Part shown: in pieces, positions 1-64,000 of the stretch
How positions within the stretch are numbered: the first letter of the stretch is position 1
How the letters are laid out: each line of letters begins with the position of its first letter
From: Guillardia theta CCMP2712
Lineage: Eukaryota; Protista; Cryptophyta
NCBI RefSeq assembly: GCF_000315625.1
Contig: NW_005434650.1
Span: 162,158 to 226,157, forward strand
Length of the DNA stretch: 64,000 nt
Direction of reading: 5' to 3'
The notes under the pieces: generated by a model
What the model was told of the DNA's origin: nothing
Database searches by the model: none
Seen by the model: the letters and a program-made list of their open reading frames with translations, nothing else
Position numbers and translations under genes: made by a program

Positions 1-1985
1 CTGTGCCACCAGTACAAGCATCCAGCTCCTCTTGCGTCACTTCTCTCCAGCTGACCTCGCAGACCGCCGTTACATTCATTTCAGCCTCATCTCTCATGCT
101 CCACTGAAAATGCAAGGCGTTGGGCTCAATCCGCTCCACTGCTACAGAAGTTGGCAGCGGAGGTGGCAAGGGCTGAGTTACGACATCGCACTGAGCACTT
201 GGATCACTCAACCCCGCCTCACTCCTTGCACGAACAAAAAACTTATATGAACAGTTCGGCTGCAGCTGTTGCGCATGATAATACACAAGTTTGCTCAAGG
301 GCGAGGTAGCACGTCCATCTTCAGCAGACCCTGAGTTTGAGTACACGGCAGGTACGACAGCCTCTTTCATGTCAGATTCATCGTCGGTCTTGTATTGGAA
401 GACGTGATAGTGCTGGATTTCATACCCATGGTCTTCTGGTTGGTTCCAAACTAAGCTTGCAGAAAGCGACTTCACAGAATCCACTCGAACCTCTGCAGCT
501 GCAGGAGGCGGCAAAATGGTGGCAATTTCGCTCCATTCACCTACGCCCAGGCTATTGCTGGCCCGAACTCTGAAGTGGTAAGTCTTGTCAGCGTACAAAG
601 GAACTCGTTTCTTTTCCAAGGAAGGGATAACATCTGAAAATTTGGGGTGTGTGCAAGAACATGTCACTTCAGGCACGGATTTCCAATCATCTTCACGACT
701 ATCATCATCTGGCAATAAGCCCTCCAGGCGTTGCAAGAGATAACTTTCGGCACATAAATACTCGTCTCCCTTTTTACACGGAGCAGCCAAGATCGTCACT
801 TCAGCCATCGTACTTGAAACTCTATGAACGACCGGGCGAGGAGCAGGCACAGGAATATCTGACACATTGAGGGTGGGGAAGACTGCTGTAGTCCAAGGGG
901 ACGTTAAGACTGGCGGTCCCGAAGATGTACTGCGCAGCTCCAATCTCAAACGGATCTTGTACACGGTATTTGGTAGAAGCCCTGTGACCGGCGCATTGAC
1001 AATTTTCAACATGAAGATGCATTCCCCCAGGACTTCGGTGTCGTCAGCTTTGCAGAATTCAACATTCCAGAAAACATTGGGTGCAATGGTAGTTCCCTCC
1101 AAGCTTGGGGCAGGATTCCACTTGATATGCAAGCTTGTCGTTGTGCTATCTTCTAGCGCCAGTCCAGTTGGTTCTGGAAGACTCGTCAGTGCGGAAAAGT
1201 CATTAGTAGCCAGTGCTTGAGAGCCCGTGACCATTCCGTTTGAGCCTGGCACTAAAAAGTCCAAACTTTAATAATTGGCAGGTTTCGGTGTTTCAACACT
1301 CACCAGAAGTTGCAGGTTGAGTCGAATCCAAAGATGGTAAGAAACAGCTTGTTGTTGCAAGAACTGCCTTCGCTGCTTGAATTGCGGTCGGTAGAGCAGG
1401 CGATGGGAGTTGGAGTGAGGTGCAAGGGGGCAACGAAGCGATTCCTGTTGCAGCTGGAGAGCTGGCAAATGCTGCTGGATCCCTATGCGCACTGATAGTC
1501 GGAATGGCCATCGTAGCTCCCACATTTGCTGCGTGAGCTCCCAATACACTCGCTGCCCCCACACTGGCAGCATGAGTTGCCAGCACCGAGGTGGTGAGAG
1601 GGTTGGTTGGGATGAAAGGCAGAGGCAATGTAGAAGTTGTAATCGGCGTGATAGGTTGCAGTGCTGGAATAGTTTGCCTCACATCATTGGTCAATGCACC
1701 CAAGTCCAAGGAGCTACTGACGATGACTCGATCCATCCTGTTGCTGATAAACTCTGACATGTAAGTAGAAACCTCTGGAGTTGGCAACGCCCGCTGACCA
1801 TCGGCCAAGGACGTTGCTCCAGCGATCAGACTATGCTGCAAGGACTCTTGGCTTTCTGAGGTCTGAAGACCAAAAGATGTTGAAAAAACAGCTTTTGTTG
1901 GCTGAGGGAAGGAAAGGGGGTGAGCGGTGATAACGAGTCCGGACGAGGTAGTGAGATCCGTCGGAACCGGTTGGCTAACAGCCAC
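1..1985 (-). CDS. Fibronectin type III repeat protein (multi-exon, runs off the window start; 5' exons may extend to ~2450)
   Basis: Minus-strand open frame from ~1250 to 1 reads PEPTGLALEDSTTTSLHIKWNP...VTGLLPNTVYKIRL, ...TYHFRVRASNSLGVGEWS and ...LQPNCSYKFFVRARSEAGLSDPS, i.e. FN3 signatures. A 52-nt GT-AG intron at 1303-1252 joins it to the low-complexity exon 1304-1985. Confidence 0.75.
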
Positions 1986-2479
1986 GTTTGCTGAAAAAAA
2001 CGTTGTTTGAAAGCGCTACTCTTGTTCAACAGTACTGGCCTGTAAAGAATCGGTAAGCCAACTCCAAAACGAAAGAAAGTTCAAAAGTGTTGCGAAAGGT
2101 CTATAGGGAATTCGGAATTGCTCTACAAATGGACTAGTAACCGCCAAACATGTCTGAACAATAGGAGGGTTCCAAAACAAACATAGCTTCAACTAACTAA
2201 CTGCAAGTACATAAGGTTTATCACAGTCACTTTGCCGCGATATCAACCAGAAACCCTTTGCTCTTTTGAAATCAAGCTGCCCCTAATGAAAAATCCTGAG
2301 CGAGTCAAACAACGCATCAAGATTCAAGGCATCCTTCTTCAGAGGAAGCCTAAAATGTCATCATCTGCTCCACTGAGACTATCAACTCGAGCGATCTTCT
2401 CCTCTTAGCCGCTTGCTCATCCTCCTTCTCTCCATTCCCCTTCCCCAACTTTCGCCATGGCGCCAGGAGGAGCGGAGAA

Positions 2480-3730
2480 GACCCACCCCACCCCGTGAAA
2501 TATGAAAAATGACCCCACCCTGTTAGTCCTCAAGTACCCTACCGTTCCGTCCCCACCTCCCGTTTCCCCAAGACCAACGACCCCTTTCTCCTAGCTACCT
2601 CATCTGACCACCCCTGTTGCAACATGATTCTACCCCCCATGTTCATATCCGGACACACCCCTTTCACTACTCCCTTGGTAATCAGACCCTACCCCTTTGA
2701 TGTTCAAGACTACCCACCCATCATGCCATGTTACCCCACACAGTATGCAAATCAGTCTTTTCCACCCATCAGTTCTCCAAAAACTACCCCCTCAGACTAG
2801 CACCCCATCTTATCTCCACCCCTGCTAGTAGGGTGATACCCCTGCCACTCCATTTTGATATACATATTTATAAATTGTACCTTTGGCCATCAACGCTGTA
2901 CACATTATAATATTTGTTGATTAAATAAATATTTTACAGAATGGTGGTACTTTCGTTGTACGATTTTTGGTATCTAAAACGTTTTAAACAATACCAATAT
3001 TATCATCACGGGTAGCCATAGTGTTGCCCTTGTGGAAGGGGGTCCATTGAGGGGGGGTGTAATAATAGAGGTTGAACGGCTAATTGCCAAGGGTGGGTGG
3101 TAGTACCCACCATCAATCGTAGACTCTTTCCTGGGTGGGGTTGATATGTTAGATTTCTCAACTAGTCCTTACCCCACACTACCCTACCCTACCCTGGAGG
3201 CATTATTTGGGGTACATACACCCTCCCCAGTCATCAGAAGACCCACCCCCAGAAGATTTTGACCTTCAAGCCCGTAGATTCCCTAGAAGGAAAACCCACC
3301 CCTAGTCTCCCTCTGCGGCCATGCCCCCATAGGTGGACCCCTACCTCCCAATTCCGTTTCAAGTACCCCCTCTTTCCCTATGTACTCCTGACCTACTGCC
3401 TCTTCCTCTACTCGGGGATAGAAATTCCCCCGGTCTCGGAATGTTCAAAGTAAAGCTGTCTAACCACCCCACCCTATCTGCTCCCTCCCTAATTGCACTC
3501 CTTGTTTCAACCACCCCTCATCAAGACTTATCATGGACCGGTAGTCCACGATAACCAAATCAAATCAACTGTCACCCAGTCGTTCACCGGGTGTACTTCG
3601 ACTACCCCGGTCTTTGTCTGGAAATTAGACGTGAGGGTGGGTACTCTATTCCTCATCTCGCTTTTTTCTTCCCCAACTCTGAAGGACCCCTCATCTCCTC
3701 GTTCCCTCATCCCCACTCCTACGTTTCGCT
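2480..3730. repeat. ACCCC/TACCC-rich degenerate intergenic repeat with an AT-rich core (2850-3010)
   Basis: Dense ACCC(C) motifs with strong strand skew and no credible ORF. Similar patches occur at 14520-14680 and, inverted, at 23460-23620. Confidence 0.5.
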
Positions 3731-3771
3731 GACTCGAATTTGTTTATGTTGGGCGCTATGAGCTCAATCCT

Positions 3772-3809
3772 TTTGTAGTAATGCAGTCGAGTCACTGCAT
3801 TACTACAAA
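3772..3809. repeat. Perfect 16-bp inverted repeat with 6-nt loop
   Basis: TTTGTAGTAATGCAGT-CGAGTC-ACTGCATTACTACAAA. Confidence 0.9.
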
Positions 3810-3975
3810 CAAATTCAGTGACGTCCGGTCATCGGACAAAAACAGTCGGTCGCCAGCCCGGCCGGGCTCTTGTCGCATCATCGCCCTCAAACACCTTCAG
3901 CAGGTCCGTCCGGCCAGCCGTCCGGCAACATCCTGTACTGGGCAAGGACGGCAACGCGCGTCTGGTGAACTAGAG

Positions 3976-5942
3976 ATGGCGGGGAGGCTGCGGAGGATAT
4001 GGCAGGAGGCGATGGAGGAGGAGCTGCAGTACGAGGGGGAGGACGAGGAGTCTGTTAGAGTCGGCAAGTGGGTGAGGGATGTCTGCATGTAAGTTATAGT
4101 TGCGCAGCAATGCTCCGTCAGTGATCACCGTTCATTCACCAGGTTCTGCCTCTATCTCCTTGTCTGCACTCTCGCAGTGCTTTTGGGGAACGAGAAGAAC
4201 ATGGCAAGGAGTGTGAACAAGTTCTGGGTGAACTTCTTCTCGAACCGGAGCTCGACAGTCAGGTGAGCTTGCTCGAAAGCCATGGCTAGTTTCAAAGTTT
4301 GTTGTTCCTTACGAGGTCCTCAGAGACCTGGATGGGCTGCAGCTGTTCATGAACGAGGTGATTGCTGGCGAGCTGATGAAGACTTCATTCCTGTACAACC
4401 GCTACGGACAACAGAACAGCTCTTACGGAGTTCTTTTCGGCAATTCGTTGATTGGGAATGCAAGGTGATTTGTGGGCTGTGACAGCCATCAGGCTAACGG
4501 CGTTGCAGCTTGCGGCAGGTGAGGGTCAAGAGCGACGCGTGCGGCTCAGTCCATGGCGCCCTTGACAACGATGGCATCCTAGCTGGCACCGAGTGCTACC
4601 CGTCATGGACCTTGGGAACGGAAGACGCCGTCTACTCCAAGAGCAAGGCTCAGAAGCCCCTACAGCCCAAGAGCTTCCACGCCTTCACCTCCGCAGCTTC
4701 GACCGGCTCTCCCAGCTACGTCGGGAGCTTCGGCACGTACCCGGGAGGAGGCTTCGTCGCTTCGTTCGCTGTGCAAGACACGAGCAGGATATTGCAAGAA
4801 GTTGCAGGCGCCCAATGGGTGGACCCGAAGACTCGCGCGCTCTTCTTTGAGATGTTCATGTACAGCGCCAATGACGATCTGTTTCTTTTCTCTCAAGTCT
4901 GCTTCGAGTTCCCAGCTGGAGGCTTCGTTTTACCGTCTAGCACGGTGTACACCTACGATATCAACCGCTACAAGGCGAGCAGCATGAAGAGCAACCTCGA
5001 GTACTTCTTCTTCTTCTTATCCTTGTTGTACATCTTGAAGGAGTTCGCGGCCTTCCGTCGACAGAACATCTGGAGATATCTTCACTTCGACTGGCCAACC
5101 CTCGAGTTGACGCTGGTGCTGCTGGTTATCATCAGCGCCGGGCTGAGAGTGTACCACTCGTACATGCTCTCAAAGATTACTTCATCCTCGGCCATGACTG
5201 TTCTATCTGTGCAGCAGGCTGTAAGAGGAGCTGCAGTCGCGTCGGCAAATCTCGATGCTGCCTTCGGGGTCATCGCGTTTCTTCTCTGGACCAAAAGTCT
5301 GAGATACATCATGCTCACCAGGTCAACTCGTCGCTTAATGACAGCGATCTACTTCAACGTCCGCAAGATGCTGTCGTTCGCCATGATCGCTACTTTGCTC
5401 ATCTACGCCTGCTCACTCACTGCTTTCATGCTGTTCGGGGCCAACCTTGACCAGTTCCAGTCGATCAACAGAAGCGGCTCCACCATCATCCAGTCGATCT
5501 TCGGCAACAAGATCTTCGCTGTCCTGGTCCATGAGACCGGCAGCGGAGGTTTCCTCTACTACTTCGGAACCATCGCGGCGATCCGCGTCTTCGTCTACAG
5601 CATCCTTGTGGCCATCGGCATCGACAGCTACAGGAAGGCGGTGCAAGGCGAGCAGACGGCGAAGAAGCCTCTGCTAGAGCTGATCCGCGGGGAGCTTGCG
5701 CGGAGACATCGGGAGTACATGACGTGAGATTGTTCTTCGCTCTTAACTTCTCTGAGGGTGTTGGATGTAGGAGGGGATTCAAGGAGGAGGAGGAGGCGTC
5801 GGGCCTGGTGAGCCCCGTTTGTTCATTCATATGGACTGACAGCCTGGCAGAGGACGATCAACCGACGAGCTTCTTCGAACGCGCAGCGCAAGGAGTCAGG
5901 AGCTCCCCGCGAAGCAAGATGGAAACCCTGGGGGTTGGATGA
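3976..5942 (+). CDS. Polycystin-2 (PKD2/TRPP)-like cation channel, multi-exon
   Basis: Main exon 4510-5722 has LRQVRV, GTYPGGGF, WVDPKTRALFFEMFMYSAND and FEFPAGG (polycystin TOP domain), then ~6 TM segments with a LFGANLDQF pore region. Upstream exons are joined by short introns. Confidence 0.85.
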
Positions 5943-5949
5943 CAAGGAC

Positions 5950-8900
5950 GGCAGTAACGAGCATCTGTGATGGGCCCTTCACTTCGCCCAGCCGATCGCC
6001 TGCAGCCAGTAGTTCTCCGCATCGCGGATGGAGCCGGCGACGAAACTTTCTTTCTGCTTGCTGATCCTTGAGGTCAGTGCGAGCGGTTGACTGAGGCAGC
6101 AACAACCTGAGGATCGCCGACTTCTCTTCCTCTCTTGGCAGCGGATCTGCGACACGCGTCAGTCTTGTTGTGCTCGTGACGAGCATGGCAACCCGGGTTG
6201 ATGCTCCTGCTGCTGCTGCTGTCGGCCGGCTCCGGCGGTCTCCCTTGCTCGGGCATCTTGTCGCCAGGATAGTCTCTGAACCACGTCTCTGGAGAAATCT
6301 GAGCAGCTGTCAGCTGTGCGGCCCGATGCTGCCTCTCACCTGCGCTCGGAGGTTGGAAGCCAGTCGGTTACTGTGATCGAGACGGTCTTGGAGGACAGCA
6401 ACCTGCGGCAGAGGTCAGCTCGACCCTCATCGCACTGCCTTCACGTGGCATCTGTGCTTCTCCTTCTCTGCCAGCAGCTCGTGTGCGAGGCTGCGGCTTG
6501 TGTCTTCCAGCTGGAAACATCTCTTCTCCGTGCCTGAGGCCAGGGTGACATTCTGGGAGGGGAGGGAGGACTCACTTGTCAGGTTCTCCTTGGCGGCGGT
6601 CAAGGCCTTCTGAAGGGCGGAGATGCGGGCTCGAAGCGCTCTGATCAAGACAGCGTTGCCCTCCCACTTGCTCTCCTCCACGTCCATGGCGAGAGGCTGT
6701 TGATCTCTGGGGAACAGGTCAGTGAGGAGAAGCGCTGCGAGGAAAGGATACCTCGGGTCCTTGTCGTGCCCATCCTCGCTGTGTGGTGCGGAGTCATTGA
6801 AGGGAAGGAAAGCTCGAGGGCTCCAGGGCTGCGGGGGGGGGAAGTCTTCAACAGGCTGCCGGATGAGTCTATTGCTCCTCCTCTGCTGGGGCACTCTCGG
6901 CCCCTCCTGCGCCTCCGAACTCAAGGCCTCCAGGGTCTCAGGGACCTGCGGGTTGATGGAGCCCGAGACAATCTCTGCAGGCACAAGGTGAGAACGAGCT
7001 GAGGTCCGGCCTCCTCCTTCACAGCACCTGCGAGTGAGCTCTGGAGCTTGATGCGCATCCCTTCCATATCGTGAGACTCAATTTCTTCCTGCCTCTGGTT
7101 CGTCAACTCCTCCACTTCCTCCTCTTCCTTCTCCTCCTCCTCGGCAAACTTGACGCACCTTGAGGGTCTTTCTGGCCTGATGCTGCGACTTCTCCCACGT
7201 CTCTTTCTCAGCCATCAGCTCCTGCAGCTTTGCCTGCCAGAGATTCAGACCAGAGGAAAGCAGAGGAGGAGCTGCAGGGAGAGAAGGAGGAGGGGAAGGA
7301 GGAGGAGCTGCACGAAAGGATGGAGGACCTCGGTCGAGGACGAGCGGCTGGTGACGGCTGCGAGCTCCTCCTCGAGTTTCTCCTTGTCAACTTTCTGCCA
7401 GCGATTTCAACTCGTTGCGAGATGACAAGCCACTCACGAGCTGGCGGTACAGCTGGGAAAACTCCTCGACGTCGCTCGTTAGCTTCTCGTTGGCCTTGAC
7501 CAACTCGTCCAGCTCTGCCGCTTGACTGTGAGGAGAAGGAGCAGGGAAAGAGAAAGAGCGGGGGGAGGAGAGCGGGGGAGAAGGGAGGTACCGAACTCTC
7601 GTTGGAGGGCGAGCTCATGCAGGGTGAGCTCTTCCTTCCACTGCTGCACCATGCTCTCGTAGCTGCTGGTGACATGTTGGAGCTGAAGATGGCTATGAGA
7701 AGGAGCAATGAAAGGGACGCGAAAGAGAGGGAGGAAAGAAGGGAGAGGAGCAGGGTGAACCTGGTCACTTAAAAGAGCTTCAGCTCGTTTCAGGTCGGCG
7801 ACTTCTTTTCTCATCTCATGCTTCAGACCTCGAATGATCAACTTGCTGCTCGTCATCTTGGAGGGAAGTCATTTTGAAGGAAAGAGACGACAAGAAAATC
7901 ACGACAAGACAGCGTCAAGGCGACGACCTGAGAATCAAGAGTCGTCGTCGATTCTAGAACTTTCTCTTTCATCTCCGATAGCAGCACATCGAAATTCTCG
8001 ACGAATCTGTTGTCTTCCACCCGTTGATGTTCGATGAAGTTGAGACAGAAGGAGAGCCTGTCTTCAAACTCTTGTATCTTCCTCGCTATATCCTCTTCGT
8101 CCATGGGCTGGCCCCTCGGTGCTACCTCTCCTCCTCCTCTCCTCTTCTCTCCCTCCCCACCCAGCAGTTGGACTGACGTATCTTCCTCACTTGAAATGTC
8201 TTCACGCTTCGGGTTTGCGTCCATTTCCGACGAGGGAGAGGAGGAGTATCGAGCAGAGAAGCACAGGCTGGTGCTCTTTCCATTGCCTCCCGTAACTACC
8301 GTCCCGTCCAAGTCGCGCACGACGTGCCAAGTCTGCGCGGGGGTGAGCCGAGCAGGGGCAGGCCGAGGTGACCTGGTCGAGCTGAGCCCCAGGAGCGAGA
8401 CTGATGAGCACTTGACCTACGCAGCCGAACTCGCTGTTGATGACGGAGAGGAGGAGAGTGACCTGAGAGTCAAGGTGAGAGAGGAGTAGGGAGGGGAACT
8501 TGGGGAGGTAGGAGAGAGAGCCAGGAAAAGAGAAGGAGGATAGAGAAGATAACGGGTTATGAGGAGGAAGGAAAAGGTGGATAAGGAAGGGGAGAACAGG
8601 GGAGGGGGCATGGCAGTACCTCTCTACCGTCAAGCGGGAAGGGTTTCTCAAACGGCTCATTGCAAACGTCGGTGACGGTCAGGGTCTCGTTGAATTCAAC
8701 GTGATCGAGAGATGACCGAACCTGCAAAGGGAAACGTAAGAAGATGACGGGAGAATGTAGAGGCTACCGAGAGACTATAGGGACATAAAGATATAGAGGC
8801 TATAGAGATATAGAGGCTATAGAGATATAGAGGCTATAGATAGAGGCTATAGATAGAGGCTATAGAGACTGTAGATACTACGTTCGTTTGATCAGTCAAT

Positions 8901-10383
8901 CCAGATAGAGACGTTCAGGGCGTGACAAACACAGATACATACATACAACGCGATCAATCTTCATCAAGAGCGGGGGATGAAGGTATCACAGACCTTCTTG
9001 GTAGTCAGCTGAGGGCGAACGTCGTAGATGACTTGCTCAGACTCGAGAGAGACCCCGTGAGGAGAAGATCGACCTGCCATGTTGTGGTCATCACTCTGAG
9101 GGGGGAGCAGGCGACTCAAAAACCTCTGGAGGGCAGCGTATGTCTTAGCGAGACGTCACGGGAATGGCGGATGGTGTGAGAGGACAGGACGCTGACGGCA
9201 CAACAAACTTCTCCCTAGGAGGCATCAAGTGAGCTCATGGCATCAGCTTCACTCCCTTGCACTCACTGGCTTCACAAGCTTGCAGGGTCGGTTGCGAACT
9301 CCGACGATGGACAAGGAGATGGCCCAAGGGACGACAGCCGGAGGGACCGACGCCTGCAGCCACATGAGCCCTCACACCATCAACGAGCCGCAGGATCACC
9401 GGAGGATGACTAGTCGCTCGCTGACCTGCTTGCGCTCCTTCAGCCTCCATGCCATGAGAGTCTCTCCTGGTCTCTCTGCCGCACCAAGTTCAACCTCACA
9501 CGCGACCCTCTCACACCCTCCCCTCCGACCTCAGCACATCGCCGAAGGACTCCAGGCGATCCCTGAGAGAGTCTAGCTGCTCGAACATGACGAGAATCTG
9601 CTAAGGATGAGGGCAAATAAAGAGGCGTCGCTGCCCGTGACCTGCTTCTTGTCTCGAGCACAGGACCTGGTTGTGCGGCTGACTTGGCCCAAAGTCTCTT
9701 CAATAACCTGACAAAGAGCGAGGGTGAGTAGTGAAGGAGCAAGAGAAGCTCACCTGCTCTGACGACGAGATCCGAGTCTCAACATCAGCGAAGAAGGACA
9801 GCTGTACATCATCTCTCAACTCTCTCCCTCCTCGTTATGCCACACCATCACCTTCGTCTCCAAGAACTCGACTTGCCTCGCAAGCTCTTGGTTCTTCTCC
9901 TCCGCTACTCTCAGCTGCATCAGACCGTAAGTCTCAATGACTGTCTCCTCATGTCATCACCGAAGCTGCGAGCGAGTCAAGCTCCTCCCGATCATCGTTG
10001 ACGAGAGCTGCGTACTCACAAACGTTCCCCTCTTTCACCTTGAGCAAACATTGAGACATGTCGGATGCCAGCACATCTAGCCCTTGCTCAAGACTCGCCA
10101 TGCCCAGAGCTAGCTGCACCTCTTCCTCTTCGTTCCTTGCGGCATGTCGCAGCTTTGACTCGAGCATGGCCAGCCCCTTGGCTGTCCTTCGAATGAGTGC
10201 ATGGCCATTGGGGTCTTCGGCATCGAGGTAGTCAAGAACGAACTCGAGATGATCGATCGGATCTGCGGGGGTTCCATGCTCTGGCAGCTGATGGCACATG
10301 AGGAGACGACGAGACGCTCTCGCTGCCAGCGCTTCCAGTTGCTGCCATGAGCGCCCCCGCCCACCTGCCGCCGCCCCCGACAT
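5950..10383 (-). CDS. Uncharacterised multi-exon gene or genes: coiled-coil exons and a possible C2-like segment
   Basis: A chain of minus-strand exon-like ORFs (9949-10383, 7853-8320, 7479-7856, 6427-6984) with E/K/Q-rich heptads. The exon near 8620-8720 reads DHVEFNETLTV. Exon joins and gene count are unresolved. Confidence 0.4.
8770..8875. repeat. Intronic TATAGA(GA/GGC) tandem repeat
   Basis: Repeated 'tatagagatatagaggc' and 'tatagatagaggc' units. Confidence 0.8.
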
Positions 10384-10942
10384 GGATTGACAACACTCGC
10401 ATATAAGTAATATATAATTGTACCAATAATTAGTTTACTGTTGTTTTTCGAAACTATAAACAGTAATAATATAAAAATATATTTAGTACCAAGTAGTAGT
10501 GGAAAAAGTTTTATTCTCAAAGGGTTTTGATGGCGTTCATGCCGCGAGACGTAGTGGAGCAAGGGAATGGAAAGCCATGGCAGGGAAGGGGAATCGAAGA
10601 AATGGAAGGAAAGGAAGGAAAGGGCAGGATAAGAAGACAATGTAGCGAGAGGAGGGAGCAAGGAATGAGGGAGGGAACGAGAGAGGGAAGAGAGGAGCCC
10701 TGGAGCACGGCAACTTGGGATAGAAATGGATTGCGAGGAGCTTGTTTGGGAGCCATGCAAGAAGGATTGTCAAGATGAGTATGCGTTAGAGACAGCCATG
10801 CAATCCATGGGGTGTAGCTTAACAGGCCATGTCAATGAGTTTGAAATTGACCTAGGAGAAGTTGTCTTTGCAGAACTTTGTGATTTGTTCATGTCAACTC
10901 TTTCCACGATGAAGAACTGATGATCCACGTCTGATCTTGCAG

Positions 10943-11794
10943 ATCTTCGGAATGTTCATCACGGCAAACATAGAGGTGCAGCGTCGACAACTCGCGTTAC
11001 TAGCCGGAGCGTTCTTCGGGGTGGGTTGGTTGGTATTCATCGATTCCCTGCTTCAGTTCAACCGCTGCTGGGATCAGCTGGACTACGGGGACCCCTGCAG
11101 CTGGGGACCTGCTCCTCTCAACGCGACTTCCAAGTATGTGCACACGCCTGACTCGCCCCCGCCCTCCTTCAACCCGTTTCCCCCCTGGCCAGGAGGCGGA
11201 GGGCAACCCACCACTACCCCGGAGCCCGTCACGCACAAGGGCTGGTCGGGGCTGGACGGCAAGTACAAGCTCGTCTACATCCCCGGGGTAGCCTGCTGCC
11301 TTGCTCTACCGCCATCCTCACGCCCCGCAGATCATCGCCCTCGTCTCCCTCTTCTTCGTCAACACCGTCAACGTGCGGGACCTCAGTGAAGACACGACGG
11401 AGGTAGCTGAAGGCGCTTCCCCCGTCGCCCTCAAGGTCCGTCCCTGTCAGCTCGACCTGCTCTCACACTCTCTCCCTCCTCCGCAGGTGTGGCTCTTCAC
11501 CGGGATGATCATCGGCTTCACCTCCATCGCCCTCTCCATCTGGGTATACGCCGACCTCTTCTCTCGCAGCCCCAACATCCAAGACGACCCGGTCTGACTC
11601 TCCTCTCCTCCCTCGCGACTCCTCCTGACAGCCGCAGGCCCTTGCTGCCATGATCCAGACCATCTTCATCGCCATCGCCTCCTACGTCTTCTTCATCGCT
11701 CGTTCCATCGGTAACTCGTCATGCTCTGCTTCTAGCCTCACACTGGCTTGACACAGGCGGGCACGAGCTCTGGGGAACAGACCCCCTGCTGTAA
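10943..11794 (+). CDS. TMEM50/Vps68 (UPF0220)-like four-TM protein; possible extra 5' exon from 10726
   Basis: LAGAFFGVGWLVFIDS...YIPG|IIALVSLFFVNTV...VWLFTGMIIGFTSIALSIWV...ALAAMIQTIFIAIASYVFF follows the UPF0220 pattern. Spliced stop at 11794. Confidence 0.75.
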
Positions 11795-11938
11795 GGCTAC
11801 CAGGAGAGCGAGCGGGAGCAGGAGGAACTAACTTACTGTACAATAGAGACAAACAAAAGCGTCTGCTATCCTCTCTTCCTGCTCCACTTGTCTTCCATTG
11901 GCGGGATCTCCAACTTCACCCCGAGCGCCTGTCGCATG

Positions 11939-14503
11939 CTCATCGCAAGAAGCAGCAGCAGAGGGTTGCGACCTTGAGAGCAATCGACTTGTTCGCCCAT
12001 CGCTCCATGTACCTGCTCCTCCTGTTACACCAGCAGCCACACGCTCCTGCAACCTCTTCCAGATGAGCCGCTTGCACTCCCAGTCCTTCCCCGCACCGTC
12101 AGCAGCTAGCAGGGCAAGAGAAGCAGCGTCACCTTGGCGAGCTTCAGCGCTGTCATGCCGGTCATGTCCTTGACGGTGAAGTCAGCTTCGAACGTGACCC
12201 CAAGGTTGGGGTCGCGACATCGCGTGTAGAGAAGCGTCTGCTGGCTGCATCAGCTCGAGAGGCTTGCGGACAAGATGATTTCCTCCAGCGCGCTGCTCGC
12301 CCCCACCATGGCAGCGATGTGAACGGGAGTGCGAAAGTAACTATCCTTGAAGTTGGAGTCTGCGAAGCTGGGGAGATGAGGGAGAGGAGAAGGAGAGGAG
12401 AGGGAAAGGAGAGGGAGAGGAGAGGAGAGGGGGAGGAGAGGAGAGGGAGAGGAGAGGAGAGGGAGAGGAGAGGAGAGGGAGAGGAGAGGAGAGGGAGAGG
12501 AGAGGAGAGGAGAGGGAGAGGAATCAATTGAGTCGAGTTCAGCAGAAAAGATACTTTTCGATCAGGAGCTTGCAGCAGGGAGCTGAGCCAGCCTTCGCAG
12601 CGTAGTGGAGAGGAGTCTGATCTCCATCCACCTGATTTCGGTTGAGAAGCGTGCGAGGATAAGTCAAGGGTGAGGAAACGGAGCTATCTAGCTTCACCTC
12701 TCCATATGCAGCGATTTTCTTGTTCACCACTAGCTGATTCCTGTCAGGCAGGGAGGGAGGGCTCTGTCAGACTCAGGCAAATCCGAACAAGGATGAAAGG
12801 TGGATCAAAGAAGGATGAAAGAAGGATCAAAGAAGGATCAAAGAAGGATCAAAGAAGGATCAAAGAAGGATCAAAGAAGGATGAAAGAAGGATGAAAGAA
12901 GGATCAAAGAAGGATCAAAGAAGGATCAAAGAAGGATGAAAGAAGGATGAAAGAAGGATGAAAGAAGGATCAAAGAAGGATCAAAGAAGGATCAAAGAAG
13001 GATCAAAGAAGGATCAAAGAAGGATCAAAGAAGGATCGCTGCAAGTACTTTGAGTCCATTGAGATGTCCTGACTCGGCGTGCTGAAGTTGGGGTTCGCTC
13101 CAGCCTTGAGCAGTACCAACACGCCCTGCTCGATCCCCGCCAGAGCCGCGCAGTGCAGAGCTGTCTCTCCTGCCCGCGACATTCTTTGCACGTCAGCGCT
13201 GTACATAAGGAGGGATTCGATGATGTCGCTGTGGCCAGCCTTGGCCGCGAGGAGGAGTGCGCTGTTCCCTGACCCAGTCTTCATCTCCACGTCCGCCGGC
13301 TCTTCGTCGTTGGTCCCGCTCAGGAGGACGCGCAGGAGCTTGAGGTTTCCGTCCATGCAGCAGAACAGCAGTGGCTCCGTATCCCACGTGCACACACAGT
13401 CGTCGCCAGTGGTGTAGAGAGTCTTGTCGTGAAGCTGCAAGCACGTGATCACGCTCGAGTGGCCCCCCAGCACTCGCTCCCTCTGCCCGGTCTTGACGTT
13501 GAATTGCACCGACACCATGCCCGTCCCCGCGTACACCCGTCCGTCCTCCCCCCACAGCGCCTTCACAGCTCCAGTATGGCACGTGAAAGAGCGAATGCCC
13601 TCCCCACTCTCCGAGTCGCAATGCAGGATTGTTGATCCTGCCCCCACAAACAGTTGCCCGTCGGTCTGCACGAACATGGCGTAGAGCGGCTGTGTGTCGA
13701 AGCGGAGGACGCGCTTGCAGGAGCCTGTCTGAGGCTCCCAGACCCTCACGGTCTTGTCGGCAGAGCAGGTGAACAACTCGGCAGGAAGCTCGACGAGCTC
13801 GTGGATGGAAGCTTTCTCAGACTTCTTTCTGAGCTGCATGCCTGTGATGTTGTCCTTGTGGTCGTGCGAGTCCCATGCCATCTCGCCATCTTTGATTCGC
13901 CATGCTCTCAGCACCTTGTCTGACGTGACCGTGAAGAACAGATGCTCGCATACCTCCACCAGCAGCACTATCCCTGCCCGAAACCTCGGGTTCTCATCGC
14001 CATACTCCAGCTCGTACTCTTTCACACACTGCCCCGTCGCCACGTCCCATCGCCGGACTGTCCCATCGTAAGATCCCGTGTACATGAACCATCGGCTGTG
14101 TCCCTTGATCCCCTTGGCCTCCTCGGCCTCCTCCGTCTCAACCGCTACCCTGAGGGAGAACACGAATGACCTGTGCCCTCGATATACAAACAGACACTCT
14201 CCCGTTTCAGCATTGAAGCATCGAGCCGTGTGATCGTATCCTCCTGTGAAGATGTATGTAGTCTTGAGGTTCTCTCCCTATCACCATCCATGCCTATCAC
14301 AACAGGATCCCGCACAAGCTGCCATCTTACCGCATCAGTGGCGTCGTCAATCACTTGCATACAGTTGATGCTGTTGACATGCCCGCGGTACCGTGCGACC
14401 TGTACTCGACTACAGTAAGCCAACATGCTCCCCTCCTCCCTCCCCTCCCACCTCCTCTCCCCTCCATCCATCTTCTTACGTTGCTTTCGCTCGGTCCCGA
14501 CAT
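11939..14503 (-). CDS. WD40-repeat plus ankyrin-repeat protein
   Basis: WD motifs: TGSYDGTVRRWD, TCSADKTVRVWE, GGHSSVITCL. Ankyrin motifs: GNSALLLAAKAGH, GETALHCAALAG, DQTPLHYAAKAG. Confidence 0.85.
12377..12522. repeat. Homopurine GA-rich intronic microsatellite
   Basis: Purely A/G run of gagag/ggaga units. Confidence 0.85.
12790..13037. repeat. 11-bp minisatellite (GGATCAAAGAA/GGATGAAAGAA), ~22 copies, intronic
   Basis: Directly visible 11-bp period. Confidence 0.95.
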
Positions 14504-14800
14504 GGTCTCATCTCAGCATCTCAACTACCCACCCGTGAATCACCCACCTTTTGGGTATACTACACTACCCCCATGTTTCCCATGTAGTACCCCTGGTCTT
14601 CAAGTAGTAAACTTTCACTACCCGTCCTCGCCCGCTACGCCTCCCCACCCACCCCAACCCCACAAAAACTTGCCTGCTCCTCGTTGTTCCCCTTCCTCCG
14701 AGCTTCGCACTCCTCCTCCCCCCTTCCCCCTCCCTCCCCCCTCGCTCGCTCATCCTCTTCCTACTCTTCCCATCTCCCGCGACTCCGACGACAGCTGACC

Positions 14801-17760
14801 ATGGCACTCCGTCATCCAGCTCCCGCCTCCTCCCTCGACGCCTCCTTCCTCAGCCGGATCGCTTCCCTCAAGTTGCATGACCTCCGTCTGTCGCTCCGTC
14901 CGCTCCCCTTCACTGCCTCCTTCTGCCTCCCTCATCGAGTCCCTCAAGGATCTTCTTCCTCTCCGTCCCAGCCGTCACAAGAGCGACTGGTCGTGGCTGC
15001 CGACGCGCTCGACTTGGACGCGTCAGCAATCAAGAGGGCAGTTCTGACGACAGGCGAGGTAACTATCTTCAACACGATCGAGAGTTTCAAGGAGTTGGAC
15101 AAGAAGCAGTTCTTGCACAACATCGCAACGGAGATGTGCAGGCAGATCGACTCAGGTGACTTGCCTGAAGAGACCTTGTGAGCTGTCGCCATGACTGAAG
15201 TTTGTGCTCAGGGGAAGTCGAGGAGAACCCCTCGCTCCTGGTTCGCTGCGACGTCATTGTCTTCTCGGACCTGAAGGACTACAAGCACTACTACTGGTTC
15301 GCCTTCCCTGCCCTCTGCTTCCCGGACCCTCCCACCTTGTCGGACAGCATTCTGAGCATGGAGGACGTCATGAGTTCGGACATGATCCACCAGCTGCATA
15401 TCGGCTACAATGGGTTGCTGGAAAGCAGCGGGAATGGTATCCCCCCGTTCTTCATCGTCGTTGAAGACAAGGACGCAAACACTGTGTCGGTGAAGCCTCT
15501 CAGCCATTATCCCGCTTGCGCTCAGAGCGGCAAACAAGTCCTCTTCGGCTTTGTCGATCACTCGCCACTACAGTCGAACCCTGGCTGGCCTCTACGTAAC
15601 TCTGCGATGCCACGGTTCCTCGCCCTTGACTCATAGGCGCGTGCAGGAAACCTCCTTTACTTCCTCAACCGCCGCTGGAGTCTGAGCGATGTGACTGTCC
15701 TGTGCTATCGCGACTTCTCCGAGAACATGCAGAGGGAGGTGGAACATGTGCACTCTTGCTGGTCGGGCCCTTGACGCACTGGCAGGCGTGCTCCAGCATT
15801 GTGTTGAGAGTCAAGCTGAGTGGCATTCTCGACAAGGCCGGAGAGCCGATAGTGACAGGGTGAAAGAGACTCTCTCGTCGTTGAAGCGATGTGAAGTGAC
15901 AGTGACTGGCCGGCTGCTCAATCAGGTGGGAGCTCAACCAGAAAGGCAAACTCGGGCCACGGTGTGCAGATTTAGCTCCTTTCATGGATCCGAAGCGAAG
16001 GTAGGATATGGTTCCTTTGGCTCCTCTTTGAGAGGTCCGTCCAGGGCAATCGAGTCAGCAGACCTGAACCTGAAGCTGATGCGATGGCGGTTCTTGCCAA
16101 ATCTCGACACTGAGAGCTTGAGTCATGTAATAATGATAATGAGGAAGAGAGGAGGGAGGAGAGGAGAGGGAGGAGGCGGAGATTTCAAGGGAGGCAGGCT
16201 AGAAGGAGAGGGTGGTTGTTCCATCTGGTGAGACACTTTCAGAAACGCTGCCTCCTCCTCGGCGCAGGCACGCTTGGTTGTAACGTGGCACGATCTTTGA
16301 CATCTTGGGGTTTCCGAAAGATCACATTCGTTGACTATGGGAAGGTGAGAGGAGAGGCTGAAGGAACAGGTTTCACAATACTTTTCTTCAGGTGTCCTAC
16401 AGCAATCCAACTCGTCAGTGGCTCTTCGAATTTGAGGACTGTGTAGATCCCGATAACCGCAATGAGGGACGACCCAAAGCAAAGGTTCCTCCTCCCTCAG
16501 TCTCCTCCTCTCCTGCTTGCCCAGCCTCTCCTAGCGCCTCCCTGTGTCTTGTGTCTCGCTGACGTGAGCTCTCACTCTCTCGCTCTGACGTGAGCTTGCA
16601 GGCTGCGGCTGATCGCCTGTCAAGGATCGTACCGAACATGGAGGTTTTCGGTCTGGTGGAGGAGCAGTGAGTCACGAAAAGTCTGCAGGCTGAAGGATTC
16701 GAGCTCAGCATCCCCATGCCTGGACACCCAGTCGCCGAGGAACTGCAGGGCAAGGTGCTCGCAGATGTCGCAAAGCTCGCCGATCTCATCCAGCACGCTG
16801 ATCTGATCTTCCTCCTCACCGACACTCGCGAGAGCCGCTGGCTCCCCACGCTCCTCTGCGCATGCAAATCGAAGGTGAGCGCTGCTGGGCCTCTGGTGGG
16901 ACGTGCCCCCTCTCATTCTTGTGCTCGCAGCCCTGCATCAACGTCGCTCTTGGCTTCGACACGTTTGTCGTAATGCGACATGGAGTTCCTGACCCTGCAA
17001 ACGCCACCGACCCCCAGCAGATCCCATCCTGTAACCTCGGGTGAAACTCGAACTTGTCTCCCTGCTGCGTCTTCCTCCTCTTGTTCTCTCTACCCTCCTT
17101 CTCTCTTACAGCAACCCAGCTGCTACTTCTGCAACGACGTCGTCGCTCCTATGAACTCGACTCGCAACCGCACATTGGACCAGCAGGTGGGATTTTTCTT
17201 CGTTTTCTTCGTCGTTCTCATTGTTCTCTAGTGCACCGCGACACGTCCTGGTCTTTCCCCGATCGCCTCGTCTATTGCCGTTGAGATCGCCGTCTCCCTC
17301 CTCCATCATCCCAAAGGCTGCCTGGCTCAAGCAGACACGGAGGTAGAGGAAGCAGCGCTGGCCGGGTTAACAAGTCATGGCAGGAGGAGCAAGAGGGGAC
17401 AGACTTGGGCATCCTCCCGCATCAAATCAGAGGCTTCCTCTCCTCCTTCTCCAACGTCGTCGTGCAAGGCAGGCCCTTCAAACATTGCACTGCATGCTCA
17501 GCTGTGGTGGGAGGAGGGAGGAGGGATGTGTGGGAGTGCGTGACGGCCGGGCAGATTTTGAATCAGTACGCTACGAGAGGAAACGAGTTTCTGCTCAGGG
17601 CTTTCAACGAGCCCAACTTCCTCGAGGTGAGGAGCGTTGGCGCCTTGTGCTCATCTCATGGAGAGAACAGGAGGCGTCGGGGCTCACGGACATGCTGCGG
17701 GAGGGTGAGGCGCTCATGGAGGACTGGGAAGATGACGAGGTAGAAGAGTTAGAGCCGTGA
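14801..17760 (+). CDS. ATG7: Autophagy E1-like enzyme Atg7
   Basis: [82 protein letters not shown], and catalytic RTLDQQ|CTATRPG. Confidence 0.97.
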
Positions 17761-17794
17761 AGTCATCAGCACTAGATGGTTGTATTGTACTCCT

Positions 17795-18631
17795 TCACTC
17801 CCACCAGATTGCCAACCCCAACCCATCATCTTTGATCGACGCCATGACCTGAAACGCTGGCTCGTCCTCCTGCTCCTGCTCCTGTCCAGTACGAGCAGGG
17901 GTATTCTTTCGATCCACAAATCGCTTTCCTGCCTGCTGAACCAGCGTCGGATCGGCGTTGGCGGCTGGAGGGGCCTTGGACGGCCTCTTGACAGGACGAA
18001 AGATTGTGTTGGTCACCCGGAAGCGGACGGGGCTGCCAAAGGCTGGATCCAACATGGCGTCGCCGTGCTCGCTCTTCCATACCCACAGCTGGTGCTCTTC
18101 ATCCCACTCCGAGCCATCCTGGCACCTGACGTGAGGAAACTGGGAAAGCAGACGAGGGAAAGGAGGAAAACATGCAGAATCAGGAGGAGGAGCAGCACAC
18201 ACAGAGGAGCACGAGCAGCAGGAAGATGTGGAAAGACACCTGCATGAAGTGCGGCGGCACGAAGATGTCCTGGAAGAAACCAAGGCTGATCCACAAGCCT
18301 TCTGGGGTGCTCCTGTGAATGCTGCCCGTGATCACTTCGCCGATGAAAGGGCGAAACACAACCAGCCTGTGCACAAGTCAGGCCGACAGGTCAGGATCCC
18401 TAGGAGCCCTCACGAGAAGGTGACGCGGACGTGGACAGCGGAGTCAGAGGGATAGATCAAGCCCTCCCCGAGCTCTTCGATCTCATACAAGCACACGCAC
18501 AACCCTGTACCCAAGAGAACCCGGTTGCTGTACTTCTTTTCTATCTGATTGCTCACTGCCAGTGACCGCGGCTTGCTCAACTCGGATGCCGGGATAGGAA
18601 CAGCGTCCTTCATCTTGACGAGAACGAACAT
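17795..18631 (-). CDS. RPC25: RNA polymerase III subunit RPC25/RPC8
   Basis: MFVLVKMKDAVPIP...KKYSNRVLLGTGLCVCLY, LVVFRPFIGEVITG, ISLGFFQDIFVP, and C-terminus DDGLGLAIWW. Confidence 0.93.
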
Positions 18632-19426
18632 CTTCTAGTCGATGCTGTCTCGACTCACTCTCTCCGTCTTCTCTTCCTGTATCAAATTTTCCTTCACTTC
18701 ATCCCAATCAGCCCCTGCACGTTCTTCAGTGCTCTCCCTCACCCCACACCGCCCTGATCGCTCTCTCCCTCTAGTCCCTGTTCTCCCCCCCCAACTTTCC
18801 CTCAGCTGACCCTCTCTCCCTCCTCCCCCCTCCTCTCTCCCGCCCCCTCCCTCGCCTCCTCCCTTACCTTCATTCCTTGCGCATGTGCTGTTCTGTACAA
18901 GGAACATTCAAAAATCCCTTCCACCACCCGAAAATGCGAAGTTCCTGACACGGAACAAATTGAATTCGAAGATGGAGAAGCGATTGACGGGGGGGAGGAG
19001 GTGATAGAAGGAGAGGGAGAGGAGGGGAGGAGAAGAGATACAGAGTATCGGGAACAACGAGATGAGACAAGACGAGATGAGGAGGGGAAAGGTAGCTATG
19101 AAGCGGCAACGATATCACATAGAAGCTTTCAAGGAACGGCGGTAGCAGCATTTCTAGGACTGCCAGTAGGTTGAGAGGGTAAGTAGAGCAGAAGTTTTCA
19201 GGCGGATCAGATTCGGGGTAACTAAAGGAAGGATACGTTGGAAGGGATTATTGAAATGACTGCAGGATTGATTCAGTGGGGCCTCAGTCTCACCATGTCG
19301 ACATCTTCATCCAGACGATCGCAATCCTCACTGCATCGCAAGGGCAGAAGGAGAATAAAACCCGGTGAAACCTGACGGTCATGAGGAACCTTTCAATCTG
19401 AAACTCGATGGCCAGCAGGAACTAGA

Positions 19427-21208
19427 ATGTCACAACTAAGATTCGAAGACGTCTCGGAGCGCCAGCGCAAACCGATCCACGAGTACCATGACGATTTGTC
19501 CGATGAAAGCAGCGGCGAGACACGTCACCCGCATCTCGTGGCCACTGCGCTGGAGATCTCGAGCTCGAGCTCGAGCTCTAACAGCAGAGAGTGCTGGGAC
19601 GAAGAGACAGAGGAGTATGCGAGAGTCTCTTACTCCAGCTTCCTCTTGCTGCAACAAGAACTCTCGACGATCAAAGACAATCACAACGGATTGCGACAGT
19701 CAGCAGAAAAGTGGAAAAGAGAGGCAGAAAGGCTGCTAAACATAGGAGAAGATATGAAGAGTGTGATCATGAGCAAGGAGCACGAATTGGAACATGTTCA
19801 ATCCAACATGCAGCGATCTTTGTTGGAAGAGAAGAGTCTGAAAAGACAAGTGAAAGCACTAAAGATCAAGAATCTGAACCTCAGAAATTCCATCGAGAAC
19901 CTGGAGACTCAAATGAAGAGATTGAAAAATGTCGGTGAACATCCTGCAGCTTGCTTTTCCTGACTTCCCTTAGGAATGCCAAACATCGGAAGAGAAGTCG
20001 TCCTATCTCGAAGAATATATCAAGCGGTTGAAAGAGGTAACATTGAGATTGCTGTAAACTTCTTGTTGATGCTAAATCTGTCATCATTCGTTGATTTGAT
20101 TGAAGGAATCAAGAAAAGTGCTGGAGAAGAACGAGTCGTTGCATTTCAAGTTGAAAGAGTGCAAAGTGCAACTGCTGGCAGAGCGAGAGGTTTGAAATCG
20201 CACGACGAATGTTGAGAAGTGAAATCTTGTAAGGTGATCAAGCAGCTTCATTCCGACAAGATGAATTCAGAAAGGTCAAGATGTCATGAGCTCGATGTCA
20301 TTTCCTCAGACAGAGTCAACGCTCAGCCAATCCTTGTGCCTAGTTTGATGAAAGACGCTGCCTGTCAGTCGGATCAGACATGTCAGAACTGCACAAGCGC
20401 GTGAGCCTGGTATCTTCTCCGTTCGTCTCTTCTCACAGATGGTCAGGCATGCTGCATCGCTTGCTCAACGACAACTCACGTGGGAGCTTGAAGAGTCAGT
20501 GAGGCAGGCTCTCAAGATGCAGCTGATGGACATTGCGAGTATCCAACAAGACCTTAAGGTCCGCATGCTCAATGCAGCAGCTGTTGAATCATTTCCTGTT
20601 TGCAGAAATTTCCTATCAAGACTGTCAAGTTCGAGCCGAGCGTGAGCCAAAGCCGGCATGACGAGCCTTATCTTGTTCAGGTGGACGACACGAGCAGACG
20701 AGTCGCAAACCTCGAGCGGCAGCTCGCCACCGCCAAGGAAGCTCTTCGCTTGTGCCAGCACGAGCTCGAAGCGACCCAAGACGAGCTGGCTGCATCGCAG
20801 AAGCTCATCAAAGAGGCGGAGGACAAGCTGGGAAGTTCGCAAGCAAGCGCAAGCGTGAGATCGCTGGAGCTGAGCCGGCAGCTCATGGCAGAGCTTGTGG
20901 ACAAGGAGCGGAAGATGGTTGAGCTGGAGGAGCAATGCTTGCAGCTCAAGGGCGAGCTGTCCGTAAGAGATCGCCTACCCGACGTGCAGGCGAACAAGAA
21001 GCTCACGGGGTCAGAGCAGACAATTGAGTTGCTCACTGCGATCATAACAGGTGTAGAAGAGACAAAACGTGACCTGGAGTATGCAAGGCGAGAAAACATT
21101 CTCTTCGGAGCTCTGTTCGACACAGAGTTATCAAGTTACCATGACAAAGCATCGTTTCAAAATAGCAAATTCGTTGGTCCTTGCAATTGTATTAAAAATG
21201 TCATTTAA
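19427..21208 (+). CDS. Uncharacterised coiled-coil protein, multi-exon
   Basis: Heptad-rich ORFs 19427-19963 and 20600-21208 with intervening short exons. Confidence 0.55.
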
Positions 21209-21253
21209 CTCTGCTGTGGCAAGTTGCTTTCTGGTTGATCGAAGGGTTGGTCC

Positions 21254-23253
21254 TCAACATGTAACTGCCTGCATATCATCATCCTGAGAATCCATCAGAA
21301 TCTCTTCGTCTTGGATCATCAAACGCTTCATCTCGTGAATTGGTTCTTGATCTATGCGGTGTGAAATCAAATCATCCGGCATCCCAGGTTCTGGGTGAAT
21401 AGCGAAATCAGATTTTGACACGTGATCTGTTATCTGTTGTTCCATCTCCTTGTCGCAAGCTTCTTTTGCGTTCTCGGCATTGTTCCTTCTATTTACTGCT
21501 ATCGTACTGCTCGCACTGATCAGATCGTCGCTCGTCTCATCTGGCTGTCTCTCTCGACAGCTTTCCTCCAGCTCGTCTGCAGTTGAAAGTCGTCAGAGAC
21601 TCGCTCAATCTCTTCAGCCATCACCATCATCAAACGTGCTTGTCTGCTCGGATGGGACGGTCACAGTCTCCGGACCATCTTCCTTTCCTTGCCTTTCAAG
21701 GTTCGCCAGCTGGTCCAATAGGGTCAACTTGGATCATCAATGCAAAATCAACATACATGTCCAACATCGTTGGTGACTTTGAGAGAAAATTGAGCTTGTG
21801 ATGGGTGATAACATTTTGAGACAGCGAGAACAAAGATGGAACAATTCTTGGCACTGTTTGTGACACCCCCCACTGCTGAACTCAGGAACTCGCTGATGAA
21901 ACCTCCATGAGTTACGATTAGAATTCGTTTCACTCTGTCATCGCTCACAGCCACCAAACGTTCAGAATTCGTGAAGTTTTGTTCGAATGAGCTTCTTGGA
22001 CTGGAGGCATATCCCCGATGAATCATCGGCCCATAGTTACTGAAACTGGGCAAAGCATACTTGTGCAAAAGTTCCTTCATGAAGGATCTTGCTCGAAATC
22101 GTACATCTTCCCAATTTTCTCCTCCTGGAGGTCTAAATTTTCTGTGAGGCATTCCCGAGATTCTTGTCATGTGCTCAATGTAACCAATCTGATATCCTTC
22201 ATACTGCCCTGCAGCCTTTTCTCGCAACCTGCTATCGGTGAAGGCAGGAATTCCGGGGGGCAAGGCTCGTAAAATGAAATCGGCTGTTTGCTTTGTTCTG
22301 TTTAAATCGCTCAGATACACAGCGGTAAATTCGATTTCTTTCAATCGTTCAGCAACAAGTTGTGCTTGTTTACAACCGTTGGGTGTAAGCCCAGAAGAGT
22401 TCTGACCTGCGATGGTTCTGCTCTTGTTCTCAGGGGTCTCTCCATGTCTGACCAGGTACAACTCGAGCGAAGCACCTGGTGGGTACATGCTCGGCACAGC
22501 TTCCGGTGAGGGCATCGATCCTTGCATTGGAGAGGCTCTTGACGAGCGTACGCCGAACTCTTTGGCTGAAATCACTGGAGAGCTCGTGGGGCTTGCTGTG
22601 TTGTGCTTTGGGCTTTTAGTTGGACTGAACTTGGCAGGAATACTGAGGTCAAGAGCTTTCTTCACAAACGATTCGTGGCTCGTGTCCACAGGAGCCTTCT
22701 TTGGGAATTGAACACTCGTGAAAGTTTGTCTCGATGCGTACATGTCTCGATAGTCTTGCGAATGCTGCTGAGAATAGAGTTGCCACTGCATTGGTCGGAC
22801 TTGAGGAGCTTGCGAGATCGAAGCGTGTAGATTCGTTGGCTGCATCAGATTCTTCCCCGAAGCAAGAACCGAAGGTCCGATTCCGAAGCTGTAACTCCAT
22901 GCCTGCTGTTGTTGAGCCAGATGCTGACCTGTGCTTCCCATTGAACTGTACATCCCTTCACGCACCTGTCCTCCGACATCCCTTGGCAACTCTCGGACCA
23001 CTGTACCTCTTCCATTCCCACCTACTGCTACTCCTCCTCTTCCTCCCACTCCTGCACCTACTGCCACGACTCTTCCTCCCACCCCTGCCGTTCCTCCCCT
23101 TCCCCCTACTCCTGCAACTCCTACTCCACCTCCTATTCCACCCCCTATTCCTCCCAAAACTATACCTCCCATTCCTCCTCCTCCTCCTCCTCCTCCTCCT
23201 CCCATTCCCCCTCCTCTTTCCCCGCTCCCTACCCGTGCATGGCTCGCATGCAT
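21254..23253 (-). CDS. Histidine phosphatase (phosphoglycerate mutase/TIGAR-like) with Gly-rich N-terminus
   Basis: LYLVRHGET, VYLSDLNRTKQTA, LRE, PPGGENWEDV, ILIVTHGG. Confidence 0.88.
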
Positions 23254-23646
23254 GACAGCTGAACGGTGAAAGAGGAACTTGAACTTTTAGTTGAATAACT
23301 AAAAAATATTAATATGCAATATGAGTACAACTGCCACTACCGTTAAACATCGGTGTACCAAAATAGATAATCCCAAATATATTGTAAATGAAGTTACTCA
23401 TAGCTCATGTTAAAATAAGTTTTAAAGCTGTGCCATTGCTTCAATTCGAAGGGTCGTCATGTTGTACCAGGACGAGGGGGTGGGGTGGGGGTGGCTTGGG
23501 GGTGGGGGGGTAGATTACTGATAGAAGAAAAGAGGCGTGAGGTATCGAGCAGGGGTAGGAGGAAGGACAGACCAGGGGTGGGTTCAGGGAAGCAGCAGGG
23601 GTACCTTAGTAGGGGTACGGGAGGAGTTGCGAAGAGACGCGAGGCA

Positions 23647-25916
23647 ATGGGGAGGGTATCGGAGCCGCTGATGGGGCAAGACAAGGAGAATGAAAGGAAG
23701 GCCAAGAAGCAGGTGAGAAACACGAAGAAACAGTACTCCTCGCACTCGTCTATCTCTTCTCTCACTCGTCTTTTGCGCATCTCCCCAGATGTTGAGCCCA
23801 TGTTTCATTCACGCCTGGTCTTGACACCTTCGCAGACTCTGCCATTCATTTTTCTAGTGACGTCGCTTTTCCTTGTCGGGATTGCCTGTGCCTTCATGAT
23901 CAGTTGGGACCGATCATGGTCGGATAGAAGTATTGAAGTTTTACAGTCGTTCGATCCAGACAATCTCTACAAGGTAACCAGAATGCAATCTGGAAGCTTC
24001 CTGTGTTGATTTGTTACAGTACAACAAGATTGAAGATTATGATCATCCAAATCGCATCGACAAATACAACTGCTTGTTTTCTGGGTGTGATGAAAGCGAG
24101 GACAAAGGACTTGTAAGCAAAGGTAGAACCATATAGATTGCTTGAAATGTACTCGAACGACTTGATCAAGCTGAAGTGTTTTACAGTACAAAAGCTTTCC
24201 AAGGCGCTCACAAAGCTGATGAAGATGCAAGACAAGTTCAAGCAGCAGCTTGACAAGCCGACGAAGTCGATGATAGAAGTGGCGCAAGGAGAACCAGGAC
24301 GACGTGGTCCTCGTGGATATCGCGGTGCTGTGGGTCCACAAGGATATCCGGGCGACACCGGGCCACAAGGGAGAGCAGGCGTGATGGGCAACCCTGGACT
24401 TCCTGGAGGAATGGGCCCGAGAGGCCCCCGAGGTTTTCCCGGGGAAGCTGGAAGGCCTGGCAGGCAGGGAGTGCCGGGGATCGAGGGCCCTCCAGGCCCT
24501 AGAGGACGGCAAGGCAGGGAGGGACCCGGCGGAAAGACAGGGCCCCCAGGCTATCAAGGAGAGAACGGCCCTGCTGGTCAGCCAGGCCTGCGAGGGGCTC
24601 CAGGTGAGCAGCTTTGAGCCTGCTGGGCGATGAAGTGATGAATGCAAATGGCAGGTAGCAATGGCGTCTCCTTGCAAGGACCACCGGGACCCCGGGGAAT
24701 CCGTGGAGTGCGAGGGCCGACGGGTCAGGTTGGTCCTATCGGCAAGCGAGGTCAGCAAGGGCCTCCAGGTAGTCTTGGTGGTACTGGCAGCCAAGGCAAT
24801 ATCGGAGTTCAAGGTCTGGCTGGAAAAGATGCCAAGCAAGCACCAACCCCGCAGTGCACAGGGTTGCAAACCAATGACGGAGAATCGATTTGCTGTGGCC
24901 TGTCCCGCACATCATGGAGTTCGTATTATGATTCCTCTACAATGAGAATCGACACTTCAAGTTGCAAATTTACAGGAAATGTGAGATACTTCACTACACT
25001 TCAGGGTTCAAGTTATACAGAGAGACTCTTTGGCATTTCGAACATTTACGATCCAACTGCGACAGGATTTAGACTTTACTTGTACACTCAAACTGGTCAC
25101 ATCAGTCTCTGGGGTTGGTATGCAAACGCTTGGCGATATAAAGTACGTTGGTGTGGCGTGGGGAAGAGTAACGGTCCTCGAGTTCCAACGGGATGCTGCG
25201 GGACAGACTCAGCATATTGGTATAATGGATGGACTTGGGATAAGACACTAAACGCAAAGGCTTGCGACATCAGAGGTAGTAAAACCACCTGGATCACAGC
25301 GGTTGAAGGGTTCAGACAGTCTGGCATCCAAAAGCTAACTGGAATGAGCGCTGGAACAGTGAATGGTGCTAGTAGCTACTACGTCGCCATCTCACTGGCA
25401 TATTCTTCCAATTCGTATTGGGGCCAGCCTTGGAATGTGTACGGATGGAGCAATTGGCGACTGCGGAAAGGTCAATCTGACGCGCTTGAACCTCGTTTCT
25501 GCCTCTTTGGAGACTCATTCCCCACTGGGGACATGCGACTGCTTCAGCATGAGATCAGACAGGACGAGTTTCCATGTCAGGGAATGAGGTTGATAGAGGA
25601 GAATGTCGTCAAGACAAACAAGGCTCAGATCTGCTGTGGGACTTCCGACAGCACATGGAAGGTGATGAATGGCTACCTGATGAAGGACGTGGATACTACC
25701 TCTTGCAACTTCGATGATTCCAATGCCAAAGTCATCTACATGACCAGTCTTGGAGGGGACAACAACATTGAATTGGTAACAGGAGCAGCAGCTTATTCCA
25801 AGAGCAATAAGAATGGTTTTACTGTCCACCTTGCTTCTCTTTACAGTAATCAGCAAAATTATGCAAAGCGGTATAATTGGAAGATTGAGTGGTGTGGTAT
25901 TGGTGAGAGACGTTGA
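23647..25916 (+). CDS. Membrane-anchored collagen-like protein with three C-terminal Cys/Trp-rich domains
   Basis: N-terminal TM (LPFIFLVTSLFLVGIACAFMI), a short coiled coil, Gly-X-Y runs at 24288-24605 and 24678-24825, then three CCG...WCG-type repeats. Confidence 0.85.
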
Positions 25917-26055
25917 GAGCGTATGACATTGGAGGAAGAGAGGTAATACTTGGCAACGTACATGGTAGCTGGGTGTATAACTTTTCACGATACTATAGTA
26001 AAAGCAATGTGAAACCAGTCAGCGTAATCCCATCAAATGATGCAGATATTTTCAC

Positions 26056-29000
26056 CTAGCGTCTCGGCTTGCCCCTGACCTTCTTCCTGCTCTGATCCTT
26101 TGGGGTGCCGCGTACCTGCAGGTCAAAGTGAAGGTGCTGCTCATGCTGTCAGGAGCACCTCGATGCCCTCATGCGCGAGCGTCTCAAAGGCCTCGAGCTG
26201 CAGGGGGTTACGGTCAAGAGCGCAACAAGAAGCATCAAGCAGACCTGTGCGTCGCCGAGAGACTGAGCAAACCTGCATCCAACACGCGTCACGAGACTCA
26301 AGACTCGCGCCGACAAGTCGGACGAGCTAAGATTACCTCTTACCCATCCGCCTGCCTTTCAACAAGTTACTTAGCGTGGGGCCGCTCTGTTCCTGCAGTC
26401 GCCTGCTCAGAGGCGTAAAGGAAAGACTTTTGAGACCATTCTCCTTTGCACGTGCTCGGAGTGCCTTAAGCTCGCGTTCAACTGCGACGCATCGGTGAGG
26501 AGCAAGGAATGGTTTGATCCGAGACCCCCAAAAGATTCGAGATACCTGCTGAGCAAGTTCGTGGCGGACATCCTCGTAAGTCTTGACAAAGTCCCTTCGC
26601 ACCCAATCAATTCCATTTTGCACACCACTCTTCGCATACTCCGTTGCTTTGCTCTCCTGAGGTTTTGGAAAGAGACTTCGAACATACTCTGTGACATCGA
26701 CCCCTGATGTGATGGAATCAAGAATCTGAGTCAAGAATGTAACAAATCTCTTAAGGCCTCGATGTCATCTTCAGGACCTTCTTCGCTTCTTCGCTTGATT
26801 TTGCAGCTTTGCGGAACCACAAGACAGCAGAGCTTCGATTTTCAGTTACCCCGATTCCGCTCCAATATCTGATTCCGATCTGCAGTTGCGAGTGGACACA
26901 ACCGCTCTTGGCTGCCTGGAATAAACTACCAAGTTATGCAAGGAGGAAGCGGGAGAGGACCAGGGAGAAGGAAGAGGAGGGATGAAGATCTCCGGGACCT
27001 GCAAGAACCAGTATGCTGCTTTCTTGTTGTGTCGCCGTACGCCTAATCCGATAGAGTACAATAATGCCAGATTATACTGTGACTCGAGAAGACCTTGTCT
27101 GTGTAATTATCAATGCAGCAAACAAGCCAAAGCAAACAAACTTCGCTGCGATCTTGAACCACTTGCAGGCCAAAACAATGTCTCGTTTGCAGCCTTGACC
27201 CTGCAAAGGGAAACTGAGGAGGAACACATTGCAGACGAGTGTACCTCTTGATAACAGACAGCGAGATTGTGTTTCGCTTCCAATATTCCCTCAGGGAACT
27301 TCACATTACCATTGGCAGCCAACTTGTACCAAGCAAAGGCCTAACTAATCTGTAAGAGGCGATAGGAGTGCAGGGAGATTCAGTGCAGACAAACAGACAT
27401 AGCGGAAGGAGCAGATAGTGCAGTAAGACACGTTTGTGTAAGAATCACCATCTTATCATTTCTTGGCAGACCCACTCCAAGTTCATAATATCGAGCAATC
27501 GCCGTTTGACACTCGCAATCGCCGCTTGCCGCAGCCTTCATAAGAAAGCGACAACCATCTACAACGTCTTGGTGAGTCCGGTTTCCATTGATCAGCCTTT
27601 GTCCTAGTTCTCTGCATGCCACAGAGCTACCGAATTTCAGCCCAGAAATGAATAAGATGGCTGCTACCTTCCCGATTCAGCCAAGTTCTCCAACCTCTTC
27701 ATTCCCCTTTCCATTCTCTGTAAGTACTCTTCACGGCCCAGTTTTCCTGATTGATGTCAGTGAATCTTTCAGTCCATCGCCCCTCCCACTTCGTTGTATC
27801 ACCTTTCTTGTACATGGCGTCAGCAGTCCTTGTGGACCTGATCAGCTTTGATTCCATCTCGTGCTCTGGTTCACCTGAGTCTGATTTACTGTCCGAACTG
27901 TCTGAGCGATCACATCAAGTCAGCTCTGCAGCGAGAGATAGACGGTCTGGGAACCAAGAGGAGGAGGAGACGGAGAAGGGACTCTTGTCAAGACCGTCTT
28001 ATGCTTATCTACAAAGATCAAGCGGAATCCCCTGGGCAATGATGATGCCAACTTCACTTGATATTTCTTGGGCCCAACAATGTAAACCTGGGAAATCAAA
28101 TGAGGATCAGGATGAAACAAGATCTAGCCTAGTACATCCGGACACTCATGAAATCTTTCTAGAATGTTGGCGTCTGATTCGTTGCAGTCAATAATTTGAA
28201 CTTCAAGCGGCATGTCCCCAATCAATCTGTGGAGCAGGTTCGACGAGAAACATCTCCTGATGAATTCACTTCACCATCTGTCGGGTTAATCGCTTGCTCG
28301 CTCACCTTCCTGCTTCATATGAGAGAAGGTCCGAGTCCTCCTTTGATGGGCCCCAGTGCTCGTCTAAGACTACTTGATATGGCAGCCCCTCCTTCAGTTG
28401 GCTGGCACTGCACAGCTCCTCTACCATCTGGATATTTGAGATCGATGATACGACCTCGTTGTCTGTTTCATTAACAAGGAGGTAATCGCCATCCTTCTCG
28501 TACATATCGCTGTCCCTCAACAGGTCCTCATCATCAAAACTTTCGTCTTCTGCCTCGCTGTTCTCTTTCAGATCTAAAGCCTCCGCTAGTGGGTGGTTGG
28601 GCTTAACACTCGTGACCCTCTTTCTCAACATCTGCAGCTCTTTCTCGCTTTGCGAGATGCTCTCTTCAAGAGATGCTAAGTGTTCATATTTGTCCACCTT
28701 GTTGCTCCTCCTTGATGAAGACTTGTTCTTCAGGCCATGCAGAGCAAACTCTTCCTGTCCTCCAACCAACATGCCCCATCCTCCAACCTCTTGGGCAGCC
28801 TTGTCATTGTCTGAGATGTGGGATGGCATGGATTCTAAGTTGAAGAGAGCTGATTCGTTGTATGATGAAGAGGATTGGTGCCCCACATCTTGAGATACGT
28901 ACGCATGATGACGCGATTTGGTCTCTTGCTCGTCCTGCATTGTCTGTCGATCCTTCTTTTGTTGCCATCGTTTCTTCGCTTCCTCTAGTCCTGCTCTTGT

Positions 29001-29144
29001 CGCCTTCATTTTGTCCTGTTGGCCACCCCGGAGATACAGAAGGGGAGGAGGGCGCAAGCATGTCACCCTTGTGGTAGCCTCATCCCTTTGTATCGACAAG
29101 TTGACAGCGATGGTCACGAGGAGAAGAAGCGCAAGTCCTCGCAT
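26056..29144 (-). CDS. Signal peptide + LRGG motif protein with SEL1-like repeats (possibly two genes)
   Basis: N-terminus MRGLALLLLVTIAVNLS...LYLRGG. Downstream exons read AAASGDCECQTAIARYYELGVGLPRND, AKHNLAVCYQE and LYSIGLGVRRHNKKAAYWFLQ (SEL1 consensus). Confidence 0.65.
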
Positions 29145-29438
29145 AGTCCAAGCATGCAGATCAGGGCAAGGTATCTTACTTCGTACCTCCCACGTCGCTT
29201 CCTCCCTATTCGCCTCCATATCTTTCCTCCCCCTCCTCCTCTACCTTCTGCCTCGTACCACCGATGCGTCCCAGCATGGCGACAGGACAAAACAAGCTCC
29301 CCTCAGCGAAGAACCAGTGTAAGACAAGAGGCAGCGAATTTCTCCTATGATATTCAATAGCGTGCCTTGTGGGACAGCAGAAAGAGGAAGGGGGGGTGAA
29401 ACCCTGAAAGCGGGGGGGTACAGGGGGGTACAAGGAGT

Positions 29439-29966
29439 ATGGCAGACGTGAAGCGATGGCTGCGAGGGAGGACGACTGTGAGAGAGGACGAGCAATCAGG
29501 AAGGATAGGATGGTACTCGTACAGAGAATCCATCAACCTCTACTTAGGACAAGCGTCCCAAGACCTGTCTGGTAAGACTGAGAAACTCTTCATGATCGGA
29601 CTCAACTTGATCACTGTTCCAGAGTTACCGCTGCGATCTTTGTTGCTGCATCACTACACATGGATCTTCTCTTTCAATGCGATCTGCATCCTCCTGTTGC
29701 TGATCATGCTGCTGTACGTGAGGTTCCGAAGATACAAGTTTCGCAGCTGCTATTCAACTCTTGGCCCTCCAACATTCAAACATTACAATCCTGGGCCACC
29801 AATGAGCAGTATAAAGAGTTTTGGAGGGAAAAACTGTGAGACAGATGAATATTCGTTGATGCATGGCAAGGGGTTGAAAGGAGCGAGTGCAGCGGGAAAG
29901 GACAAGAAGACGCAAAAGCTGCTGTACAGTAAACCTGGGATAACTGGAAGCATGAAAAGAAAATAA
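29439..29966 (+). CDS. Small single-TM hypothetical protein
   Basis: 175-aa ATG ORF with the hydrophobic stretch WIFSFNAICILLLLIMLLYV. Confidence 0.45.
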   Translation: MADVKRWLRGRTTVREDEQSGRIGWYSYRESINLYLGQASQDLSGKTEKLFMIGLNLITVPELPLRSLLLHHYTWIFSFNAICILLLLIMLLYVRFRRYKFRSCYSTLGPPTFKHYNPGPPMSSIKSFGGKNCETDEYSLMHGKGLKGASAAGKDKKTQKLLYSKPGITGSMKRK

Positions 29967-29975
29967 GCGACGAGG

Positions 29976-30045
29976 GTGTGAAACCTTCAAGCTTTCGGAC
30001 GATCAGGCAGTGTGAAAACCTTCAAGCTTTCGGACGATCAGGCAG
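29976..30045 (+). repeat. Tandem duplication of ~35 bp
   Basis: GTGTGAAA(A)CCTTCAAGCTTTCGGACGATCAGGCA occurs twice in succession. Confidence 0.9.
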
Positions 30046-30479
30046 ACATCATCTCATTAAGAAGTGGCATAACTTTGCATCAGCATTGCGAACTGGACTC
30101 GACTTCGGCAGGAAGCGTGAGAACAACACTTGGCACTGATTGAACATGTGATTTCATGGTGCATCTTACCAACGGCAGTTCCTTAAACTCGATGGAGATG
30201 CTCTCTGGATAGGAAAAGGCTCACGTTTGCTCGCAGGTAGCATCATCTTTTGTCCTTTTTTTACTTCTTCTTCTTCCACTCCCTCTAGACCAGCGTTGTG
30301 TAGTCGCCCGAATTGCTTCAATCTTGGTCGAAAATGTAGTTCATGTGATTTCTAGCAAACTTGGAAGTTCCGCAAGGAATTGACGGATGACATGAAAGAG
30401 GAGACATAAAGATCCGATGCATCGATGAGCAGCTCACATGCATGTCGAGTAGCCTCACGAGACCATGGCCTTGAGTTGA

Positions 30480-30830
30480 CGCTTCCACTAGCACCGTCGG
30501 GCAACCTACTAGCATCATCTACGGTAGTCCCTGATTAGCGTTCACCGTTACTAGCCGCTCAGCCCAGCATCACCTACTAGCCCTCAGTGACTAGCATAGC
30601 CGCATCACTGACGCCTACCGTAGTAGCACTCACTTCCGTGACTGGGTCGCCAGGGCTCACGGCCGCCGACGGCCGCCCGGCATACCTGCCGGCCGGTCTA
30701 GTACTAGGCCCGGCCGGCAGCTGCCCGGCAGCCCCGGGCGCGGATCGCCACTGCCAGTCACGCAGGCTATAACTCCTTTCGAAACGGTCTGTAACCGTGT
30801 AACCGATAAAGGTCAAAAGTCAGCCACAGT
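30480..30830. repeat. GC-rich CCGG/ACTAG/CAGT low-complexity intergenic element
   Basis: Clustered CCGGCC, ACTAG and CAGT motifs; compositionally similar patches at 3820-3960 and 52600-52930. Confidence 0.4.
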
Positions 30831-30970
30831 GCGATGCGGGTGAGAGGAAGGAGGAAAGGGAGGCTGCGCAGGGAGGAAGAGGGCTCGTCCTGTTGTGATG
30901 GGCATGACGGAAAGTATCACCTCTCATGGTCTTGATCTAGAGCCTCTTCGGTACCGCCAATATCTTCTGC

Positions 30971-33900
30971 TTGACCTCGATCTCATCGGTTTGCGTTGCG
31001 TCCTCAAAAGAACTGCATACGATGAAAAAATTACAGCATGCACTAGAAGCAGCACGAGCCGAGCATGACAAGTTTGTCGTGCTATCACCAGTGGATTTAC
31101 AACGTCAGGCAGAAGGCAGAAGTCAAAAGGAGAAGGACAAGTTCTTTCAAGACCTTGAATTCGAATGTGTGCACCTTAACGATAGGTTGGAGATTTCTTG
31201 TCTGCCGTCGCAACGCAGGCATCTCTTTCTGCTCTCCTCTTGCTTGTCTCACTTGCTTTCAATCAGCAGCGATGAGGCTGGCCGCCAGTCGAGGGAGAAC
31301 TCGACGGAGATGGAGGATGACACTGTTGAGAGTGATGAGGAAGGACACGAGGTTGACATGGAGCATGACGCTGACAGCGGTTTCGATGGCTGCAGATACA
31401 CGCACGATGAACCTCTCTTCGGCAATGAGCAGCTCAACAATCACACGGACTGTCCGAACGCTCCTGAGTATGATGATGAGTATGCCATTGACAACCTGAA
31501 ACGATTTCTACAACCTCGCCCGTTACATGACTTCACCAACGACGACATGGGGACCAGAATGCCCAAGACTGGCACTTATCGCACGCTGATTCATGCTCCT
31601 GCCATCCCTCTGGGCCATCCTGAGCTCGAGCCGACCGTGATGAACGAACCCTGTGAGGACACAGGTGGTGGGGCCGGCAGACTGTGCAAGGCCTTTGAAC
31701 AGCCTGTGACTGTCTATGATGCTAATGCAAGAGAGCCAAACTGGAGCAAATGGCGCGAAAGATTCTTGATCGGGATTGACGAGACTGTCCTCAGCAGTGA
31801 CAGCCGTTACGCGCTCCCTTCAAACTTGTTTGCTCCCACTAACAGCGGATGGACTCTTGGGCCGAACAAAGGGGAGAAGCAATTGTACAAAGATGGAGAT
31901 CCGGGGAATGATCAGGGAAATTGTGGGCAAGATTTCGATAATCAAGAAGGGTTCTCTAGCAGCTTAAATTTTGAGTCCAGGTTTGAAAGTGGAAATCTGC
32001 TAAGTGCTATCCGAGTTGAGGAAAATACCTATGACCTTGTCTTGCGGCCTGATTTCTACACCTCAGGTCATACTCAATGGTATTATTTCGCGGTAGAACG
32101 ACCGGAAAGGGAGAAAGATCATGAAGCAAAGCTCTTTACCTTCCGAATCATCAACATGAACAAAGCAGAGTCGCTCTACAAACACGGCCTGCTACCCCTG
32201 GTCAACTCCTCGCTCCGTCAAAAGGGATGGGAACGACGGGGAACGAACGTTCGGTACTATGAAAACAACAAACGGCAAGGGAAGAAACGCGGCCACACGT
32301 TGAGCTTCTCACTCGAAATACAAGCTGGCGAAATCTGGTGAGTCGAGAGGGATGTAGGGATTACTTAACTGATGATTTGAACCGCAGTTACATCGCTCAC
32401 TGTTACCCCTACACGTACAGTGACCTGCTCAAAGACCTTGACAGTTGGGAAGCTGACGCTTCAAGGCAAAAATTCTTGAGGAGAAGAAATCTTTGCGAGA
32501 CGATTGCAGGAAACCCTTGCGAGATCCTCTCAATCTCAGACACCAGCAATCCTGCAACTAACATGAACCGTCCAATAGTCATCATGACCGCAAGAGTTCA
32601 TCCGGGAGAGAGCAACTCCAGCTGGATCATGCGAGGAATCATCGACTTCTTGACTGGATCCTCAGAGGAAGCGCAATGTCTCCGCGACAAGTTCGACTTT
32701 CGACTCGTCCCCATGTTGAATCCGGACGGCGTGATCAATGGAAACTATCGATGCAATCTAGCAGGAAACGATCTCAACAGACGGTACAAAAACCCGAGTC
32801 CTTATCGACATCCTACTGTGTTCTACTTCAAGCAGCTGATTCGCACGCTTATCAAGAACAACAGGTCTATCTTTCTCTACTGCGATTTGCATGGCCACTC
32901 GATAAAGAATAATGTGTTCGCCTACGGATGCGACCAAAAGTATCGAAGGTCAGCCGGAGAGAAAGAACGTTGCCTGGGGGTCCAGCACCCCAAGCTTGCA
33001 CAGCTTTTTCCCTTCCTTCTCCACAAGCTGTCGGAGTCTTTCAGCTTCGTCGATTCTCATTTTCAAGTTCAAAGATCCAAGGACTCGACATCTCGCGTCG
33101 TTGTTTGGAAAGAGTTTGGAGTCGATCTTAGTTACACAGTAGAAGCTTCCTTCGCCGGTGCCAACGCTCGAGCTCAAGGTAGCATGCAAGGATATCACTT
33201 TCGAACAGGTTCATCTTGTTGCCTTGCGAGCTTCACCTGACTTGCCTGCCCAGCTGACCTCGAGCTGTTTGGACATGACTTGTGCAAGGGCATCTTGCTT
33301 CTTAGCGACTGCGTGGGTGATGAAGAGGCGGTGAACAACTACCTGTACGAGGCCTCGCAGCTGCGAGAGACGGAAGTTGGCAGCGACGACTACACCAGCT
33401 CAGACGATGACGTCATCTCTCCGGCTCAACGTCCTGGTCTTGACAGGTATGCTCGGAGCGAGGCGATTGGCGACGGGGTGAAGTCAAAGAGCAAGAAGTC
33501 TCGGAGCGTTCCCTCGCGTCCTGCAGCTGAGAAAGGAGCTGAAGCCGAGCAGGGAGAAGCGAAGGTCAAACTCCTTGGCCCGAAGGAATACCGTAGCAAG
33601 CACTCGAGCCTTGCCGACTCGCAGCTACTGGCTCTCTCCCCCATCCCCCGCAAGCCTCGGGTGATCACAAAACCTTCTGTGTCGCAGATCCTGCAGAGGA
33701 AGAACCTGAGTCGAGACGCGGGGGCTGACGAGAGCAGCAGCGGACTCGAGAAGAAAAACAGCGCAGGACGAGAAGATGGAAACCTGAGACTGAGAGGACG
33801 CGATTCTCGTCGACGAGACTCTTGTCCTGAGCACAAGATGATGTGGACGACGGCTTCCTTTGACAGCAACCTAGAGGCTCAGGCTGTGCACGAGAATCTC

Positions 33901-34370
33901 CTCTCGCGGTCCGAATCTACCACTCCCTCCACTTCCTCTCCTTCCTTCCTCTTTCTCCAACCCCCCCGGCTTTTCAAATGATTCTCATTGTCTTCATGTA
34001 GGTTGGCTGTAGCCTCTCGCAGAAGATCTTCTGCATTTAGCGCAAGTCAGCCAGGCTCTCCCGTCAAGATTGTCGACCGGCAACGAGAGGAAGGAGAGCA
34101 TGGCTTCGGTGTCGTCGGGACGAGGCTGATGCAGTCTGCTTGTAATTCTCCGCTATGCAGAAGCTCATTTACTCCATCCAGCTCGCTCGCAGACTGACGG
34201 GCGCAGCTTACTAGATGACTTGGATGTGATTTGATATTGATACCCCAATGAAATGTTCTTCTTTCCCCAGTGACTCCGACTCGCTCGTCCGGTCCATCGA
34301 TGATCCCGGGCCTGCCGAGCCTCCAGCGGCCCGACTCCGGCGGCACTGAGCCGGCTGCACATTCACTGAA
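30971..34370 (+). CDS. Cytosolic carboxypeptidase (M14D, AGBL/CCP tubulin deglutamylase family)
   Basis: LNFESRFESGNL, HTQWYYF, AHCYPYTYSDL, ARVHPGESNSSW, PMLNPDGVINGNYRC, DLNR, YCDLHGHS, SYTVEASF. Confidence 0.93.
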
Positions 34371-34481
34371 AGTTGACTGAAATTAAATGGTTCAGTAACG
34401 AAAGAAATGGAGAAGCGATAGAAGCAAAGGCAAGGCAAGAGAGGGAACAGGAGGGAGGAAGTACCCAGACTGGCAGCAGGC

Positions 34482-36830
34482 ATGAAAGGAAGACGAAAGA
34501 ACCTATCATTATCAAAGGAGCAACATATTGTCTGTACACCTTCACCTGAATTCCTCAACGTGGGTGAAGGACATGAAAGGTGTGAGAACATCGACGCGAA
34601 TGTGACGGCAAACGATTCCATGCACAGAAAGAGAGCGCCTCATGTGCCTCATGACCTGCCACCATCCACCACTCTACAAGTGTCGAAAGAAGCAGAGGAC
34701 GGCGTCTGCATCATCTGCGGCAAGGACATGAGCACTTGGTGCCTGAGCGAGCAGGAGCGGCACGTCAATGATTGTGTCGATGAGCGTGCAGGTGAGGAGA
34801 CAAGCGAGTTCCAGTGCATGACTTGGTGTACAGGAACAAGTGCAGAGGTCAGATGCATGATCTGCAATGCAAACTTGTCACTTGTAGACGAAGATGAAAG
34901 GACAAAACATGTCAACGACTGTTGTGATGTGATGATACAGGTATGAATTGAGACTGGCTCATTTGAAATGACTTTGACCCTAAACCCTAAACCCTAAAAT
35001 GACGCCATTTGTCTCAGGACAGCAACATTACCGCGGGCTTGTCCGCATCTTGCAACGATCACGGGGCAGCAGAAGACTTCAAGGATGTGGGCAGGACAAG
35101 GAGTGATCCTGACGGGCAGTTACAGACACTCTCTGAGAACCCCAACCTGAGGGTGCACGAGGCACTGGAGGCCCTTGGCTTCAGTAAATTTCTCTTCAAG
35201 TTCGCTGATGATGATCAAGCTCTGGTATGTCCTTAATGACCTCACCTCCCTCCCTGCCCTACCCCTCACCCTTCCCTTCGCTCCCCGCGCCCTTGTTCTT
35301 GCATCCTTTCCCCCATCTCCTCCCTTCTAGTCTAGCAGGCCTCTTGCTCGTCATTTCTATGTTGTAGATCTTATGGGAGATGGCAGGTGTCCCTCGAAGA
35401 GGAGCAGATGAAGTCGCGAGGCTTGTCTGTAGGAGCACGAAAGAAGCTTCTGGGCCTGAAGCATCAGATTATGAGCAGGGCAAGGGAGGATGACCGTTGC
35501 GAGGGAGGAGACGAGCGTGCGAGGAAGAAGCGACTTGTATACATCGGTCAGGTTGAACGCAGAGAAGCCGCAAGGGGCAGAGGCGTCCAGCTGACCCTCC
35601 GGGAGGAAGCGAAGCAGCGGGAGCAGGAAGGATGTTCGCAACTTGAGTTAGCGTTGGCGCTATCTGCTTCCTTGCAAGCATTCCATTCAGACATTGAGAG
35701 TGATCTTCGAGCCAAGCGAGAGCTCGCAACTAGTCTGCAAGAAGCATGTCGTGGCGGCGAAGTTGAGGTGTCAAGACTTGAGCTGCGTTGATAGTCACCT
35801 CTCACTCATACTCTAGGTACCATCGGTTCTTCTCCTCTTCTCGTCCCCTTGCCATCTCCCTGCTCAGTGTTTGCTGTCCGAGCTGCCCCCTGCGAGCCGC
35901 TGGGAGGGAAGCAAGACGCACACAAGCGCCAGCAGGAACAGCCTGTGGCGAAGAGCCGCTGCTGATCTCGGCGACATTCGAGACTCCGACAAGTTTCTGA
36001 CCGATGCCTTGATCTCGATTCGTGACTCCAGACAACAAGGATGCACAGACAAGCATGAAGAGAACGACGAGGCGGCAGAGAACGAAGAAGGAAAAGGGGA
36101 AGAGGAAGTGGGCCAGACACAGCATGAGATTCGAGACGGGGAGACAGCAGGGAGCGAAAGGGAAAAGGGGGGAAGAGGGGAGGGGTCAAACTCGGATAGT
36201 CATTCAGAAGGAGGTGACAGAGACAAGGATTCTGACGATCAGGAGCAAGTGTTTCAACATTTGCTTCAGCTTATCGTCGATGATGATGTGACTCCTTCGC
36301 AAGGATCTATAGGGAAACAGCAACAGGAGGTGGAGAAAGCGGAAGGTGGAAGGGGGCAGCATGAAGTGCTCGACGAGGAGGAGGACGAGGAGGACGATGA
36401 GCAAGACAGCGGCTGCGGTGGGATAGAAGAGGCAGTAGCTCTGATCCGGACGAAGCTGCTCACTCTTTCACAACAAGCACGAAGTTCCATTCAGGAGGAA
36501 GTAATCCAAGCAGTGAGCGAGCAGATCGACTCGTATGACCGAGCAAGGAACCAGATCACAGCGCGAACTGAGGAGGCGATAGAAAGGCTTAAGCGGAAGA
36601 TGGCGAAGGAAATCCGACGAGAGGACAGGAGGCACGCGGCTCGATTGAAGGAGTCAGTTTGCTCTTGTTTACAGCTGTTTGATTGACATACACGAGACTT
36701 CATCGCTGAGACCTCGCGTGCTTCGCTGAGTTGACGATCTGCCGCAGCGAATCTTTTATGGCGGCGCCGTGACGCCTCAACCCCATCATCTGCCGCTGCA
36801 CACACGGGCACTGCATCCTCAACTAGAACA
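34482..36830 (+). CDS. SLX4-like DNA repair scaffold (2x UBZ4 zinc finger, SAM-like domain, MLR-like motif)
   Basis: CIICGKDM...ERHVNDC and CMICNANL...TKHVNDC; VHEALEALGFSKFLFKF...MKSRGLSVGARKKLL; QLELALALSAS...SLWRRAA...KFLTDAL. Confidence 0.6.
34978..34998. repeat. Interstitial plant-type telomeric repeat (CCCTAAA)3 in an intron
   Basis: ccctaaaccctaaaccctaaa. Confidence 0.8.
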
Positions 36831-36857
36831 AGGTCAGGCAATGTCGCTTGAGTCGCT

Positions 36858-39067
36858 TCAAGCTGGACCGACCTGAGTCGTAGAGGACTGCTTGGCACAG
36901 CTGCAGTCTTCCTTCATGGCCTCGGCGATGGCCGCAGCGATAAGCGGCTCGAACTCACCAGGAGTGTAAGCAAGAGGAGCTCTTGCCTCCTGGTGCACCC
37001 CAGGAGCAGGAGCGCCTGGGGGCGCCGGCACCTGCAAGAAATGAGGGGCAGCTTCGGCCAAGTCAGCCGCCTCACCGGAAGAGGAGGAGAGGGTGGCATG
37101 ATCGGATAGACCGGAGGGCTGGGAGGTCCCGGCATTCCTGCCTGACCCGGCACTCCAGGCTGTGATGCGGTCAAGACGAGATGCGGAAGAAGAGAAGAGA
37201 AGCGTACCTCTCCATCCTCCCCCTTGGGACCCTTGTCACCCATCGGGCCCATGAAGCCAGGGAGTCCATCCATGCCTGGCCTTCCCTGCTGTCCTGGGGG
37301 TCCTGGAGGTCCCCTGCGCCCCATCGCTCCGTTCATTCCTGCTGGTCCTGGTGCACCTGGTCGTCCCTGCTGGCCCGGGGGACCTTCGGGACCGGGCGCT
37401 CCTTCCTCTCCCATCTGACCATCCCGTCCATCTTTGCCTTCCAGGCCTGGAGGAGGGTGAGAACTGAATCGCCAGACAAGCAGGTTGATGACCTGCAGGT
37501 CCTGGAGGCCCTCGTGGTCCGTTCATTCCTTCCTTGCCAGGGGTGCCAGGAGGTCCAGGCAGACCGGGGGGGCCCGTGGGGCCAGGATCACCTTGCTCAC
37601 CCACGTTGCCCTCAACGCCCGGAGGTCCATCGAGACCATCTTGCTGTTACACAAGACAAGTCAAACGAGTGCTGCTACGAGGACAGCTCTACCCCTGCTT
37701 CACCCGGACGCCCTTGAGGACCGGGGGGGCCAGGCATACCCGGAGGCCCATTCTTGCCCGGAACGCCATCGTAGCCGTCTCTTCCCTCCTGTCCCGGCGG
37801 ACCCGGCGGACCCACTTCTCCGGGCAAACCTCTCGCTCCTTGTTCCCCCTGGGCAAGTTCGTTCAGTGACGAAACGGGCAGGGCAAATGCTTACGGGAGG
37901 CCCCGTTCTTCCCTTAGGCCCAGGATGCTCAAGGACGTGATTGATGTGCTCTTGCAACAAATTTTCATCAGCGATCAACTTGGCCACGGCATCGGACATT
38001 CCAGCTACACTGTTGGAGGATTACCCAATCGTTTGCAACAAGGAGAGCACCACCCACCGGTTGCGTATCCGCACATAGTTAGACAAGTCCAACCGTTCGC
38101 CGCCACCTGCTTCTAGTCGTCGAATCTTGTTCGCCAAGGCATCAGACCTCTGAATAAGAGACTGCTCTCTTCGTCATTGACGCAACAAGGATGAGCAGCT
38201 GCCAACCTGAAGCCGCTCCCTGTAGCTCTGTTTGGTTGCTAAGACCTGCGCCATTTCAGACTTGCTCCTTCTTATAGCTCTTTCAACCTTCTCTTCCCAC
38301 AATTTTCGTTCATCTGCCAGTCTTTCATCAACTCGTTTCCTTTCTGCGTTGAGTCGAACCTGCAAATAGCTCTCAGAATCGTGAGCATCTCCAACAATCT
38401 CAAAAGAGACCTGAAGATCCTGTTCCGTGTAAACAGCATTAGGACATGCAACACCACTACCCTTGGCGCAAGGGTTGATGATGGTTTCGTCTTTCGTCTC
38501 GGGCTTTGGGAAGACAATCTTGGCGTTCACTTGAACAGGATTCACTGAGTTCCCTGGCCCCACTATGTTGGGAAGGGTGAACTGTGTTGAGCCCTCCCAA
38601 GATCTATCCTGCGGACCTTGGCTCTGCTTCCACACAACGGGCATGGAGGCCTGTGGTTGTATGAAGGAATTGATAAAACTGCCTGCGACTTTCTGCGCGA
38701 TCTGAACTCCTTCGCGGGTGTCAGGGTTCCCTGCGAATGGCGAAGAGACGGGGACAGCCAGAGGCTGATAGTTTCCCTCCATGCCTGTTGAGATCCTCAC
38801 TTTCTCGCTGCCATCATTCCCCTCCTTTTCCCCGCAGTTCTTGCAGTCAGCTGGTCCCGTCGCCTTGCCATCCACCCCGACTTGAGCAGCTGCTGCCTCG
38901 GCTGCTTCTGCCGGCGAGTTTGCAGTCGCAAAGCCGTCAATGGTGATGGGGGCGAGGAGAGAGGAGGGCGAGACGGAGGGAGGTGAGACCTGAGACATCA
39001 CCAGCAGAAGCAGCATGACGCTTGCTGCCGCTACCCACCGCCCTCCCACCATTGAGCGAAGGGGCAT
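36858..39067 (-). CDS. Second collagen-like protein (signal/TM anchor, coiled coil, Gly-X-Y exons)
   Basis: N-terminal [15 protein letters not shown], a coiled coil at ~38000-38360, and GXY exons [41 protein letters not shown]. Confidence 0.82.
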
Positions 39068-39138
39068 AAACCGTTACGACAGGTATTTCCGTTACTTGCT
39101 AAAGATTTGCGGAGGGCTGCCTCAGAGCATTGGGAGTC

Positions 39139-42100
39139 ATGGAGGGGAGCATGGAGGCGAGTGCGATCCAATGGATCAACACGTTCGAAGACAAGGAAGA
39201 GAACAAGGTGAGAGCTGCGAGAGAGAAGAGAGCAAGCCGCGAGAGACGAGACGAGGAGAGGAAGAAAAGGAGGAAGGAGGAAGAGGGGAGGAGAAAGGAA
39301 TGGGGAGGGAGGGGAGGTCCTGCAAGGAGGCAAGGGAAGCGAAGGGTGGATCTCACTGGTCTATCATGCGATAGATTTCCTCCCTAGACCAGCTTTCCGA
39401 TGGACTGATTCTGTGAGTTTTGCTCGATGTACAGGATTTCAACTCATGATGATTGACAGACATGAAGTCCTTCGAGACATTGCTCCCGAAAGCTTCTTGG
39501 AGGAGTCGCTCAAGTTGGATGTTGGTTCCAACGTCATCCTGAAGGTCCTGGGTCTGGCTGGCTTCGAAGCTGACGCTTAGTCTCTTGGAGTAGGCCAACA
39601 ACATCAAGCGACTGCTCAAGGAACTGGATGCTTACTACCGAGAAACTTTTCGACAAGAGATGGACGTGAACAGCATAGATGCTAATGCTGTGGCTCGAGG
39701 AGAAGCTGAAGCGGTGCTGTGAACCTGTCAATTCAAATGGTTGATTTAAGGGTGCAGATCATGAAATTGGTTGAACTTGTGTTGGGTTGTGCTGTGCAGT
39801 GTGAGAAGAGACAAAGGTATGATAATATGAATTTAGTCTATCATGACAACGAAATCAGATACATCGAGCGATTGATGAACGATCTCGATAAATCGTCTCA
39901 AGCAAACATCATGATTCTTACTCAGGTCCCTCTACCTCTACCTCTACCTCTACCTCTACCTCTCCCTCTCCCTCTACCTCTACCTCTACCTCTACCTCTA
40001 CAACTACCTGTACCAATACCGGGAAGTCTACCCGTTCCTATGTTTGACGATACCAAGGAGGTGCTTTGACAACCTTGTGGTACTTGGTGGGTCTTTGACA
40101 TCCTGCAAAGACGATGAAGGAGTTCGTTGGAAAGGCATCCTCCAAAGAAGACAATAATGACGAGGTAATGGATCATAGGCCATGCTATATCCATCCCCTT
40201 TCTTTCTCGTCTCGTCTCGTCTCCTCTCCTCTAATCTGCTCTGCCCTCTCCACTCCCCCTCTCTCCTCTCCTCTCTTCTCCTCTCCTCTCCCCTCCTCCT
40301 CTTCTATTTCTCGCTCATTTCTCTTTCAGCCCGTGGAGAGCACAGACCAGAATCGCTTCCGTCGTCTCGCGCATGGCGCTGGGGTACTAGTGCAGGATCT
40401 CGTCCTTCCGCCTCTCATCCTTCCCTCCAGTACGTCCATGGAGGTATCGTGGTTGGCACTGCCGAAAACTCCGGCCCCGACAGGTCTGCTGAGCATGTTT
40501 CCCCTCCCTGACTGTGCATGTCTGCTCTTCTTTCCTCTCCCTCCTTCTCCTGCCAACTGTGCTCATGCTTGTTAACAGATACGGGCANNNNNNNNNNNNN
40601 NNNNNNNNNNNNNNNNNNNNNNNNNNNNNNNNNNNNNNNNNNNNNNNNNNNNNNNNNNNNNNNNNNNNNNNNNNNNNNNNNNNNNNNNNNNNNNNNNNNN
40701 NNNNNNNNNNNNNNNNNNNNNNNNNNNNNNNNNNNNNNNNNNNNNNNNNNNNNNNNNNNNNNNNNNNNNNNNNNNNNNNNNNNNNNNNNNNNNNNNNNNN
40801 NNNNNNCCCCGCCCCCCCCTTTCCATCTAACCCCCGCCCCTCCCCTCCCTCTCTCTCCCCCCCCTCCCTGAATGCACTCCCTCCCTCCCTCCCTCCCTCC
40901 CTCCTTCCCTCCCTCCCTCCCTCCCTCCCTCCCTCCCTCCCTCCCTCCCTTCCCTGCTCACTATCGACAAGGTCAAGTATGCAAACCTGGAGTTGGAGCA
41001 TCAGGATGCCCTCATGCAGCTCCGGTCAGCTCGATCCGAGCTGGAGCGCGTCAAGGTTGGCATTCGCATTCGGTAAGGCAGGGGATGAGGAATGGAACAG
41101 GCGGAGAGAGACATGGCGCTAAATGCCGACGACGCGGAGGAAGGAGTGACTGCGTCTAGTCTAGGAGGTAGAAGAGCGCGAGTGAAGCAACGGGCTGACA
41201 ATGGACAGGAGGAGACGCGGAGATGAGACGAGCGATCGCAAGGCTCTCCATGTGACATCATGCATTCCATCCATGCACGCCTCACAACCTTCAGGGAGAA
41301 TCGGCAGCTGCGAGTTGGGATGATGGCAGGGGATCTGAGCGGGGGGGGGGAGGCAGCCAAGGTGTCTGACTGAAAGTTGGTGCTGGGATGACGTTGACGA
41401 TGCAGAGAGAAGCTGAGGTGAAGGTCTGCAGAGAGACCATCCAGCGACTTGAACAGGACAAGGCAACTTTACAGGATGAGGTAGCGACTCTAAAGGCGCA
41501 TGCCGGAGTGAAGGTGAGAAAGGAGGAGAAGACAAGGCTGACAGCAGAACCTGATGCTTTTCAGGCCGACATGAGGGATCAGCTCGAGCTGGAGGTGCAG
41601 AGGTAATTCGAGGGCATGTGTGCTTGAGAGTCACGCCTGGTCAGACTGAGATCGGAGCATTTGGAGTCGCTTGCGAGCAACGAGAAGATGGGGGAGGAGA
41701 TAGCAAGGTGAGAAAACTGATTTCCTCCTTCCCCCTCCCTCCCTCCCTGCCTCCCTCCCTCCCTCCCTCCCTCCCTCCCTCCCTCCCTCCCTCCCTCCCT
41801 CCCTCCCTCCTCCTCCCTCCCTCCCTCCCTCCCTCCCTCCCTCCCTCCCTCCCTCCCTTCCCCCTCTCCCCCCTCCTTCCTTCCATGACTTGTCTTGTGC
41901 TGCAGACACGTGGAAGAAAAGAACGCGCTAGTCAGCAGCAAGAAGAACCTGTCGGATGAGAACATGACGTTAGCGAGGAAGGCAAGACAAGTCTCTCGCT
42001 CGTCTCTCCTCAGCCTCGTGTAGATCTTCGAAGCCGAGAAGTTGACGTGGGAAGCTGAGCAGCGAGCGCGAGCCATAGAAGACAAGGTGATCGAGACCTG

Positions 42101-42910
42101 TGGCGGGAAGAGCAATGACGAGACTTTGAAGGCGAATTCAAATGCAGGAGAAAGATTTTACCAGGTACAACTTTCTCTTGCTACAAGCTCCTCCCCTTCT
42201 CCTCTCATCTGTTGCTGGTAGAACTGCGATGACCTTCTGCTGGCGGAGAATCAGCAGCTCAAAGCAGATCTATCGGACAAGAGGAGGTTGCTAGCACGAA
42301 AGGTGAGCAGTGGGCAGTGATGAAACCGTCTGAACTCCTTGAAGGATGAAGAGTTGGCGGAGACAAAGAGAATGAAGAACGAGCTTCAACTTGCTGCTGC
42401 TGACAGGTACTAAAAGCCACTCTCCTCCTGCTTCCTTCTGCTTTCCTTCTCTTCGGCTGATATTTTTTCCTCGTCAGTTCTCAAGCTGCAGTCTTGCAGC
42501 AACAAATCAAAGAGATGCAGGTGGCTTCCTCTCCTCCTCCCTCTCACCTTGCCTCTCTCTTGCTGTTCACTGACTTGTCTCATCTCCAGCTCCGCGAAGA
42601 GGAGCAAGCGAAAGCTACGCGACGCAAGATTGCGGCGCAGGTCAGCCTGGCCGCCGGAGCTTGTTGAGCTGAGAGTGAAGGCAGGAGCGGGAGCAGACGC
42701 TGCTGGTGTCGCTCATGTACGACATTGGGATGGAGCTGCACCGGGTGAAGATGCATCAGGTCGGCTGCTGCTGCTCCCCCTCCCTCTGACCCTCTAGCAG
42801 CGCGGAAGCCTCGACAAACCTCCTCTGCTCTCCTGGCTCTCCAGGCGACGACAAGAAGCCGAGCGTGAGGCTCTCTGACACTGATGGACCCACGCCCGCC
42901 TCAGAATAGA
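39139..42910 (+). CDS. Hook/Girdin-family dynein adaptor-like protein (N-terminal CH-like domain + long coiled coil); spans an assembly gap
   Basis: SAIQWINTF, SLDQLSDGLIL, IMKLVELVLGCAVQCEKRQ|RYIERLMNDLDKSSQANIM, then many short coiled-coil exons. Confidence 0.75.
39926..40012. repeat. (CTACCT)n intronic microsatellite
   Basis: Visible 6-bp period. Confidence 0.9.
40588..40806. other. Assembly gap (N run) next to a (CCCT)n tract
   Basis: 219 N characters. Confidence 0.99.
41730..41885. repeat. (CCCT)n intronic microsatellite (another at 40878-40955)
   Basis: Visible. Confidence 0.9.
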
Positions 42911-43044
42911 GAAATAGACCTGAGGCAGGCCTGAGAGAATAAAATATAGTCAGTTGACTGAAACAATAAGTCAACCACTTCGAACTCCCCGACAAATTGC
43001 AACGGCAGAGAAAGCAAATCAGAGCGAGACTGATGAAGTACATG

Positions 43045-43195
43045 GTAGACAGACAGGCAGGCAGGCAGGCAGGCAGCCAGGCAGGCAGCCAGGCAGGCAG
43101 CCAGGCAGGCAGCCAGATAGATAGATAGACAGACAGGCAGGCAGGCAGATAGATAGATAGACAGGCAGGCAGGCAGGCAGGCAGGCAGACAGCGA
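43045..43195. repeat. Compound (GGCA/GACA/GATA)n microsatellite
   Basis: Visible. Confidence 0.9.
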
Positions 43196-43238
43196 CAGAC
43201 CAATCCAGGAATTGGAAATAGTCACAGATTAGAGAAAT

Positions 43239-45460
43239 ATGGAGAAGCTTTTGAGTTCTGACATCGACGCAGGCATTTGAGATGTTCTTTCTAAAAAGAA
43301 TCGCTCTTCAAGAAAGGACGAACAAGATCGACCAGTCTTTCTCGGATCCGAGTCAATGTCTTTGTGGAGAGAAGGAGAATTGTACATCTAGTGTAGATGA
43401 GATTCTTGATGCAGCAAAGAGACTTGACCAGCTTTCTTTGAAGTGCAACGAGGCAGATGAAGCAAGTGAGGCAAACTCAACGAGTTGTGGCGACAGTCTG
43501 AATGAAGAAGCTCAACACGGCAAGGAAGATTCCTGCAAAGTGATTGAGAAGACGATCAGATCTGACGCGTCCTGACGTTGACGGCAGGGCGAGGAGAGCG
43601 CCGACAGCATTGAGGACTCGAGTCTGTGTCGGGAGCTGGACGACTCTCCTCCCACCTCTGTTGGTGAGGCCAAGTCACGGGTTGAGGATGCCTTGAGAGA
43701 GCTGATGGAAGAGGTCGAGGTGACTCAGAGCTGGGCAGCGTCTGAGGCTTGAGCAGGGGATTCCTTTCGTCCACCACGAGAGCATTAAGTGGGGCAAGCA
43801 GCTGGGGAAAGGCGCTTTTGGAACCGTCAAGCTCGCCTCGTGTGTTCTCTTCGGTCAGATTGAGAATGCCGCAATCAAAACCATCACGGCAAGCGACAGA
43901 GAATTCAACGAACGACTTAAGAGCTTCAAAGCCGAAGCGGTTTCAATTCGAATTCCTCTTGATCCTCCTCTCCCAATTCCTCCTCCTCCTTCTCCTCCTC
44001 TTCCTCCTCTTCCTCAATATTCTTCTTCACCATCTCCATGATTATGATCTTCTTCTTCATCATCATCATCCTGAGCTGCTGCTGCTGCTGCTGCTGCATT
44101 CTGATTTCTTCATCCTGCTGCTTTCCCAACATTGCCGCTCCTGCTTCTGTCGTTTCTGCTCCCTTTTTCTCCTCTCCTTTCTCTCCTTACGTGGCTCATT
44201 TTTCAGCTGATAAGCTGGAGAGCCTGCGCAAAGAAACGAACCAACTCGCAACTCAGGTTGCCAGATGGGAGGTGGAGAAGATGATGACTGGACGGCAGGT
44301 CAAGAGTTTGCAACATTTACGCAATCTCCTATCATGTCGTTCATGAAGACGTTGGACCCTCCGCTCACCTTCATCTTCTCATTGAGCACATTCCGGGAAG
44401 TATCGACCTGCACAAAGAGATTTCGGGTGGGCCCTGAGCCCTTGACTCCTCCATCTCCTCCATCGCCCCTCTCCTCCTCTCTCCTCGTGCTCTCTCACCT
44501 TCTCGCAGGCTCAAAGTCATGGTCTAACTTGCGTTGCGATGGCAAAGACACCGGCAGGAGGCTCCGATCTCGCTACGTGACCATCGACGAAGACGGCGAC
44601 GTGTTTGCGTATGTCATGCCGCGAGCGAGGAAACTTCACTTTGCGGTCGAACTCAGCTGGGGGCTAGCAGAGCTGAGAAGAGCAGACATTGTGCATTGTG
44701 ACGTGAAGCCAAGCAACGCACTGCTGCAGGAGAAGAGAAGGGGAAAGAGCCCGGGAGTCATTCTGATCGACTTTGGGGAAGCAAACTTCTCAGAGCAGGC
44801 GAAAGACTGGAACGCAGGAACTCCAGGTGAACGCAGACGATAAGGAAAGAGAGGAGAGGAAAAAGAAAAACAAAGAGAGGGAGGGGAAGGAGAAGTGAGT
44901 TGATCACAGGGTATCAAGCACCAGAGGTGGAGGAGGAAGGAGCTTCATTCGCCTCTGACGTCTACTCCCTTGGCGTCTCGCTCATCGAGTTGTGGACTGG
45001 CGACGTCTGGCAAGGAGCTGAGACGAGGTGAAGGCACAGAAGGAGGAGAAGAAGTCTGAGAGAAACGCAGGGGAGAAGGAGAGCCAGGGATGCGACGAGA
45101 GATCCTCGACGCCCTCAAGAGAGTTCAAGCAGCAGATCCACAGGTACCCATTTCCCGCCCTCCTCTCTTCGGTCTTATCTGCTCTCTTCTCCTTTAGACC
45201 GCTGCCTCCCTTTTCCTCCCCATCTTCGTTTTCTCCTTCAGCTGTTTTCCTTCTCCTCTTTCAACAAGTTTGTTTCAGGTCGCCAAAATTTTGCGTCGAT
45301 GCATTTCGAAGGATCCCAACAAGCGCCCAAGTGCGCGACGGCTGGGAAGGTGAGGAGGGAGAGCGACTCAGACAAGGCTGACGTGAAGTAGCATGTTCCA
45401 CCGCCTACAGTACAAGAGGAAGTTGGAGCGGCTGATGTTTCCATACAAGAAGCCTTAGGC
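43239..45460 (+). CDS. Protein kinase (Ser/Thr or TKL-like), multi-exon
   Basis: WGKQLGKGAFGTVK (~43790), IVHCDVKPSN, ILIDFGEA, AGTPG|YQAPE, SDVYSLGVSLIELWTG, C...DPNKRPSA. Confidence 0.85.
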
Positions 45461-47574
45461 TCTCTCACTAACGCACGCAAACTCACCGATGCCCTCCTGC
45501 AGCTTCTTCGTGTGCTGGTAGGAGCTGTCTTGCTTGCTTCAGAAAGCATCTACGTGGTTGTAATGAACCATCTCCTCCTTGAATTCACCGCGTCTCTCCT
45601 CCAGCAATCGTCACACGAAGCCTCGACCATCCATCCTATACCGTTAATTCAACGATATAGCAGCGCATCGAGTGAGGGCGGCAGTGAAGTCGGGACCGCC
45701 AGAGCTCACCAGAGTCTGAAGAGAATTGGTGAGCTGAGGAGATGACTAGGGACCCTTGATCTTGTGTTAGGAATTTACAATCCTGTTGATCTAACTTGAC
45801 TCTGAGAACTTGAACCATCTTGCTAACATGTTTTATGCAAGCAAACTTCTCTGTAGAGATCTGCTCCTTCCACTCACAAAGACCCTCTTCCATGGCAGCT
45901 CTGGCTCTTGAATTCCGTGTCCCCTCGCTTGCCGCGGACGGTTCCTACTGGCTTCTGCTTGAGGCACTTTCTGCCTTATGCCTTGAATGGGGCGAGTAAA
46001 ACTCTATGGTTACATCCGATGATCGTTCTTATCGCCGTAGACGGTCACCCGGGGCAGCAAGAAGGCGAGCTCGGAGCAGCCGCGAACATCCCAGTGGCGT
46101 GAGAGTCGTGCGATGGACGGAAACTGGGCAAACTCTACTGCGGTGCTTGCTGCTGGTCCGAGCTCGCCTGCTTCCTCCCGGCATCGGTCGGGTCACGCCG
46201 GTCCTTGGGCATTGCCGCGGCGTCGCCGCCGTCACGGGCGGTGTTGGTCTCGGCAGGAGGTTTAGCTTGTTCCTGCTTTGTTTTGCTTGAGGCACTTTTT
46301 ACCTTCTGCCAGTAAATCCGTAGTTTGTGTTCCTGTGTCCAGCCTGCCCCAGGCGGACCCCCGGGCAACGCCGGCTCCTTGTCGGCGGCTGCCCTTTCTC
46401 CGTCCGCGACCGCCAGCTTTGTGGCGGCAGCCGCGGACGTCTCGACTGACAGTGGTCAGTCGGCTGCCTCCGGGTATCGCGTCTAAGTCGTCTAAGGGAT
46501 TTTATTCCTCCTGCTTGCTCCTGCTGCTTGTTGCTTGATTGCTTGACACTTCGGCTGCTTGTCTGCGCGGCTTCGCGCTTGGGCTGGCGATGCCGGGTCT
46601 GCTGACAGTTGCCAGCAGTGCTGGTTCTTTTCGGGCTTGTGTTTTGTGTGTGATTGTGCAGCTTCTCGCTGTTCGCTGTATGCCTGGAGGTTTAGCTTGA
46701 TCCTGCTTTGTTTTGCTTGAGGCACTTTTTACCTTCTGCCAGTAAATCCTATATGACTCCGAGGCTCTCTCTACCTGGGCTGCTGTGTGCTATGCGAGCA
46801 AAACTCAGATCCCGTTGCCAGCAGTGCTAGCCGCGCCTGTTGAGTCTTGCTGCCTTGCGTGTCAGGATACGGATTTACTGGCAGATCATGTAAAAAGTGC
46901 CTCAAGCTGCGAGAGTGACCGCGGTCAGTCGACGCCGTTCCGCCGCCGCAGAGGCCGCGGACGGAGAAAGGGCCCGGGGGTCCGCCTGGGGCAGCGGACA
47001 CATGGAGGCTGGGCGCATGCTCCCTTGGAGAGGATTTACTGGCAGAAGGGAAAAAGTGCCTCAAGCAAAACAAAGCAGGAACACACAGCACACAGCGAGA
47101 AGCTGCACAATCACACACAAAACACAAGCCCGAAAAGAACCAGCACTGCTGGCACCCAGACCCTGCACCGCCAGCCCCAGCAAGCGCGAAGCCGCGCAGA
47201 CAAGCAGCCTAAGGGTCAGGCAATCAAGCAACAAGCAGCAGGAGCATGCAGGAGGAAGAAAATCCCTTACACGCGATACCCGGAGGCAGCCGACTGACCA
47301 CTGTCAGTCGAGACGCCCGCTGCCGCCACAAAGCGGGCGGGCCGCGGACGGAGAAAGGGCCGCTGAGCCGCCGACAAGGAGCCGCCCGTGACGGCGGCGA
47401 CGCCGCAGCAATGCCCAAGGACCGGCGTGACCCGACCGATGCCGGGGAGGAAGCAGGCGAGCTCGGACCAGCAGCAAGCACCCCAGTGGTGTCGAGCTCT
47501 CCGGAGGCACCCGACGTCACAGTGAGGGACGGAGACGCTTGGCCAGCTCCGCGCCGATCGTCGGCGCCACCGTG

Positions 47575-47840
47575 CTGGATGTTTATGCCGTTGCAGCTAC
47601 GTCCGCTATGAAGAAGTACATGTTGGCTGATCTGAAGCTAGAGATTCAACCTCGCGAGTCGAAAGTTTACATCCCCTCTTGGCATCAACACCCTGATCTC
47701 TCGCAGCTGAAGAAGAGCCTTAAGCGCCGTCTCAAGACTCAACTTCTTCACTTCGAGGTCGTCACTGGCGGGATTACACTTGGCAGCCTGCCTATCGGCA
47801 CGGATGGATCCCTCAACGAAGAGCTCTCGAAGCTCGGCGG
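47575..47840 (+). pseudogene. Reverse transcriptase fragment (domains 6-7 region)
   Basis: DLKLEIQPRESKVYIP...GGITLGSLPIGTD resembles the GL.LN..KS.VY...G+..LG.PIG pattern of CRE-clade RTs. Confidence 0.65.
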
Positions 47841-48763
47841 CTCGATGCCTCTTGAGGATGCGGCGTTTGGTCGGCACTTCGTGCCTGATGACGGACCTGC
47901 TGCTGAGGTCCTGGCTCGCAAACGCGCCGCCACCTATCAGCGCCTCACTATGCAGCTGACGCTGGAGGCGCTCTTGTCTGGTGCGAGGCGCATGACGCCC
48001 TTGCGGGCGCAAGCACTTCTCGAGCCAGAGGACAGCTCCTCCTCGGACTTTGTCGAGTCGCCCGAGGGGGAGTCTTCGCCGGAGGTCTCCGACTCCGATG
48101 GGGGAAACCCTTCGAGTGGCCCCGACGATCGGCGCGGAGCTGGCGAGGCGTCTCCGTCCCTCACTGTGAACCACTGGGGTGCTTGCTGCTGGTCCGAGCT
48201 CGCCTGCTTCCTCCCCGGCATCGGTCGGGTCACGCCGGTCCTTGGGCATTGCCGCGGCGTCGCCGCCGTCACGGGCGGCTACCGCTGACTCGGCTACCGC
48301 TGACTCGGAGGTTAGCGAGGAGGACTACCTCGAGCGGTACCGTGTTCATGTGTCCAGCCTCCCTCCGTCCGCTGCCCCAGGCGGACCCCCGGGCAACGCC
48401 GGCTCCTTGTCGGCGGCTGCCCTTTCTCCGTCCGCGGCCGCCCGCTTTGTGGCGGCAGCGGACGTCTCGACTGACAGTGGTCAGTCGGCTGCCTCCGGGT
48501 ATGGCGTCTAAGGGATTTTATTCCTCTTGCATGCTCCTGCTGCTTGTTGCTTGATTGCTTGACCCTTAGGCTGCTTGTCTGCGCGGCTTCGCGCTTGGGC
48601 TGGCGATGCCGCGTCTGGGTGCCAGCAGTGCTGGTTCTTTTCGGGCTTGTGTTTTGTGTGTGTTTGTGCAGCTTCTCGCTGTGGACTGTGTGCCTGCCGG
48701 TTCAGCTTGATCCTGCTTTGTTTTGCTTGAGGCACTTTTTACCTTCTGCCAGTAAATCCTATA
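47841..48763 (+). mobile_element. Longest contiguous 5'-truncated copy: ORF C-terminus (stop at 48511) + ~250-bp 3' UTR + TATA tail
   Basis: SMPLEDAAFG...YQRLTMQL...SGQSAASGYGV*, then a T/G-rich UTR ending CAGTAAATCC-TATA. A small internal deletion at ~48169 is seen relative to the minus copy at 47490-47520. Confidence 0.8.
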
Positions 48764-50128
48764 CCTGCCAGAAGCTGCGCTTCTTCCTCCAGGGGTCTTC
48801 TCCGTTTCTCCCGCGGGTCCAATCACAGATTCGTCGCTTTGACCTCTCTGTCCACCTGGCGCTTGAGAAATACCACCGCTGGCCTTCCTCGCAGTACCTC
48901 GCCGCGCATCCCGACCTGCTCGAGTTTGCGAGGTTCAAGCGGGAGCTTCCGCATAGTCGGGGAGGGGACGAGTTCACGCCCTCTGAGGGTAAACACCCCG
49001 CTGTTTACTGAGTATATAGGATTTACTGGCAGAAGGTAAAAAGTGCCTCAAGCAAAACAAAGCAGGATCAAGCTGAACCGGCAGGTACACAGTCCACAGC
49101 GAGAAGCTGCACAAACACACACAAAACACAAGCCCGAAAAGAACCAGCACTGCTGGCACCCAGACGCGGCATCGCCAGCCCAAGCGCGAAGCCGCGCAGA
49201 CAAGCAGCCTAAGGGTCAAGCAATCAAGCAACAAGCAGCAGGAGCATGCAGGAGGAATAAAATCCTTTAGACGCGATACCCGGAGGCAGCCGACTGACCA
49301 CCAATGTGTGGTTCTGTACGGTACGTACTATACGGCTATCGCTCGCTTCCTCGCTTGGTACTCTGACCAGCCGATGTCCCGGACGCTGCCCTCTCCTCAT
49401 AGCCTGGACGTTCACAGCTCGAGATCTCTCCGTGCCCAGAAGCATCCTCTGGCGACCTTCTTCGTTGAGGCGCACGACTTCGTTCATAATGCTGGAGCGT
49501 ACATTGGCAGCTCTGCCGACCTGACCAAGTGGGGGGAGGTCAACCTCGACGCCCTCCATGTTGCAGCGTCTGAGAAGGTATAGGATTCGCAAACATCGCG
49601 CTGCATATGCCATGACTACTCCTCCTCGAGCGTTCATCCCTCTTGCCATCTCGACGGACGGTACCCTGCATCCTGACACCCTCCGCTTCATCTGGTATCT
49701 CGCGGACATCATTGCTCAGCGCTCGATGCCTCTTGAGGATGCGGCGTTTGGTCGGCACTTCGTGCCTGATGACGGCCCTGCTGCTGAGGTCCTGGCTCGC
49801 AAACGCGCCGCCACCTATCAGCGCCTCACTATGGTTCTTTTCGGGCTTGTGTTTTGTGTGTGCTTGTGCAGCTTCTCGCTGTGGACTGTGTGCCTGCCGG
49901 TTCCGCTTGTGTCCTGCTTTGTTTTGCTTGAGGCACTTTTTACCTTCTGCCAGTAAATCCTATAAAGGCTATGCAGCTGACGCTGGAGGCGCTCTTGTCT
50001 GGTGCGAGGCGCATGACGCCCTTGCGGGCGCAAGCACTTCTCGAGCCAGAGGACAGCTCCTCCTCGGACTTTGTCGAGTCGCCCGAGGGGGAGTCTTCGC
50101 CGGAGGTCTCCGACTCCGATGGGGGAAA
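48764..50128 (+). pseudogene. RT thumb and RLE endonuclease remnants of an older host copy, interrupted by younger copies
   Basis: CQKLRFFLQG...RRFD...ELPHSRGG (thumb LP..GG motif). Also HDF..IGSS...ALHVAASEK/IRKHRAAY...FIPLAISTDGTLHPDTLRFIWYLAD (RLE C-terminal K..K[HY]...F.P....T.G.LH pattern). Confidence 0.75.
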
Positions 50129-52976
50129 ACGTAAACACGGATTTACTGGCAAATGGATTGACTGGCAGAAGGGAAAAAGTGCCTCAAGCAAAACTGGCAA
50201 AGCAGGATCAAGCTAAACCTCCTGGCACACAGCGCACAGCGAGAAGCTGCACAATCACACACAAAACACAAGCCCGAAAAGAACCAGCACTGCTGGCACC
50301 CAGACCCGGCACCGCCAGCCCCAGCAAGCGCGAAGCCGCGCAGACAAGCAGCCTAAGGGTCAAGCAATCAAGCAACAAGCAGCAGGAGCATGCAGGAGGA
50401 ATAAAATCCCTTACACGCGATACCCGGAGGCAGCCGACTGACCACTGTCAGTCGAGACGTCCGCTGCCGCCACAAAGCGGGCGGGCCGCGGACGGAGAAA
50501 GGGCAGCCGCCGACAAGGAGCCGGCGTTGCCCGGGGGTCCGCCTCAGGGGGCAGCGGACGGAGGGAGGCTGGACACTGGCAGAAGGTAAAAAGTGCCTCA
50601 AGCAAAACAAAGCAGGATCAAGCTAAAACTCCTGGCACACAGCGCACAGCGAGGAGCTGCACAATCACACACAAAACACAAGCCCGAAAAGAACCAGCAC
50701 TGCTGGCAACCAGACCCGGCAGCGCCAGCCCAAGCGCGAAGCCGCGCAGACAAGCAGTAGTAGTGGATTTACTGGCAGAAGGTAAAAAGCGCCTCAAGCA
50801 GACAAGCAGCCTAAGGGTCAGGCAATCAAGCAACAAGCAGCAGGAGCATGCAGGAGGAAGAAAATCCCTTACACGCGATACCCGGAGGCAGCCGACTGAC
50901 CACTGTCAGTCGAGACGTCCGCTGCCGCCACAAAGCGGGCGGCCGCGGACGAAGAAAGGGGGGTATAGGATTTACTGGCAGAAGGTAAAAAGTGCCTCAA
51001 GCAAAACAAAGCAGGATCAAGCTAAACCTCCTGGCACACAGCGCACAAGCAAACATTGCACGTGCCTGTCCCATCCTAGCATCTCTGTTTTGCTTGAGGC
51101 ACTTTTTACCTTCTGCCAGTAAATCCTATGCCTCACGCGGGCTCCGGGTGATCCGCCCCCCAATTCACCCACGTGATCGCTTCACTGATGACGGCGGAGA
51201 CTTTTCCTTGCTCTGTTTCCAGCCTGTGGCGTTCCGCCTCGCATCATCACCCAAGTCCACCAGTCGCATAGGATTTACCACCAAGCTTCCGCCCGGTGAG
51301 CAATGGCGACCGCCAACTTGAAGTCGGCGCAGGATCGGCATTGGTAAAGATGGGCCCTCGGCCTCGCCCGCACAGTCCAGACACACTCCCCCCACTCGGG
51401 CTACAGCCAGGCGCGACCCTGGCCGGGAGGGAAAAAGTGCCTCGACCGGACCCCCGTGCAACGTCACGGGCGGCTCCCGCTGACTCGGCTACCGCTGACT
51501 CGGAGGCTAGCGAGGAGGACTACCTCGAGCGGTACCGTGTTCCGATGGAGATAGGATTTACTGGCAGAAGGTAAAAAGTGCCTCAAGCAAAACAAAGCAG
51601 GAACAAGCTGAACCTCCTGGCACACAGTCCACAGCGAGAAGCTGCACAATCACACACAAAACACAAGCCCGAAAAGAACCAGCACTGCTGGCACCCAGAC
51701 GCGGCATCGCCAGCTGTTCCTGTGTCCAGCCTCCCTCCGTCCGCTGCCCCAGGCGGACCCCCGGGCAACGCCGGCTCCTTGTCGGCGGCTGCCCTTTCTC
51801 CGTCCGCGGCCGCCCGCTTTGTGGCGGCAGCGGACGTCTCGACTGACAGTGGTCAGTCGGCTGCCTCCGGGTATCGAGAAGCTGCACAAAACACACACAA
51901 AACATAAGCCGGCGTTGCCCGGGGGCGGCCGCGGACGGAGAAAGCTGCCCTTTCTCCGTCCGCGGCCGGCGGACGGAGAACGGCCGGCGGACGGCCACAA
52001 AGCTGGCGGCCGCGGACGGGCAGCCGCCGGCCGCCGACAAGGAGCCGGCGTTGCCCGGGGGTCCGCCTGGGGCAGCGGACGGAGGGAGGCTGGACACAGG
52101 AACACGGTACCGCGGCTCGAGGTAGTCCTCCTCGCTAACCTCCAAGGGACCTGGGCTGTCACGGTGCGGCATCGGAGGCAGGCGAGCTCGGACCAGCAGC
52201 ATTGGTCAGTCGGATGCCTCTGGGTATCGCGTCTAAGGGACGGTACTAGTGACTCTGCATCCTTCCTGGCCATTATCCTGACACCCTCCGCTTCATCTGG
52301 TATGATTTACTGGCAGAAGGTAAAAAGTGCCTCAAGCAAAACAAAGCAGGAACAAGCTGAACCGGCTTGCTCGAGGTTTCAGGTTGAGGCGTTTTTTACC
52401 TTGCCAGTGCGCGGCGAGTAAAACTGTGCCTGGAGCCTCATGCGCCTCGCACCAGACAGGAATGCCTCCAGCGAGCTGCATAGTAAGGCGCTGGTAGGTG
52501 GCCGCCGCCGAGACCGAAAGTGCGCTGTGTGCCAGGAGGTTTAGCTTGTTCCTGCTTTGTTTTGCTTGAGGCACTTTTTACCTTCTGCCAGTAAATCCGC
52601 AACATGAAAGTAACCAGGCTGCGCTCCATGTAACCGAAACTTGAAGTAATCTGCGGCTCAGTAACCATGAAGACTGCTATCTTCATGGCACCCGTCGGGG
52701 GGGGGGAGGGTATACTGCTGTGCGAGACTACGGCTCTTTTACTCGTAGGATGCCAGTGCCGGGCTGCGACTGACCGTCGGACGGTGCAGTGCCACCGGGT
52801 CGCCGGGCCGGGGCCGGGGGATCAACCGTTACGTTCAGTTATAGCACTGAGATCCTGCCGTAGTGAAATACAGATGCGAAAACTTTGAAATCTTCGAAAA
52901 GGGGCGGGGCCGGCCGCCTGGGCCCCATTACTTCTCCCGAAATTTCAAATATTTCTCTAAGAATTTCAAATGTTGA

Positions 52977-55900
52977 TTGACGATCAAGGATACCCGTAGT
53001 CACCTGGAGGTCACCGTTAATTCGCCATGGAGGGCGAGGAGGAGGGAGGAGAGGAGGAGGGAAGGAAGGACGAGCGACTCGCTGCTACTCGTTGACCTCC
53101 TGGACACGATGAAACGCGAAGACCCTGAAAGCGACCTGACGAACATCCTGCAGAGCTCCCTGCTGACGTATCAGTCTCCTCCTTCCTCTCCAAGAGAGAA
53201 GGAAGGGGACTTCGCCGGAAAGATCAGACAGGTGGCTTCTCGCTTCCTGGATTTCACAGGGTTGCCGCTTATGTTTGCACATGAAGTGGAACATGCTGGA
53301 AGGAATGCAAACAAATCCGTAGAGGTCGCAACCCCTCCTTTGCATCTTGAAAGCTCGGAACAGAGACACAAAGAGCGACAAACCTCTGAGGCAGAGATCA
53401 AGTTGAGGAACAGCTTGTTGCTATGCATCGTCAGGTTGTACTTCCGAAGATGGGAAGAGTTCTGTGAAAATGGGGGCGACGACGTGGAGGCTTCAGGGCA
53501 GCAACAGGGGAAGAGAAGCATGTATGCCAAGGCGAGGAGGATCCAAGACGCTCGTCCTGCTGCGCTTCAAGAAGAAGTGCTGGAGGGATGTAAGTCGATC
53601 AAGACCTTGCACCAGGAGCTCGCAACGTGCAGGCATGCAGCTGAAGACCTCGCGCATGATGATAGCGCGGATGCTGCATCTAGATCGCCCTTGAGTGCGT
53701 GCGAGCGTGAACCCGATCAGTTTTCTCCTCCAAGTTTGAAAGTTCACGAGGACATGGAAAGGCAGGATGTCAGTGCAGGGACGGCAGTGCCTCTGATCGA
53801 TTACGCTTGTCTCCTGGCTCCCAACAGAGAGAAACTCGCGCTCAGAGCTCCTGGTGCGTCTGCGTCGCCGTTGCTGGATGCCGGAGACAACAGCATAGAG
53901 AGCCCTCCTTGCATGATCGACTATGCTTCGCTCATCTCCTGCAAGTTTGAGACCTCCGTGCCTTCCTCTTCCTTGCTACCAGCGAGCCCGGGGGATCTAG
54001 AGGATGAGAATGATGCAGAGCTTCCTTCCATCGACTACCATTCGCTGATCCACAGCAAGATGCAGAACCTTCAAGACCTGGATGACATGGAGAGACATGG
54101 CATGGAAGACATGGAGAGACATGGCATGGAAGACATGGAGAGACATGGCATGGAAGACATGGAGAGACATGGCATGGAAGACATGGAGAGACATGGCATG
54201 GAAGACATGGAGAGACATGGCATGGAAGACATGGAGAGACATGGCATGGAAGACATGGAGAGACATGGCATGGAAGACATGGAGAGACATGGCATGGAAG
54301 ACATGGAGAGACATGGCATGGAGGGCATGGCGAGACATGGCATGGAGGGCATGGCGAGACATGGCATGGAAGACATGGCGAGACATGGCATGGAAGACAT
54401 GGAGAGACATGGCATGGAAGACATGGAGAGACATGGCATGGAGGACATGGAGAGACATGGCATGGAGGGCATGGCGAGACATGGCATGGAAGACATGGAG
54501 AGACATGGCATGGAAGACATGGCGAGACATGGCATGGAAGACATGGAGAGACATGGCATGGAGGGCATGGCGAGACATGGCATGGAAGACATGGAGAGAC
54601 ATGGCATGGCAGCCAACCCCCCTAATGACATGTTTCACTATGATGCAATTGATCTTGAATTGATTGGCGCTCGAGACATGGTTTCGTCTCATCACATCGC
54701 TTATGCGGATGGCGACGAATCCTTGGAGTGCGGGGTCAGTCTGACCGAGATGCAGAGGAGCGTGACGTTGCTGAACAGAAGGGCTTTGTGCTCGTCTTTC
54801 TGTGCATGGGTTGAATCTCAGAAGAGAGATAAGGCCCTCAGCAAGATGGTTAGTGACGGCAGGTGCAAGCTTGACAGAGACAACCAGAGGCTTTCTTTCT
54901 TGTGCCTAAAACGCGAACACGATCGACGAAAGGATCTCGAGGCGACTGTTTCTACTCTCACTTCAGAACGAGCTAGGTCGTTGGCAACAGGCTGCCTGCA
55001 GGCTTGGAGCATGTTGTCTATCGTGACTCGATGTGTAGCTCATCTCCGGCAAGACAAAGACTTGCAGCTCTTGCAGCTCGCGGTCGACTTGTGGTGGCGG
55101 GTGACCAAGAGGGCGTCAAGAAACGCTCAGCGGGTGAATGAGCGCCAGGAGAAGTTTCTGCTGCATGTCTTCCTTCAATGGAATTCAGCCGCTTTGCGTA
55201 TCGCCAGCCTGCAGCGTCGCCTGAGACTCGCGACCAACAGAAGACTTCGCGCGAGCTGTCGCAAGTCGTTGGAGTGTTTCAGCAGGAACTCTTTCCTTGA
55301 GCAGAGGAAGGGCAAGTGCTTGGAGGTCGCCCGGCTTCAGTCTCTTTCTCGGTTCTTGTCGGCATGGTCGCTGGTGCATCAGCTCTCTCTCGAGTGTCTG
55401 GTAATGCAAGTCAAGGCGGCGACGACGCAGCACCAGCAAGACGCTGAGGTTCTCCAGCTTCTCAGAAGATGCCACGGAGATGTTGAAGTCGCCATCCGCC
55501 GCAAACAAGCTGAAGACGTTGAGAGGATCAGCAAGGCCGTTGGAGTGAGCGAAGCCATGGCAGCAAGCTTGCTGCAGCACGCGATGGGAGATGCCGGAGA
55601 AGCGATCTTGATCGCTCACGAGGCCGAGAAGACCGAGTTGGCTTGTTCTCACTTCGCCAAGCGGAGCAAATTCAAAGTGATACACGCGCTTAAAATGGTG
55701 CGAGAGAGAGAATGCGATTTGTCCTTGAAGCAAGCTGCGCTCCAAGACCAACACACCTTCTACCAGATGTTCACGGCCATGAGCTGCTGGCGGAAACTTC
55801 GAAGCGTCAACCTTCACTCATTGAAGAATGAGCTTGAACTCAATGAGCAATCCCTGTTCATTGATATGGCTGTACATTTCTGGGAATGGAGAATGCAGTG

Positions 55901-57836
55901 CAAGTGGAAGCTGAGAATGAAGAGTTGGATGCTAGAGCTTGAAGAGAGCCGATACTTCAAATCCCTGTCTCAACATCTTTCTCGCTGGACGCACTACAAG
56001 CAGCACAAGAGATGGTTGAAGGATGCGGTTGACATCTCAGTCAGAACTAGAGACTCTGCCTTGCTGCGGACATGGCTTGTGCATAGGTGGAAGCGGCATG
56101 TTGACGTGAAGCTCTACCAAAGCGTCGCTTTCCCAACGATTGAGAGGAGGATAGCGGACAATCAGAGTAGAGGCTTGAAGGCTGCAGCCATTGCTGCCTG
56201 GAGTTGGCTCGTGTGCTGGAGGAAGACGCGAGAGTTCTGCTCGCAAGTGACGGAAGAGATGAAGATGTTTGCTTCGCTGTTTCTGACCAAGTGCGAGGGA
56301 GACGTGAAGAAGGCGGTAGCTTACGCCAACAAGGTCGATGAGGAGAAGAAGATGAGCAGTCTCAGTGAGAGAGCTGGTGGCAACCTCGCCTCTGACCTGT
56401 GCTTGGAAGCCGTGCAAGCCAGTCATGGTGACGTCGATCAGGCAGCTCAGTTTGTGTGGTTGCAGGAAGCCTGGCAGCGAGCAAGAGTGTTGGCGGCGTT
56501 GACAACAAGCAGCAGGGCGCTTGATCTGTGGAGAGACTTGTGCTATCAGCAGCGAGCCTCCCGTGTCTTCGTGTGGCATCGCAAGCTCAGCATGGAGCGC
56601 CGATGTCTTGCGGGTTGGCGGGAGAGGTGGAGGGTCAAGGCTGGGAGGAGCCAGCAGCTGAGGAGGTTGGTCTGGCGGCGGGAGGTGAGTAGCTGCTGGC
56701 GCGGCTGGATGGCGACGGTGCGATGCCGGCAGGGCGAGCTGAGAGTGTACGAGCTGGCGATGGACATGTGGAGCCGAAAAGTCTCGCCCGGCATGCTAGT
56801 GAGGGCACCTGACGCCCCCAGTCAGGTGGCTGCTCGGGTCTGCCAGCTCCGTGTGCTGCTTCGCGTGTCGCGTCTCGTTCGCCGGTGGAGTGACCTTGCC
56901 AAGTCGGTAGGATGGGAGAAGAAGCGTGCTCGAGGCGTGCTGTCGGTGCTGCTCACCATGAAGCTCTCGGCCGCCCTGTCCAAGTGGATCTCGACTGTGC
57001 GCAGGCGTCAGCTTGCCGTTCATAACGGCATCGCCGTCGCCACCATGCGCGTACGTCGTCTCGCCGCCAGTCACTTGAGAGCTTGGGCTCGCCTCTCGTC
57101 CGTCGCTTGTCTTAGAGCCAAGCAGCAGCATGCCGTCTCTCTGCGAGCTCTGTCGGCCTTGGCTGATCGCGCTCGCGTCCGAAGAGCGTTGCGCGAGCAC
57201 GCAAGCTCAGTAGCTGCGAGCCATCGCAGACGTGTGCTTGCTCGCTGCTTGATGGGATGGGATGAGGAGAAGGTGAGGCTGATGCTGCAGAAGCAGCAGC
57301 GCAAGGCGGCAGATCTTCTCGGTACTGAGTTGAGTGACTCGCGCGGGTTAGAGCTGCTGCGATCGACGCTGGACGCATGGCGAGACACGCTTGAGGAGCA
57401 GCGAGAGACAGTGTTGGAGCTCGTGCGGGCGAGCAGGAGGAGGCGGGTCAAGTCGGCGCTAGAAGGATTCAAGGCCTGCCTGTTCTTGGAGAGAAGAGGA
57501 TTCAACTTGACGCTCTTCGTGGTGACATGGAGAGCTGAGGCTGAGAGGAGGAAGCGAATCCGGATGAGGATAGAGGAGATGGGGCGATGTCAGAGGCTGG
57601 CTCTGTTGGAAACCTTCACTAGCGAATGGCTCCGTGTCTCCGCTGCTCTCCGTATCCTCATGGCAAGCAGCAAGCGAAGCAGGCTTCTCGTGTGCTTCGG
57701 AGGGTTGAAGGAAAGGACGAGATGGCGGAGAAAGCTCAAGGGAGACGCGCACACGCGAGCAGTTGAGCTTGGAGAAGAAGCCTTTGCGCAATGGAAGAAG
57801 CAACGAGACGAAGAGAAGAGGGAGGATGAAGAATAG
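52977..57836 (+). CDS. Large Sfi1-repeat-like protein with UBA-like modules and an 8-aa tandem repeat (first ATG 53109; a short 3' exon near 57923 is possible)
   Basis: 1619-codon uninterrupted ORF. Periodic R/K-rich helices with recurring Trp (FCAW, LQAW, FLQW, LSAW, LSRW, LAGW, LSKW, LRAW, LDAW, FAQW). Confidence 0.7.
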   Translation: MTIKDTRSHLEVTVNSPWRARRREERRREGRTSDSLLLVDLLDTMKREDPESDLTNILQSSLLTYQSPPSSPREKEGDFAGKIRQVASRFLDFTGLPLMFAHEVEHAGRNANKSVEVATPPLHLESSEQRHKERQTSEAEIKLRNSLLLCIVRLYFRRWEEFCENGGDDVEASGQQQGKRSMYAKARRIQDARPAALQEEVLEGCKSIKTLHQELATCRHAAEDLAHDDSADAASRSPLSACEREPDQFSPPSLKVHEDMERQDVSAGTAVPLIDYACLLAPNREKLALRAPGASASPLLDAGDNSIESPPCMIDYASLISCKFETSVPSSSLLPASPGDLEDENDAELPSIDYHSLIHSKMQNLQDLDDMERHGMEDMERHGMEDMERHGMEDMERHGMEDMERHGMEDMERHGMEDMERHGMEDMERHGMEDMERHGMEDMERHGMEGMARHGMEGMARHGMEDMARHGMEDMERHGMEDMERHGMEDMERHGMEGMARHGMEDMERHGMEDMARHGMEDMERHGMEGMARHGMEDMERHGMAANPPNDMFHYDAIDLELIGARDMVSSHHIAYADGDESLECGVSLTEMQRSVTLLNRRALCSSFCAWVESQKRDKALSKMVSDGRCKLDRDNQRLSFLCLKREHDRRKDLEATVSTLTSERARSLATGCLQAWSMLSIVTRCVAHLRQDKDLQLLQLAVDLWWRVTKRASRNAQRVNERQEKFLLHVFLQWNSAALRIASLQRRLRLATNRRLRASCRKSLECFSRNSFLEQRKGKCLEVARLQSLSRFLSAWSLVHQLSLECLVMQVKAATTQHQQDAEVLQLLRRCHGDVEVAIRRKQAEDVERISKAVGVSEAMAASLLQHAMGDAGEAILIAHEAEKTELACSHFAKRSKFKVIHALKMVRERECDLSLKQAALQDQHTFYQMFTAMSCWRKLRSVNLHSLKNELELNEQSLFIDMAVHFWEWRMQCKWKLRMKSWMLELEESRYFKSLSQHLSRWTHYKQHKRWLKDAVDISVRTRDSALLRTWLVHRWKRHVDVKLYQSVAFPTIERRIADNQSRGLKAAAIAAWSWLVCWRKTREFCSQVTEEMKMFASLFLTKCEGDVKKAVAYANKVDEEKKMSSLSERAGGNLASDLCLEAVQASHGDVDQAAQFVWLQEAWQRARVLAALTTSSRALDLWRDLCYQQRASRVFVWHRKLSMERRCLAGWRERWRVKAGRSQQLRRLVWRREVSSCWRGWMATVRCRQGELRVYELAMDMWSRKVSPGMLVRAPDAPSQVAARVCQLRVLLRVSRLVRRWSDLAKSVGWEKKRARGVLSVLLTMKLSAALSKWISTVRRRQLAVHNGIAVATMRVRRLAASHLRAWARLSSVACLRAKQQHAVSLRALSALADRARVRRALREHASSVAASHRRRVLARCLMGWDEEKVRLMLQKQQRKAADLLGTELSDSRGLELLRSTLDAWRDTLEEQRETVLELVRASRRRRVKSALEGFKACLFLERRGFNLTLFVVTWRAEAERRKRIRMRIEEMGRCQRLALLETFTSEWLRVSAALRILMASSKRSRLLVCFGGLKERTRWRRKLKGDAHTRAVELGEEAFAQWKKQRDEEKREDEE
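54083..54610 (+). repeat. 24-bp coding minisatellite, ~22 copies, encoding (GMEDMERH)n
   Basis: Unit GGCATGGAAGACATGGAGAGACAT with GAC/GGC and GAG/GCG variants. Confidence 0.97.
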
Positions 57837-58079
57837 GATTGGGAGGAGCGATGGAGAAAGTGGAGGAGGATGTGAACATTCTTGAAATAATAACTTGCTT
57901 CGCCTCTATCTCGCTTTGTCAGACGTCCGCAAAGGGGGAGCGCAGGGTGAGAATGCCAGCGCGGTAGAGCTGAGCCAAGACGAAGAGGAGGACGCACTGG
58001 AGGTACGTGAGCCCACCTGTGAGCTGCAGAGAGTGAGTGCAAGTTATCAGACAGGAGGCATACCAGCGAGAGGAGTACG

Positions 58080-59520
58080 GCTGCCAGCATGCTGCTGAGG
58101 ACGAGTTGGAGGAAGAGGAGCGAGCTTGCGTGCAGGAGGAGGAAGTAGAGGAGGAACCCAGCAAGGAGAGCAAACTTGAAGCGCTTGCGGAGGAAGGCGG
58201 CGAAGAGATCCGAGTAGATAAAGACTTGGAGCAAACCGGTCAGATGCGAAACCTCAGACAGGCCGTGAAGCTTCTCGCCCTTTCTAATAGCCTTGTACAG
58301 CCATGAAATGGCATAAACTAGATCAGTCAATCAGTTCCTCCTCCTCCTCCTCCTCCTCCTCCTCCTCCTTCCCAAGGCTTGCGCCTCTCTCTTTTGTTCA
58401 CCGCCCTCCTCCACCTGCTCTGAAGGTTCCCCTAGAAACAAGGTGCAGCTCAAGCGCGAGGCTGTCCGCGGTCTCCACATCCCTGCTGCTCCTAACTCGC
58501 TTGCAAGTGAGAGAAGAGCGAACCTTGGCAGAGGAGCATGCTGCATCCAGAGCTGCGGGACAATCGCGAAGGCTTCGATGAAGAAGGAGGCGCGAGACAA
58601 GACGGGAGGAACATCCTGAAGGAGTTGAGAAGACGAGATGACGAGAAACATCGCTGACCTCCCACGGACTTTCAGAGATCTTTGTCTGCGTAGCGAAGTG
58701 GAAAACAACTGAGTGACTGTCATATTTGAGGCAACCGCCACCTCCCGCTACTTGATGCCATCACACAGGGCACCAGGACTTGCATCCAGTGCATGGAGTC
58801 TCGCCGATCTCTTCAGCCTCTGTCAGCCTGAGGAGGCGAGCAGTCGCATCACCTGTGGATTGGGGAGAAGAAACATTTGATGACAGCGCAGGCAGATCCC
58901 AGAAGCGGAAGAGCCTTGAGCAGGAAGACGTAGACGCCGTTGGACTTCCTGCATCCACCTTTCAGCTCCGGGGGCTTTACAGCACAAAGTTGACCTGTAC
59001 ATCGATACCAACGTGTTCAGCGACAGCTTGCGTTGCACCCAGAAAAACTTGACGGCCTGAGGTGACGTGTCAGCCTGTAGAGCATGGACCAGACAAGAAG
59101 TGGAGCGACATGGTACCTCAACGAGATCGCTTGTGTCGAGCAGGATGATGAAGTATCTGCCAAGACATTCGATTCTGCTGCACATTATCGAACGATCTCA
59201 CCTCAACAAAAGAGCGACAAAAAACAACATCTGAGAGTTCGTCGACACACCTTGATGCATGTCATCATCCTATCATCCTCTCTCTTCAGCAGTTACCGAG
59301 TTTGAGAGGACGAGGGTTCCCAAGCGCAATGAAGAGCATAGGATAGCTCCATAAGTGCAGCATCTGCTTGCCATCAACCACCACACAAGGCAACACGAGT
59401 ACTCGCTCACATCTCCCGTCAGTCTGACGTTTCGGATCGTCGACATCATCCTTAGATATCAACCTTGCAAATTCCAACGGATGTGCATAAACGTCCTGCT
59501 GCCAGTATGTTCACCTTGAC
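58080..59520 (-). CDS. Divergent ERD2/KDEL-receptor-like membrane protein
   Basis: ASFFIEAFAIVPQLWM and LTGLLQVFIYSDLF resemble the ERD2 motifs S.YLE.VAILPQL and G.VQT.LY.DF. Multiple short exons. Confidence 0.55.
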
Positions 59521-59699
59521 AAACGAATGCCCCTCTCCCCACCCTTTCTTACTGGCTCTTGCTGTTTCAGTGTTCCTGTTGCTGTCTATACAACTTCCTA
59601 TCTATCCATCGGTCTCTGCATGTCTCCTCTTTCCTCTTTCCTTTTTCCTGTCTTGAGATCCCTTCTTTCCCTCGCTTGTTCTCTAGTTCTCTGCCACCT

Positions 59700-60055
59700 T
59701 CTGTTTCTCCTTTCTCCTTCTTCTTCTTCCTTCTCCGCTGTTTCTCTTTCTTCTCTTCTTCTCTTCTTCTCTCTTCTCTTCTCTTCTCTTCTTTTTCTCT
59801 TTTTCTCTTCTTCTCTTCTCTTCCCTTCTTCTCCTCTTCTTCTCTTCTTCTCCTCTTCTTCTCTTCTTTTTCTCTTCTTCTCTTCTTCTTCTTCTCTTCT
59901 CTTCTCTTCTCTTCTCTTCTCTTCTTCTTCTCTTCTCTTCTTCTTCTCTTCTTCTCTTCTTCTCTTCTTCTTCTCTTCTCTTCTCTTTCTCTTCTCTTCT
60001 TCTTCTTCTCTTCATCTTCTTCTCTTCTCTTCTCTTCTCTTCTCTTCTCTTCCTT
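59700..60055. repeat. ~350-bp polypyrimidine (TTCTC/TTC)n tract
   Basis: Almost purely C/T. Confidence 0.95.
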
Positions 60056-60322
60056 TCGTTCCTTTGATCCTGCCATTGATCCTGCAGCCTCCACATGGCG
60101 AAAGCGATGGGGCGGGCTCAGATCCTTTCTACAGCTTTTATTGACTGAACCTTTCAGTTACTTGGACGGGCGCTGGGGCAGGCCCGGGCCGGATGGGAAG
60201 GAGGGGGATGATAGTTCACGTGCGTCCCAGTTCCACCAGGGGTTGAGTACCCCTCCTCTTACCCTTTAAATCACCCCTCCTCCCTCCTCCAGTCACATCT
60301 ACTCCCCAGGTATTGTAGCGCC

Positions 60323-60948
60323 ATGTTGGCCAGGACAGCGAAGATGTGCATGCCGGCGGTGAGACAGGCGTGTCGACGACAGTTTTCCTCATTCAAGGAC
60401 AACGGGAGCAAGATCTTCTGCAGCAAAGTGATCGTTAAGGGTGACAACCATGGCGGTGATGGCGCTTTTGCTGCTTGCGACATCAAACAAGGCGAGCTGG
60501 TCGAACGAGGAATTGTGCGGAGAATTCCAGGGCTTGATGGGATGAAGAACCCCTATGTCTTCACCTGGAGCGACGATGTGCCTAATCATGTCTGGGCCAT
60601 AGGTAGAATCTTTCGATTGGTCACTGTATCAGGATGACGTAATTTATATGGCAGGGTCGGGGTGTGCCACATTCTATAACACTTCTTACGATCCCAACAC
60701 GTCAATGAAGAGATTTTTTGACGAGGACAGGTCTATCAAGAGATATGGACTATGAAAGGCGCATGTAACACTTTGACTTGTTTTTATCAGGTTTGAAATT
60801 TTTGCGATCAAAGACATCAAGGAGGGAGAGGTACGTGTATGAAGGCTCAAAGACATGTTCTGATGGCTGAATGCAGGAGCTCACGCACACATACAAGAGC
60901 AAGAAATGGAGGACATGCTTTGTAGATGACGAGCGACTGCATAAGTGA
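60323..60948 (+). CDS. Small SET-domain protein with a putative mitochondrial presequence
   Basis: MLARTAKMCMPAVRQACRRQFSS; GDGAFAACDIKQGELV; GCATFYNTSYDPN; IFAIKDIKEGE|ELTHTY; three introns. Confidence 0.8.
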
Positions 60949-61350
60949 AGGACCCAGAGTCAGCAGCAGGACATATTCACAGTTACCACACTTCATCGCT
61001 GCTTGCTGTTTTTTTTTGTGTGGCTTTGTTGCCCAGGACTCTCAAGTGTTTGAGGTCAAGCTCACTCAGATTATGATTGGTTGCAACGCAATTTTCCTGA
61101 ATCCTTTTCGTCTCATTCGATAAAGCCAGAGATCTTGAGACGATGCGATCGATTGAAAGTGGAACTACAGGGAAGAGAAGGCGAACGAGGGCAAGAGGAG
61201 GCCGAGACAATAGACACGATGCCCCCACACAATTGTTTGCCATCCTGCATTCCTGCCTGTGTCTCTCAGTGTCGTTCCCCGCCCATCTCTGCCTGAGTCT
61301 TGATTATAGCTTGCGGGACACAGATGTCTCCCGGCTGTTCTCAATGATCA

Positions 61351-61652
61351 GAGAGAGAGGAAGGATGTGCTGGAGGAGGGGACAGGAAGGATGTGCTAGA
61401 GGAGGAGAGAGGAAGGATGTGCTAGAGGAGGAGAGAGGAAGGATGTGCTAGAGGAGGGGAGAGGAAGGATGTGCTAGAGGAGGGGAGAGGAAGGATGTGC
61501 TAGAGGAGGAGAGAGGAAGGATGTGCTAGAGGAGGAGAGAGGAAGGATGTGCTAGAGGAGGAGAGAGGAAGGATGTGCTAGAGGAGGGGAGAGGAAGGAT
61601 GTGCTAGAGGAGGAGAGAGGAAGGATGTGCTAGAGGAGGGGACAGGAAGGAT
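61351..61652. repeat. 26-bp minisatellite GGAAGGATGTGCTAGAGGAGGAGAGA, ~11 copies
   Basis: Visible 26-bp period. Confidence 0.95.
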
Positions 61653-61827
61653 TTCGTACTGCATGGTCGCACTGTTCTGTGCACTTTTGCCGTGCCTGTG
61701 CGTCTGCATGTCTTGTACCCCCTACCCCCTCATTGATCATCAAAACCACCCCTTGTCGATGGAACCTCGCCGACCGTCGCTAGTCAATTTCAATTAGGTA
61801 GCAGCAAGGAGAGGAGGGAGGGTAAGG

Positions 61828-62072
61828 GAGAGCGGTAGAGGAGGGTAGAAGAAGAGCGATAAGGGAAGAGAGGTAGAGGAGGGTAGAGGAAGAGCGATAA
61901 GGGAAGAGATGTAGAGGAGGGTAGAGGAAGAGCGATAGAGGACGAGAGGTAGAGGAGGGTAGAAGAAGAGCGATAGAGGACGAGAGGTAGAGGAGGGTAG
62001 AGGAAGAGCGATAGAGGACGAGAGGTAGAGGAGGGTAGAGGAAGAGCGGTACAGGAGGTTAGGGTAGAGGAG
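61828..62072. repeat. 38-bp purine-rich minisatellite, ~6 copies
   Basis: CGAGAGGTAGAGGAGGGTAGAGGAAGAGCGATAGAGGA recurs at 61943, 61981 and 62019. Confidence 0.9.
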
Positions 62073-62284
62073 AGTTTATGTTCGAAGGAAGGGGGAGGGG
62101 GCGGGGATTCTGTAGAGCGGAGAAATACCGGAGGCTGGGAAAGAGAAGAAGGGAGAGGAAGCAATAGGAAGATGAAGGGGGTCAAGAAGAGATGACAAGG
62201 CGAGCGAAGAAGTGAGTCGTTTGACGGCAAGATCCCTAGAGGACAAGAGAGACGTTTGAGAGCGATCGAACCTTGTTGATTGAG

Positions 62285-64000
62285 ATGCAGATGATGGAGA
62301 AGAATGCGAATGCGGATGACGCGAAGCAGAGGAGCAGTAGTCAGCAGCTGGTGATGCTTCATGCTCTTTACCTTGTCCTCACGAGCGCGCAGTCAAGCAA
62401 TGAAAGCGTTTCCTTTGATGATGAATGTTTGATTGGGCGAGATGTGCCACCAGTCATCGGCATGGAGGTGCTTGGGAGGGTCCAGTCGTGCATGGCCGTT
62501 GAGTCAGCCAGGTTGAGTTCTCGGAAGCCTTCCTCAAGTCTAAGTCGATCATCGACCTTCACACGGTCATGCGAAAAGGTTCCAACTCCTTCCTCCTGCC
62601 TTCCTCCTGGCCATCGTCGCTCGCTTGAGCCTCATGGGCTGCAGGAAAACTCTTGTCGGTGATCGAGACGCCGCTTGGATACAAGTGTGACATCGAGTGG
62701 AACGACGGGAGCGTGCAGCGAGAAGACGCCGGGTTCATGAATCGGTGAAGGAGGAGAAGGGGAGAGGGAAAGGCAGTGGATGACAGATGTTGTGTCAGTT
62801 ATCATCTCTCGCACTTGCCAGCTGTGAAAGTGATTCCTCCCCTCTCTTTCACTTGCCTCTCTCTGCTTGTCTTCCTCTCCTGCCTCCACTCTCAGCATGT
62901 CGTCGGCTGCTCCTCACTCAAGCAAGCAGTCGAGTCCGAGAGTCATGGAGCAGAGCAAACAAGAGCGAAACGTCGGCTTGAGCAAGCTGTCTATGCTCAG
63001 CAAGGCATTCGTCCTCTTCACCGCATCTTTGACTTCCGAGACGACGAGGAGGTTGTATGATTCTGCTGACTTGTGCTGCAGATCACGATGGGAAGGTCGA
63101 AAGGAAGCGAAGACAGTAGAGCAGGTAGAGCAGGTAGAGCAGATCATGTTCGCGCTGCAAGGGAGGAAGTAGAAGCAAAGAATGGAAGAGAGGAGAAAGC
63201 GAACGCATTGAGGTGCGTGCTCTTGTTTTCCTGTCTGAAGCAAGCTCACTTGTCTTGCTGGATAGTGAGGAGAAGAAGAGAAGTCAAGCGATCAACGCAA
63301 GCAACCCCAACAACCCTGCCCCCTCTTCTCTTCTCTCTTCTCCTCCAAAGTATCCTCCTCCCGAGACTCCTCGCAAGACGCTCTCGTCGTCTCCTCCTCC
63401 TCCTCCTCCTCCTCCACCTCCTCCTCTTCCGGCTTATCCACGAGAAGAGTCACTGCAGGAAAGCGAAGTATCTCCGCAGATACAGGAGGAGCGAGGAAAC
63501 CCCTTGGAGGTCGAGGAGGAGACGAGCTGTCGCTCAGCCCCTGCTTGTCACACGCAGACTGACAGCAAGACGCATCCTGATGCTCTTGACTCGTCCCTTG
63601 GCTCCGATTCTGGGAATGCTTCTTTCTCGGTAGCTGCGCTCCCTTGCTCTCCTCTCCTCTCCTCTCCACTCCACTCCTCTCCTCACCTCTCCTCTCCTCT
63701 CCTCACCCTCCCTGCCACTCTGACGTCCACACAGTGCTCTGGGCCGCAGTGTTTGCTATTTTCCCTTGCACAGACGCATCCCACCGCCCAAAGCTCGTCC
63801 CGAGCATGCTGATGATGATCGAGGAGTCCTCGCCCAAGTTGCGCAGCCTCCATTCCGGTAAACCAAACGCAGGCCCGTCGAAGCTGAAGCCTCCCGTGAC
63901 GGTGCCGGCAGAGGCGAGGCCCTGCAGGCTCCTAGCTCCCACAGTGACGCTCAGAAAGCTCGAGCCTGAGCTGCCGGATGCAGGCGCAGTCACGACCGAA
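62285..64000 (+). CDS. Uncharacterised multi-exon protein with a polyproline tract; continues beyond the window
   Basis: Exon-like ORFs 62273-62662 and 63213-63630 (PPPPPPPPPPPLP), plus an open frame from ~63772 to the end. Confidence 0.45.

Follow-up and report, generated by a model that had tools for sequence, protein, structure and literature searches.

A 6,550-bp stretch of the nuclear genome of the cryptophyte alga Guillardia theta CCMP2712 is built from copies of one RLE (restriction-like endonuclease)-type non-LTR retrotransposon inserted into each other, and because one such island occurs on nearly every chromosome-sized scaffold (26 of the 28 largest), these islands are the best candidates for the undescribed centromeres of this alga. 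The stretch lies at positions 46049-52598 of the window, by which we mean the whole 64,000-nt stretch analysed here (assembly GCF_000315625.1, contig NW_005434650.1, positions 162,158 to 226,157 of the forward strand). The centromere reading is well supported but circumstantial, as it is inferred from the sequence and distribution of the element alone.

The pattern reported in a preliminary description of this sequence proved to be real when examined in detail. The 31-nt terminus of the element occurs 13 times when up to three mismatches are allowed, six times on the + strand and seven on the - strand, always between 46289 and 52598, whereas shuffled sequences give none. A blastn comparison with a natural near-full-length copy (L035, on contig C77 of the assembly; positions 2656-7593 of that locus, hereafter the reference) finds element sequence only at 46049-52598, in 31 segments totalling 5.7 kb of 6.55 kb, or about 87%, and nothing in the other 57 kb. 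The island contains no N, the only gap in the window being at 40588-40806, and its GC content is 60.1% as compared to 53.0% elsewhere. The parts that are not this element are a retro-copy of SRP RNA (51062-51427) and a 117-bp piece (46754-46870). In one respect the preliminary description needs correction: it had counted about 14 near-complete copies, but the 3'-complete fragments are 36-960 bp of a ~4.9-kb element and are therefore strongly 5'-truncated. As no consensus of the element was built, all coordinates refer to natural copies. The features of the island and its borders are as follows.

46049-52598, both strands: the island, 31 fragments of one RLE-type non-LTR retrotransposon, nested and in both orientations, filling the whole intergenic space.
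45961-46009, + strand: degenerate 3' terminus of an older sequence variant of the element at the left edge of the island, with a ~13-nt insertion relative to the main terminus and a similar AGTAAA..CTAT motif at its end (read directly from the sequence).
46137-46753, + strand: older 3'-complete copy (reference 4344-4937, 83% identity) carrying a nested 61-nt copy at 46259-46319.
47031-47384, - strand: 3'-complete copy of 354 bp, 89% identical to the reference copy.
47585-50128, + strand: old backbone copy (reference 2251-4252: late reverse transcriptase, thumb/linker and C-terminal coding region) in five collinear pieces (47585-47844, 48768-49009, 49326-49499, 49500-49833 and 49971-50128), with an internal loss of reference 3000-3771 that includes the CCHC knuckle and part of the RLE; split by three younger insertions.
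47832-48763, + strand: nested insertion A, the longest 3'-complete copy in the window (932 bp, reference 3979-4937), with about 46 bp of backbone lost at the site.
49015-49301, - strand: nested insertion B, 287 bp, in the opposite orientation, with a ~4-bp target duplication; 99% identical to the tail of insertion A.
49832-49965, + strand: nested insertion C, 134 bp, in the same orientation, with target duplication CTATG.
50155-50960, - strand: two 3'-complete copies head to tail (50155-50576 and 50575-50960), the second carrying a nested 36-nt copy at 50765-50800.
50964-51427, - strand: chimeric retro-copy, a full-length SRP (7SL) RNA (51427 down to about 51062) fused at its 3' U-tract to the last ~84 nt of the element (51047 down to 50964).
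51083-51129, + strand: 47-nt copy of the 3' end of the element (terminus at 51096-51126), inserted later into the 3' part of the SRP retro-copy.
51264-51284, - strand: 21-nt micro-insertion in the SRP retro-copy, consisting of the last 8 nt of the element plus TAT, a few extra bases and a 5-bp duplication (TGGTG).
51551-51714, - strand: 164-bp copy nested in a + copy (51462-51542 and 51715-51876), with target duplication TGTTCC.
52301-52366, - strand: 66-nt 3'-complete copy.
52386-52428, + strand: second degenerate terminus of the older variant, near the right edge (read directly from the sequence).
52525-52598, + strand: rightmost 3'-complete copy (74 nt), the right border of the island.
52977-57836, + strand: flanking open reading frame (1619 aa, containing a DMERHGME repeat) 380 bp to the right of the island, not part of the element.

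The region 47539-48288 might be taken for an internal-deletion derivative of the element, but the alignment shows it to be a backbone copy plus a nested insertion.

The preliminary description had proposed an RLE non-LTR element, and this is confirmed. The element encodes one long protein, consisting of an N-terminal region of unknown fold, a poly-Q tract, a reverse transcriptase, a CCHC knuckle and a PD-(D/E)xK restriction-like endonuclease of the R2 type, although no intact full-length reading frame was found in the loci sampled. Pfam gave only weak RVT_1 matches just below the cut-off, and a phmmer search of PDB with a single copy found nothing; however, a profile built from 18 relatives hits R2 reverse transcriptases in PDB at an E-value of 5e-17 and LINE-1 ORF2p at 2e-6, and the motifs RPIVIG, DAKNAF, QGD and YADN are readable. 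In the same profile search the CCHC and D...D...K residues align with the RLE of R2Tg, and D97, D117 and K149 are invariant in 13 relatives. An AlphaFold model of the C-terminal domain (AF2; pLDDT 83, pTM 0.81) has R2 proteins as its top seven Foldseek hits (probability 1.00, E 8e-6 to 7e-3), followed by other PD-(D/E)xK nucleases, so that by profile and by predicted fold the best PDB matches are R2Tg, R2Pm and R2Bm. Identity to the nearest non-Guillardia relatives is only 23-31%, and the remote relatives are all metagenomic. In the N-terminal part, Pfam found nothing in the first 205-215 residues or in residues 1-700 of the sister family, and a feature search gave only weak, unnamed hits; no zinc-finger, Myb or chromatin-reading domain was detected in these searches.

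The structure of the copies carries the signature of target-primed reverse transcription (TPRT), with a common 3' end, variable 5' truncation and short target duplications. The element has no poly(A) and ends at a fixed GTAAATCC-TAT(A). The lack of poly(A), the precise 3' end, the 5' truncation and the short target duplications are shared with R2 and other RLE-bearing non-LTR retrotransposons (R4, CRE/SLACS, NeSL, Utopia). Genome-wide there are about 700 3' ends but only six full-length 5' ends, such that about 99% of copies are 5'-truncated, and 160 3'-complete segments have a median length of 131 bp. That the nest is self-accreting, as had been suggested, is also confirmed: nested insertions with target duplications were resolved in the window and in 30 other loci. 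Among 31 resolved insertions, the duplications are 3-8 bp in 24 events with a mode of 6 bp, 18 are in the same and 13 in the opposite orientation, and the targets are spread over reference positions 1266-4901 with no base preference at any of 24 positions. This is in contrast to R2, CRE, NeSL and Utopia in the strict sense, which cut one defined DNA sequence in a multicopy gene; a search with Rfam found no rRNA, snRNA or spliced-leader gene in the island, only the SRP retro-copy, and there are no tRNA genes. TATA as a target site could also be excluded, as TAT(A) follows about 70% of 120 termini but the bases beyond it are diverse, so that it belongs to the end of the element.

What is new in this island is the chimeric retro-copy of SRP RNA and the element. 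It matches Rfam RF00017 over model positions 1-299 with 118 bits, starts within 1-2 nt of the start of the SRP genes on contig C44, runs to the U-tract, and then continues into the last ~84 nt of the element. Like the U6-L1 type of chimeric retro-pseudogene, in which the template is switched during LINE reverse transcription, it joins a full-length small Pol III RNA through its 3' end to the 3' end of a LINE in the same orientation, although the partner here is SRP RNA, the LINE is of the RLE type, and the flanking duplications could not be resolved because of later insertions. Alignment to a C44 SRP gene shows that the SRP sequence was subsequently hit by two more micro-insertions, one of 47 nt and one of 21 nt. 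The possibility that the SRP RNA gene is the specific target of the element is ruled out, since the true SRP genes form a tandem array on C44 and the island copy is a chimeric retro-copy. Rather, insertion into SRP sequence argues that integration is directed to the place, not to the element's own sequence. The earlier suggestion that the element homes to its own copies or their chromatin is therefore supported, and narrowed towards place rather than sequence.

The number of clusters per chromosome had been named beforehand as a test of the centromere reading, and the outcome is in its favour. A genome-wide search gave 699 termini against none for a control pattern. All exact hits on contigs C1-C24 fall in one cluster per contig, apart from one solo copy on C21, a 260-bp fragment 56 kb from the island there; C16 has none. 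On C1-C11, 97 of 97 exact 17-mer hits lie in 11 clusters occupying about 97 kb of about 13.7 Mb, and an independent 20-mer internal to the 3'UTR gives the same clusters on 26 of the 28 largest contigs, C16 and C27 showing no island with the exact markers. Reverse-transcriptase matches, 80 in number on about 55 contigs, always lie within about 20 kb or less per contig. In a telomere search that could be resolved no further than C12, arrays in the correct orientation were found at both ends of C2, C5 and C8 (the subtelomere junction of C2 is unique), and each of these has one internal island, at 0.56, 0.57 and 0.66 of its length, a small sample (n = 3) but without exception.

We consider it reasonably likely that the stretch is one of about 70-80 islands, each built by repeated TPRT of the single ~4.9-kb element into the island itself, and that it is a centromere. 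The architecture of the element, its fixed 3' end, the pervasive truncation, the nesting without a target motif and the landing of an SRP chimera that was itself hit twice are directly demonstrated by the sequences; that integration is directed to the locus by chromatin or by a tethering factor rather than by a DNA word, and that the locus is the centromere, with CENH3 and kinetochore assembly at the site, are inferences, the latter from the presence of one internal island per chromosome-sized scaffold. The preliminary interpretation as a whole is supported at that level. It remains possible, if less likely, that the islands are self-targeted 'safe havens' or heterochromatin knobs, one per chromosome for historical reasons, and that the kinetochore assembles somewhere else. 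Every observation here shows insertion preference and distribution rather than kinetochore function, RLE elements, R2 and CRE among them, are known for homing to particular loci such as rDNA or spliced-leader genes without any centromere role, and a gypsy-type family is also enriched in the islands, as expected for any heterochromatic sink. However, a self-seeding sink has no reason to be exactly one per chromosome and internal on 26 of 28 scaffolds and on three of three complete ones, in green algae the same pattern coincides with CENH3, and no other once-per-chromosome feature was seen, albeit in an analysis that did not scan the genome for one.

It seems unlikely that there is no targeting and that selection in a gene-dense genome has removed randomly inserted copies everywhere except in a tolerant, low-recombination region. 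The genome is indeed compact, the island fills a whole intergenic space and one solo fragment exists outside an island, yet related RLE families (36-45% identical) and LTR elements persist dispersed along the same scaffolds, the RLE families far from the islands, so insertions elsewhere are tolerated. Furthermore, the confinement of 97 of 97 termini to 0.7% of the sequence, including very young copies 99% identical to each other, is too extreme for selective filtering alone, and a 310-bp SRP retro-copy inside the island received two further hits. It is more doubtful still that the mosaic is an assembly artefact of collapsed or mis-joined repeat reads placed once per scaffold. This is a Sanger-era draft in which many islands contain N gaps, which leaves their sizes apparent only, and many small contigs consist only of island sequence. 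Nevertheless, the island described here has no gap and joins unique flanks on both sides, at 45.0-45.9 kb and 52.6-53.0 kb of the window, nested copies are bounded by precise target duplications on collinear backbones, which mis-assembly does not create, and an independent metagenome contig shows the same nested architecture.

The closest parallel is with the Zepp and ZeppL LINE clusters of green algae (Coccomyxa subellipsoidea, Chlamydomonas reinhardtii, Chlorella), to which the preliminary description had already pointed. In Coccomyxa, nested Zepp clusters occur strictly one per chromosome and are GC-rich (61% against 53%; PMC3446292), and in Chlamydomonas CENH3 maps to ZeppL clusters (bioRxiv 10.1101/2025.03.28.645958); nested, 5'-truncated copies of one LINE family in clusters of a few kb to tens of kb are common to these and the islands here. 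The comparison is an analogy, however, as Zepp and ZeppL are reported as L1-type LINEs whereas this element has a C-terminal RLE, no poly(A) and a fixed 3' end and lives in Cryptista, a different eukaryotic supergroup, so the likeness is convergent: it works like Zepp but is not a member of that lineage. The islands are also smaller than the 63-175 kb CENH3 domains of Chlamydomonas. The DIRS-1 clusters at Dictyostelium centromeres and the centromere-specific retroelements of plants, fungi and oomycetes similarly consist of one retroelement family that inserts preferentially into its own clusters, one per chromosome and taken as the centromere, but DIRS-1 uses a tyrosine recombinase and plant CR elements an integrase with a chromodomain, while the machinery here is TPRT by an RLE LINE.

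It is an intriguing possibility, which we regard as evenly balanced, that an RLE-class LINE, a class otherwise known for cutting one fixed DNA sequence, has switched to integration directed by centromeric chromatin and, by nesting into itself, builds the 5-30 kb regional centromeres of some 70-80 chromosomes of about 1 Mb. We found no paper describing these islands or the nuclear centromeres of any cryptophyte, and these would be the first centromeres identified in Cryptista and an independent origin of the Zepp-type centromere, the green-algal design in which one LINE family builds the centromere having arisen a second time with a mechanistically different LINE. If so, centromere identity in a whole eukaryotic supergroup would become testable with one CENH3 experiment, and G. 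theta would carry about 70-80 chromosomes of about 1.2 Mb. An RLE element that has given up a sequence target for a chromatin or place target would be of interest to those engineering R2-type enzymes for site-directed insertion, and at 5-30 kb the islands are small enough to try as parts for artificial chromosomes in this model alga. The predicted RNA structure of the element's 3'UTR is not significant (z = -0.44).

The window corresponds to positions 162158-226157 of C24, an 809,438-bp contig in the 87.1-Mb, 669-contig assembly (G000), and proteins encoded by copies of the element are listed by NCBI as hypothetical proteins of Guillardia theta CCMP2712. In what follows, coordinates without a contig or locus name are those of the window. 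The 31-nt 3' terminus noted in the preliminary description occurs 13 times when up to three mismatches are allowed, six times on the + strand and seven on the - strand, with all occurrences lying between 46289 and 52598, whereas 100 shuffles gave none. Repeat finding revealed families of direct and inverted copies that all end at this terminus. When a natural near-full-length copy (L035:2656-7593, a locus on contig C77) was used as a ruler, the window was found to contain element sequence only at 46049-52598, as 31 segments totalling 5.7 kb of 6.55 kb. The island is free of gaps, the only assembly gap in the window being 219 N at 40588-40806, 5 kb to its left, and it is 60.1% GC compared to 53.0% for the rest of the window. 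The observation of a nest built from one element is thus confirmed, although the copies are short 3' fragments of 36-960 bp and not near-complete elements.

The longest natural copies indicate an element of about 4.9 kb whose 5' end begins CTGTTTCAGC, a sequence shared by L035 and a second locus, L037, and found only six times in the genome. One long reading frame encodes, in order, an N-terminal region of about 200 aa with no recognisable domain, a variable poly-Q tract, a reverse transcriptase, a linker, a CCHC knuckle, and a nuclease region with invariant D...D...K residues. A ~250-nt 3'UTR ends in GTAAATCC followed by TAT(A), with no poly(A); among 120 termini, TAT follows in about 70%, and the bases beyond it are diverse. 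The one near-full-length insertion examined (L035) has a 28-nt inverted copy of the element's own 3' end at its 5' junction (L035:2656-2683) and a short snap-back, an inverted 11 nt, after its 3' end (L035:7589-7618), which suggests hairpin or template-jump events during second-strand synthesis.

Pfam detects only a weak RVT_1 match in the encoded protein, but an exhaustive HMMER search identified distant relatives, 23-31% identical and all from metagenomes, that cover the reverse transcriptase through the nuclease. A profile of these relatives hits the R2 proteins of zebra finch, turtle and silkworm best (E 5e-17 to 3e-8), with both the reverse transcriptase and the CCHC-nuclease region aligned, whereas LINE-1 ORF2p matches only in the reverse transcriptase, at about 2e-6. 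An AlphaFold model of the C-terminal 271 residues (pLDDT 83, pTM 0.81) has R2 proteins as its top seven Foldseek matches in PDB (probability 1.00), followed by other PD-(D/E)xK nucleases. The element is therefore an RLE-type non-LTR retrotransposon.

The nesting can be resolved in detail within the window, where an old copy and the younger 3'-complete copies that split it, together with a fourth clean case, are arranged as follows:
47585-50128, + strand, old copy (reference 2251-4252) in five collinear pieces, with an internal loss of reference 3000-3771
47832-48763, + strand, younger 3'-complete copy splitting the old copy
49015-49301, - strand, younger 3'-complete copy splitting the old copy
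49832-49965, + strand, younger 3'-complete copy splitting the old copy, with target duplication CTATG
51551-51714, - strand, copy inside a + copy, with target duplication TGTTCC

Over the window and 30 other island loci, we resolved 36 insertions with collinear flanks on both sides, of which the 31 that have a positive target duplication of at most 16 bp were analysed. Twenty-four of these have duplications of 3-8 bp, with a mode of 6; 18 are in the same orientation as their host copy and 13 are opposite; the targets are scattered over reference positions 1266-4901, and none of 24 positions around the nick shows a base preference. Among 160 3'-complete segments, the median length is 131 bp. 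This is the signature of target-primed reverse transcription with very poor processivity and no sequence-specific target.

A feature of the island that is new here is a chimeric copy containing SRP RNA. Rfam identifies a full-length SRP RNA at 51118-51427 on the - strand (118 bits against a threshold of 70), yet the genuine SRP (7SL) RNA genes of this genome form a tandem array of at least 10 near-identical genes, spaced about 0.4-1.8 kb apart, at C44:559000-568600 (L040), close to the end of that 572,710-bp contig. Aligned to one of these, the island copy starts within 1-2 nt of the start of the gene, runs to the terminator U-tract, and then continues directly into the last ~84 nt of the element in the same orientation. 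This is the layout expected when the reverse transcriptase starts on element RNA and switches template to another RNA, and the island copy is a retro-copy of the C44 genes. The SRP part subsequently received two further insertions:
51083-51129, a 47-nt copy of the element
51264-51284, a 21-nt micro-insertion with a 5-bp duplication

Non-self DNA inside the island is therefore hit as often as the element's own sequence, which argues for targeting by place or chromatin and not by recognition of the element's DNA.

Across the genome, the terminus occurs 699 times with up to two mismatches, while the reversed control pattern occurs 0 times. All exact hits on C1-C24 fall in one tight cluster per contig, with the exceptions of a solo copy on C21 and the absence of any hit on C16. 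A 17-nt core gives 697 hits, and the 97 of these on C1-C11 lie in 11 clusters spanning 97 kb of about 13.7 Mb. An independent 20-mer located about 280 nt inside the 3' end gives the same clusters on C1-C28, except C16 and C27, and the reverse-transcriptase protein gives 80 matches on about 55 contigs, always within one stretch of about 20 kb or less. The C21 outlier (C21:590171-590427; L041:2171-2427 in the locus examined) is a solo 260-bp fragment in two pieces, 56 kb from the island of that contig, and is the only off-island copy seen on the 28 largest contigs.

The telomere repeat is TTTAGGG, and arrays in the correct orientation lie at both ends of C2, C5 and C8, giving chromosomes of 1.29, 1.23 and 1.18 Mb that each carry one internal island, at 0.56, 0.57 and 0.66 of its length. 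In some cases, sequence has been scaffolded beyond true chromosome ends, as telomere arrays lie 10-12 kb inside the scaffold ends at C2:1291598 (in a contig of 1,303,204 bp) and C4:10753. At about 8.8 exact 17-mer termini per island, 697 termini suggest roughly 80 island-equivalents, an inferred figure that would match about 75 chromosomes of about 1.2 Mb.

Other elements in the same genome provide internal controls. Two further RLE-type LINE families, 36-45% identical to the island element and with open frames of up to 1,406 aa, are dispersed along chromosome arms (C19:796730-800500, C22:193553-197260, C31:85972-89679, C4:598680-602105 and others), and some of their copies look intact. One is a sister family (P0184 type) that is 36-38% identical; examples of the sister and third families at C19:797k, C22:193k, 306k and 571k, C4:599k and C5:506k all lie far from the islands of those scaffolds. 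Confinement is therefore a property of the island family, and not of RLE elements or of selection in general. One Ty3/gypsy family (RT plus RNase H, copies 94-98% identical) has four of its nine close copies inside or within 5 kb of islands (C4:405136-406584, C53:481710-483011, C1:707316-708575 and C90:186112-187323), and so is enriched there but not exclusive, whereas more distant LTR families are dispersed. It is possible that this is a second island-preferring element.

It might be asked whether the mosaic could have arisen during assembly. Three points argue against an artefact: this island is gap-free between unique flanks, the nested copies have precise duplications on collinear backbones, and an independent metagenome contig (L047; ENA ERZ930071, run ERR2281808, PRJEB17505) shows a long copy followed by two tiny termini and then the continuing backbone. 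The copy on this contig has a 947-aa open frame that is 100% identical over the aligned part to a G. theta copy, such that G. theta or a very close relative is present in that sample. Other islands do contain gaps, so their sizes are minimum values.

The closest parallels are in green algae. Coccomyxa subellipsoidea has nested Zepp LINE clusters of 1.5-42 kb, strictly one per chromosome and GC-rich (61% against 53%), that have been proposed to be centromeres (PMC3446292). In Chlamydomonas, CENH3 CUT&Tag maps almost exclusively to ZeppL-LINE1 clusters (bioRxiv 10.1101/2025.03.28.645958), and CENH3 ChIP confirms TE-built centromeres in Chlorella (PMC11005252). If they are indeed centromeres, the G. 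theta islands work like these but are not members of that family, as the LINE here is RLE-type and the host belongs to another supergroup. Among RLE elements, this one lacks the defining feature of R2, CRE, NeSL and Utopia, which is a fixed DNA target. We found no paper on the nuclear centromeres of G. theta or of cryptophytes. The interpretation put forward in the preliminary description, that of a self-accreting RLE element marking a candidate centromere, is supported, but not to the same degree in all its parts: our analysis establishes the nest, the class of the element and the one-per-scaffold pattern, and place-directed integration is strongly suggested, whereas centromere function is inferred from sequence and distribution alone and is, on present evidence, the best reading and somewhat more likely than not.

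Both outer edges of the island (45961-46009 and 52386-52428) carry degenerate termini of an older sequence variant, with a ~13-nt insertion in the terminus, and the oldest copies may therefore sit at the periphery while growth may happen inside. Next to the island, a 1,619-aa open frame (52977-57836, + strand) contains about 30 tandem copies of an 8-residue DMERHGME/GMARHGME repeat.
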